Assembly (NCBI GenBank): GCA_038087875.1
Contig: CM075988.1
Coordinates: 26,166,001-26,230,000 of the forward strand
Source: Malacoraja senta
Taxonomy: Eukaryota
DNA: 64,000 nucleotides
Reading direction: 5' to 3'
Shown here: one piece after another, positions 1 to 64,000 of the stretch
Layout: each line of letters opens with the position of its first letter
How positions within the stretch are numbered: the first letter of the stretch is position 1
Position numbers and translations under genes: made by a program
The notes under the pieces: generated by a model
Databases searched by the model: none
Seen by the model: only the letters and a program-made list of their open reading frames with translations
Told to the model about the DNA's origin: nothing

Positions 1-1142
1 GGAGTACGCTTGCATTGTCTGGGCAGGGACATGCACACAATAGAGTGGGAGTGTGTGCTGGGCGATGTGTGGGGTCAGGGCTGCAAGCCCTGCAGTATTC
101 ACAATTGTAGCATGAGTTCATGGGCACAGGCACAAACATACCCCCCATAACGCTAACACACACACACACACAACCCACGTTATTCATATTCTCACCAAGA
201 TGAACACATTTCCATCAAGATTCAATAAGCTCAACATTATCCAGGATAATCCAGAATACTCAAGCATCACCCAATATTCCACTGAAAACATGTACTTCTT
301 GCCACTCGATTCTCCAATGAAAATTAGGGCCAAACGGAACTTGCTAGGTTTAGCCAGTGATGCCACGTCCCGCAAATCAATGCAACCTGTTCCTGTGCTT
401 TGTATTCCCATCTTGTCCCGTGAATATTCTTTCCAGTACATACTCCATTACATGTAAAAATGCTATTGCATGATACTCCCCCGATCAGCGTATAAACCTC
501 AGCACACAACCCCAAGTTGTGCAAGGACTCCAGTGCACAGGTTTTAGACCAAACACGTATATCCTGTTGACAGATGAGACCTTGTCTGTGAATTCCATCT
601 GGAACACGGACCTTGTCTCGGGTCTGAACACTTTCCTTGGTCTAGAGGCAACCATAGAAGCAGAAAACGACCAATCAGCTCCACCATCGCGTTTGCTCAT
701 CAATCTCTTACCTCAGCCTCCATCTCCTGCACTATCCCCATACGCCTTGATTTTCTTAATATTGAAAAATTCACCAGTTATTGTCTTGAATATACTGAGG
801 AGCTGATACTATAGCCACTTGCTTAGAGAATTCCAAAGGTGCTACCCTGTCCTGAATGACTTGAGTCCGTGATCACTTGCTCCATACATTCAGCCAGATA
901 GACATTCTCTGGTATCCAAGTACTGTCTTGTGTATCAATGCCCTTCACATTGACCCTAACCCCTTCCATTTTGATCCTAACTGCACATTTACCTTAATTA
1001 CCTTCAAATTGACCCTAATCCTCTCCACGTTGATCTGAACTCCTGCACAAACAGTGCTGCAATCTTATGCACACATTCTGTGCCCACTGACCAAAGTCAA
1101 TGTAAAGATTTTCCTGAGTATTGACACTTTCCTGCGCACACC

Positions 1143-1325
1143 TTTATTGATTAGATTTTTATTGTCATTTGAACCTCAAAGAGGCTCAAACGAAATTCCA
1201 TTTCCACAGCCATACAAACAAAACAATTCCTACAAGACACACAAACAATTCAATCTACATGAAAAACATCCATCACAGTGAATCTCCTCCTCACTGTGAT
1301 GGAAGGCAAAGTCTTTTCTCTCTTA
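1143..1325 (-). mobile_element. 3' tail fragment of the GC-rich non-autonomous retroelement family
   Basis: Matches the tails at 3964-4160 and 5378-5570 (ttttattgtcat...aacgaaatt...catc(c)atcacagtgaatctcc...ctcactgtgatggaaggc). Confidence 0.65.
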
Positions 1326-2810
1326 TCAGTCTTATCAGACTCTGCCTTTAGTCATTGTTCTGCAGACATTCGTTATCCCTGTAGAAACCACTACGTCCTA
1401 AGCACACACCCTGTATCAGTCCTGTGCACAAGTCCAAACCTACCCAATGAGACCAAACACGAGCAGTAGTTACCATCAGCGACCAACAACAAAATGACAA
1501 TTTCTGTTCATAAATGGACATTCATTAATGAATATCCATTTTCAGAAACTGCATGTATAACACTGCGGGAGCATGAATTTCCCCAATTCTTCTATAGACA
1601 GGAATCAGCAATCCAGACTTGAGAACGAATCAACCATACTGAGTATAAATAACTACCTTAGAGGAAGACATTGCTGGAGTTTTGAAGTGTAGAGTTTCTG
1701 CCGAAGTCCTGATGTCTGAAGTACCGCACTTCACTTGCAGTGATTTAGAGAAGACTGTAGGATGAACTGAATGTCAGAGAAACTCCACAGACTGTGTGAG
1801 CAACCTACTGGTGTCATCGACTTTATTAAATAAAACTTGGCGAACCAGTTTGACGTGAAGAGCTTGCCCCTGTGTATTATGTATATTACCACGCCCAGTT
1901 GCATGGAGTTTGATTTGTGCGTTGAATATTTAACAGCTGCCAATAGAAATGATTTACACTTGTACAGCAGCGTTAATGCTGCAAATTATCTCAACCGCAG
2001 CATAAACAATCCAAATTTGATATTAAGATATATAAAGGAGATTAGAACACTTTTAGAGCTTTTAAAGGAGGAGAAGGAGAGAGATGTACAATTTTAGAAA
2101 ATAAATGACAGAACTTAGGGTCTAGGCAGCAAAAAATGCATCATCATCAATAATGAAGTGATGTAAAGAGTGAGAAGTGCAGAAATGTGGAGTACCAAAT
2201 AAATCTAATGGCTGACTGAAGGTTTTTTTTCACAATCCATTAGGATTGGGAATGTGCAGGAAGGAACTGCAGATGCTGACTTAAACCGAAGATAGACACA
2301 AAAAAACTGGAGTAACACAGCAGGTCAGACAGCATCTCTGGGGAAAAGGAACAGATTTCCTTTTCGGGTGGACACCCTTCTTTAGATGAAGACTCTAGGA
2401 TTTATAATGTCTTGTGTTCACTCTGGTTTTGTGGACTGTAGGTGATGCACTCCTGCCATTTATGCAAAGCTTTGATACTCCCAACAAATGGACTGGAAGC
2501 TCTCAATCCATCCCAAACTCTCCTTCTCCAAACTGAGCAGCGTTGGACCAGGAGGTGCAGGGATCAGGGAAGGTGCACATTTCCAGAAGGCTTTGAATCC
2601 ATCCTTGAATTGTTTCATCATCCAGCCTGTAATCTTGGCCAAGACAGAGCTTGGAATAAGATCTGGTTTGGGGGAGTGTAGGGCACAAACTATGCCATTT
2701 GTCCATCATAATTGACTAACTGCGCTTAGGGCTTCAGTGGTTGGAATGTTGACTGGGGAAAGGATACTTTAGTTCCCTTCACTCACTTCAATTTTCAACC
2801 AACTCCCACA

Positions 2811-3215
2811 ATAGACAATAGACAATAGGTGCAGGAGTAGGCCATTCGGCCCTTCGAGCCAGCACCGCCTTTCAATGTGATCATGGCTGATCATCCCCAA
2901 TCAGTACCCCGTTCCTGCCTTCTCTCCATATCCCTTAACTCCGCTATCCCTAAGAGCTCTATCTAACTCTCTCTTGAAAGCATCCAGAGAACCACCCTCC
3001 ACCGCCCTCTGAGACAGAGAATTCCACACACTCACCACTCTCTGTGTGAAAAAAGTTTTTCCTCATCTCCGTTCTAAATGGTTTACCATTTATTCTTAAA
3101 CTGTGGCCCCTGGTTCTGGACTCCCCCAACATTGGGAACATGTTTCCTGCCTCTAGTGTGTCCAAACCCTTAATAATCTTATATAAGATCCCTTCTCATC
3201 CTTCTAAATTCCTCT
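2811..3215 (-). mobile_element. CR1 LINE 3' fragment with (ATTGTCT)n tail
   Basis: Minus ORF MFPMLGESRTRGHSLRINGKPFRTEMRKNFF is the CR1 ORF2 C-terminus and matches 34370-34470. Short-repeat tail at 2811-2827. Confidence 0.85.
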
Positions 3216-3414
3216 CACTGAAATAATTGCACATGCCCAACATCAACTTTAGAAATAGAAACTTATCTCTTGTTTGCGTCCATGGCAGTCATCAGAACCT
3301 AATATCAAATTTAACAATTTCAAGCAATCCCCTTTTTTCCTCTCTCTTTCTATGAATAAGGCTGTACGCTTCTTTCAATTTCCTTTTAAGCCCATAGCTG
3401 CTATTTTCATAAGT

Positions 3415-3640
3415 TCTAGGAGCAGAATTAGGCCATTCGGCCCATCAAGTCTACTCCACCATTCAGTCATGGCTGATCTATCTCTCCCTCCTAACCCCAG
3501 TCTCCTGCCGTCTCCCCATAACCCGTGACACCCTTCATAATCAAGAATCTGTCAATCTCCACCTTAAAAATACCCAATGACGGCCTCCACAACATCTGCG
3601 GCAATAAATTCCACAGATTCCACACCCTCTGACTAAAGGA
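3415..3640 (-). mobile_element. CR1-type 3' UTR fragment
   Basis: ggagcagaattaggccattcggcccatc...aaattccacagattc, homologous to 2830-3030. Confidence 0.7.
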
Positions 3641-3844
3641 AAAGTAGGTCACACGAGTGACACACATGACTGTGAAATAGGGCAGTGACAGTCACGTTTT
3701 GGAGTAATTGGTTTACAGAGAACTGTAATCACGAGCAAGTGAGATTAGTACATCGTCTAGTGGCGATAAACTCACAAATGTGGGCTTTAGCAGAAAATCG
3801 TTGAAGCAACCAGTCTTGTGGAACCAGTCTTGTTGATGGGAGAG

Positions 3845-4947
3845 GTTTTTTTTGGTTTTTTTTGTATCAAAAATAATTTATTTGATTACGAACACGCTAC
3901 AAAAACCCCAAAAATCCCAAAACCACTATATTACAAAATCACCAACTTATTCAGACACTAAATAGAATAGAATAGAATAGAATGCCTTTTATTGTCATGC
4001 AAACAGACAAGGTTTGAACGAAATTTCATTCCTCCATTTATGACATTATTTTAAAAAAACAAGACACACACTTAACACAATTTACATAAACATCCATCAC
4101 AGTGAATCTCCAACACCTCCTCACTGTGATGGAAGGCAGAGTGTTATCTCTTCCCTTTGTTCTTCTCCTGCGGTCTAGCAGTCCAACTGCAGCGTCGAGG
4201 CGACTGGGGCTCACGATGTTAAAGCCCCCGGCGGGCGATGGTAAGCCCCGCGGCCGTTTACGCCGAGCCGGGCGATGTTAGGCCCCGCTCCGAGTCATCT
4301 AAACCCCGCGATTCTGGTGGGAGAAGTTGCCGTTGCGGAAGCTCCGAAAAGCGGTCTCCCACCAGGGACCTGCGAGCTCCCGATGTCACCGTCCACCGGG
4401 CCTGCGGGCGGAGCCTCTGAAGCTCCGATGTCGGGTTGCAGCTGCGCGCCACCACAGCTCTCCACGTTCCGAAGTCGGCCAGCTCCGCGATGGCGAGTCC
4501 ACAGGCTCTGCGACTGGAGCCCTCAGGTTGGTTCCGGTTGGAGGCCGCCGCCGGCTCCATGATGTTAGGCCCAACGACAGCGGAGACCCAACGGGGAAAA
4601 GTCGTGTCCCCGTACAGGGAAGAGATTAAACGTTTTCCCCAACCCCCCGCCCCCCCCCCCCCCACATATACACAGCTAAAAAATAATAACAATTAAAACC
4701 AAAAACATATATCTAACGGGACAAAAATGTAAAAAAGACACACGGACTGTAGTCGAGCCGCTATCGTTAGGCGGCACCGCCTCCTCCAAACAACTATGTT
4801 ACAGATATACTAAATAACTACTATACAACGATGTCCCTCTCTAACACCAACCGGGCGCGGACGTAACCTCAGTAAAGGGGCAAGCATCTAGATCGGGCAA
4901 AGCCCTCTTCTGCCTGGCGCCGTGACTTGTGGATGGCCAGCTTGACC
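3845..4947 (-). mobile_element. Short 3' fragment of a Tx1-like (L1 clade) element, itself interrupted by 3964-4784
   Basis: T-rich tail at 3846-3873, minus-strand AATAAA, and a remnant resembling the Tx1 ORF2 end (KLAIHKSRRQAEEG..GYVRAR). 10-bp TSD gatgggagag at 3835-3844 and 4948-4957. Empty site in the inverted paralog near 11198-11215. Confidence 0.65.
3964..4784 (-). mobile_element. GC-rich ~820-bp non-autonomous retroelement with (ATTCT)n tail
   Basis: Absent from the inverted paralog (junction 18132/18133). Has a microsatellite tail, AATAAA and a CpG-rich body related to 59165-60003. Confidence 0.8.
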
Positions 4948-5109
4948 GATGGGAGAGTGTTGGATGGAAGTGTAGCTCAACGACAGGTGAGTGGGTCAGA
5001 AGCGTTTTGATCAACATTATGGCCCAGGATATCGTAATGGCAGAGCCGCTCTCCCGCTCACTCCCATTAAACCTGCAAAAGGCGTGAGGAGCAGATTTCC
5101 ACGAGGCGA

Positions 5110-7120
5110 TAGAACTGTATTTATCCCAGGAGGGAAGTTGGTCTGCCAACAGTTATAAACCACAGCAAGATACATTAAACATGAAACTAAAGTGACGAGT
5201 GGAAAGTCCAGGATTGGGAATGGGCAAAGATTGGGGAGGGGAGGGGGGTGGGGGAAGGTGAGTCAGTCTACCTCATGACAGAAGGGAGGTGAGTTGTACA
5301 GTTTGATAGCTATAGGGAAAAATAATCTCCTGTGGCGTTCTGTGCTGCTTCTTGGTGGAACCAGTCTGTTGCTGAAGAGAGATTTAGAGATTAGAGATTC
5401 CTTTATTTGTCATTCAGACCTTCCGGTTTGAACGAAATTTCGTTGCCTGCAGTCATACATATAATAAATAACAAAACACACAATAAACACAAATTAACAT
5501 CCACCACAGTGAGTTCACCAGGCACCTCCTCACTGTGATGGAGGCAAAAGTCTTAAAGTTTCTGTCTCTTCCCTCTTTGTTCTCCCTCTGCGCTGAGGCG
5601 ATCCAGGCTTCTGACGTTGTGACCCCGCCGGGTGATGGTAAGTAAGTCAGTCCCGCGGCTGAATCCGTGCTCCGTCCGCGACGGGCCAGTTCAAACTCCG
5701 CGGCCCGGGGTGGCCGAAGCTGCCGAAGCTGCCGCCCTCCAGTCCAGTGGACGCAGCTGTAGTTGCGGCAGCCCCAGAAAAACAGGTCACCAACCTGTAA
5801 CCTGCGAGCTCCCGACGATGTCGTCCACTGGGCCCGCGGCCGAGCCTCCGGATTCAGGTCGTCACCAGTGTCCTCGGTCGCCACCGCCGGAACGCCACCG
5901 CAGCCCCGAAGTTGGCCAGCCCCGCGCTGGTAAGTCCTGGCTCTGCCTCCGGAGCCTCGAGGTCGGTCGGTCGGTCGCAGTTGGAGTTGGAGGCCGGCAG
6001 CTCCGCCCTTTGGCCTCGGCGCAGACGGAGGCAGAGAAGGGGGATACAACAAGAAAAAGTTGCATTCCCCCGAAGGAAGAGACAAAAATCATGTTTCACC
6101 CCCCCCCCCACACGTACATACACAACCCAATAAACTAAAATTTAACTAAAACAGGTGCTCCTCAGGTTGACCAGTGAGTCATGGAAGAGGTGAGCTGTGT
6201 TGTCCAAAATGCTCCGCAGTTTGAGGAGCATTCTCCTCTCCAAGACTACCTCCAGTGAATCCAACTCCACCCCCACGACGGAGACAGCCTTCCTGATGAA
6301 CTTGTTGGTTCTGTTGGCGTCCATGGCCTTCACCCTGCTTCCCCAGCACACGACAGCGTAGATGGCACTGGTCACCACCGATTGGTAGAACATCTGCAGC
6401 ATCTTACTGCAGATGTTGAAAGAGTGGAGCCTCCTCCAAAAGTACAGACGGCTCTGTCCCTTCTTATACAGTGCCTCAGCGTTCCTGGACCAGTCCAGTT
6501 TACTGTCCAGCTAAAGTCCAAGGTACTCCTTGGTAAACTGCACATCCACATCCATGATGGAGACAGGGGACATGGGGCTTTCCTCTCCACCACCAACTCA
6601 TTAGTCTTGTCAGTGTTGAGCTGCAGGTAATTCAGCCCACACCACTCAACAATGTCGTTGAGTACACCTCTGCATTCAGCTTCCCTCCCCTCACTGATGC
6701 AGCCCACAATTGCAGATTCATCCAAAAACATCTGCAGGTGGCAGGATTCCGAGTTGTATCTGAAATCTGAGGTGTAGATGGTGAACAGGAAGGGAGAGAG
6801 GACCGTCCCCTGAGGGGCCCCTGTGTTGCTCACTACCGTGCCGAGACACAGTTCTGCAGCCTGACATACTGTGGTCATCCAGTCAGGTAGTTGGTGATCC
6901 AGGACACCAACGGAGCATCCACCCACATCTTCGTCAGTTTGCAACCCAGCAGTGCAGGCCGGATGGTGTTAAAACACTGGAGAGGTAGAACATGATTCTC
7001 ACAGTGCTTCCCAGCTTATCCAGGTGAGCATAGGAACAATGGAGTAGGTGGATGATGGCGTCCTCCACCCCCACCTTTGTTTGTTAAGCGAACTGAGGGG
7101 GTCCAGGTAGGGTCAAACCA
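5110..7120 (-). mobile_element. Rex1/Babar-type LINE, 5'-truncated and frameshifted RT (interrupted by 5378-6152)
   Basis: VVSNTGAPQGTVLSPFLFTIYTSDFRYNSESCHLQMFLDESAIVGCI and MLQMFYQSVVTSAIYAVVCWG are Rex1-type RT and C-terminal motifs. Confidence 0.85.
5378..6152 (-). mobile_element. GC-rich non-autonomous retroelement, 5'-truncated copy of the 59165-60003 family
   Basis: Near-identical reverse complement of ~59250-60000. Empty site ctgaaggtgctc in the paralog at ~13226-13237. Confidence 0.85.
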
Positions 7121-7575
7121 GAGGCCACACAAAGTAAACAATAAAAAATGTGAGGTATTCATGGATTGGGAGGAGATGTAGGTCAGTGAGTACAAGTGAC
7201 ACACATTAGTCATCATCTGCTCTGGCTCCTTGCCTAACCCAGCACAATACTGAGGGAATTCCATTCAGAGACGGCATACGGGATTTGCCTTAAACCTGAA
7301 TGGAAGGGAGGGCAATGGTGGGGTGAGCAGGGGGTTGCTGGGCATGTGATGGATGTGGGCAGACAGCGCGGGCAGTAGGTTTCTACACAAAGTAAACAAT
7401 AATAAATGTGAAGTATTGATGGATTGGGAGGAAAAGTAGGTCACACGAGTGACACACATGACTGTGAAATAGGGCAGTGACAGTCACGTTTTGGAGTAAT
7501 TGGTTTGCAGAAAAACGTTGAAGCAACCAGTCTTGTGGAACCAGTCTTGTTGATGGGAGAGGGTTTTTGTTGTTG

Positions 7576-7577
<2 letters not shown>

Positions 7578-7607
<30 letters not shown>

Positions 7608-9963
7608 TTATTTATTAGAAGTACATCACAGCCACATACATTAATACTCGTCATTTATATCTTCTTACAATTAATGTACTCCCTTTATTTTTTTTTACGC
7701 TAAAGAAAGAAAAGATTGAAAGAGAGAAGAAAGTGAAGGAAAAAGTGCAAGTGTAGAAAAGTGTAGAAAATGTAACAACAAACAAAAAAAAAAAAAAGGA
7801 CGGGGACCCTATGAAAGCGAAATTAAAGACAAAAAAAAAAAGGAGTTAAGAAATAGGCCCTAAGAAAAGAAAAGAGAGAGAGAAAAAAAGAAAAACAAAT
7901 GTTTTTTTTTTTTTTTTGAGCATCACGTAAATAGGACATACCAACTCTTCAACTATCATCCCCCCTTACCCGACCTCAATTTTTTATTTTTTTAAAGTAC
8001 TTTTGCACCCTATGTTTGTAATAATTCTATAAATGCAGACCACGTCAGGTGGAAGTGATCTGGTTTACCTGCTAAGAGGAGTCTTATCTCTTCAAGGTGT
8101 AGTGTTTCAAACATATTTGAAATCCACATATTTATAGTTGGTATTGGAGCCTTCTTCCAAAATTTTAGAATTAGCTTTTTTCCAGTTATTAACCCATAAT
8201 CCATTAATTTCTTTTGAAACACATTTAGTTCTGGATCATCTTCCGTTATTCCGAAGATAATCCATTCTGCTTTGGGTATCAGTCTTGTTTTAAATAACTT
8301 TGTAAAGATTTCAAAAATTTCATTCCAAAATTTTTGAATTTTTGTACAGAAGACAAATGAGTGCGCTATAGTTGCTTCTTGGGATTGACATTTATCACAA
8401 ATAGATGATACGTTTGGGAAAATTTTATGAATTTTAGTTTTCGAATAATATAATCTATGTAAAATTTTAAATTGTATTAAAGTGTGTCTTACATTAATCG
8501 AGCATTTATGTACTTTTAATAAGTATTCATTCCAACTTTCCTTTGAAATTTTAATGGCTAACTCTTGTTCCCAGTCTCTTCTGATACCCTCCGTAGATGG
8601 TATTTGTACATTTAAGATAATATTGTACAAATATGATATTAAGTTTGCTGATTCCGCTTTTATCTGCATTGCCTCGTCCAGTACATCTGCTGGGTTATTA
8701 TGATGATCTTTTATATATTTTTTCAAATAGTCGCATATTTGAAAGTATTTAAAATATTGATTATTTCCGAGTTTATATTTTATTTGTAATTGTTGAAATG
8801 AAAGTAATTTTCCAGTTTCATACAAGTCACCAAGCGTTTTAATTCCTAGTCTATCCCATTGTGTATAAGCTTTATCTATAATAGAAGGACTAAACGAAGG
8901 GTTATTGACTATAGGTAATAAAAGTGATAAGTTTCTTAATTTTAAATTTTGTTTTATTTGTTTCCAAATACGGATTGTACTATGAATAATTGGGTTCTTA
9001 TTATAGTTTATGTTATTCAATTTCATTGGAGAGAGGAGGATCGCTCCAATGTTTCTAGAGGAGCAATCCTCTTTCTCCATTACAATCCAGTCTACTTGCT
9101 GGGCGGAGTTATCCATCAGTTGAATCATGTTTTTAATATTTACTGACCAATAATAATACATAAAATTGGGTAGTGCTAGACCCCCCAATACTTTAGATTT
9201 ATTCAGATGGGTTTTTTGTATTCTATGTGATTTATAGTCCCATATAAAATTAGTGATATCTGAGTCGAGTTTTTTAAAAAACTTCTTAGGTAAGTATATA
9301 GGAATTGATTGAAATAGGTATAAAATTTGTGGTAAAAAGATCATTTTTATTGCGTTTATTCGGCCTATTAAAGACATCGGAAGCGTTTTCCAGAATTTAA
9401 TTAATGTATTCAGTTTATTAAGTAGGGGGTCAAAATTTGCCCTGAGCATACCTTGATATGCTCTGGTAATTTCGATTCCCAAATATTTAAATTTTTCTGT
9501 AGCTATTTTAAAAGGGAATTTTAAAAGATGTGTTGAATCTTTCGGTTTTATTGACATAATTTCACTTTTATTCCAATTTATTCTATATCCAGAAAAAGAT
9601 CCGAAGTCTTCAATTAAATTTAATATATTTGGTATAGTGATTTGAGGTTTTGTGATATACAATAATATATCATCCGCGTATAAAGATATTTTATTATATG
9701 AGTCTTTAGTATTATATCCATGAATATCAGGGTGTATTCTAATTTTTTCTGCTAGCGGTTCAATAATGAGAGCAAACAGCTGTGGTGATAATGAGCATCC
9801 TTGTCTATTTCCCCTTGATAGTTGAAATTTCGAGGATAATATGTTATTAGTAAGTATTCTAGCTGTAGGTTTGTTATATAGTAACTTAATCCATAAAATA
9901 AAATTCTCTCCCAGTTGAAATTTTTGTAATACTTTATCCATATAATTCCATTCTACTTGATCT
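7578..9963 (-). mobile_element. L1 LINE, 5'-truncated, with poly(A) tail and an uninterrupted 643-aa ORF2 C-terminal part (8010-9941)
   Basis: RGNRQGCSLSPQLF, KISLYADDILLY, GGLALPNF and CDKC..H..C motifs. Poly(T) at ~7578-7601 on + strand next to a minus-strand AATAAA. Confidence 0.92.
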
Positions 9964-10411
9964 ACTTGTTTTTTTGTGTGGAAATCTACTGCCCGCGCTG
10001 TCTGCCCACATCCATCACATGCCCAGCAACCCCCTGCTCACCCCACCATTGCCCTCCCTTCCATTCAGGCTTAAGGCAAATCCCGTATGCCGTCTCTGAA
10101 TGGAATTCCCTTAGTATTGTGCTGGGTTAGGCAAGGAGCCAGAGCAGATGATGACAGTGATCATGGATCGGTCAGTGGGAGCTGTGCTGTACCCTGTAGA
10201 TGCTGCACTCGGCAATGTGGCAGGTTACCAGCTCATAAATAGACTGCGAGCATCAAAAGCCTCCCGCTCTTCCAGCTAACTCCCACTAAAATCACTCATT
10301 ACCTTTTCGTCTTCATTCCCTGGTTCCCATCGAACCCAACCACCATCCAGCCTGTGGCCGTGCAGATGCTAACCTGGATGAAAGCTCTGAACCTCTCCCA
10401 GAATACCTGTG

Positions 10412-11062
10412 GACATTACATTGGAGTTTACCTGGACAGTAAACTGGACTGGTCCAGGAACGCTGAGGCACTGTATAAGAAGGGACAGAGCCATCTGTAC
10501 TTTTGGAGGAGGCTCCACTCTTTCAACATCTGCAGTAAGATGCTGCAGATGTTCTACCAACCGGTGGTGACCAGTGCCATCTTCTACGCTGTCGTGTGCT
10601 GGGGCAGCAGGGTGAAGGCCATGGACGCCAACAGAACCAACAAGCTCACCAGGAAGGCTGTCTCTGTCCTGCGGGTGGAGTTGGATTCACTGGAGGTAGT
10701 CTTGGAGGGGAGAATGCTCCTCAAACTGTGGGGCATCTTGGACAATACAGCTCACCTCTTCCATGACTCACTGGTCAACCTGAGGAGCACCTTCAGCAAC
10801 AGACTGGTTCCACCAAGAAGCAGCACAGAACGCCACAGGAGATTCTTTTTCCCTATAGCTATCAAACTGTACAACTCCTCCCCCTTCTGTCGTGGGGTAG
10901 ACTGACTCACCTTCTTCCCCCTCCCCTCCCCTCCCCTCCCCAATCTTTGCCCATCCCCAATCCTGGGCTTTCCACTTGTCTCTTCAATTTCAAGTGTCAT
11001 TCATCTTGTATTTTATAACCAATTTTCTTCCTGGGATAAATAACGATTTATCGTATCGTATC
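10412..11062 (+). mobile_element. Rex1/Babar LINE 3' fragment
   Basis: YIGVYLDSKLDWS..LYKKGQSHLYFWRRLHSF..MFYQPVV..FFPIAIKLYN, ending in a (TATCG)n tail at ~11049-11063. Confidence 0.85.
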
Positions 11063-11715
11063 GTGGAAATTTGCTCCTCACGCCCTTTGCGGGTTTATTG
11101 GGAGTGAGCGGCTCTGGCAGTACGATATCCTGGGCCATACTGTTGATCAAAACACTTCCGACCCACTCACCTGTCCTTGAGCTACACTTCCATCCAACAC
11201 TCTCCCATCAACAAGACCAGTTCCACTACGTCTTGCCTCAACTATTCTCTGCTAAAGCCCACATTTGTGCGTTTATTGTCACTGGACTTGATGTTATAAT
11301 CTCACTTACTCATGGTTTCAATTCTCTATAAACTTCAATTCATCCAAAATGACAGTGACTGTGACTGTCCTATTTCACACTAATGTGTGTCACACTTGTA
11401 CTCACTCTTGTACAGTGGAAATCAATTAAACTACATGTCAAACACTGAGTACAATAAGCTACTTCTAAGCTATCGTGGGGTTATCGTGGGGTTAGCACAA
11501 ATAACTGCAGATTTATTTCTCACCAGTGGCGTTGACCACATCTATTTGGAACAATTTGTGGCTTTGGGTGTGTCTACTGTCCCAGAGCCTCATCCACTCA
11601 CTATTTCAGCCTGCCTGCGTCTCCTCTGGATTCCTTTCCCCTTCACATGTTTACCAAGCCTCCCAGGGCTGCATCTACCTCCAACTGGGTTGGATTTTTG
11701 TGTTAAATCCAATCC

Positions 11716-11940
11716 AGTTGTGAATCTGTGGAATTCCCTGCCTCACAAGGCAGTGGAGGCCAATTCTCTGGATGCTTTCCAGAGAGAGTTAGATAGAGCT
11801 CTTAAAGATAGTGGAGTCAGGGGATATGGGGAGAAGGCAGGAACGGGGTACTGATAGTGGATGATTAGCCATGATCATATTGAATGGTGGTGCTGGTTCG
11901 AGGGGCCGAATGGCCTACTCCTGCACCAATTGTCTACTGT
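11716..11940 (+). mobile_element. CR1 3' end fragment
   Basis: VVNLWNSLP..AVEA followed by the CR1 3' UTR (ggccgaatggcctactcctgcacc). Confidence 0.8.
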
Positions 11941-12810
11941 TTCCTCTATTTTCAGGAGAAAAGGGTGCCCTTTTGAATTCTTTGTATTAATAATGATAAG
12001 TAAGTGTCTTTTATGCATGGTGTAGATATTCCGTCTCCATGAGTAAGAATGTCATTGTTCTATCTGGGACATATGACAATAAAACACCCTTGATTCTTGA
12101 CCCTCTTAAATACCCTCTGTACGTCAGTACAGTAACAGCATCACATCAATGCCTTTCCTTGTGTATTTATCAATGCAACCATTGCACTGGCTCAGGAGTC
12201 CAGAGCAACAATCACGAGGCAACATTCAACAGATTGTTCTGTGTGACTTGGGAGTTCAGGTGAGTGAGATATCGGGTGCTGTCGAGTTAGCTTTAGCGGT
12301 TCAATACTGGGGCTTACAGATCACAACAAATGGTGTGAGTGAACAATTGTGTTCATGAAACAAAATCTGTATTTCCCCTCAATCGCCTCATTCTCCTATT
12401 ACGGTTGTTATCTCAAACAAATTACAGCTTTTGACATCCTGTGGATCTGACCCGCATGGAGTATGGAGTTGGGACCTCTTACTTTGCAAACTCACTGAAG
12501 CATAGACAAACCTGTAACCTGTAGAGGCACGTGCTAACCTGTGCAGATTAAAGCATTGCACATGTCTCCACAAGAAGTAGGTACATGCAGGTCAAGCAAC
12601 ATCTCTCACCTCTACACAATGTACATTCTTTTCTAACAGGCATAAAATGTAATTATAACTTTTCAGGTATGCCCTTACCTGCTACCTGTACAGGTACACA
12701 CCCCAGGGCTGCCCTAGTTGCGCATTCAAGTCTTGATCATTCTGCCCGTGCATGGAAGGCCAGGAAGAAGTTGTGTGTGATTGGGACCCAGGTTACTTGG
12801 TGCTTCATCA

Positions 12811-13095
12811 GGGGCGACACAGTAGCACAGCTGTTAGAGCTGCTGCCTCACAGCACCAGACACCCGTGATCCTGAGCTCACGTGCTGTCCATGTGAAGAT
12901 CTTGTAGCTTTCCTTTGGGCCCTCTGTTTTCATCCGACATCCCAAGATGTGTGAGTTTGTAGTCTCTGTAAATGACCCCCTGTTGTCGGGACTGTATGAG
13001 AAAGTGGGATAACATAGTACGTATGAACGGATGATCAATGGTTGGTGTGGACTCTGTAGGCCGAAGGTACAATTTCAACGCTGTGTCTCTAAACT
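12811..13095 (+). mobile_element. tRNA-derived SINE (HE1/V-SINE-like), decayed
   Basis: tRNA-like head (ggcgacacagtagcacagctgttagagctgctgcctcacagc), central body and CR1-like tail ending tgtctctaaact. Confidence 0.65.
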
Positions 13096-13184
13096 ACACT
13101 AGTTATGACAATGGCCAATGTTTTGTATGGTAATAACTTGTATGGTAATAACAGAAGGTTCCTTCTGCAGTTGTACAGAGCCCT

Positions 13185-14195
13185 AGTGGCGTTCTGTGCT
13201 GCTTCTTGGTGGAACCAGTCTGTTGCTGAAGGTGCTCTTCAGGTTGACCAGTGAGTCATGGAAGAGGTGAGCTGTGTTGTCCAAAATGCTCCGCAGTTTG
13301 AGGAGCATTCTCCTCTCCAAGACTACCTCCAGTGAATCCAACTCCACCCCCAGGACAGAGACAGCCTTCCTGATGAGCTTGTTGGTTCTGTTGGCGTCCA
13401 TGGCCTTCACCCTGCTTCCCCAGCACACGACAGCGTAGATGGCACTGGTCACCACCGATTGGTAGAACATCTGCAGCATCTTACTGCAGATGTTGAAAGA
13501 GTGGAGCCTCCTCCAAAAGTACAGACGGCTCTGTCCCTTCTTATACAGTGCCTCAGCGTTCCTGGACCAGTCCAGTTTACTGTCCAGCTAAAGTCCAAGG
13601 TACTCCTTGGTAAACTGCACATCCACATCCATGATGGAGACAGGGGACATGGGGCTTTCCTCTCCACCACCAACTCATTAGTCTTGTCAGTGTTGAGCTG
13701 CAGGTAATTCAGCCCACACCACTCAACAATGTCGTTGAGTACACCTCTGCATTCAGCTTCCCTCCCCTCACTGATGCAGCCCACAATTGCAGATTCATCC
13801 AAAAACATCTGCAGGTGGCAGGATTCCGAGTTGTATCTGAAATCTGAGGTGTAGATGGTGAACAGGAAGGGAGAGAGGACCGTCCCCTGTGGGGCCCCTG
13901 TGTTGCTCACTACCTGGCCGAGACACAGTTCTGCAGCCTGACATACTGTGGTCATCCAGTCAGGTAGTTGGTGATCCAGGACACCAACGGAGCATCCACC
14001 CACATCTTCGTCAGTTTGCAACCCAGCAGTGCAGGCCGGATGGTGTTAAAACACTGGAGAGGTAGAACATGATTCTCACTGTGCTTCCCAGCTTATCCAG
14101 GTGAGCATAGGAACAATGGAGTAGGTGGATGATGGCGTCCTCCACCCCCACCTTTGTTTGTTAAGCGAACTGAGGGGGTCGAGGTAGGGTCAAAC
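13185..14195 (-). mobile_element. Rex1/Babar RT fragment, near-identical duplicate of 5333-7120
   Basis: ORF 13449-14021 is almost identical to ORF 6372-6944, with the same frameshifts. Confidence 0.9.
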
Positions 14196-15954
14196 CAGAG
14201 GCCACACAAAGTAAACAATAAAAAAATGTGAGGTATTCATGGATTGGGAGGAGATGTAGGTCAGTGAGTACAAGTGACACACATTAGTGTGAAATAGGGC
14301 AGGGACAGACACGTTTGGAGGAGTTGAAGTTTACAGAGAATTGTAAACACCAGTAAGTGAGATTACAACATCAAGTGTAGTGGCAATAAACTCACAAATG
14401 TGGGCTTTGGTGAGTAGTTCAGAAGAGTTCTGATCAACATTGTGGCCCAGGATCTCGTGCTGCCAGAGTCGCTCTCCCGCTCACTCCCACTAAACCCGCA
14501 TTTCCTTTCCATCTTGCCTCAACTATATTCTGCTGAAGCCCACGTTGGTGACAGGACGGGCCCTAGTTGTTTACGTTGCACGTGACCTTGACAATGCTGA
14601 ATAAATTGCATGTTTTGGTTTGACAGTCTGGGATTGAGAGACTGGGGACTTGGAGCACCAGGTGGGCTGCTTGCTCCACAGGTATTCTGGGAGAGGTTCA
14701 CAGCTTTCATCCAGGTTAGCATCTGCACGGCCACAGGCTGGATGGTGGTTGGGTTCGATGGGAACCAGGGAATGAAGACGAAAAGGTAATGAGTGATTTT
14801 AGTGGGAGTTAGCTGGAAGAGCGGGAGGCTTTTGATGCTCGCAGTCTATTTATGAGCTGGTAACCTGCCACATTGCCGAGTGCAGCATCTACAGGGTACA
14901 GCACAGCTCCCACTGACCGATCCATGATCACTGTCATCATCTGCTCTGGCTCCTTGCCTAACCCAGCACAATACTAAGGGAATTCCATTCAGAGACGGCA
15001 TACGGGATTTGCCTTAAACCTGAATGGAAGGGAGGGCAATGGTGGGGTGAGCAGGGGGTTGCTGGGCATGTGATGGATGTGGGCAGACAGCGCGGGCAGT
15101 AGATTTCCACACAAAGTAAACAATAATAAATGTGAAGTATTGATGGATTGGGAGGACAAGTAGGTCACACGAGTGACACACATGACTGTGAAATAGGGCA
15201 GTGACAGTCACGTTTTGGAGTAATTGGTTTACAGAGAACTGTAATCATGAGGAAGTGAGATTAGTACATCGTCTAATGGCGATAAACTCACAAATGTGGG
15301 CTTTAGCAGAAAATCGTTGAAGCAACCAGTCTTGTGGAACAGTCTTGTTGATGGGAGAGGGTTTTTTTGTGTTTTTTTGTATCAAAAATAATTTATTTGA
15401 TTACGAATATGATACATAAACCAAAAACGTCTAGTGGCAATAATCTCACAAATGTGTGCTTTAACAGAAAATAGTTGAGGCAAGAAGTGTGGAAAGAGTC
15501 TTGTTGATGGCAGAGTATTGGATGGAACTGTAGCTCGAGGACAGGCGAGTTGCAGAAGAGTTTAGATCAACATTATGGCCCAGATCTCGTGCTGCCAGAG
15601 TCGCTCTCCCGCTCACTCCACCTAAACCCCCATTTCCTTTCTGTCTTGCCAAGTCTATTTTCTGCTAATGCCCTAGATGTGTAAGTTGCACATGACCTTG
15701 ACAGTGACCCACTCACCTGACCTTGAGCTACAGTTCCATCCAACACCTCTGCCATCTAACAAGAGACTGGTTCCAATACGTTTGCCTCAACTATTTTTTG
15801 CTTACTCATCTCACTTACTGGTGCTTACAATTCTCTGTAAACTTCAATTCCTCCAAAATGTGACTGTGACTGCCCTATTTCAACTAATGTGTGTCACTCT
15901 CGTACTCACAGGGACCATCTCCTCCCAATCCATGAATACCTCACATTTTTTATT

Positions 15955-16122
15955 TAAGAAGGAACTGCAGATGGTGGAAAATCGAAGGTAGACAAAAATG
16001 CTGGAGAAACTCAGCGAGTGAGGCAGCATCAGGCTGAAGAAGGATCTCGACCCAAAACGTTGCCTATTTCCTTCACTCCATAGATGCTGCCACACCCGCT
16101 GAGTTTCTCCAGCATTTTTGTC
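15955..16122. mobile_element. Penelope-like terminal (pLTR) mini-insertion with inverted halves
   Basis: aaaaatgctggagaaactcagc is followed by its reverse complement. Flanked by the direct repeat tacctcacattttttatt (15937-15954, 16123-16140). Confidence 0.7.
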
Positions 16123-16159
16123 TACCTCACATTTTTTATTGTTTACTTTGTGTGGCCCC

Positions 16160-17812
16160 TGGTTTGACCCTACCTGGACCCCCTGCAGTTCGCTAAACAA
16201 ACAAAGGTGAGGGTGGAGGACGCCATCATCCACCTGCTCTGTTGTTCCTGTGCTCACCTGGATAAGCTGGGAAGCACTGTGAGAGTCATGTTTTTTTACC
16301 TCTCCAGTGTTTTTAACACCATCCAGCCTGCACTGCTGGGATGAGGCGTTCCACACCAGGGCATCCGAAATGTCCTCATTCTTCAGGGAACGGGGGTTCC
16401 CCTCCTCCACCATAGATGAGGCTCGCACCAGGGTCTCTGCCATACCCCGCAACACTGCTCTCTCTCCCCATCCCCCCCACTCACAACAAGGCAGAGTCCC
16501 CCTAGTCCTCACCTTTCATCCCACCAGCCGTCACATACAACAAGTGATCCTCTGTCAGTTTCACCACCTCCAACATGACCCCACCACTCGCCACATCTTC
16601 CCATCTCCCCCCATGTCTGCCTTCCGCAAAGACCGCTCCCTCCATAACTCCCTTGTCAATTCTTCCCTTCCCTCCCGTACCACCCCCTCCCCGGGTACTT
16701 TCCCTTGCAACCGCAAGAGATGCAACACTTGTCCTTTCACCTCCCCACTCGATTCCATTCAAGGGCCCAAGCAGTCGTTCCAGGTGCGACAGAGGTTCTC
16801 CTGCATCTCATCCAACCTCATCTATTGCATCCGCTGCTCTAGATGTGAGCTGATCTACATCGGTGAGACCAACCGGAGGCTTGGCGATCGTTTCGCCGAA
16901 CACCTCCGGTCGGTCCGCAATAACCTACCTGACCTCCGGTGGTTCAGCACTTCAACTCCCCCTCCCATTCTGTATCTGACCTCTCTGTCCTGGGTCTCCT
17001 CCATGGCCACAGCGAGCAACACCGGAAATTGGAGGAAATGCACCTCATATTCCGCTTGGGCAGTCTACATCCTGGGGGCATGAACATTGAATTCTCCCAA
17101 TTCTGCTAGCCCTTGCTGTCTCCTCCCCTTCATCAGCCCTCTGGTTGTCTCCTCCCCTCCCCAGCCCTCGGGCTCCTCCTCCGCCTTTTTTCCTTTCTTC
17201 TCCCACCCCCTATCAGTCCTGAAGAAGGGTTTCGGCCCGAAGCGTTGCCTATTTCCTTTGCTCCATAGATGCTGCTGCACCCGCTGAGTTTCTCCAGCAT
17301 TTTTGTGTACCTGCTGAGGTGCAAACTGACGAAGATGTGGGTGGATGCTCCACTGGTGTCCTGGATCACCAACTACCTGACTGGACGACCACAATATGTC
17401 AGGCTGCAGAACTGTGTCTCGGACACGGTAGTGAGCAACACAGGGGCCCCACAGGGGACGGTCCTCTCTCCCTTCCTGTTCACCATCTACACCTCTGATT
17501 CAGATCCATGACACACTGGTCAACCTGAGGAGCACCTTCAGCAACAGACTGGTTCCGCCAAGAAGCAGCACAGAACGCCACAGGAGATCCTTTTTCCCTA
17601 TTGCTATCGAACTGTACAACTCCTCCCCCCTTCTGTCATGGGTTAGACTGACTCACCTTCCCCCACCCTCCCCAATCTTTGCACATCCCCAATCCTGGAC
17701 TTTCCACTAATCACTTTAGTTTCATGTTTAATGTATCCTGCTGTGTTTTATAACTGTTGGCAGGAGGGAAATATAACAATTTCCCTCCTGGGATAAATAC
17801 AGTTCTATCGTA
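16160..17812 (+). mobile_element. Rex1/Babar fragment (inverted paralog, internally deleted), interrupted by a Penelope element
   Basis: Reverse complement of parts of 5110-7120. TVVSNTGAPQGTVLSPFLFTIYTSD at ~17425-17500. Confidence 0.8.
16341..17310 (+). mobile_element. Penelope-like element 3' part with GIY-YIG endonuclease
   Basis: RGFP..RVPLVLTFHP..CNRKRCNTC..NLIYCIRCSRCELIYIGETNRRLGDRFAEH. Terminal repeat motif at 17219-17310. TSD-like ctgctggg/ctgctgag at 16333-16340 and 17311-17318. Confidence 0.9.
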
Positions 17813-18668
17813 TTGTGGAAATCTGCTCCTCACGCCTTTTGCAGGTTTAGTGGGAGTGAGCGGGAGAGCGGCTCTGGCAGTACGATATCCTGGGCCATAA
17901 TGTTGATTAAAACGCATCTGACCCACTCACCTGTCCTTGAGCTACACTTCCATCCAACACTCTCGCATCGGTCAAGGTGGCCATCCACAAGTCACGGCGC
18001 CAGGCAGAAGAGGGCTTTGCCTGATCTAGACGCTTGCCCCTTTACTGAGGTTACGTCCGTGCCCGGGTGGTGTTAGAGAGGGACATCGTTGTATAGTAGT
18101 TATTTAGTATATCTGTAACATAGTTGTTTGGAATTTAGTGTCTGAATAAGTTGGTGATTTTTTGGTTTTTGTATCGTGTTCGTAACCAAATAAATTATTT
18201 TTGATACAAAACCCCCCCCCAAAAAACCCTCTCCCATCAACAAGACTGGTTCCACAAGACTGGTTGCTTCAACGATTTTCTGCTAAAAACCCACATTTGT
18301 GAGTTTATCGCCACTAGACGATGTACTAATCTCACTTACTCATGATTACAGTTCTCTGTAAACCTATTACTCCAAAACGTGACTGTCACTGCCCTATTTC
18401 ACAGTCATGTGTGTCACTCGTGTGACCTACTTGTCCTCCCAGTCCATCAATACTTCACATTTATTATTGTTTACTTTGTGTGGAAATCTACTGCCCGCGC
18501 TGTCTGCCCACATCCATCACATGCCCAGCAACCCCCTGCTCACCCCACCATTGCCCTCCCTTCCATTCAGGCTTAAGGCAAATCCCGTATGCCGTCTCTG
18601 AATGGAATTCCCTTAGTATTGTGCTGGGTTAGGCAAGGAGCCAGAGCAGATGATGACAGTGATCATGG

Positions 18669-18868
18669 NNNNNNNNNNNNNNNNNNNNNNNNNNNNNNNN
18701 NNNNNNNNNNNNNNNNNNNNNNNNNNNNNNNNNNNNNNNNNNNNNNNNNNNNNNNNNNNNNNNNNNNNNNNNNNNNNNNNNNNNNNNNNNNNNNNNNNNN
18801 NNNNNNNNNNNNNNNNNNNNNNNNNNNNNNNNNNNNNNNNNNNNNNNNNNNNNNNNNNNNNNNNNNNN
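18669..18868. other. Assembly gap (run of N)
   Basis: 200 consecutive n. Confidence 0.99.
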
Positions 18869-19019
18869 ATCAGTGTAATGTAAATGTGTGCTTGATGGTT
18901 AGCTTACATCCAGTGGGTCAAAGATCCTGTGTCTCTGAGCGGTTTGATTCCACGATGTGATGAGACATCATTATTCCTAAAACCACAATCAAAAGATAGA
19001 GTTAATCCCAACTAGTGCC

Positions 19020-19345
19020 ATTCACAACATCCTAAAGCACTTTACAGCCAAATAAATAATGAATTACTTTATACATAACATGTTCCTAAAGACACAGTAC
19101 GATGTTAGTACGCATTTAATCTGATTATTTGACACCTCAGACAACTACCCTGCTGATCTTCAAAATAATTCCTTGGGATTCTTCATGCCCACCGAAAAAG
19201 CAGAATGGCGGCGGTTAAATTAAAATCAAAAACATTGCACCTCAGAAAATAAATCGCTCCCTCTGTATTCTACTGGAATACTAACCCAGACTTTTGTGCC
19301 AAGTCTCTGGAGTTTGATTTAAAACTTACTGACTCACAGTGTAAA
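19020..19345 (-). mobile_element. Ancient Deu-domain SINE-like remnant (SacSINE1/AmnSINE-like); similar remnants near 27200-27480, 58500-58900, 60430-60710 and 63400-63600
   Basis: catcctaaagcactttacagccaa..cttcaaaataattccttgggat..ctccctctgtattctactggaa..aagtctctggagt. Recognised by eye and heavily diverged. Confidence 0.5.
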
Positions 19346-19806
19346 CAACAGAGGTCAGAGCTGGACTGGAATTTTAGGTTTTCTGAAGAGGAAGTTGCTT
19401 GTTTGTAGGAACGTGATAAAATGCCCCATCTTATTCGAATGCAACAAATGAATTCCCCTTGAACAGCTGAGGGGAATTCCATGCAAAGAGCAGGGGCATT
19501 ACAACTGGTCAGATGCGACTGTGAAATGATATGGGGCTAAAAAGGTAATCCTGAGTAAATTACATGTAAATTACATGACATGTTTTGTGTACGTGGATTC
19601 CCAGATGAAAGTGAAAAATTAACCAATAACAATTTTCTTGGAAGGGTGGTGATGGTCTGGAACTCATGATCCAAGAGTTTGGTGCAAACAGAATCAATTA
19701 GAACTTTCAAACTGCAAACTCCAGAGAAGATCATTGGCTGAATGAAGGACTGTACACTCTGTATGAAACTAGCACAAATATGAAGGACCAAACAGGTTTC
19801 CTCCAT

Positions 19807-19932
19807 CTGAAGAAAGGGTTTCGGCCCGAAACGTTACCTGTTTCCTTCGCTCCATAGATGCTGCTGCACCCGCTGAGTTTCTCCAGCATTTTTGTGTACC
19901 TTCGATTTTCCAGCATCTGCAGTTCCTTCTTT
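19807..19932 (+). mobile_element. Penelope terminal mini-insertion with 16-bp TSD
   Basis: TSD aacaggtttcctccat at 19791-19806 and 19933-19948. Starts at ctgaagaaagggtttcggcccgaaac. Confidence 0.8.
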
Positions 19933-20169
19933 AACAGGTTTCCTCCATGTTGCAATGGTCCTGCAATTCTATGAACAGTTTGTGAACAAACTGTTAGTAT
20001 CAGCGATCGCAGTCTTCTGTGAGGTATCAGTTTCAGCTGGACATGGGACGCAGAAAGATAATGACTCTTGTACAGTTAACTTACATGTAAATAGCAAAAC
20101 AACTCACCTTCTTCACACTGCCTGACTCCTAATGATATTAAAACATAACCCATTCAATCATTTATTTAT

Positions 20170-20233
20170 TAAAGAAGGAACTGCAGATGCTGGAAAATCG
20201 AAGGTACACAAAAATGCTGGAGAAACTCAGCGG
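20170..20233 (-). mobile_element. Penelope terminal fragment
   Basis: Reverse complement of ~19870-19933, flanked by the direct repeat atcatttattt. Confidence 0.7.
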
Positions 20234-20825
20234 GATCATTTATTTTGGGTGGGTGTTTCCTCTGGAGAGTACAGAAGTCATGGCCTTAAAGTGGGCGCTA
20301 AGTGTAGAGGAAATCAGAAAGACATTGAGGCTGAGAGTCAACGGAATATTCCAAAAGGAACATTTGTGGACTTCTGATTGGCAGAAGTTGTGGGACTAAG
20401 AAGTTTGTGGATATAAATAAAAAAAACTCTGGATATCTGAAATAAAACCAGAAAATGTCAGCAGCAGGTGTGAAAAGAGAAACTGCTGCATTCAGTTTCT
20501 CTTTTCACAGATATTTCCTGATTGCTGAATTTCCCAGCATTTTCTGGTTTTATTTTAGAAGTACATAAATGTGCTAAATAGAATTTTATCTGGAGAAGTG
20601 TGAAGTAATACATTTGGAGAAGGCAACAATAAATGGTCGTGGGCTTGTCAGTGTAGAGAGGGATCTTGGTGCACAAGTTCACAGGTCCTGAATGCAACAG
20701 GACAGTTGGACACTATTGGCTTAAAGTGTGTGCTCAGTTTTGGTCACCACAATACAGAAAGGGAGTAACAGCACCACAGATGATGCGGAGCACATTTACA
20801 AGGCTAACAACAGAAGGACATACAA

Positions 20826-22770
20826 ACGGAAGAAGCAGCAATGTGGCTCGTCTAGAGGTTCTCGGTAGAAGGCTCCCAGGATGCCACACGCGTGAGAAGG
20901 CTATCGAGATGGCGCGGAGTGGGAACTTCGTGGCCCAGGAGACTTGGTGGCCGGTGAAGGAACACCTGGCGGACTGCGGCCTGAAGGGGGATGCCTCCAA
21001 GCACACGCGGCCACACGCGGCGATAGTCCTGGCTCGCCGTTGTGAAGAAAGATCCGGCAGACCACGGCCGCAGGGGGAAGCTCGGAAGCCGGCGAGTTCG
21101 GCCCCGAGGACTGGAGAGCTTTTTTTTTTTTTTTTTTTTTTTCATTGTCAAGTAATTTATTTCACAGAGTTCGGTGTTCCAGCATTAATTCATAGATGGA
21201 TTACAGGTGATCCATCTACGTATGCGATTTTCCATAACGCAAAGCATTACATAGGAAACATGAGTTGAAATAAAATTAGTGCTGATTTATTTAAATTTAT
21301 TTAATAAATTCTGTGAAAGAATATTATTCCCTATCTCAACCAAGAACTAAAAAAATTGGAGCAGAATTCGGCCATTCAGCCCATCGAGTCTACTCCACCA
21401 CTCAATCATGGCTGATCTATTTTTCCCTCTCAACCCGATTCTCCTGCCTTCTCCAAAGCCTCCATATCTTTCCTGTAATGGGGAGACCAGAACTCACACA
21501 ATACTCCAAAAGTAGCCTAACCGAAGTTCTACAGAGTTGCATTATGACTTCCTAACTCTTATACTCCCAGCAATGAAGGCAGGCATGCCAGACACCTTTT
21601 TTCACAACCCTAACTCCTTTTGCTGCAGCCTTCAGTGAGTGATGAACTTGGACTCCAAGATCCCTCATGGCTGTTAAGGGTCTTGCCATTAACTGTAGAC
21701 TTTCCCCTTACATTCAAGCTCCCAAAGTGCAACACCTCACACTTGTTCGGGTACAACTCCATTTGCCATTTCCCCGCCCATATCTACAGCTGATCTATAT
21801 CTCACTGTATCTTCTGACAGCCTTCCTCCTTGTCTGCTGCTCCACTAATTTTGGTGTCATCAGCAAACATATTCACCAACCTATCGACATTTACATCTAA
21901 GTCGTGAGATTCTAAGATTACATTTTCTTTTTTTTTTTTAAATAATTTTTTTAATAGAAATACGGTAGATTACGGTAATGTACAACACGTATATATTAAT
22001 ACATTTTTTGTACCGCTTCACTTTTTTAAACTTTAAGAAAAAAAGAAAGAAGTAAGAAAGTGAAGAAAGTGCGCAAAGGTTGTGAAGTGCAAAAGAGTGT
22101 TGGGAAAAGAAAGCCCCTTAGAAAAGAAGTTAGAGAAGGAAGTAAAGTTAGAAAATAGACCCTAGAAAAGAAAGAGAAAGAAAGAAGGAACAATCGCTCT
22201 ATTATAACTCTTATAACATACTTCATAGAGAAGGAACTACCAACCAAGTCTGTTTTTGTTTTACCTCCCATTACCAGGTCCAGATACCTTTTATTTATTT
22301 ATTTGTTTTTCTAAATTACTATTGCACCTCATGCTTGTAATAGGTCCAAAAACGTAGACCACGTCTTTTGAAATTGGTCTACTTTGCCTACTAGGAGGAC
22401 TGGAGAGCTGAGGAGTTGGGCGTCATTGGCGACAACGGATGCGAGGAGGGGGCCGGTAGGAGAAGACCAGGGTATTGCCTCCAGTGCCTTCAAGTGTGGC
22501 TGCAGAAGACACAGAAGTCTGGCTCCAGGGACACAGAGAGTGGGTCAGGCAAGAAGGAGGACTTTGGTTGGAGGGCGATGGAAGAGGCCCTGCAGCAGCC
22601 CTGGTGCTTACCTGGATCGGGAGCCGCTCCAGTACATTGAGCACATGGACCAGACTTTGGACTCTTTTGTAAATGGCACCAAAATATGGCAACTCATGCA
22701 TGTGCAATCTATGCAAACAATAACTTCACTGTGCAGTACACAAGGACAATAAAGCACCATTAAACCATTG
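20826..22770 (+). mobile_element. GC-rich non-autonomous retroelement split by the L1 transduction insertion
   Basis: GC-rich halves 20826-21120 and 22410-22770 join across the TSD. Ends with gacaataaagcaccattaaaccatt, a LINE-like tail. Confidence 0.55.
21121..22394 (-). mobile_element. 5'-truncated L1 with 3' transduction
   Basis: L1 ORF2 end (LLVGKVDQFQKTWSTFLDLLQA*), L1 3' UTR, first poly(A) at 21923-21939, ~780 bp of non-L1 DNA, AATAAA at 21156-21161 and second poly(A) at 21121-21142. 15-bp TSD gaggactggagagct. Confidence 0.85.
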
Positions 22771-24099
22771 TCCCACCATTCAATCTTTTACCTCAGAACC
22801 ATTCCCTACAATAATCCCATATTCCTTGACAACTTTAATATCCAAAAATTATTAATCTGTCTTCTAGCTATGCAGTGACCGAGCTTCCACCGCCCTCTAA
22901 GGTAGAGAATTCCAAGGGCACACCACCCCATGGATGAAGATATTAGTTTTCACCTCAATCCTGAATGGCCAGCACCTTATTCCAGAGCTGTAACGCCTGG
23001 TTCTGGAGAACCCATTTGAGAGAAACCTTGTTTTTGCCTTTAGGTCTTTAAAAAAAATTGTATATTTCAAAGAAATCACTTCATATTACTCTAAACTCGA
23101 GAGTATATAAGCTTGGTCTGTCTCACCTCTCCCACAGAGCAAGCTCACATCTTAGGGAGCAATCTGGTGAGCCTTCTTTACACTCGCTCGTATCACACGT
23201 ACATCGTTTTCTGGCTACTTCGTTCGCTCGTGTGTCAGACGACGTATAGCTCGCTGTTGGCTTCTGTCGTAATCCAACATGTTGACAGAATTGGTCGCCC
23301 AACGCATCACAGAGTGCATCGTGTCGTCGTTTCCGGGGATCGCCACGAGGAGGCTTCTGTAATGATCCTCCTTGGGTACTTAGACAAGACCTATACATAG
23401 TATATAAGATGCATTAATTGCACAGGCTTTTTACTTTCACTGTCTTGCAGAATGTATGTATAATTTATGTTTCTGTGTGTTGTCAGAGTCTATGTGGAAG
23501 CAACATTTTCATTGTACCCGTACCTCACCATACTTGTGCACATAACAATAAATTTAACTTAACTTGATTTAATGAAAGGCAGAAAAATGGCAGGGGACTC
23601 ATTAAGTAACTTAGTAAAGGATTAACATATACAGATGAGGCTAAAAGACAAGTGGGGAAGATTTGGAAATCAACGTCTGAAAGAGTGGTGGAAACAAACA
23701 TTCTTCCCATATTTAAAAGGAGCCTGGTGAGCAGTATAATCAGCACGCTCTGGACCAACAGCTGGGAATGGGATTAAATTAAAGTTCATGCTGACTGACA
23801 TCGACATGAAAGGTTGAATGACTTCCTTTGGTCCCATGAATGTCTATGATTTATACGATTTAAATCCTATTACAGTGTAATAAATGCTCCAATGTGCAAA
23901 AATGGCAACCGATTTTTGCAAAGCAAGTTTGTAAAAATGGCAATAGCAGAATGACCAAATAATCTATGCGTTTAAAATATGTATATTGAGCACGAAATAT
24001 TTATCAGACACTACTTTTCTTCAAAATAGGATACCTGGAAGGGAGTAAAAATCCATGATTTGTATCCATCAAAAGTCAGCATGACAGTCAAAACTTGTT

Positions 24100-24402
24100 A
24101 TACTGAGCGGAAATGCCGAAGACTAGAGGGCATAATTTTAAGATGAGAGGAGCAAAATTTAAAGGAGATGTGCAGGGTATGATTTTTACGCAGAGAGTGG
24201 TGGGTGCCTGGAACAGTCTGCCAAGGATGGTGGTGGAGGCAGATATGATAGTGGCATTTATAGAGACTTTTGCATCATGTAGATATGCTGGAAGTGGAGG
24301 GATATGGATCACATGCGGGCAGCAGGAGTTAATTTAACTTGGCATCATGTTCGGCGTGGACATTGTGGGCCGAAGGGCCTGTTTCTGTACTGTTCTATCT
24401 CT
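24100..24402 (+). mobile_element. CR1 3' fragment
   Basis: KTRGHNFKMRGAKFKGDVQG.IFTQRVVGAWNSLP followed by the tail gggccgaagggcctgtttc. Confidence 0.8.
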
Positions 24403-25426
24403 GAGAACATGGGTGCTTTCTAAGTGTTGCCTTCGAGTGAGCTTCCAGCCTTTGTCACAACCTCACGACACAGAAGTAATACTGGTGCCTTACTGTGCCA
24501 CTAACACTTGGGAGGACAAGCAAGAGATGGAACTAGATAGGAGCAATCACCGCTGTAATAAAACAAGTATGGCAGCATGAAGACAGAGGGAGGTTGGAGA
24601 TGAAAAAACAGTGAGGGTGACAATGGCGTAATCCTTTTTGAAAGAGAGCATATGAAAGAAACTTAGCTCCCTTTTTCTTGCATCCCTGACATACACATCC
24701 CACATGCATTGTACAAAGTGAAGGAGTTAGCACCGTTTGGCCTCACTCTCAGTCCAGAAATAAGTCTCCCTATCTTCAACCTGCCAGAGACAGTACTGCC
24801 CAGTCTGGTGTTAATTCACTGATTTACTGACGGGTACATTACTGTTTGCATCAACTGTTGCAGCTCTGAGGAACTGTACTTCCCCAGGATTTTCAGCTTC
24901 ATCCTCCACTCTCAGTAAGTAGACCAGACTCCTTATTCTCACTTCCTGAAATAGAAGTTCCCGAATTGCAGTTTTATTTTCCTGTAAACCCCTGCAAATT
25001 TCCCTTTCAGAAACAAAGTTTTGAGAAGAAGGCAATTGTGAGCTTCTGAGGTATACCTGTGCCACACTGGTCATACAATTAGTCTTATTATTAGAACGTG
25101 AAGGATTGGATTGATTAGTGAGACTGAGAGAGAGGGTAGGAATTAAGAGGAGAGATTGTAATTGTTGAGGAATCAAGAGAGGTGAGAACAATAAGGGTAA
25201 GAGTTAAATTCTCTAACTGATGGGAAAGGTTCCTTTCCCTTATAATACGTACCTGATTGCAGGAGTACCTTCAGCATGTGTTCAGGGAAAACATGGCACA
25301 TGAAACAGTTTGTGTTTAAGCACAGGAAAAGGAATATTTGATATTATTACATTGGTAAAGCACACTTTTGCAATGTTACTTAAGCATATCAGTGGCTCCA
25401 CATGTAGCAAACAAATCTTACACTGG

Positions 25427-25605
25427 AGATAGACACAAAATGCTGTAGTAACTCAGCGGGACAGGCAGCATCTCTGGATAGAAGGAATGGGTGACGTTTC
25501 GGGTCGAGACCCTTCTTCAGACTGAGTCTGCCTGTCCTGCTGAGTTACTCCAACATTTTGTGCCTATCTTTAGTTTAAATCAGCATCTGCAGTTCCTTCC
25601 CACAT
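25427..25605. mobile_element. Penelope terminal repeat, inverted arrangement, with hammerhead-like core
   Basis: agatagacacaaaatgctg..taactcagc is followed by its reverse complement at ~25527-25570. The minus strand reads ctgaagaagggtctcgacccgaaacgtc. Confidence 0.75.
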
Positions 25606-27837
25606 AAACCTTATACTGGCATGGTTTGTTATAATTCTAGAAACCCCACTCAGCATTCACTCCCCTTCCAATAATCCAAATCTTTCCCAATCAACTCAAC
25701 TATCTCCCCATCATCTTTCCCTCCTCCAGATCATTTTCTCCCTCTCCATCATCTCCACACTCCTGACCTCCCTTTTCCCAACATAACCCCTTCTCCTCCT
25801 ATTTTGTTCACATAACAGGTTCCTCAATTGACTGTCATAATTTCCCTTTTAACCCTCCCATCTTTACCCTGTCCCTTTCCACCTCACTGGTTAGCTTTTC
25901 ATTTCACTTCTCTTCTACTTTTGTGACCTTATCATCTCTAGCCATTGTCACATATCCTACCCATTTTCCAATTAAACGCCCCTCACTTGTATCCACCTAT
26001 CACTTGCTAGACTTTGTATCACCCCACTTCTCATTTGCAGCTTTCTGCCACCTACGACAATCAGCCTGAAGAAGGGTCCCGACCCAAATTGGCACCTATT
26101 TCTTCCCTCCATAGTTGCTGCCTGACTTGTGGAATTCCTCCAGCACTTTGTGTTTTGCTCAAGATTCCAGCATCTGCAGTCTCTTGTGTCACCTCAATTG
26201 ACATAATATGCAATATCCAATCTAAGATGCATTAGATGCACCATAATCCGCAACTGAGATCACTCCTTAAAAGCCAGTTTGTGCTAGTACCCTTTAAGGT
26301 CTCTCCAAAACACCTGATCCCTCCAAGTATATTGCCAGACAAAATCTGACACTGATCACATAAGGAAATATTATGACAGTCACTCAAGAAAAAAAAGTGT
26401 TCAGGAACAAACTAAAGTAGGAAAGAAATGTCGAGCTGGAGAAATGTAGGGAGGAAATTGTGGAGCGTGTGGAAAATGCAGCTGAAGGCATGAATTTCAA
26501 TGGTGGATCTAGTAGAACTGGGAATGCACAGAAGTCAGAATAGGAATAGTGCAGGAATCCTGGACAATTTAGAGGCTAGAGAGGGATAGAGACAGGAGCC
26601 ATGGACAGATTAAAAAACAAGAATGAAAGTTTTAAAACCGAGATGTGTTGCTGGATTGGAATCTAGTGTAGGTCAGAGATCACAAGGGTGAAATGTGAAC
26701 AGAGCTTAGTGCAAGCTAGGATACGAGTATTAATGAGTTGAAATATACATGGATTGCAAGTTGGGAGTCTGGCCAGGGGAGCTACAGAATAGCGGAGAAT
26801 CCAGAAGGAAGGCATTTTAAGCCATGTTGAAAAGGCTGAAGGGAGTTTGTAGGGTCATTTGTTGTCGTGGTCATGTTGACATCTTCCTTCTTTCAACTCT
26901 GTACGGTTTAGAAAGCTTTGTCTCCAGGGCAACAATGAATTCAAACAACATTTTCTAACACGACTCGACCCAGCTGTGGGTAATTTTAGCTACCACGTGA
27001 CTGCGTCTGATAGCAGGCTGCAGATTCTGGGCTGGGTGTGATTTGGACACCTGCTGCTAACTGTAACTTTAGAGCATACACATTCAAAATTATTTCTGTT
27101 TATCCGCACCTCCCGCCTGCAATCTTTTCAGATCCATTTCCTATACTCAAGCTACAAGACTCGATGTAAGGTTAAATAGTGTCTTGTATTTTTATAGTGA
27201 TCTCAGGAATGCATGATAAGACATCTTGGTGACAATGTCATTTTGATATGCGTTCACTCTGTCGAGTTAGAAGATAGGACAGCCAATTAGCACTAAGCAA
27301 GATCCCAGAACAAGAAATGTGATAAAGAGCAAATGATCTATTTTTAGTGTAGTTGGTTGAGGTTTATTTATTGGCCAGTACACCAGCGAAAATGCATCTG
27401 CAGTTCTTCAAAACAGTGCTGCGGGATGTCTTACACCCATCCGAGAGGGCAGATAGGGACATTCAACCGGAAGACATCATCTCGAGCTGCACCACTGACA
27501 TCTCAGATAAGATTATGTACTCAATTCCCTGGAGTGACCTCAAGTCAAGTGTGTAGCCAACAGAGCCAAGGTTGAGAATGAGATCTATTGGTCTTGCAGG
27601 CAACAGAGCTCACATTTCCCATAGTGGCCAAGTTTCCCATTCATGCCATTTTCCTTAGGCCCTGCAAGATTAAGCCGTGTTTCCATATTCTAACTTTGTT
27701 AAACAATAAAACATGGCTGATGTGTATCACAGATCTCTGAGGCTGAATTTTATAAGGCAATCTCGGTGTTATTTTTCAATAAAATGGAAATCCAATGGAT
27801 CACAAGTGTTTTTGACCCACTGTACTCGGGGTGGGGA

Positions 27838-28554
27838 ATGTGTTCCCCCTGCATCTACACATGGTATTGGGATGTGTTCCCCCTGCATCTACACATGGTA
27901 TTGGGATGTGTTCCCCCTGCATCTACACATGGTATTGGGATGTGTTCCCCCTGCATCTACACATGGTATTGGGATGTGTTCCCCCTGCATCTACACATGG
28001 TATTGGGATGTGTTCCCCCTGCATCTACACATGGTATTGGGATGTGTTCCCCCTGCATCTACACATGGTATTGGGATGTGTTCCCCCTGCATCTACACAT
28101 GGTATTGGGATGTGTTCCCCCTGCATCTACACATGGTATTGGGATGTGTTCCCCCTGCATCTACACATGGTATTGGAATGTGTTCCCCCTGCATCTACAC
28201 ATGGTATTGGAATGTGTTCCCCCTGCATCTACACATGGTATTGGGATGTGTTCCCCCTGCATCTACACATGGTATTGGGATGTGTTCCCCCTGCATCTAC
28301 ACATGGTATTGGGATGTGTTCCCCCTGCATCTACACATGGTATTGGGATGTGTTCCCCCTGCATCTACACATGGTATTGGGATGTGTTCCCCCTGCATCT
28401 ACACATGGTATTGGGATGTGTTCCCCCTGCATCTACACATGGTATTGGGATGTGTTCCCCCTGCATCTACACATGGTATTGGGATGTGTTCCCCCTGCAT
28501 CTACACATGGTATTGGGATGTGTTCCCCCTGCATCTACACATGGTATTGGGATG
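27838..28554. repeat. 34-bp minisatellite, 21 near-perfect copies
   Basis: Unit atgtgttccccctgcatctacacatggtattggg. Two adjacent units carry the same G>A variant (~28177, ~28211). Confidence 0.97.
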
Positions 28555-28849
28555 AGTCTTCTTGCTTTGGTTGACAATGCATTGTCTGAGTGGGACTCAA
28601 TCCTTTGCAAATACCTGATTTTACTTCGGAGTCACGTGAGTGACTACGTGAAGACCCCGTCCAGCCGCACACGCTTCATATCGATCAGACGCATAGCGTT
28701 CATGACCGTGTGTGGAGGAGCAGGAGCTCCTCCAGCCGGTGAGTAAAAAGCAAAGTTAAAGTAAAAGTCGGAAGGTAAGTGGTTTCATTTTCACTTACAG
28801 GGTGCTTTTCTTCCCGCTCAGACGTGTTGGTAGAGGTCCACACAAGTTA

Positions 28850-30340
28850 CAATGGGAAAAAGAGCGTAGGGGAAGGAGAGGACAGGGACGCACCGCAGGT
28901 AAAACCCCAGATTCTAAGGGTAGCGGGCGTCAGGCAGAGGAGTCAGTGGCATCGAAGCCATTTAACTCCCGTTGCGGTCGAATGTGCTGTTAAACCGCCG
29001 ACGGCGGGGCGCAAGGCTGGACAAAAGTCGGCCCGACCTGTAGACTCGGATGAGTCAGACCCGGAGGTATACCCTCCTGAAGCAGAAAATATTATGGCTG
29101 CAAGGTTCGCTAGCTTAGAGCTCCGGAGGGGAAAAATGATTTACAAAGAACTCCCACAGGAGGATTTAGGTCGGTGTTGGCCAATAAAGGATACATACAT
29201 AGAATACATAGATACATAGAAAATAGGTGCAGGGGTAGGCCATTCGTCCCTTCGAGCCTGCACCGCCATTCAATATGATCATCACAGGGTGTGCCTTGGA
29301 TGGGACAGGCACAAGGGTGGCCTGCAGGAGAGCCATCAGAAATACCTGTGGTTAGCCTACAGGAGAGCCAGTGCCAGAAATGCCCGCAAAAAGGCAATAT
29401 ATGTGCTGGCCTAGAGGAGAGCCAGTGCCAGGAATGCCCGTAAAAAGGCAATATATGTGCTGGCCTACAGGAGAGCCAGTGCCAGGAATGCCCGTAAAAA
29501 GGCAATATATGTGCTGGCCTACTGGAGAGCCAGTACCAGAAATGTCTGAGCAAAGACAGTACAACCGTACATATGTGCCAGCACCGACAATTTCAAAAGA
29601 AAACATTATGAAGCGTTGGCCTAGAGTTGAGCCAGCGCCAGCAGCACCTGGAACAGGGCTGCCTATCCGTGGGCCTACAAGAGAGCCCGCGCAGGGGGAA
29701 TCTGGCAGAGACTTACCTGGAACAGGGGAGCCAGAAATTACCCAACATAAAGATGAATATCTAGATTCAAATGATGATTTATATCAGGACCAGAGTCCAT
29801 TATCAGAGCTAAAATGTTCCAAGGCTGGCACAAATGTTTGCTGTTCCCACAGTAACAGGGGAACCTTTGAGAGAGGAAATAGCTATGACAATAAATTATC
29901 TACTATTCCATCAGCCCCAGGAATTAACTATGGAGGTATTGGATGAAGATTTTATATCGGATTTACAACAAAATGCCTTAGCACTCATGTGTAGTGCGCA
30001 CTTTGAAATAAATTGTATTCGTGAAAATACAATAACACCAAATATTCATCCTAAGTATGCAGGCTCTGCAAACCATCCAATATACAAATGCCTAAAATCT
30101 GCTTTTTGGAGAAAATCTAGCAAAGAAGCTAAAGGATTACCTATGCTGAGCAGAGCGGTGCGAAGGCAGTATCCCTACAGGCGAAATGCTGGTGCAGGAG
30201 AAGGAACAAGCCTATCATTCTCGTATACACGTTGACGTGCTGCACCAAGGATACGTGGAGGTTACAATGTGCCTACTCGAAGGGGACAACAATTGCCGGT
30301 GGCAAACCCCGAGGTAGGGGGGCTTGGTCTGGTAAGAAAC
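28850..30340 (+). pseudogene. DIRS gag-like region, degraded, with a 54-bp tandem repeat at ~29362-29545
   Basis: Lies upstream of RT. Contains QQNALALMCSAHFEINCIRENTITPNIHPKY resembling a DIRS gag C-terminus, a GEPVPGMPVKRQYMCWPT repeat and multiple stops. Confidence 0.55.
29192..29283 (-). mobile_element. Short CR1 3' tail inserted in the DIRS gag region
   Basis: Reverse complement of the CR1 terminus at ~34625-34700 with a (CTATGT)-type tail. Confidence 0.8.
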
Positions 30341-30349
30341 ACAACAAAT

Positions 30350-33300
30350 GTTTCACACTCACAAATAGGGGGAAGGTTACGATTCTTCCTCAAAGAATGG
30401 CAATCAATAACAAATGATTCATTTATTTTATGTAGCATTGTAGGATTCAAAATTGAGTTCACTCCACGTTTGGATCCTCCAATTCAGCATAATTCAAACT
30501 GGTCACGGATTTTCTCAAAGGAACAGAATAAGTTGATCAAGTGAGAATTGAAAATTTTATGCGGAAAAGGAGGTAATAGAAAAGTCAGTAGAACAACACC
30601 ATCAGTTTGTGTCAAATATTTCCCAGAACAAAAAAGGATGGTGGATGTAGAATCCTTTCGGATCTGAAAAATCTTAAACCTTTATGTACAATAGAAACAT
30701 TCCAAAATGGAAACATTGACTAAATGCCATTCAGCTGGTCACAAAGAATTGCTACATGGCAAGCACAGATCTGCAAAATGCATATTATTCTGTGAAATGC
30801 ATGGTAATGATCAAAGATATTTGAAATTTAGATGGATGAGTCAGTTATGGCAATTTAAAACATTGCCCAATGGCCTGATATCAGCACCAAGATTATTCAC
30901 TAAAATTAGCGACAGCGGCCGGGCCTCCGGTATAGAGACCGGTCCTGTTGCTCAGAAGGGTAAGGAAAAGAAGAGGAGGGCAATATTAATAGGGGACTCT
31001 ATAGTTAGGGGGTCAGACAGGCGATTCTGTGGACGCAGTCGGGAGACCCGGATGGTAGTTTGCCTCCCTGGTGCCAGGGTCTGTGATGTGTCTCAACGTG
31101 TCCAAGACATCCTGAAAGGGCAGGGAGAGAAGCCCGAGGTCGTGATACATATAGGTACCAATGACATAGGTAAAAAAAGAGAAGAGGTCCTGAAAGGAGA
31201 ATTTAGGGAGTTAGGAGGGGAGTTAAAGAGAAGGACAGCAAAGGTAACAATCTCGGGATTACTGCCTGTGCCACGCGACAGTGAGAGTAGGAATGGAGCG
31301 AGGTGGAGGATAAATGCGTGGCTGAAGGACTGGTGCAGAAAGCAGGGATTCAAATTTCTGGATCATTGGGACCTCTTTTGTGGAAGGTTCGACCTGTACA
31401 AAAAGGATGGGTTGCACTTGAACCTGAGGGGGACCGATATCCTGGCGGGGAGATCTGCAAAGGCTACTGGGGAGACTTTAAACTAGAATGGTTGGGGGGA
31501 GGGACTCAAATAGAGAATGCTATTAGACAGTGTGTGAGGCAGGAGGCAGAGAAGGAAAGCACTCAGACCCAACATGTAGGGACGAAAGAAGAAAACAATA
31601 ATAAACAGAGAATAAGAGGTGGTGGGGTTCTTAAATGGGTGAGCAGAGAAACAGAGGGGTGTAAAATGCGGGCGGAAGCAATAGGTAGCAAGGTGAAAAG
31701 TAAAAGTGGCAGGCAGACAAATCCAGGGCAAAAATCAAAAAGAGCCGCTTTTCAACATAATTGTATAAGGGGTAAGAGCGTTGTAAAAACAAGCCTGAAG
31801 GCTTTGTGTCTCAATGCAAGGAGCATTTGTAATAAGGTGGATGAGTTGAACGTGCAGATAGCAATTAATGATTATGATATAGTTGGGATCACGGAGACAT
31901 GGCTCCAGGGTGACCAAGGCTGGGAGCTGAACATCCAGGGATATTCAATATTCAGGAGGGATAGAGAGAAAGGAAAAGGAGGTGGGGTAGCGTTGCTGGT
32001 TAGAGAGGAGATTAACGCAGTGGAAAGGAAGGACATTAGCTTGGAGGATGTGGAATCGGTATGGGTAGAGCTACGAAACACTAAGGGGCAGAAAACGCTG
32101 GTGGGTGTTGTGTACAGGCCACCTAGCAGTAGTAATGAAGTTGGGGATGGCATCAAACAGGAAATTAGAAATGCATGCAACAAAGGCAAAACAGTTATAA
32201 TGGGTGACTTCAATCTACATATAGATTGGGTGAATCAAATTGGCAGGGGTGCTGAGGAAGAGGATTTCTTGGAATGTATGAGGGATAGTTATCTAAACCA
32301 ACATGTAGAGGAACCAACGAGAGAGCAGGCTATTCTAGACTGGGTATTGAGTAATGAGGAAGGCTTAGTTAGCAGACTTGTTGTGCGTGCCCCCTTGGGC
32401 AAGAGTGACCATAATATGGTTGAGTTCTTCATTAGGATGGAGAGTGACATTGTTAATTCAGAAACAACGGTTCTGAACTTAAAGAAAGGTAACTTTGAGG
32501 GTATGAGACGTGAATTGGCCAAGATTGACTGGCAATTAGTTCTAAAAGGGTTGACGGTGGATATGCAATGGAAGGCATTTAAAGACTGCATGGATGAACT
32601 ACAAAAATTGTTCATCCCAGTTTGGCAAAAGAATAAATCAGGGAAGGTAGTGCATCCGTGGATAACAAGGGAAATCAGGGATAGTATCAAAGCAAAAGAT
32701 GATGCGTACAAATTAGCCAGAAAAAGCAGCATACCAGAGGACTGGGAGAAATTCAGAGACCAGCAGAGGAGGACAAAGGGCTTAATTAGGAAAGGGAAAA
32801 TAGATTATGAAAGGAAACTGGCAGGGAACATAAAACTGACTGCAAAAGTTTTTATAGATATGTGAAGAGAAAGAGATTAGTTAAAACAAATGTAGGTCCC
32901 TTGCAGTCAGAAACAGGTGAATTGATCATGGGGAACAAGGATATGGCGGACCAATTGAATAACTACTTTGGTTCCGTCTTCACTAAGGAAGACATAAATA
33001 ATCTGCCGGAAATAGCAGGGGGCCGCGGGTCAAAGGAGATGGAGGAACTGAGTGAAATCCAGGTTAGTCGGGAAGTGGTGTTGGGTAAATTGAATGGATT
33101 AAAGGCCGATAAATCACCAGGGCCAGATAGGCTGCATCCCAGAGTACTTAATAATAATAATAATAGATTAGGAAGTAGCTCCAGAAATAGTGGATGCATT
33201 AGTGATAATTTTTCAAAACTCTTTAGATTCTAGAGTAGTTCGGAGGGTAGCAAACGTAACCCCACTTTTTAAGAAGGGAGGGAGAGAGAAAATGGGGAAT

Positions 33301-35950
33301 TACAGACCAGTTAATCTAACATCGGTAATGGGGAAACTGCTAGAGTCAGTTATTAAAGATGGGATAGCAGCACATTTGGAAAGTGGTGAAATCATTGGAC
33401 AAAGTCAGCATGGATTTACGAAAGGTAAATCGTGTCTGACGAATCTTATAGAATTTTTCGAGGATGTAACTAGTAGAGTGGATAGGGGAGAACCAGTGGA
33501 TGTGTTGTATCTGGACTTTCAGAAGGCTTTCGACAAGGTACCACATAAGAGATTAGGATACAAACTTAAATCACACGGTATTGGGGGTTCAGTATTGATG
33601 TGGATAGAGAACTGGCTGGCAAACAGGAAGCAAAGAGTAGGAGTAAACGGGTCCTTTTCACAATGGCAGGCAGTGACTAGTGGGGTACCGCAAGGCTCAG
33701 TGCTGGGACCCCAGCTATTTATAATTTATATTAATGATCTGGACGAGGGAATTGAAAGCAACATCTCCAAGTTTGCGGATGACACTAAGCTGGGGGGCAG
33801 TGTTAGCTGTGAGGAGGATGCTAGGAGTCTGCAGGGTGACTTGGATAGGCTGGGTGAGTGGGCAAATGTTTGGCAGATGCAGTATAATTTGGATAAATGT
33901 GAGGTTATTCACTTTGGTGGCAAAAACGGGAAGGCAGACTATTATCTAAATGGTGGCTGATTAGGAAATGGGGAGATGCAGCGAGACCTGGGTGTCATGG
34001 TACACCAGTCATTGAAAGTAGGCATGCAGGTGCAGCAGGCAGTGAAGAAAGCGAATGGTATGTTGGCCTTCATAGCAAGAGGATTTGAGTATAGGAGCAG
34101 GGAGGTTCTACTGCAGTTGTACAGGGTCTTGGTAAGACCACACCTGGAGTATTGCGTACAGTTTTGGTCTCCAAATCTGAGGAAGGACATTATAGCCATA
34201 GAGGGAGTGCAGAGAAGGTTCACCAGACTGATTCCTGGGATGTCAGGACTTTCATATGAAGAAAGACTGGATAGACTTGGCTTATACTCGCTAGAATTTA
34301 GGAGATTGAGAGGGGATCTTATAGAAACGTACAACATTCTTATGGGGTTGGACAGGCTAAATGCAGGAAGATTGTTCCCGATGTTGGGGAAGTCCAGGAC
34401 AAGGGGTCACAGCTTAAGGATAAGGGGGAAATCCTTTAAGACCGAGATGAGGAAAAACTTTTTCACACAGAGTGGTGAATCTCTGGAACTCTCTGCCACA
34501 GAGGGTAGTTGAGGCCAGTTCATTGGCTATATTTAAGAGGGAGTTAGATGTGGCCCTTGTGGCTAAAGGGATCAGGGGGTATGGAGAGAAGGCAGGTACG
34601 GGATACTGAGTTGGATGATCAGCCATGATCATATTGAATGGCGGTGCAGGCTCGAAGGGCCGAATGGCCTACTCCTGCACCTATTTTCTATGTTTCTATG
34701 TTTACTCAAACCAATTTTAGCTCTGCTAAGAGCTGAGGGCCATGTATTAATGGTTTATTTAGAGGATATTCTGATTGTGCGGGATACTTTGGCTACTGCA
34801 ATATTGTCAGTATCTAGAGTCAAATACATTTTGAAAAAATGGGTTTCATTATTCACCTACAAAAATCAAAATTGTTACCAAGCAAGAATAATTGATTAGC
34901 CAGGGTTCACAATTAACTCTGAACACATGGTAATCACCTTGCCAAAAGATAAGGCTGCAGTTAATTGAAGATTGCACTAAACTGATAAACGAGGACAAGC
35001 CTTCAATTAGAGAAGTGGCAAGCTTTGCTGGGCAAATTAATTGCTGGGTTTCCAGCTGTCAGGTTTGGACCATTGCATTATCAATGTTTACAGAAGGCTA
35101 AGGTACAAGCATTAAAAATGAATACAGGGCATTTTGACAGGCCATGAAATTAACAATTGGATCCATTACAGAAATAGAATGGTGGATTAACAATGTCTCT
35201 AATGCTTCCAGAAAAGTTCTGGTAGAAACACCTTCCGTCATTCTACAAACTGATGTAACTGCTCTTGGATGGGCGCAACTAACATGATTTCCAGCTGTGG
35301 AGGTAGGTGGAATGTCGATGAAGTACCTTTGCTTGAAAATTAAGGAATAAATTACCTAGAGCTGTTAGGAGCATTTCATGGCCTTAAAGCTTATTGCACT
35401 AATATGGGAAATGTGCATGTTCAGGTACAGGTTGACAATACTACAGCTGTAGCATACCTAAATCGCATGGGTGGTATCAAATCAGAATCATGTGATAGAT
35501 TGACAAATGAAATTTGGACCTGGTGTATTGCCAGAAAAAATTTGGCTGTCAGCAATATATTTACCAGGAAAATTTAACTTAATTGCAGTCAAAATATCAC
35601 GTAAATTTAATGATAATACAGAATGGATGTTAAATCAGGAAATATTTACACAAATTGTAACACAATTTGGAATGCCAGAGATTGATTTGTTTGCATCAAG
35701 ACTAAACCACCAATTGCCTAAATATGTGTCATGGGAACCTGATCCTGGTGCAGTAGCGGTGGATGCTTTCTCGCTACATTGGGGTGGTATGTTTCTGTAT
35801 GCATTTCCACCATTTTGTTTAATCAACAGATGCATACAGAAAATTAAACAAGACTCGGCCTCAGGGATTTTGGTAGTACCAGACTGGCCTACCACTGGTG
35901 TTAAAAATGATCAAAAAAACCCTTATGATTATTCCAAAGCAGATAAAACT
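30350..35950 (+). pseudogene. DIRS pol: RT (split by CR1), RNase H (~35240-35610) and Dam-like methyltransferase domain (~35620-35900)
   Basis: GGRLRFFLKEW; WQFKTLPNGLISAPRLFTK|LLKPILALLRAEGHVLMVYLEDILI; NYLEL..VDNTTAVAYLNRMGG; IDLFASRLNHQLPKY..DAFSLHW..YAFPPF. Frameshifts and stops present. Confidence 0.88.
30908..34701 (+). mobile_element. CR1 LINE, 5'-truncated in ORF1: SGNH esterase ORF1 and APE-RT ORF2 with several disablements
   Basis: IGDSIVR..HIGTND..DGLHL (esterase); CLNARS..GITETW..MGDFN..SDHN (APE); SGVPQGSVLGP..SKFADDTKL (RT); 3' tail (ttctatgt)n. Confidence 0.95.
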
Positions 35951-36010
35951 ACTTGTACACCCTGTAACTGATGAACCACATCCTTGACATGATCGTATTG
36001 GTTTGTTGAT

Positions 36011-37007
36011 TTGCAGATTCTAAGAAGGCCATATCTTGGAAAAGGATTATCAGACTGTACGGTGGATGTTATGACAGCAGCCTGGAGGAATAGTACCCAG
36101 AAGCAGTACATTTCCTATATAAAGAAATGGGAGGTGTTTTGTTCAGGAAAGAATATTGCATATAACACAGCAGAAATTTCAGATGTAATAGAGTTTCTTT
36201 AAACTCTATACTACAAATTAAAATTAAGTTATAGTGCAATCAATACTGCACGAAGTGCACTCTCTGCATATTTAAGCAGTGAATCAGAACAAAATCCAAT
36301 AGGATCACATCCTTGGGTCTGTAGGTTTATGAAAGGAATTTTCAACTCCAATCCTCCTAGACCTAGGTATACAGAAATCTTGAATGTAAAAGATGTACTG
36401 ATGCTGCTGAGGATTGGAATCCTATTGAAACTCTGTCATTAGCCAAAAATCACCATGAAATTGGTTATGCTCATGGCATTAGTTTCAGCTCAGAGAGTTC
36501 AAACATTACAAAAACTAAGAATTGACAGAATGAAGGTAGGGGCGAATGCTGTTACATTCTATGTCTATGATTTACTGAAGCAAAGTAGACCTGGGTTCAC
36601 AGGATGTAAGTTGGAGTTTTTCAACATATCCTACAGATCCACGGCTATGTGTAGTAACATATGTAAAATGTTACATAGAAACAACAAGAATCTTAAGAGG
36701 CACAGAATTGGCAATTTTTATTAGTCATAAAAAGCCTCATAAGAAAGTGTCAACACAGACAATTTCAAGATGGTTGAAACAGGTGTTGATTTATTCAGGT
36801 ATTGATACTGATAAATTTAGATCTCATTCCACCAGGGCGGCATCAACAACGGCGGCCAGGGATTCAGATGTGCCAATAGACCTTATCCTCGCGGCCGCAG
36901 GATGGGCAAGTGAACAGATGTTTCACAAGTATTACCATAAGGAGATTAAAGATCTCGGGGTGTTTAGTGATGCCGTGCTGGATTCAGTATTAAATCCCCC
37001 ATTATAA
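36011..37007 (+). pseudogene. DIRS tyrosine recombinase, frameshifted
   Basis: STQKQY..W; LMALVSAQRVQTL (catalytic R); HSTRAAS (HxxR); AGW..FHKYY (W, Y). Confidence 0.9.
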
Positions 37008-39315
37008 TAAATGGGCCTAATTTGTTACTTTTGTTAAAATAAATAGAACCATTAACTGATTACATTTAATGTTGTGGTTATGCATTGTTGATTGTGCTTA
37101 CTCAAATAGAGTCAATCAGTGCAGTGAGCACCTGGATTTTAATCCACGGTGTGAAATCACAGAGCTTTGAAATCTTCACGTAGTCACTCACGTGACTCCG
37201 AAGTAAAATAGTAAGATTAAACGAGAACTTACCAGTTTGAAGTTTGATCTTTATTTTATGAGGAGTAACGTTGAGGGATTACGTGCCCTCCGCTCCCACC
37301 CTCATAAAAGGATCAAGCTGGTAGTTCTAAGTCTTTATGCATCTTACTATCATACTTCAGTAATTATCGTCTGTGATTGTCACTCCGCTGCTTTGAAAGA
37401 TTGACGCGTGTGCGGCTGGACGGGGTCTTCTTCACGTAATCCCTCAACGTTACTCCTCATAAAATAAAGATCAAACTTCAAACTGGTAAGTTCTCGTTTA
37501 ATCTTACTATTAACTGTGCACTATATTGGTCAATGATGAATGTGGACAGTTAAATCTTTGAAGGATCTCACTGGACGTATCATTTGGACTTTTACATTTA
37601 GAGCAATTCTATATCTTTTCAGAAGGAGGGAAAGCTGATGCCAGGCGGCTTCCCTGGGGTGAATACATCTTCTCACCAACCTGGATATGTATTCTTGGGA
37701 TGTGGGTACAATTAACAATGCTGATAGTTATTGCCTGTTCCTAGTTGCCATGATATGCCACTGGTGATGTGCTTCCTTCCTGAACTGCTGCAATGAACGT
37801 TTACCTTGTTGCAGGAAAGAACTGCAGATGCTGCTTTATACCGAAGAATTAAAATTCTCAAGATATAATAGCAATATTCAATTTCATTTTTTCTGGTTTG
37901 CTGGTCCAGATCTCTGGATTTCAACACATATAACATAGGCAATAGAGTGTTACACCTTTTGTGTTGGTCATGACTATGATCAAACTATGTATCCTACCAT
38001 TGATTCAAAGGCATAACTATGTTGGGACTGCAATCAATCTTGATAATACCCCCGTGACCACATATTCCTGCCTCCATATTTAGATATTTTTATTTTGACG
38101 ATTTCTATAACTTTTCAAAAGGTGAGAAAGATAGTGCCATGTTTATTGGTCAACATGGATTCCTCATCTCACTAAAAAGGATAATTGCTGAAATCAGTTG
38201 CAGGTAAAGTTGATGTTTAAGAATGCATCTTCCCAGCTGATAATACATTATAAAGGAATGTCATCTAGAAGGGTCTTGACCCGAAACGTCATCCATTCCT
38301 TCTCTCCAGAGATGCTGCCTGCCTGCTGAGTTACTCCAGCATTTTGTGGCTATCTTCGGTTTAAACCAGCATCTGTAGTTCCTTCCTACACTGTCGGTTT
38401 CTTTTTGCCAACATGGAAACGAAGTCTGAATTTATTGGAATGAAGATAACATTTCTCCTGTTTTCTTTCCATAATCCTGCTCTCTGGAGTTGGGAGGAAT
38501 TGGCTTTTCACCATCAAATCCCCTCCAAATCCATTCCAGTACGTTATCAAAGGCCTGTCTTCATGTGTGAGACCAGAGAGTGAGAAACAGCAGGCTCTTA
38601 GATATAAATACGTCTTGCAAGGAATCTTCGTCTTTCTGTTATCATACGCGCACACACAAATGCTCACCACATGAGCTCTCAGGAAAACTGAAGTGGTTTT
38701 GTTTTTTATATTTTAAAGTTATTCTTACCAAGAAACAGAGAAATGATTTTAGATCTGGACGATAATAGATCACCAATCAGGAACAAGGTCACAAAAATGA
38801 CAAGTGCTAATGAAGCATATGTGGCAGTCAGGCTGAGACAAGCCTTGCAATCTTCCTACTTGCAATTTATTACAAGACAGGGAGTGTTTGCAAATGGCAC
38901 AATGGTAATTGGTCCTTTCTCAATCTCACACACTGGAGATAAGAATGGAAAGAACCACCATTGTTCAGGAATGGTAGTTTCCCCATGCTGACTGGGGAAT
39001 TCCTGACCACGTGCACTGTGGTAAGATTGCGTGCTGAAAGAGGAATTGGTTGTTGCCAAGAGGAGGTTACTGTTTGCATAAAATTTATCCAGGAGACATA
39101 ATTTTTTGGTCACACTTCGCTGCGCTTTTTTGCTCCTTAAAATATTTCCTATTCTGCTGCTTTATCTGTGGACTAGTTTCTCAAGTGCATACTTCACACT
39201 TCCATCGTACAGCAATGTACCTGTTTCAGATAACTGGCTAATTGACCTTTGGCCATTATATCCATAAAACCCATTCATTACATCTTTGTCTACATCATCT
39301 CTGCTATGACTCCTT

Positions 39316-41028
39316 TAAAAACTTTTTTTAATTAAAAAAAAAAAAAATTCTATAGATAATAAAAGATAGAAAAACGTGTGATATATAGTGTGTGAAAAGA
39401 AAAAAAGGATGAAAGAAGAAAAGTGAAGAAAAGAAGATAGAAAGAGAAAGAGTAGAAAGTAAGAGATTAAGGAGATTGTTATATATATTCTTGACCATCC
39501 CTCACCCAGTCGGCTTCTACGATTTAGTTGCACCATGTGCTTCCAAAAAGTCGACAAATGGAGACCAACTCGTTAAGAATTGGTCTGATTAATCTATTAG
39601 GAGGAATCGCATTTCCTCAAGATGTGCGGTGTCCAACATGTTTGAAATCCACATTTTAAGCGTTGGTGTGGGTGTATTTTTCCAAAATTTAATTATACGT
39701 TTTTTTGCCGTTATTAACCCATAATTAAAAAATAAATATTGAGATGAGTTCAATTTGTTCCCGTCTTCCATTACTCCAAATATAATCATTTCAGTATTAG
39801 GTTCCATTTTTATCTTGAATAATTTTGTAAATATTTCAAAAATATCACTCCAGAATTTATAAAGTTTTATGCAGGAAACAAAAGAGTGTGTTATAGTTGC
39901 ATTTTGGGATAGACATTTATCACAAATGGGGGAAGTATTTGGATAGAATTTATTCAATCTAGTTTTTGAATAATATAATCTATGTAAAATTTTAAATTAA
40001 ATTAAATTATGTCTTACATTAATCGAACATTTGTGTATATATATCAAATACTTTTCCCATGTTTCCTTCGTGATTTTTATTATTAATTCTCGTTCCCACT
40101 CTTCTCTAAGTGCCTCTGTCGATGGTAGTTCTATATTTAAAATACTATTATATAAGTATGATATTAATTTCTGTGAGTCAGCCTTAATATTCATTGCTTC
40201 TTCCATTGGGTCTAAAGTTATGTTTTGATATCTTTGTATGTATTTCTTCATGAAGTCGCAGATCTGAAGATATTTAAAATATTGGGTATTTTTCAGTTTA
40301 AATTTTAATTGTAATTGTTGGAATGATAACAGATTTCCCATTTCATACATATCACCGATCCTTTTAATTCCCATTCTTTCCCATTGATTATATGTTTTAT
40401 CAATAAGAGATGGTTTAAATGAAGGATTATTCACTATTGGCATTAACAATGATAGGTTTCTTAATTTTAAAGATAATTTTATTTGTTTCCAAATTCTTAT
40501 TGTATCATGTATAATTGGGTTATTCTTATATATTGTGTTGTTCAGTTTTATCGGGGAGAAGAGGATCGCTTCTATGTTACAAGGAGAACAATCCTCTTTC
40601 TCCATTCTTATCCATTCTGTCTGTTGGGTAGGACTGTCCAACCAATAAATTATATTCTTAATATGCACTGCCCCATAATAATACAAAAAGTTCGGAAGTG
40701 AAACTCCCCCAACGTCTTTTGGTTTGCACAAATGTTTTCTTTGAATTCTGTGTGATCCATAGTCCCAAATAAAATTGGTAATATTAGAGTCTAGTTTTTT
40801 GAAAAAGTTTTTGCGTATATATAATGGTATAGATTGAAATAGGTATAATATTTGTGGTAAAAAGATAATTTTTATAGCGTTTATTCTGCCTATTAATGAT
40901 AACGGAAGTGTTTTCCAGAATTTAATCAACGCGTTGAGTTTATTTAATAAAGGCATAAAATTAGCATTAAATAATGCTTTGTATTTTCTAGTAATTTGAA
41001 TACCCAAATACTTAAATTTTTCTGTTGC
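39316..41028 (-). mobile_element. L1 fragment (subfamily B), ORF2 C-terminus plus 3' UTR
   Basis: ORFs 39997-41007 and 39589-39957 are homologous to 8010-9941. Confidence 0.9.
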
Positions 41029-41029
41029 A

Positions 41030-43961
41030 ATTTTATTTTTATTTTATTTTTTTAATTTTTTATTTATTAGTACATTACATTACAACCAATTACATTAGTA
41101 CTCATCACGTATATCTTATTACAATTAATGTACTCCGTCATTTTTTACACTGATAAAAAAGAAAGGTTGAGATTAAGAAAAAAGAGAAAGTGAAGGAAAA
41201 TAGTGAAGGTGTAAAAACGTGACAACAAGAAAGAACAGAGACCCTGTAGAAAAGAAATTAAAAAGAAAGGATTAAGAGATAGACCCTAAAGAAGGAAGAA
41301 AAGAGAAAGAGGAAAAAAGAGAAAAACAAATACTTTGTTATAAGCATCACGCAAATGGGATATACCAACTCTCCAGCTTTCATCCCCCCTCTACCTGACC
41401 TCAGTTTTTTTTTAAAGTACTTTTGCACCCTATACTTGTAATAATTCTATAAATGCAGACCACGTCAGGTGGAAGTGGTCTGGTTTACCTGCCAGGAGGA
41501 GTCTTATCTCTTCTAGGTGTAATGTTTCAAACATATTTGAAATCCACATGTTTATAGTTGGTATTGGAGCTTTTTTCCAGAATTTTAGGATTAACTTTTT
41601 TTCCAGTTATTAACCCATAATCTATTAATTTCTTTTGAAACACATTTAGTTCAGGACTATCTTCCGTTGTTCTGAAGATAATCCATTCTGCTTTTGGTAT
41701 CAGTTTTATTTTTAAAAATTTTGTAAAGATTTCAAAAATTTCAATCCAAAATTTTTGCATTTTTGTACAAAGAACAAATGAGTGCGCTATAGTAGCTTCT
41801 TGAGATTGACATTTATCAGAAATGCATGATACATTTGGGAAATTTTTATTAATATTAGTTTTTGAATAATATAATCTATGTAAAATTTTAAATTGTATTA
41901 AAGTGTGTCTTACATTAATCGAACATTTATGCACGTTTAATAAATGTTCATTCCACCTTTCCTTTTAGATTTTAATAGCTAATTCTTGTTCCCAGTCTCT
42001 TCTAATACCTTCCATAGATGATATTTCTACATTTAAGATAATATTATACAAATATGATATTAAGTTTGCTGATTCAGCTTTTATCTGCATTGCTTCATCC
42101 AATACATCTGCTGGGATATTATAATGATCTTTTGTATTTTTTTTTCAAATAGTCACATATTTGAAAATATTTAAAATATTGATTATTTCCCAGTTTATAT
42201 TTTATTTGTAATTGTTGGAATGATAGTAATTTTGCAGTTTCATACAAGTCACCGAACGTTTTAATTCCTAGTCTATCCCATTGTATAAAAGATTTGTCTC
42301 TATTCAATTCAATTCAATTCAATTCAACTTTAATGTCATTGCACAAATACTGATTATGGGTACAACGAAATGCAGTTTTGCGTCAGTCCGTAGTATAGCA
42401 ATTATAGAATTTTTTTTTTTAAAAGAGGATACAGAATAATAAAAAAAATACAGAATAATAAACAATGGGGACGGAAGGACCGGAGGAATCTATCGGCGGG
42501 ACTCCGAGTTCAGCAATGCGACGGTATGATTGTAGAATAGAGGGATTAAACGAAGGGTTATTAACTATTGGAGATAAAAGCGATAGATTTCTTAATTTTA
42601 AATTTTGTTTTATTTGTTTCCAAGTTCTGACTGTACTATGTATAATTGGGTTTTTGTTATAATTTATGTTATTCAGTTTCATTGGTGAGAGGAGGATCGC
42701 TCCAATATTACCAGAGGAGCAGTCCACTCTCTCCATTACAATCCAGTCCACTTGCAGGGTAGAGTTGTCCATCAGTTGGATCATAGTTTTAATATTTACT
42801 GACCAATAATAATACATGAAGTTAGGGAGTGCTAAGCCCCCTAATACTTTAGCTTTGTTCAAGTGTGTTCTTTGTATTCTATGGGATTTATAATCCCATA
42901 TAAAATTAGTAATGTCTGAGTCCAATTTTTTGTTTTACTTCTTTGGTAGGTATATAGGAATCGATTGAAATAGGTATAAAATTTGTGGTAAGATCATTTT
43001 AATTGCATTTATTCGGCCTATTAAAGACATCGGAAGCGTTTTCCAAAATTTAATTAATGTATTTAATTTATTAAGTAGAGGATCATAATTTGCTTTGAAC
43101 ATGCCTTGGTATGTTCTGGTGATTTCAATACCCAAGTATTTAATTTTTTCTGTAGCTATTTTAAAAGGGAATTTTAAAAGATGTGTTGAGTCTTTCGGTT
43201 TTATTGACATAATTTCACTTTTATTCCAATTTATTCTGTATCCAGAAAAGGATCCAAAGTCCTCAATTAGATTTAATATGTTTGGTATAGTAATTTGAGG
43301 TTTTGTAATGTACAATAATATATCATCCGCGTATAAAGATATTTTATTATTTGAGTATTTAGTTTTATACCCATGGATATCTGGATATGTTCTAATTTTT
43401 TCTGCTAAAGGTTCAATTATGAGAGCAAACAACTGTGGTGATAATGAGGATCCTTGTCTGTTTCCCCTTGATAGTTGAAATTTCGAGGATAGTATGTTAT
43501 TAGTTAATATTCTAGCTGTAGGTTTATTATATAATAATTTAATCCATAAAATAAAATTCTCTCCCAGTTGGAATTTTTGTAATACTTTATCCATATAATT
43601 CCATTCTACTTGGTTAAATGCTTTTTCAGCGTCCAGCGAAATAATTGATAATTCTTGTTCTTCAATTTTCTGTGAGTGCATTGTATTGAGTAGATGTCTC
43701 ATATTATTGGATGAATATCTCTTAGGGATAAACCCCGTCTGATCTGGGTTTATTAATTTACTAATATATTTACTTAATCTTCCAGCTAATGTTTTCGCTA
43801 ATATTTTTAAATCTGTATTTAACAATGCTATAGCTCTATATGAACCCGGTTCTTCTATATCTTTGTCTTTTTAAAGTATTAGTGTGATCGTTGATTCAGC
43901 TAATGTATCAGGTAATATTTGTTTTTTAAAAGCATATTGATACATTTTTTGTAACCGCGGT
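41030..43961 (-). mobile_element. L1 fragment (subfamily A, close to 7578-9963) covering RT to 3' end
   Basis: LNTDLKILAK..DQTGFI..SLDAEKAF..YADD. A-rich tail at ~41030-41068. Confidence 0.92.
42304..42535 (-). mobile_element. Short LINE/SINE 3' tail with (GAATT)n inserted in L1
   Basis: Interrupts L1 sequence that is contiguous at 8870-8890. Has an (aattc)n run and a stem-loop tail motif. Confidence 0.7.
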
Positions 43962-44722
43962 ATAATTCCTATTCTTTCCCATTGATTATATGTTTTATCA
44001 ATAAGAGATGGTTTAAATGAAGGATTATTCACTATTGGCATTAACAATGATAGGTTTCTTAATTTTAAAGATAATTTTATTTGTTTCCAAATTCTTATTG
44101 TATCATGTATAATTGGGTTATTCTTATATATTGTGTTGTTCAGTTTTATCGGGGAGAAGAGGATCGCTCCTATGTTACAAGGAGAACAATCCTCTTTCTC
44201 TATTCTTATCCATTCTGTCTGTTGGGTAGGACTGTCCAACCAATAAATTATATTCTTAATATGCACTGCCCAATAATAATACAAAAAGTTCGGAAGTGAA
44301 AGTCCACCAACGTCTTTTGGTTTGCACAAATATTTTCTTTGAATTCTGTGTGATCTATAGTCCCAAATAAAATTGGTAAAATTAGAGTCTAGTTTTTTGA
44401 AATTTTTTTGGTATATATAATGGTATAGATTGAAATAGGTATAATATTTGTGGTAAAAAGATCATTTTTATAGCGTTTATTCTGCCTATTAATGATAACG
44501 GAAGTGTTTTCCAGAATTTAATCAACGCGTTGAGTTTATTTAATAAAGGCATAAAATTAGCATTAAATAATGCTTTGTATTTTCTAGTAATTTGAATACC
44601 CAAATACTTAAATTTTTCTGTTGCAATTTTAATAGGTGTGTAGATTCTTGTGGTTTTAACGTCATGATTTCACTTTTATTCCAATTTATTCTATATCCAG
44701 AAAAATAACCGAATTCCTCTAT
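43962..44722 (-). mobile_element. L1 internal fragment (subfamily B), near-duplicate of 40366-41028
   Basis: ORFs 43871-44329 and 44382-44603 are near-identical to parts of ORF 39997-41007. Confidence 0.88.
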
Positions 44723-45384
44723 GACTCCTTTCAGCCTTGATTCTGTCTGTTTTGTCATTCTTCTCCATGAAATGTTGGTTCAACGACGATGATAATTTTC
44801 ATTTGCATCTGGACTTGATCTTTGAAGGTTTGGGAATGATGCTATCAGATGGAAGGATTTGAAAAGCAATAGTGAATGCAGTATTGTCAGGTAAATAAAG
44901 CTATTGTATTTAACATAACATTAAAATTAGCTCAAAAAATTATTTCCATCAGTTAGCTCTGAGCACGGGATAGGGACATTGCTAGCCACAAATTATTGCT
45001 CATCCTTAACACATCTGAAACAATGCCTAGTCCTGGCCACCCCTAGTGATTCAGCACAGTCTGACAATCTTTTCTCCTTTTTCATCGCATTTTTATTTGT
45101 GTTGAAATAGTGTTTTTTTTTCCAATTTCCTTCTATGATTTTTCCTGTGCTTTGTTCACTATAGTGTTCAAGAAATTAACTTTAAATTCTAAGAGACTAC
45201 AGGACAATCCAGGATTGATAGGCCACACAACTCTGTTGCTGGTGATGCCCCTTTGCTTGAAACCTTTCCCGTTGACCATCCGGGATGGAAGTCATTTTTA
45301 TCAACTCTCTTTCCTGGTAAAAACATGCAGTTATACAGCATTTATTATATTTAATCATCACAAGATGTTTACAAGAGCACTGTA

Positions 45385-46460
45385 AGACTATAGGAACCAC
45401 TCTAGCCTATTTAGCTTCTCAACCTCATTCCACCATTTCATGGCTGTTCTCTAATCTAACTCCATATGGGCTCATTTGCCCAATATTCCTTAATACCTCT
45501 GTTTATCCAAATTTATCCCAAATTTTGCCATTCACTGCCTGATAAAGCTATCGACAAAATTGCTTCTGAAAGATTTGATCTGATTTTCAGACTAATGTAG
45601 CTTTCCCGATGAGTGGTGCAAAAAACTGCTCACAGACTCCAGGTATGGTGGAAGAAGTGTTTTGCACAAGTACAGAACAAATGTATTTTGACCCCAGTCC
45701 ACTAGTTATAAAAAGCAGCATTCCATAAACAGTTTTGATTATTTTCAGTATTGTCCATGACATTATGTGGACCCCGAGGTATATTTTAACTTCTATTTAA
45801 TCACACCTCTCACCATTTAGAAAGCATTCCGTTCTTTTCAGGTGCAAAATGGATGGACATATTTAATAGTATCCAAAATGTGTAGGAAGGAACTGCACAT
45901 GGTGGTTTAAATCACTGGTTAAAATGCTGGAGTAACTCAGCAGGACAGGTAGCATCTCCGGAGAGAAGGAATGGATGACTTTTCGGGTCCAGACCCTTCT
46001 TCAGACTTTGATTTTAATAGTTTCCAAATCTATTTGCTTCAGTCTTTCATGTTCACTCAATCGATTAATCTCTCTGGATTTAATGCCTGAATTTACATCG
46101 ATTTACAATGCCCCCTATCTCTTGTCACAAGCACAATTGGATATATAACTTGCTATTTAATCATCTAGGTCATTTATGGACATTTGAAAAATATAGAGCC
46201 CCAACACAGGTCACTACAGTCACATCAATCACATTCTGCCAATTTCAGTCATTGCCTATTATCCCCACTCAGCCAATTTTCCAGCCACTGCAATAAGTTC
46301 CCTTCAATTCAAAGAGCTTTGGTCAACAGTCTCTTCATCAAATGCCATACAGAAGTCCAAATGAATAACACCTGGAAATACTTACTGCCCACTATTTAGT
46401 TATCTCTCTAAAAACACTTGAATTCAGTGAGCTCGAACTCTCATTTGCAAATTTATACTC
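45385..46460 (-). mobile_element. Old decayed CR1 RT fragment
   Basis: Degenerate reverse-complement similarity to CR1 RT (tcatctaggtcattt, ttcatcaaatgcc..aagtcca). Confidence 0.5.
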
Positions 46461-46699
46461 GGCCTCGCAGATCTACACATATTTTTCAAGATTCTCACTC
46501 ACTCTGGTAATATTCCCCACAACGGATATTATGTAAATTTGTTGGTCATTTCCTAATTTTCATCATTCAGCCGTTTTAAAAAGTGGACCATTTTCCAGCT
46601 AAAGAAACTAAGGAAACTTTAGAAAATGATAGTTACAACTTTCCAATGTTCTCAGCTACATACTGTACTTTAAAACACTAGGATAGTGAATATCTCGTT

Positions 46700-48240
46700 T
46701 GTCATGGAATTCGTGGAAGGTTCCGTTAGATTAGACAAATGCAAATTTAACTATTTTATTCAAAAAGGGGGCCAGCAAACAGGAAATCAAAGATCAATTA
46801 ACTCAACATCTGTCTTGGGAAAAATATCTGAAGCTATTATTAGACATTAAAATAGGGCATTTACATAAATTCAAAGTAATCCGACAAAGTATCATGATTT
46901 TTGAAAAATAAATCACTTTTCAACAATTTATTTGTGTTATTTGAAAACATAACAGGCCATGGATACAGGAGAACCAGTAGGTGTATTGTGGGTAGATTTT
47001 TAGAAGGTATTTGATAAGGTTCACATCAAAGGTGATTGTGGGGTATCACGGTGCAGGATTGGACAAATTAGTGTAGATGGACCATTTAATAACTAACAGG
47101 ACTAACAGGAAACAGACAAGGCTCAAATGGGTCTTCCCTCGATTGGCAAGATGTAATGAGTGGTGTTCCACACACATTGGTGTTAGCACTTTATTTTTTT
47201 TATAATTTATGTCTCGGATGAAAAACAGTTGTTAAATTTGCTCATGAGACAAAGATAGGTAGCAAAATACATTGTAAAGTGGACCTATGGAGGCTACAAA
47301 GGAATGTTGATGGGTTATGTGTGAACAAAGATCTAGCATATGGTGTATATTGTGGGAAAATGTGAACTTATTCAAATATGCAGGAACAATATAAAGTAAT
47401 ACTACATGGTGAGAGAGTCCAGTGCCCAGAGGTACAGAAGGATCTGAGAGTTCTAGTGCGGAATTCACACGTAAAATGCAGGAGCAGAAAGTAACATGGA
47501 AAGCTGACAGAATATTATTAATGTAATATAGAATATTATCGTCTCTACATCGGCGAGACCAAGCGCAGGCTCGGAGATCGTTTCGCTGAACACCTCCGCT
47601 CAGTCCGTCGTAACCTATCTGATCTCCAGGTTGCTCAGCACTTCAACTCCCCCTCCCATTCCCAATCTAACCTTTCTGTCCTGGGCCTCCTCCATTGTCA
47701 GAGTGAGGCCCAATGCAAATTGGGGGAACAGCACCTCATATTTCACTTGGGTAGTTTACACCCCGGCGGTATGAACATTGACTTCTCTAACTTCAGATAG
47801 CCCTTTCTTTATCTCTCCATCCCCTTCCCCTTCCCAGTTCTCCCACTATTCTTAATGTCTCCGCCTACAATCTATTTTTGTCCCGCCCCCTCCCCGACAT
47901 CAGTCTGAAGAAGGGTCTCGACCCGAAACGGCACCCATTCCTTCCCTCCCAGAGAGCTGCCTCATCCGCTGAGTTACTCCAGCATTTTGTATCTACCTTC
48001 GATTTTAACCAGCATTTGGAGTTCTTCCTTACACAGAATATTATCAATTATTGCTATATGGAATTGAATGTAAAAGTGTGGAGCTTATACTTCAGTCAAA
48101 TTGGATGAGACCAAACCTAGAGAACTGCGTATTGTATCGATCTCCTTATTTAAGGGAGGATGATAACTCATTGGAAGCAGTTTAGGGAAGGATTTGATAG
48201 AATAATACCTGGAATGGAAGAGTTATTATGGGAGCATATA
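46700..48240 (+). mobile_element. Old decayed CR1 RT fragment
   Basis: Collinear degenerate match to 33240-34260 (gatttttagaaggtatttgataagg, agtggtgttcca). Confidence 0.65.
47541..48034 (+). mobile_element. Penelope 3' fragment (YIGETKRRLGDRFAEH) with 11-bp TSD
   Basis: Homologous to 16850-17310. TSD agaatattatc at 47530-47540 and 48035-48045. Confidence 0.88.
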
Positions 48241-50144
48241 AAGGAACAAGAATGGGACATGTTGGCTGGCGTGGGGAAGTTGGGCTGAAGGGCCTGTTTC
48301 CACGCTATATCACTCTATGACTAACTAATTGCAAACACAAAAATGTAGGAGAAGGGAAGCAGAAACATTGCGTTAGAGGAAACGATAGAAAAATTATTCC
48401 TTACTAGGAGTCTAGCTAATGAGAACCACTTTAGAGAGAAGGGTGCCTGCTGAATTTATAACCACATGGTCACAAGAGACAGCATTTGGAGTCATGAAAA
48501 TAATTTTAAAAATAGCTGCAATAAAAATGAACGCATTGTTGTATTGGTTTGTTAACTTGAAGTTAACACTGTGAAATAAGTTGAATGTTTCGGGGGAACA
48601 CTGCCTTCTACTGCGAGGTTTTGGATCCTCTTGCTGAACTCATGTTTCAGAGCAAACAGAACCTGACCCTTGGCTCTGAACCCTATTCACCCTCTCTGCA
48701 TTGTAAATGCAGTGGCTGGTTGGATTTCAGAGTGGTTGAAGCAAGGTGTTGGCTACTCTTGAAATACTCTCATGGAGAGGTCAATCCAGGAAGAAATCAG
48801 CATTAAACATGACAAATGCTCAGTTAATTCTAGTTCTGCTAATATCCTCCAGGTCCCCTGTAATCAGAGAAGGAACTCTCCAAACAAACTCTCACATTCC
48901 ACATAGCTAATACTGATTAAGTTACCTCTGGTCCTTTTATGAAAGTGTTGTCTGATGGAAATTGCTGACAAGCCAAATACATTGCTATGGTAACCCCAAT
49001 TTAGTCCCAAGCACTAAAATCACCGTACATGCAAAATTGTACCTCGTCCATGTATTTGCTGAAAAAAATCTCCTGCTATACAGCAACAAAGTATTATTCA
49101 AAAATGATTGTAGAATCTGCTATTTATCTTATTTTAATAAATACACAAAAAGGTTAAAATACATTTTCATACATTGCGAAACTATGAAGATTCCAAGCCC
49201 ATCAAGTGTTTATTGTCCACTTTATATTCATGAAACACAATTAGTAACATTTGAATTCTCATAAGTCACTAGTGAACACCATTCCTTCTTTAACAGTCAC
49301 TTGTACACACTGGTGTACAGTACACAATGGTGTACAAGTGAACACCCCTCTTTCTAGTCAATACCACTCCTTCTTTCCAATTTGTTTTCTCCTCACCTGA
49401 AGTCACAGCTCAAATGATGAACGAGTCTAGATGGGGAGTGCTGGCTGAATAAATCGATCATGAAGAAAAATGCAGCCAGTCTTGAACCTGTCATATGTGC
49501 ACATTCACGGTCATAGAAGTCACTTACCTGAAAGACCACTTCCAGCTGTTTGCTGGTAACCCCGTTTTGACTAGTCAACAGAGCGAATCAGTACAACCAC
49601 GAGCCATATTTCTCATCGGCCATCACTCAGTGGAGATCTCTCTCACCTCCATTCAAGAGGCCGTGGGTTTAATTGGTTTTCCAGATATCTAGGCTGAAAA
49701 TCCCAGTCCAATGCAAAGACAGCACTGCCTGTCAAGATATTAACTTCCAAATGCAATGTTAAATTAAGGCCTTGTCTGCGCTTTCAGACAGACATACAAA
49801 AAATTCCTACAGCACCATTTTTTGCCATATGAAATGCACTGCGTGGAAAAATAGTGGAAGCACATTTAACGGTAATTTTCAAAGGAATTTGAATGTAAAT
49901 TTGAATAGCATTAAATAAAAGACTTTTGGGAAAGTTGAGGGTACAAGGATTTCGGCCCATTTTGGTGATTTTTCCTAATTTTCCATCATGATGGCACAAT
50001 CAAACTGGGCAAAAAATGGCTTGCTGCTGTAGTCGATATGTCTCTAACACCAGTGGGTTTCTCCAGTGTCCTGGTCAATTAACCCCAAACAATAGAACTA
50101 AATTAAAAACATTATTTTTTTTGTGGGAATGGTTGCTCATAGTA

Positions 50145-50520
50145 CGTGAATCGAGGACCAGAGGACATAGGTTTAAGGTGAAGAGGAAAAGATTTAATAG
50201 GAATCTGAGGGATAACTTTTTCACACAGAGGGTGGTGGTTGTACAGAACAGGCTGCCAAAGGTGGTAGTTGAGACAGGGACTATCCCAACACTTAAGAAA
50301 CAGTTTGACAGGTACATGGACTGGACAGGTTTGAAGGGGTATGGACCAAATGTGGGCAGGTGGGACTAGTGTAGCTGGTACATGTAGCCGGTGTGGGCAA
50401 GTTGGGCCGTAGGGCCTGTTTCTACACTGTATCACTCTATGACTAGTGTAGCTGGGACATGTAGCCGGTGTGGGCAAGTTGGGCCGTAGGGCCTGTTTCC
50501 ACACTGTATCACTCTATGGC
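50145..50520 (+). mobile_element. CR1 3' fragment with tandem 77-bp duplication of its terminus
   Basis: ESRTRGHRFKV..FFTQRVV. 50364-50440 is repeated at 50441-50517. Confidence 0.8.
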
Positions 50521-51199
50521 TCTAATTGGTGTATGTACTTCACATTTTTGCATCATTCAAAAATACTTAATTGCCAACAAAAATACCTTTACCTCCACTG
50601 TTATGAAAAGGACAATTATAAATGTATTGAGGATCTGAGAGAATGACATTTTTTTAAATATCAATTTAGAGGGTTCTCTCAAAAAGAATGTTTCTCTGTC
50701 AACTCAAGGCTGGCAACTCCAATACTATAGAAAATGTAAACACCTTGTATAATGCAGGCGGTGATAATCTTCAGAAGAGGTGGCAGAGAGATGCCTGATA
50801 TGTAACTCTGCATCCAAACTGACACCACAAGAACAAAACATTTTCAGGAATATTAAAAATAAAACAACCTTTGGTCCAAGCCACTGCTTATAATTTATGA
50901 ACTGCAAACGCCAATCCGGAGATTGAAGGGATAGTCAGCAAATGCAATGAACCTGATCCATCCTTAGAAGGAGGGAGGGAGAGGGGGGAAAGAACGAGAG
51001 AGGCGGGGGAGGGGGGTTGTTGCAGGGACGGGCACAGCAACAACTGCAAGGACGAGGGAGAGCGACAGGTTCAGCTGTCAGCCACTGCCCAGAATAGTGC
51101 AGAGTGAGCAAGGGGAGCAAGCTGCACAGTTTTGGAGAGCAGAAGCGCGAAGGCACAGTGAATGCGCCCAAGGCCACGGACTGAACAGAAACTGGGGAG

Positions 51200-54100
51200 A
51201 TGTTCCAGATTGAGAAGGACTATGGGGACCATTTCTCCAAGGACCCTCGTGGAAGCGCCTGCGCTGATTATATGAGCGACACGGCCAGTTTGGTGAGTGA
51301 ATTAGATGAAACGGACTACGAGGTGCGAAAGCTGACTGCTTTATCTTTCCGGAGCCTGGCCTGTCCCCACAACAATTACATCGAGCTTTCCAGCTCCAGG
51401 GCATCCACAGAGTGGTCCTTGTCGCTGTCAGAGGACAGCAGCGCCACCAATAAGTGGTCCACCTACGCCGAGCTGAGTGAGGCCAACTTGGCCGAAACTC
51501 ACCAGCTACCCGGCACCCCAATCCGCGCTGCAAGCGCAAAGAGCGAGGAGAGCAGGGAGGAGAGAGGCGGCCCTTCATTCGGGGTAGGGCAGGTTGAGTG
51601 TGTGGATGTGGCTGTTGAGACACAGGAGGGCCGGACCGTCCCCAAGAGGGAGATCCAATTTAAGAAGCGGGAGAGAAGCGAGCTGACCTTCTTCAGGTCC
51701 AGCGATGCCAGTGGCGGGCAGGATGGCACTGGGTGTGGGGAGATGGCAGCGAGGGACGAGGAGAGCGGTGTTTGCAGAGAGGATGCGGGCCCGGAGGTGA
51801 AGGAAGGGGGCAGCGAGAGGCCGCTGCAGAGGATGGAGTCTACGGAGGAGTGTTCCAAAAAAGCCAAGCTCGCATCCTGCCACATCTCCAATGTCATCTC
51901 CAAGAAGATGCAGTTTGAGCAAGAACTGAAGATGGAACGCGGCGCCGTCCAGGAACCCCTCTCGTCCGTGCCCTCCACCCCCTCCTCCGTCAACTTAAAG
52001 GAATTCGAGTTCCCCGTCAACTCCGAAGGCAAGCGGCGTAATTCCAGCGCAAAGCCGGAGAGTGATATCATGGGTGAGGATGTGTCGGCGCTCTTGAGGA
52101 GGAGAAGCAGCGAAGTGAAGGGCGAGAGTGCAGATGACAAGAGGGGCGTCCTCCGGCAAGACAGCTGCGGCTCCCTCAAGGGTGAAGGCATCTCCATGGA
52201 TGGCCACACCAACCACGACCGCTGGAAGGAAAGCAGTGCGGACGCCCAGAGAGGAGTGAGGCCAGGGAGGGGCATGGGGTTGGGTGGAAATAAATCCCAG
52301 GCCACGTTCGGCGATTTGGCCAACAATCAATCCGAAACCTCAAGCGTCCGAGGCGCCTCAGATGATGTGGACTGTACCCCACCTGCTGCCAGAGAGAGAT
52401 TGCAGACCAGCAGTTTGGTGGAAAGCAAGCTGGCAGGTTGCGAGGACAAAGCCAATTATAAGCAGTCAGGTAGTAATTTGGAAAGAAGGAATGCCTCAAG
52501 GAGCATCTCAATGCCACAGCCATTAGGGAAGACATCTGCTTCTGGTGCCAAACACCAGCATCAAGTAGATCCATTTGGAACTGTTGAACAGTTGGCTCCA
52601 CACATTGGCTCTCTGAGTAAGGTCATTGCCCTTGACCCCAAGTATCTGACCCTTCCCGCTTCGTTTAAGTTTGAAACAGATGGCTGCAGGATCCAAGAGT
52701 TACAGTTTAAAAGAAGAGAATCTATACTAGAGAAAACTAAAGGTCCGATCCACCAGGTACGGGATGTGCGCAAGCTTGTCAAGAATACCTATGGTGCCTT
52801 AAGATTCAATGCCAACGAAGCAAAAGCTTTTGGATCTGTACAGGTTCTTCAGCCCAATGGCTCACGCATGCCCATGGCATCTGATCAAACCATTGCAGCA
52901 GTGGAACGTTCCCCCATACTGCCAGTCTACATCCAGGGCAAGACAACTGGTTGGAGAGGCAACAGCAATGTATCAGTCGACAAAAAATATTGGACCTATG
53001 CTGGGAGCACAGACACCTCCAGGGCATACTCTGATGATATCAAGTTATTGATTCCATTCAATACAAACAAAAGCACAATTGATCACCCACAAAAAGCAAG
53101 AACTGAAACTCAGGGTGGTAAAAAAGACGGGGAGAAAGAGTGTGGAGTGGCAACTAAATCAACTGAAATGAAGAACTCCAAAAAGAAAATGATGAATGAT
53201 GATGAATCACAAATTCCATTTGCTTCAAGAATGGAAGATACCAAGGTGCCTCCAAAAAAAGTTAATACTTCACAGGATAAAATGAGACATTCTGCTCGAG
53301 TAGAGAACCAGAATTCATCTTTATCAATGTCTAATGCATACACAGAAGATAAGAATGTAGAATCCGTTGGGGCTAATGAAAACATAGTAGAGAAGTTCAG
53401 GAAGGATTTTGTAGAGCCTGCTCCAAAGAAGAACGATAGCAAAGTGCCAACCACTAGAGTTGCTTCTAAAAGAGAAGATTCAGTAAAACTAAACAGTGAA
53501 AAGAAACAAACTGGAAATATATCTTCACTCCATGAGGATCTCAATTCAATACATGGAAAAGCTGATTCTAAAAGAGAAATTCAGAACAGGCCAGGAGATA
53601 CAAATAAACTCCAGAAGATTACAATTGCAAAGAATAATGATACCAAAGTAGTGGGGATTAATGAGCCTAAAAGTGTGGAAAATCAGAATATACATTTGGA
53701 TACTCCAACTCATAACATAAATGATACAAAGTTATCGGCAGGTAAAGATATATTGGAGAAACTCCATTCCAAGTTGGATCTTCAGAAGACATCCGCAAGG
53801 ATGTCTTCATTAAACAGTGAGAAGACTCAAGAGTTAACTGGGAAAGGACAACTCAACAAGGAAAGCCAAGCCAGAAACCTGGGAGGTGAAAATAACAGTT
53901 CTGAATATTCAGTTTTTAAGACTGAAAAAATCAAAGGAAAGGATGAATGTGGAACAGAAGGTCAAGTCAAGGTAGAACAGAAGAGAAAGTCCTCTGGGAG
54001 CTCCATGCTTAACACACCCATAGGAAAAGAGGAGCATATTAAGACTGTTCAGTATGGTCTGGAAAGTAAGAGTACATTGATGATTAAGTCAATCTCCCAA

Positions 54101-55933
54101 ACTGCAGAAATCACAAAGTTGCCTAGGAGAGGCGAGTCTAAAAATGAGACACAAGCTGGACAGAAAAAGGAGAAAAGTGTTTCAAATAATTCCACATCAA
54201 AGGGTGATGTAATGGATGTAACATTTGGGAAATATGAAACTGTCAAAGATATACAAGTGCGGCTGGAGAATCAGTGTAAAGTTCTAGGAAAGTCAAATGA
54301 AGAAAGGGTTGGGAAAATGAAAGCTGCTGGTGAGAGTTTGGCTTGGCAGGATCATCAGAGAAGACTCCCGGGTTACTGCACCGAGACTAGTGAAAGCAAG
54401 AGCAAGTCTAAGAAGGAAAACAAGAATGATTCTGAGGAACAAGTAAAAAACGTTGAACAAGCACAAACAGTGGAAAAAAGTGGACTGAAAATGCTAAAAG
54501 AGCCAATAAAGGACAGTTATGTTTTATCATTGATTTTAGAAGAAGAAAGCAAGAATAACTCTGAGCCATCTGATGATGACATTAGAAGTAAACATTCATC
54601 TATGAAGAATCAGGCTTTAAATAGCATTACTGCACAAGCTTCTCAACCCTCTTCAATATGTGTCACAGATAAACAAAGTATACTTACCGTGAAAGGCACA
54701 AATCACCAGCAGACCACACAGAGCACAGCAAAGACATCAACTCACAAACCTGAAAGCAATGTTAATAAGAAAAGCACATCAGCCTCTGCCACTAATATCC
54801 CTGTTTCAACTTTAGTGGAATACCAAGATACAACTTCACAAATCCTTCCAAGTTCAGCAGAATTGAAGGTGAAGGCACTTCCTCCAATAAATTCAGTCAC
54901 CAGACTATTTGGCCTGGATCAGAAGCAGAATTCCTGCGCAGGTAAGGTGCAATCGGCTAGAGCAGAAGGCACACAAGAACATGGATCCGCATCCTTGGAA
55001 AGTGTAAATTACCTTGCTATTCCTAGTGAGGAACGAAGGTCACAGGTGCCAAATTTGGGACAAACAACCACTTCCCCTCATTCTACCGCCATTAAACCAT
55101 TGCCCTATTTTCAACATCAGCGCAGCTTGGAGCTAACTGAACCTCCAAAACAAGAAATGCAGTCACTTTCTCATCCCCAGGAGCCACAGACTTCTCAGCA
55201 GAATCCATGTTATGGCTCCTCAAAACAAGGTCAGTCTCAATTGTCCTCTTGTTTTCTAGGGACAATGCCATCAAGCTTTGTGGAGACAGCTTGTGATGTA
55301 CCCCAGTCTCAAGAAACAGGTAATCCTGGCATCCCTTCTTTTCAGTACCCTCAGACTCAGAAAAAGATGCTTGTGGATCCAGAGACTGGAAACTATTACT
55401 ATGTGGATGCTCCAGTTCAACCTTCACGCAGAATGTTATTGGACCCAGTAACAGGACAATATGTGGAAGTTGTAATGTCTCAGCAACCCTTTGGTGGTGT
55501 GTATCAAGTGCCTTTCTCTCCTTACCTCTTACATCCAGGAGTTATGGGTCCATCTTATTTACCCAATATGCCTTATCCTGGAGTATTTGTTGGTCCTCCT
55601 GTGTCTTCTCAGAGACCTCTGGAGATGCAAAGCCAACCACTGTCTCAACAAGGTTCTGCACAAGATAAAGCAGATATGCACCATCATGAACACCCCATCC
55701 ACAGGAGCTTCTCCTCTGAGTCTACACAGATGGAGACTTTGTATTATATACCAACAGGTATGCCATTATATCCAAACCCAAGTCAGCCTACTCTGCAGCA
55801 AGTAGCCACGCAGGTAAAACCTAATGCCGATGTCAAAGACAATAAAGCTATAGGTTATTGGCCAATCCAACATACTTATGACATGAGCAATTATCTGCCC
55901 CATGGAAGGCCAAGCAGCTTTGCAGTGGAATAA
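51200..55933 (+). CDS. C4orf54: C4orf54-like / DUF4585-family protein (1577 aa, single coding exon)
   Basis: 4.7-kb uninterrupted ORF with family motifs SELDETDYEVRKLTALSFRSLACP, NVISKKMQFEQELKMERG, PIHQVRDVRKLVK and C-terminal TQKKMLVDPETGNYYYVDAP..RMLLDPVTGQYVEV (DUF4585-like). The family call is strong. Ortholog versus paralog (C4orf54/PROB1/C10orf71) is unresolved. Confidence 0.82.
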   Translation: MFQIEKDYGDHFSKDPRGSACADYMSDTASLVSELDETDYEVRKLTALSFRSLACPHNNYIELSSSRASTEWSLSLSEDSSATNKWSTYAELSEANLAETHQLPGTPIRAASAKSEESREERGGPSFGVGQVECVDVAVETQEGRTVPKREIQFKKRERSELTFFRSSDASGGQDGTGCGEMAARDEESGVCREDAGPEVKEGGSERPLQRMESTEECSKKAKLASCHISNVISKKMQFEQELKMERGAVQEPLSSVPSTPSSVNLKEFEFPVNSEGKRRNSSAKPESDIMGEDVSALLRRRSSEVKGESADDKRGVLRQDSCGSLKGEGISMDGHTNHDRWKESSADAQRGVRPGRGMGLGGNKSQATFGDLANNQSETSSVRGASDDVDCTPPAARERLQTSSLVESKLAGCEDKANYKQSGSNLERRNASRSISMPQPLGKTSASGAKHQHQVDPFGTVEQLAPHIGSLSKVIALDPKYLTLPASFKFETDGCRIQELQFKRRESILEKTKGPIHQVRDVRKLVKNTYGALRFNANEAKAFGSVQVLQPNGSRMPMASDQTIAAVERSPILPVYIQGKTTGWRGNSNVSVDKKYWTYAGSTDTSRAYSDDIKLLIPFNTNKSTIDHPQKARTETQGGKKDGEKECGVATKSTEMKNSKKKMMNDDESQIPFASRMEDTKVPPKKVNTSQDKMRHSARVENQNSSLSMSNAYTEDKNVESVGANENIVEKFRKDFVEPAPKKNDSKVPTTRVASKREDSVKLNSEKKQTGNISSLHEDLNSIHGKADSKREIQNRPGDTNKLQKITIAKNNDTKVVGINEPKSVENQNIHLDTPTHNINDTKLSAGKDILEKLHSKLDLQKTSARMSSLNSEKTQELTGKGQLNKESQARNLGGENNSSEYSVFKTEKIKGKDECGTEGQVKVEQKRKSSGSSMLNTPIGKEEHIKTVQYGLESKSTLMIKSISQTAEITKLPRRGESKNETQAGQKKEKSVSNNSTSKGDVMDVTFGKYETVKDIQVRLENQCKVLGKSNEERVGKMKAAGESLAWQDHQRRLPGYCTETSESKSKSKKENKNDSEEQVKNVEQAQTVEKSGLKMLKEPIKDSYVLSLILEEESKNNSEPSDDDIRSKHSSMKNQALNSITAQASQPSSICVTDKQSILTVKGTNHQQTTQSTAKTSTHKPESNVNKKSTSASATNIPVSTLVEYQDTTSQILPSSAELKVKALPPINSVTRLFGLDQKQNSCAGKVQSARAEGTQEHGSASLESVNYLAIPSEERRSQVPNLGQTTTSPHSTAIKPLPYFQHQRSLELTEPPKQEMQSLSHPQEPQTSQQNPCYGSSKQGQSQLSSCFLGTMPSSFVETACDVPQSQETGNPGIPSFQYPQTQKKMLVDPETGNYYYVDAPVQPSRRMLLDPVTGQYVEVVMSQQPFGGVYQVPFSPYLLHPGVMGPSYLPNMPYPGVFVGPPVSSQRPLEMQSQPLSQQGSAQDKADMHHHEHPIHRSFSSESTQMETLYYIPTGMPLYPNPSQPTLQQVATQVKPNADVKDNKAIGYWPIQHTYDMSNYLPHGRPSSFAVE

Positions 55934-57100
55934 GCAGAAAATACGGTATATCTGATGAGAGGCTACGGTGTGGCAAGAAGAACCTGCAAATGAGCAAGGA
56001 TCAAACATTGGCTGCAGATTCAACCACATTGCCACGCAATGGACAACTGGCAAGCACTGTACACCATACAAAGTAATTTCCACCAGGCATCTCAACATTA
56101 TCACTCCAGGGCCATAAGGTTTTGTTCATGGCTTTATTCAAATGGTGCCGGGAAGCATTTAGTGTGCCCTAGTTCATGGAAGGAGTTCGGTTCAATATAA
56201 AACCAAAGAGGAGAATTGATTGAGTATCGCCAGCCTTTTTTTTCAGCTACTGAAGTATATGAGCAATTCATACATGGCTACAATGGGTTCGCTGACTTTG
56301 GTCCCTGCAGTTTGAGTGAAAAGAAATAACATCAAAGATGTTTAGTTACTGTTGCTTAAAGCCAACATAAATGTAATGTTTTATTGTCATAAAACAATCA
56401 GTAAAAGGGCAAAGTTATGTGAGGACAGTGCTCTGGACCCACGGTATATGTCCTGTGAGTTGCACAAATACTATCAAATCAACTATTTAAAGAAACACTG
56501 ACATGAATATTTCTATGATTTTAAAATAATGTTCATATGGGCGTAGTGCATGTGGTAAAATTGTCGGCAAACCTGATCGTGAGGCCACAGTTAACTGCAA
56601 TCTAGGCGGTTCAAGCAAAGAAATGTTCCCTAAAGTTTTATTTCATTGTATGTGTCACACTTTTGAGGAATTTGCATTCGGCCATCAATATATCGCTGTG
56701 CAATCTGAAATAGAATTTATCAATTAGTTTATTAAGGTGAGCTATATTATTAATTTAACAAATATCAACAACTTTTCTTACCTTTTGACACAAAAAAACA
56801 CCTTAAATGAATTCAGAGACCTGTTAACAGAAACGTTTTTTAGGGAGTTATTCTTGAACCCTATATATTAATTGAGTCAGCTTCAAAGTTAAATTTCATG
56901 TAGGGATTACTGGGATAATACAGATTGAGCACTTAGCATTAACTAAGGCTGCTTATGTTGGGGATATATTTTCCACCAATGCCATTAGTAGTAAATGACA
57001 TGACTAATGGTGATCTCCAATTAGGTGCCCATTAAAAAAATTATGCTGCTCAGTTTAATTTGTACTTGCATTTATATATCAGCTCTAAACATATTAACAT

Positions 57101-57106
57101 AATAAA
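57101..57106 (+). terminator. Candidate polyadenylation signal of the C4orf54-like gene
   Basis: AATAAA ~1.17 kb after the stop, at the end of an AT-rich stretch with no recognised repeat, followed by GT-containing sequence. Confidence 0.4.
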
Positions 57107-59164
57107 TCTCCCTTGAAGTATAGTGACTGTTGAGCATGAGTTGGAAACATGTTATTCATTGTACATATCAAGGAGGTAAAATAGATCCATTAAGGTTTCT
57201 GTAATTTTCTAAAAGATAAAAATATGATTTACAAATGTGGTATGGGGAGAAAGGAGAAAAGAGTTGTTCAGTAAGAAAGGGGTCCGTGAAACCAATGGCC
57301 ATAGAAATATATTTTCTAATATTTGCCACACCATTTTTGTTCTCTGCCTGGTACTTTGTTCCTCCCTCTGTTAATCGGCTCCCACTCACAAGCATCATCC
57401 TCACTTTGGCCGAGGCAAATTAATTTGGCATTGGAAAAGCAGCTGCATTGTCTTTTTTTTTTAGTTGTAATTACTTGGAATGCATTGCCTGAAGCAATAG
57501 AATAAGTAGAAACTACATTAACTTTCAAAAATAAATTCAAAATATTTTATGTAGGGGAATTAATGACAATCTGTGAGGGATGGGAATCATTGCACAGCTC
57601 TTTCAGGGAGCTGGCAATGCACGGTACATTGGACAAAATGCCATCTGATATGCTGTATGAGTTCATGACTCCTACTGGTAACATTTGTATGAACAGGACA
57701 ATGAAGGGACAAAAAGTGTACTATGATGGCCACTGTGTCAAACCTAATGGTCTGGGCTAAATGAAAAGAACAGTCAAGGAGAGCTAGACCTTGTTAGGAG
57801 CAAGCATATTTGAGAAAAGTAAAGAAAGTAGGTACATGAAAGTGATTAACAATAGTATGCAAATAGAGTGCTGATATCACAGTGAAACATTATAAAATGT
57901 GAGTTAATTCTAGTTTTATTTATGCATTAAGTTTTAGGTTTTATATATTGTGATATTTATATGTGCAAAGCAATATTGTACTAATGGCCATGGTTTCTAA
58001 GCTTCAAAATCCCACAATTATAACGATTAATAACCTTCAAAATTTTTATTGTAAAACTGCTGCTACGTGTGGAGGAAGATCTATTTTCAACAAATTTAAT
58101 GTCTGCTCTTCAGAAGCTCCTGTAGGGCTTATCAGAAATGCTCCTATGTGTAAATCAGTGCCCTTTGAAACAGAAAGTAAATGCCCAAGGTAAAACGAGC
58201 CCCGAGAGGTTTCTGGTCTGAGGGACAATATTCATGTAACCTTTTATGAAACAACAATGGAGCTCAAGATAATTCCTTTTGGTCATTCTGTTCTGGCCTT
58301 CCCAGCAAAAGTCAGAAACTCACTAGATAAAACAGACAGCCAACAGCCTCTGAACCACCCCAGTTATTACTGATGTCAAGCATAAAAATGCTTGTTTTAT
58401 GTTAAGATTAGGCTTCAATGAAAATGATCTTGATCCTAAATTCATTGCGATAATTTTCAGAATCAGGCTATTGAGCAGAGGGTTGCTCTCGAACCCGAAT
58501 GAAAATATTGTGGATTAAAGACCTGCTCCAGAAACACAAGCACAACATTTAGGCTAACATTCCCAAGAACATAGCTGCAGGAAGATACCCTGAAGGAGGT
58601 ACTCTTTTTTAGCTCAGCTGTTAAATTGAAACCCAGTCTGTCCTGTACATTTGGTGTGAAAGGTCAGATGATGCTATTTGAAGAACAGGGGAATTTTCTC
58701 CAATGCCTTGTTCAACTCTTATTCCTCATTCAGTACCTACAACACATTATCTAGTCATTTATTTATTGCAGTTTGTTACTCCCTTACTGTGTACAAATTG
58801 GCCATTTTCCCAACATTATAACAATGACTATACTTCAAATGTAGTTTATTGGTTATCAAGTCATTTAGAATGCCCCAAGATCATGAAAGACACTGTATAC
58901 TGTAACTTCTTCAAAACCTGAAAGGGATATAGTGTTTTATAGTGACTTTAGTGTAAGAAATGATTTGTGGAATCATATATCTTTTGTTACTTTTTAAAGT
59001 TACAATCACGCCTTTTGAAAATGCAAATACTATTTAGAGTTCTGCTTATGTTTTGTACCAGATTAAGGCATGTTACGGTATCTGATATGCTATCACACTT
59101 GTATTCCACAGGTTTGTCTTGTATGAAAATGATTGCATCTTATGATGAATAACAAATAAAGACC

Positions 59165-60003
59165 GGAAGTGGCGGCGCTGTTGCACAGCTGCGGCTCGCC
59201 TGCAGTCCGTCTGTTTTTACTTTTTTTGTTGTTTTCTTTTGTCCTGTTTTGGTTGGGTTTTGGTTTATTGGGTTGTGTACGTGTGGGGGGGGGGGTGAAA
59301 CATGATTTTTGATCTCTTCCTTCGGGGGAATGCGACTTTTTCTTGTTGTATCCCCCTTCTCTGCCTCCGTCTGCGCTGAGGCTTAATGGCGGAGCTGCCG
59401 GCCTCCAACTCCAACTGCGACCGACCAACCTCGAGGCTCCGGAGGCAGAGCCAGGACTTACCAACGCGAGGCTGGCCGACTTCGGGGCTGCGGTGGCGTT
59501 CCGGCGGTGGCGACCGAGGACACTGGTGGCGACCTGAATCCGGAGGCTCGGCCGCGGGCCCGGTGGACGACATCGTCGGGAGCTCGCAGGTCACAGGTGG
59601 GTGACCTGTTTTTCTGGGGCTCCCGCAACTACAGCTGCGTCTGCTGGACTGGAGGGCGGCAGCTTCGGCAGCTTCGACCACCCCGGGCCGCAGAGTTTGA
59701 ACCGGCCCGTCGCGGACGGAGCACGGATTCAGCCGCAGGACTGACTTACCATCACCCGGTGGGGCCACAACATCAGAAGCCTGGATCGCCTCAGCGCAGA
59801 GGGAGAACAAAGAGGGAAGAGACAGAGGCTTTAAGACTTTTGCCTCCATCACAGTGAGGAGGTGCCTGGTGAACTCACTGTGGTGGATGTTCATTTGTGT
59901 TTATTTTGTGTTTTGTTATTTATTATATGTATGACTGCAGGCAACGAAATTCCGTTCAGACCGAAAGGTCTGAATGACAATAAAGGAATCTAAGTCTAAG
60001 TCT
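59165..60003 (+). mobile_element. Apparently full-length GC-rich non-autonomous retroelement with (TCTAAG)n tail
   Basis: Starts ggaagtggcggcg and ends aataaaggaa(tctaag)n. TSD aagacc at 59159-59164 and 60004-60009. Near-identical to 5378-6152. Confidence 0.85.
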
Positions 60004-62359
60004 AAGACCTCCTGAGAGAATTTTATTGTAAATATGTAAATAGCAATACACACTTTGCTGAAGGGATTATCAGCAAAAAAGCGTGAAATCCTCAGTTATA
60101 TTCCTTTGTTGTTCAACAGAGGACCATAATTGAAGCAGCTACCATTTTGAAACGTGGTTATTATTATATGATGATAAATTGTTAACGAGGCAACATGTAG
60201 CTGAGCAAAATGTACACTTTATAACAATGCAACAGTAAACCCAGAGTTGTGAATGTACTAATAAACAGTAGTGTTTAGGCTGATTGAGCCACATGAGCCT
60301 CCAACCAATTTTGCACATTTACCCAAACTAGCAATATCCTTCTATTTCTTTCTCCTCTTGCTAATTTGTATCCTCCTAACTATATCCATTAGCATTTGCC
60401 TATTGATTGATTATTATATCCAAGGCTCTGTTTATCCTCAGAGGTGAATATAAAAGATCCACAGGTGTCATTGAGAAGAAAACCAGATGAATTCTTCCTG
60501 GTGATGATTCACCATCCAGTCATTAGGCGATTTTATTAAAACACATTGATTTCACAACATCATGTAACTGTGGAAACCTCCAGTGTGAAAACGAGCTGCA
60601 TCTCTATATTAACACTGTAACAATATCTCAAAAGTACCTAATTGGCTGTAAAATGCACAGAGCTGTCTGGAGGTTATGAAAGGCACAATGTAATAGAAGG
60701 TTCTTTCTTTACACCATGAGGAAAAATACACTTGGCTTGGGACATGCTCAAAGAATTGCAAATTTTTACCTTTAAAATTCGCATTCCTACATCTCCTGAC
60801 TGGATAGTGAGATATGTTTAGAAGGACAGAGGCTACAGGTGTACAGCTGGGGTAGAAGATACAACATGCTGCAATTAAATAGTCTTGACCACGTGCAAAA
60901 TAAAAATGGTAAGAAGTTCTACAGTTCTTTAAAAAATTGATGTTAAATGTGTGTCTGCGACTGTATTGAATACATGCATTACACAGCACAGAAACAGGTT
61001 ATTGGACTAACTAATCCACATGAGCCTCAAACCACCTTGTCATGTTTAACCAAAGCACAATACCCTTCTGTTCCTTCCCCCTAAATATTTCAATGGTATT
61101 CACCTCAACTATTCCCAGTAGAAGCAAGTTCTTCCTTCTAATTACATTCTTAATATGAAGGTATTTTTCCAAATTTCTCATTGGTTTGTATCATCATAAA
61201 ATCAGCTTTAGAATTCTCTCCAAAATATTGAAAACACCTCACATGAAGGAAACATTTGCTCTATGGCTACTCTATCAAATTCTTTCATAATTATACACGA
61301 CCTCTGTTCATCCTTCAGTATTGTCTTATCTAGGGAACAGAATCACAATCTTGCCTGTTCTGGTATCAACCTTTGTAAATCACTACAGAGCTGTTCTGCT
61401 GCTGGTTTGGGTTCCAAGCTGAACCAGTTGTCTCAGAGGATTAATGTCAACAGCTTTGAAATCCAACCTGCAGCCGACACAGGAAAGGGTTGGAATAGGT
61501 TCAAAGAGGAAACAATAAAGTTGGGAGTGCCAGGCAGCACTTGGACTAAAATCATGGAGGGACGAGTAGAGAGATATAAATAGTAAAGGTCACTTGCCTA
61601 AAGCTGCTTACTGTCAGAGAAAAGTTAATGTAATACAAATGCTGAACAGCCAGTGTGTTTGAATGCAAGTGTGCATCAAAAGTCAACAATGCCAAATATT
61701 TGACATAATCGTGAACTAAAGATGGAACCGTTTTGTCTTAAATGTTTTCACAACGCAATCCAACCACTCTTTCATATTCTTTGTGCAGATTTACTTTGAA
61801 CTGTGTGGCACAGACCCAGACCCATTTGCTTCTCAGGTTTTATTGCAGGAGGAACTTTAAAATAACGATTTACTTTGAATTGCATTACAGATAATTTTAC
61901 AGCGCCAAAACAAGCCTCAAAGTTCTTCACTTCCATGCTGTTCTGTTAAGCTTCACATAAGCTTCCCCTCTCCGTGGCACTGCAACAGAAGAATGTGTTC
62001 AACACTCACTCCAAAAAGGTTAAATATATAATCCAGTTTGCTACTCCCAGTGCTTGCTACAGTGTCAGAGGTAGAGTGGTCCAAAATGCACGAAAGGAAT
62101 TTCTAGTAGCACGAAGACAGTATGTGTGTCACGACAATACTGCTTTTAAAATACGCATAAATGTTGCAACCTTCAGTTGCCAAGTTCCAGAATATGGGTC
62201 TCCTGCACAAAGTCAGTTCAATGGGTACTACTGCACTGGGTCATTGCTAATCTTGTGACTGTCAGCATATAGCTTTGCAGCTGTGATCCCAGCAGCCAGC
62301 TTTCAAGGGAAAATAAAACTGCACTCTTCCAGTTACACGGCAAAGTCACTCATTCTCAA

Positions 62360-63120
62360 CTTACCTGCAAAGTCCCTCTCACAAACTTCTGAGGACTGGT
62401 GCCCAGTTGGTTAAGTGATAACCTGGCTTAGTTTCCTTCACTGAGTGGTATCTTACTGACAAGGTGGCAGACTCCTCCATCACAATCTGCAGCATTTCCT
62501 GTCCATCTGGCAGCAAAGACCAAAGTGGGGAATGCATTGATATATAGGTGGGAAGGAATAGCTCTGGGCTTCCTCAAGTACATTCAAATATGGGCAAGAA
62601 TACTTCCTTCTGATTATCAATCATCATTCTCCCTCAGTTGATAAAAATCAGTGCTCCCCCATGTTGTACAATACTTGTTAGAACCAATTAAAATAATAAT
62701 AATAACAAAAAGTATACTTTGGGCAAAGAAACTCAATTTCTGTCAGCTTGGTACCACCACAGTGACTGAGATGACTGAGCCCTGAAATATGTAGCAGCCA
62801 GTCTGCACGTGAGGCAGGTAATGAGACAGCCAACACAGAGGATAAACCTGAATGACCTTGTGCTCACCAACAGACCAGTGGCAGATGCATCTGTCAAACA
62901 CGGCATTAGTAGATGTGGCAACTGTACAGTCCCTGTGGTGATAAAGCAGAATGCTCACATTGAGAACACGGTGCATCATGTTGTGCAGCAGTGTAATCAT
63001 CAGCACAATACACTCAATAGATATCTGACAGCTCAAAAATGGACATCCATAAGATTCTGTGGACCATCAGCAGCAGCAGCAATGTGCACCACCAGAAACT
63101 GCAACTTCATAGCTCGCTGT
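62360..63120 (+). mobile_element. Old CR1-group LINE endonuclease remnant
   Basis: RQVMRQPTQRINLNDLVLTNRPVADASVKHGISR resembles the APE C-terminus (PTR..LDLVLT..SDH). Confidence 0.55.
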
Positions 63121-63246
63121 GAGGAGTGCTTATTAAATAGATTCTTCACTGGCATATGAGCATGCATTTTTCAATTTATTTGGATGTGTGAGAATGTATG
63201 AGAATGTATATAAATATCTGGATACATGTACTCTTTAGTTTTTTAT

Positions 63247-63345
63247 CATTCCTTCTCTCCAGAGATGCTGCCTGTCCCGCTGAGTTACTCCAGCATTTTG
63301 TGTCTACCTTCGATTTATACCAGCATCTGCAGTTCTTTCCTACAC
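63247..63345 (+). mobile_element. Penelope terminal fragment; others near 2258-2390, 26060-26190, 38265-38390 and 45880-46005
   Basis: cattccttctctccagagatgctgcctgtcccgctgagttactccagcattttg. Confidence 0.75.
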
Positions 63346-64000
63346 TTTTTATCAGGATACATTACATTTTAGCAGGACGTGTGTACTTTTCAATCATTAC
63401 CCTAAGGAAATCTGAGGCTCACCAATATTCATCCCTCAATCAACATTACTCAGGCATATTATCTGGTCATTACATGGCTCTATAAGAGATTGCTTTCTGA
63501 AAATTTGCTAGACCATTTCCTAACTGGGAAGAGTGAGCACTGTTCAAAAAAGCTCATTGACTGTAAAAATGCCTTGGGATGACCATGTATGTGCAAGGAG
63601 GACTTTGAATTTGATCATTATATGCAATTGGCGTGATTGTTACCCAAGATCAGTTGCATAGCTATTGAAAATAGTTGACACTCATTAGATGCAAACTGAA
63701 AATATAATCTATATTGCAACAGAGAAAACCAAGAAACTAAACTGAATTCTGTTGAAGTGAAAGAACAGACTGCCTATTGCAGTGCTGAATACTTTGTAAT
63801 TTAATTCATCTTGCTTAGTTAAGATCTTGAGGGATTAGAAGGGATTTAAAGGTAAGTATTTGGTTGCATCTTCCAGTTCAACAGCAATAACATTCATAGC
63901 ATCATATAGCAAAGAAAGAGGCCATTTGGGCCATTGCGCTTGTGCCAGCTCTTTGAAAGTCTATCCAGTTTGTCCCACTTCCCCTGCTCTTTCCCCACAG

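Follow-up and report, generated by a model that had tools for sequence, protein, structure and literature searches.

L1 retrotransposons can duplicate the DNA that flanks them by 3′ transduction, which also provides a means of tracing active source elements. The partnered form has been described in human and mouse (Goodier 2000 and Pickeral 2000, cited in PMC5381506 and PMC5470649; population map in PMC9311842). As set out in the available parts of these sources, its products have in common with the insertion described here an L1 3′ end, an internal A-tract, a unique flank of less than 1 kb, 5′ truncation, an AATAAA 10–40 nt before a second poly(A), one target-site duplication (TSD) around the whole, and a separate donor locus. 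In the available part of the population map, 51 of 268 high-confidence human L1 transductions derive from non-reference sources, with lengths of 8–997 bp (PMC9311842). Two other known systems are close. 5′-truncated L1 insertions with microhomology (PMC2912911; Ichiyanagi and Okada 2008 via PMC6007223, both in part) resemble our case in the TSD, which at 15 bp lies within the L1 range of 7–18 bp, and in a probable 5-nt microhomology at the 5′ junction. Orphan transductions and retrocopies (mechanism in the available part of PMC5470649) share two traits with it: a single-copy locus that was copied with a poly(A) tail, and visible donor alleles without an L1.

Among the repeats of cartilaginous fishes, CR1, L2 and old, degenerate elements prevail, according to the available parts of PMC5381603 and PMC13343379. 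Our literature search, whose coverage excluded most subscription journals, found no report of L1 3′ transduction in cartilaginous fish or any other non-mammalian vertebrate, and the available parts of PMC3956500, PMC12361510 and bioRxiv 10.1101/2025.06.08.657570 make no mention of transduction in cartilaginous fishes. The process, though familiar from mammals, thus appears to be undescribed in cartilaginous fishes.

We analyzed a 64,000-nucleotide stretch of skate DNA (hereafter the window) in which an initial annotation, made in a presumed chondrichthyan, had proposed an L1 read-through transduction. The host assignment holds. An uninterrupted 1582-codon ORF at 51185–55933 (plus strand) encodes a C4orf54 homologue with DUF4585, whose residues 1–500 are closest to skate (91%), followed by two rays (65–72%) and by sharks and chimaera (44–57%). 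The proposed insertion comprises 1274 bp between two copies of a 15-mer. On the minus strand it reads in the order TSD, last ORF2 codons, L1 3′ UTR, A12GA4, a 780-bp tag with AATAAA and 13 nt at its end, A22, and TSD. Its parts and immediate surroundings are as follows (window coordinates, strand, identity and basis).

20810..21105, no strand: left part of the interrupted host repeat, GC- and CpG-rich (63% GC, 26 CpG in 296 bp), boundary approximate
21106..21120, minus: 3′ copy of the 15-bp TSD (sequence, contigs)
21121..21142, minus: pure 22-nt poly(A) tail (sequence; donor contigs run on past the poly(A) site)
21143..21922, minus: 780-bp tag from a single-copy donor locus (window comparison; donor contigs in X1, X3 and X4)
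about 21345–21143, minus: part of the tag, unique DNA (window comparison, contigs)
21156..21161, minus: AATAAA that served the new 3′ end, followed after 13 nt by the poly(A)
21454–21358, minus: part of the tag, high-copy CR1-type 3′ end (window comparison, contigs)
about 21918–21451, minus: part of the tag, old CR1-type ORF2 debris (comparison with a window element)
21923..21939, minus: internal A-tract, A12GA4 (sequence; in register with the poly(A) tails of two L1s in the window)
21940..22328, minus: T-rich L1 3′ UTR, with ATTAAA at 21955–21950 (alignment with window L1s; contig depth)
22329..22394, minus: last 21 codons and stop of the ORF2 of a 5′-truncated L1 (translation, ORF2 comparison)
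22395..22409, minus: 5′ copy of the 15-bp TSD (sequence; single copy at the empty site in X3 and X4)
22410..22690, no strand: right part of the interrupted host repeat, boundary approximate (contig depth table)

Both copies of the claimed 15-mer, at 21106–21120 and 22395–22409, were confirmed, and there is no further copy on either strand of the window. Exact direct repeats of at least 15 nt spaced 0.5–3 kb apart form 40 blocks in the window, and the only one of the 40 that adjoins poly-T/poly-A is this 15-mer. Its length fits the L1 TSD mode of 13–15 bp in mammals and zebrafish (PMC6007223, available part). The last 5 nt of the 5′ copy (22399–22395) are TCCTC, a motif that is present at the L1 ORF2 truncation point in all three window paralogues (3/3). 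Judged from these paralogues, which belong to other subfamilies and are 62–64% alike, TCCTC at the 5′ junction is probably a microhomology with L1 ORF2. Such an overlap fits, since microhomology marks the 5′ junction of about 80% of 5′-truncated human L1s (PMC2912911, available part). The skate copy departs from ordinary 5′-truncated L1 insertions in enclosing 780 bp of non-L1 DNA within its TSD. It also departs from the human and mouse transductions in its cartilaginous-fish host, in a source L1 that was not found, and in its target, which in element sense is TCCTC/AGCTC rather than the mammalian TT/AAAA consensus, A being only the first base of the TSD.

The 5′ part of the insertion derives from the 3′ end of an element of the L1 clade, as seen from an ORF2 match and a 3′ UTR alignment. 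The minus strand of 22394–22329 translates as LVGKVDQFQKTWSTFLDLLQA-stop, with 56% identity over 23 aa to the end of a window L1 ORF2 (ORF 8010–10037) that carries RVT_1 and matches human LINE-1 ORF2p with an E of 9e-63, versus 1e-8 for R2 proteins. Two other window L1s align at 62–64% across the whole 3′ part, and the poly(A) of both begins in register with the internal A-tract. Sequence and paralogue alignment thereby bear out the earlier identification of an ORF2 end, a 3′ UTR and an A-tract (21923–21939) on the minus strand. The T-rich 3′ UTR is like that of zebrafish L1, whereas mammalian L1 3′ UTRs bear G-tracts (PMC5381506, available part). The signal of the focal L1 is ATTAAA, and two of the three window paralogues have AATAAA; since the L1 at 39.3 kb also has ATTAAA, this may be the normal signal of the focal family. 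A12GA4 would derive from the source L1 as its genomic tail, and may also include the beginning of the TSD that flanked this source. Relative to the window copy, almost every contig of the family carries an additional A at position 22056 (in X2, 84,396 out of a depth of 86,920), and the shorter run is either a private marker of the source L1 or a homopolymer error.

Other L1-related and RT-like sequences in the window carry repeats of their own. A 670-bp stretch of one L1 family occurs at 43963–44631 and 40365–41035 (657 of 669 identical), flanking a 2.9-kb L1 that belongs to a different family. Its second copy starts at the tail of that L1; the pair would be either two nested copies or a target duplication of unusual length. 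Two 1059-bp copies (6153–7210 and 13230–14288), 99% identical and overlapping RT-like ORFs, represent a recent duplication or young LINE copies.

Between the A-tract and the poly(A), the annotation had claimed about 780 bp of non-L1 DNA with old CR1 debris. The length is 780 bp, and the RT debris, which is stop-ridden, matches the element at 33172–34512 with 41–56% amino acid identity. This element carries RVT_1 and matches LINE-1 only at E 1e-7; from its motifs we take it, and the tag debris, to be CR1. The AATAAA claimed 13 nt before a 22-nt poly(A) is likewise in place (21161–21156, then A22), and two AATAAA further upstream in the tag (21301 and 21291) were bypassed. Signal bypass is given for mammalian L1 only, in the available part of PMC5381506. 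Besides the well-placed AATAAA, the tag has UGUA motifs upstream. Its unique part has no second copy within the window, and an exact 23-nt tag pattern gave 0 matches in the metagenome contigs searched. The moved DNA is non-coding debris, and a functional effect is not expected.

To compare the locus across genomes, we searched sequencing runs with words from the tag. This search listed 24 runs, with no RNA run among them; they include two organism A runs from one study that share 75% and 73% of the tag words, and 21 that share 0.07–0.15 of them, two of which were compared further. Contigs of four of the 24 runs were compared with 20300–23200 at 85% likeness: X1 and X2 (organism A; one study, either run possibly being the window's own source), X3 (organism B) and X4 (organism C). 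The comparison covered the sequence outside the A-tracts and their immediate neighborhood, where the donor's own target site would lie. The evidence below comes from the best matches, and contigs drop rare variants, showing presence rather than absence.

Both relatives compared (2/2) have an orthologous empty site with a single 15-mer. Contig 17 of X3 (1937 nt) carries 20300–21106 and 22396–22538 in adjacent letters, and contig 24 of X4 (1917 nt) carries 20300–21105 and 22395–22570 in the same way, with left flanks diverged from the window by 7.1% and 6.5%, respectively. A check proposed with the annotation, that uninterrupted host copies hold the 15-mer once, thus came out as predicted in both X3 and X4. 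The single 15-mer indicates that the repeat is a true TSD, and the empty sites indicate that the whole 1274 bp arrived after the split from these species. The left and right parts of the host repeat are contiguous in X3 and X4; across X1–X4 the left part is near single-copy and the right part moderately repeated, with no further copy of the host repeat within the window. Another joint, 21090–22427 (X2 and X3), was rejected for the 15-mer test as a diverged paralogue, having 32 other letters between its sides and a short side of 21 letters.

The tag also exists as a separate, single-copy locus, found in contigs of X1, X3 and X4. Its orthologues have diverged by 5.4% (X3) and 6.3% (X4), similar to the flanks, in two species without the insertion. 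The donor contigs extend 283 (X1), 272 (X3) and 286 (X4) letters past 21154 into DNA unmatched to the window stretch. The X1 extension would reach 20871, yet X1 depth is absent at 20785–20978, so the X1 contig is not the filled allele. In X2 the unique tag bin has a depth of 35, versus 92,000–328,000 over the L1 3′ UTR; in X1 the corresponding values are 3 and 60,000–176,000. Such contig depths do not translate into copy numbers (35 and 59 over the tag in X2, 25–29 over the flanks), but the contrast with the L1 3′ UTR excludes the tag as a family-wide extended UTR, a possibility that had been raised with the original claim.

The predicted donor therefore exists and continues beyond the poly(A) site in X1, X3 and X4, but the further prediction, that it lies directly downstream of a longer L1, was not borne out by the contigs of X1 and X4. 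Contig 5 of X1 (1035 nt, depth 3.8) carries 21799–21912 with one difference and then 921 upstream letters; these are not L1, because as L1 they would form the longest X1 piece and none such is among those listed. Contig 29 of X4 has 854 non-L1 letters upstream of the donor sequence. A source L1 was thus absent upstream of the donor in both visible places, one of them a single low-depth X1 contig, and the X2 piece is not among the matches listed. Transduction from a donor that lacks an L1 in its visible alleles needs a source L1 that is polymorphic or lost, and we infer that this is the case here.

The tag differs from the X1 donor at one position in 592 bp, and the X2 flanks differ from the window at 11 positions in 1337 (0.8%). 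The tag–donor difference is below flank polymorphism, which makes the insertion younger than ordinary allelic variation; on this sequence comparison, the event is very young. Contig 9 of X2 ends at 21120 and contig 10 starts at 21142 (computed), which are the two junctions, and contigs of the relatives pass unbroken. From these contig ends, X2 would carry both filled and empty alleles, and the insertion is probably polymorphic for presence and absence.

Partnered L1 3′ transduction from a polymorphic or lost source L1 is the most likely reading, and we consider it probable. One TSD brackets both L1 and tag, and the two have the same orientation. Five defining features of partnered 3′ transduction are present in the skate insertion, making it a probable member of that class. 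The original claim of read-through transduction accordingly keeps its TSD, empty site, A-tract, donor and second poly(A), and lacks the source L1 upstream of the donor in X1 and X4. Under this reading, a young L1 would have inserted just upstream of the donor locus, and Pol II would have passed its ATTAAA signal and genomic A-tract and continued 780 nt into the flank, the transcript being polyadenylated 13 nt after a cryptic AATAAA. L1 ORF2p would then have nicked the GC-rich repeat at another place, reverse transcription would have started at the new tail, crossed the tag and covered 455 nt of the L1, and the cDNA would have been joined at the 5-nt microhomology, leaving the 15-bp TSD.

We next considered readings in which L1 and tag did not arrive together on an L1 read-through transcript. 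Cellular retrocopies are known to nest in L1 tails, and A-tracts are favored L1 targets in mammals. A 455-bp truncated L1 could thus have inserted first with the 15-bp TSD, followed by a 5′-truncated donor retrocopy or orphan transduction in its poly(A), with its own TSD hidden in the A's. The donor without an upstream L1 in both visible places would suit this, as would the well-placed AATAAA and upstream UGUA motifs of the tag. However, the empty sites in relatives and the single difference in 592 bp would leave very little time for two events, both within about 20 bp, the sole target seen for the focal L1 family is not A-rich, and the 3′ end has no second copy of the G-interrupted tract. Unlike orphan transductions and nested retrocopies, the skate TSD encloses L1 and tag, which match in orientation and are equally young. 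No tag-less L1 joint at the site was present among the best 15 of 362 joints, a comparison in which A-tract joints were dropped and an all-A inner TSD would be invisible. We consider two events unlikely, and a single event would be the better account.

Alternatively, a host promoter could have driven a Pol II transcript across a polymorphic, and maybe truncated, donor L1, the RNA being retrocopied in trans and truncated within the L1. This accounts equally well for the anatomy, and no source copy was seen that would give its length. The truncation must nevertheless land inside the L1 by chance, and mammalian L1 proteins favor their own RNA. Microhomology, moreover, occurs more often where L1 has inserted in cis than where an mRNA was retrocopied (PMC2912911, table 7, available part), and we regard this reading as quite unlikely.

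A template switch within one TPRT event, starting on donor-locus RNA and resuming, after a jump, at the poly(A) end of an L1 RNA of unrelated origin, would explain both the one TSD and why neither X1 nor X4 shows an L1 ahead of the donor sequence. It requires an independent donor transcript, and few chimeras arise by template switching, most of those in mammals carrying the L1 on their 3′ side; we regard this reading as very unlikely. That the focal L1 subfamily regularly has the tag as an extended 3′ UTR, or that the whole is a chance repeat or assembly chimera, draws on the finding that no single contig in X1–X4 spans the whole filled allele, but is largely refuted and has next to no probability left, given the depth contrast described above, the tag orthologues in species without the focal L1, the empty sites with one 15-mer, and the X2 contig ends that coincide with both junctions.

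Partnered transduction in the skate, if true, would make read-through and flank mobilization an ancestral property of jawed-vertebrate L1 and would show L1 to be recently active in a group described as dominated by CR1, L2 and old, degenerate elements. The tag offers a direct handle on one source element, although the mechanism itself would surprise few specialists. The L1 family may be the more useful lead, through a species-specific burst. Over its 3′ UTR (21949–22336), summed contig depth is 60,000–328,000 in X1 and X2 and 0–10 in X3 and X4. Organism A therefore has the family in abundance, whereas the two relatives, about 7% diverged, almost lack it, which would reflect either a lineage-specific burst or horizontal arrival. 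A family that is young and abundant in organism A is expected to include unfixed source elements. A broader reading, for and against which we see about equal weight, is that a species-specific L1 burst is under way in the skate lineage and that its segregating sources, like human L1s, shuffle their flanks through 3′ transduction; this insertion would then be the first traced case in a cartilaginous fish, with source and daughter both polymorphic. Were this so, it would become possible to map hot L1s in a lineage that is considered to evolve slowly and to be dominated by CR1/L2.

Several minor features lie outside the insertion. An Rfam search over 19–25 kb gave one sub-threshold match, a weak CPEB3 ribozyme hit at 23337–23368 (minus strand; 20.3 bits versus a gathering score of 35, E 0.08) that is probably due to chance. 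A near-perfect tandem array with a 34-bp unit occupies 27835–28557 and is open in all three plus frames, and two plus-strand ORFs (35504–35971 and 36579–37007) resemble what we take to be the RNase H and tyrosine recombinase of a DIRS-type retroelement. A perfect 66-nt inverted pair (19869–19934 and 20169–20234, 234 nt apart) probably represents two copies of a young short repeat.
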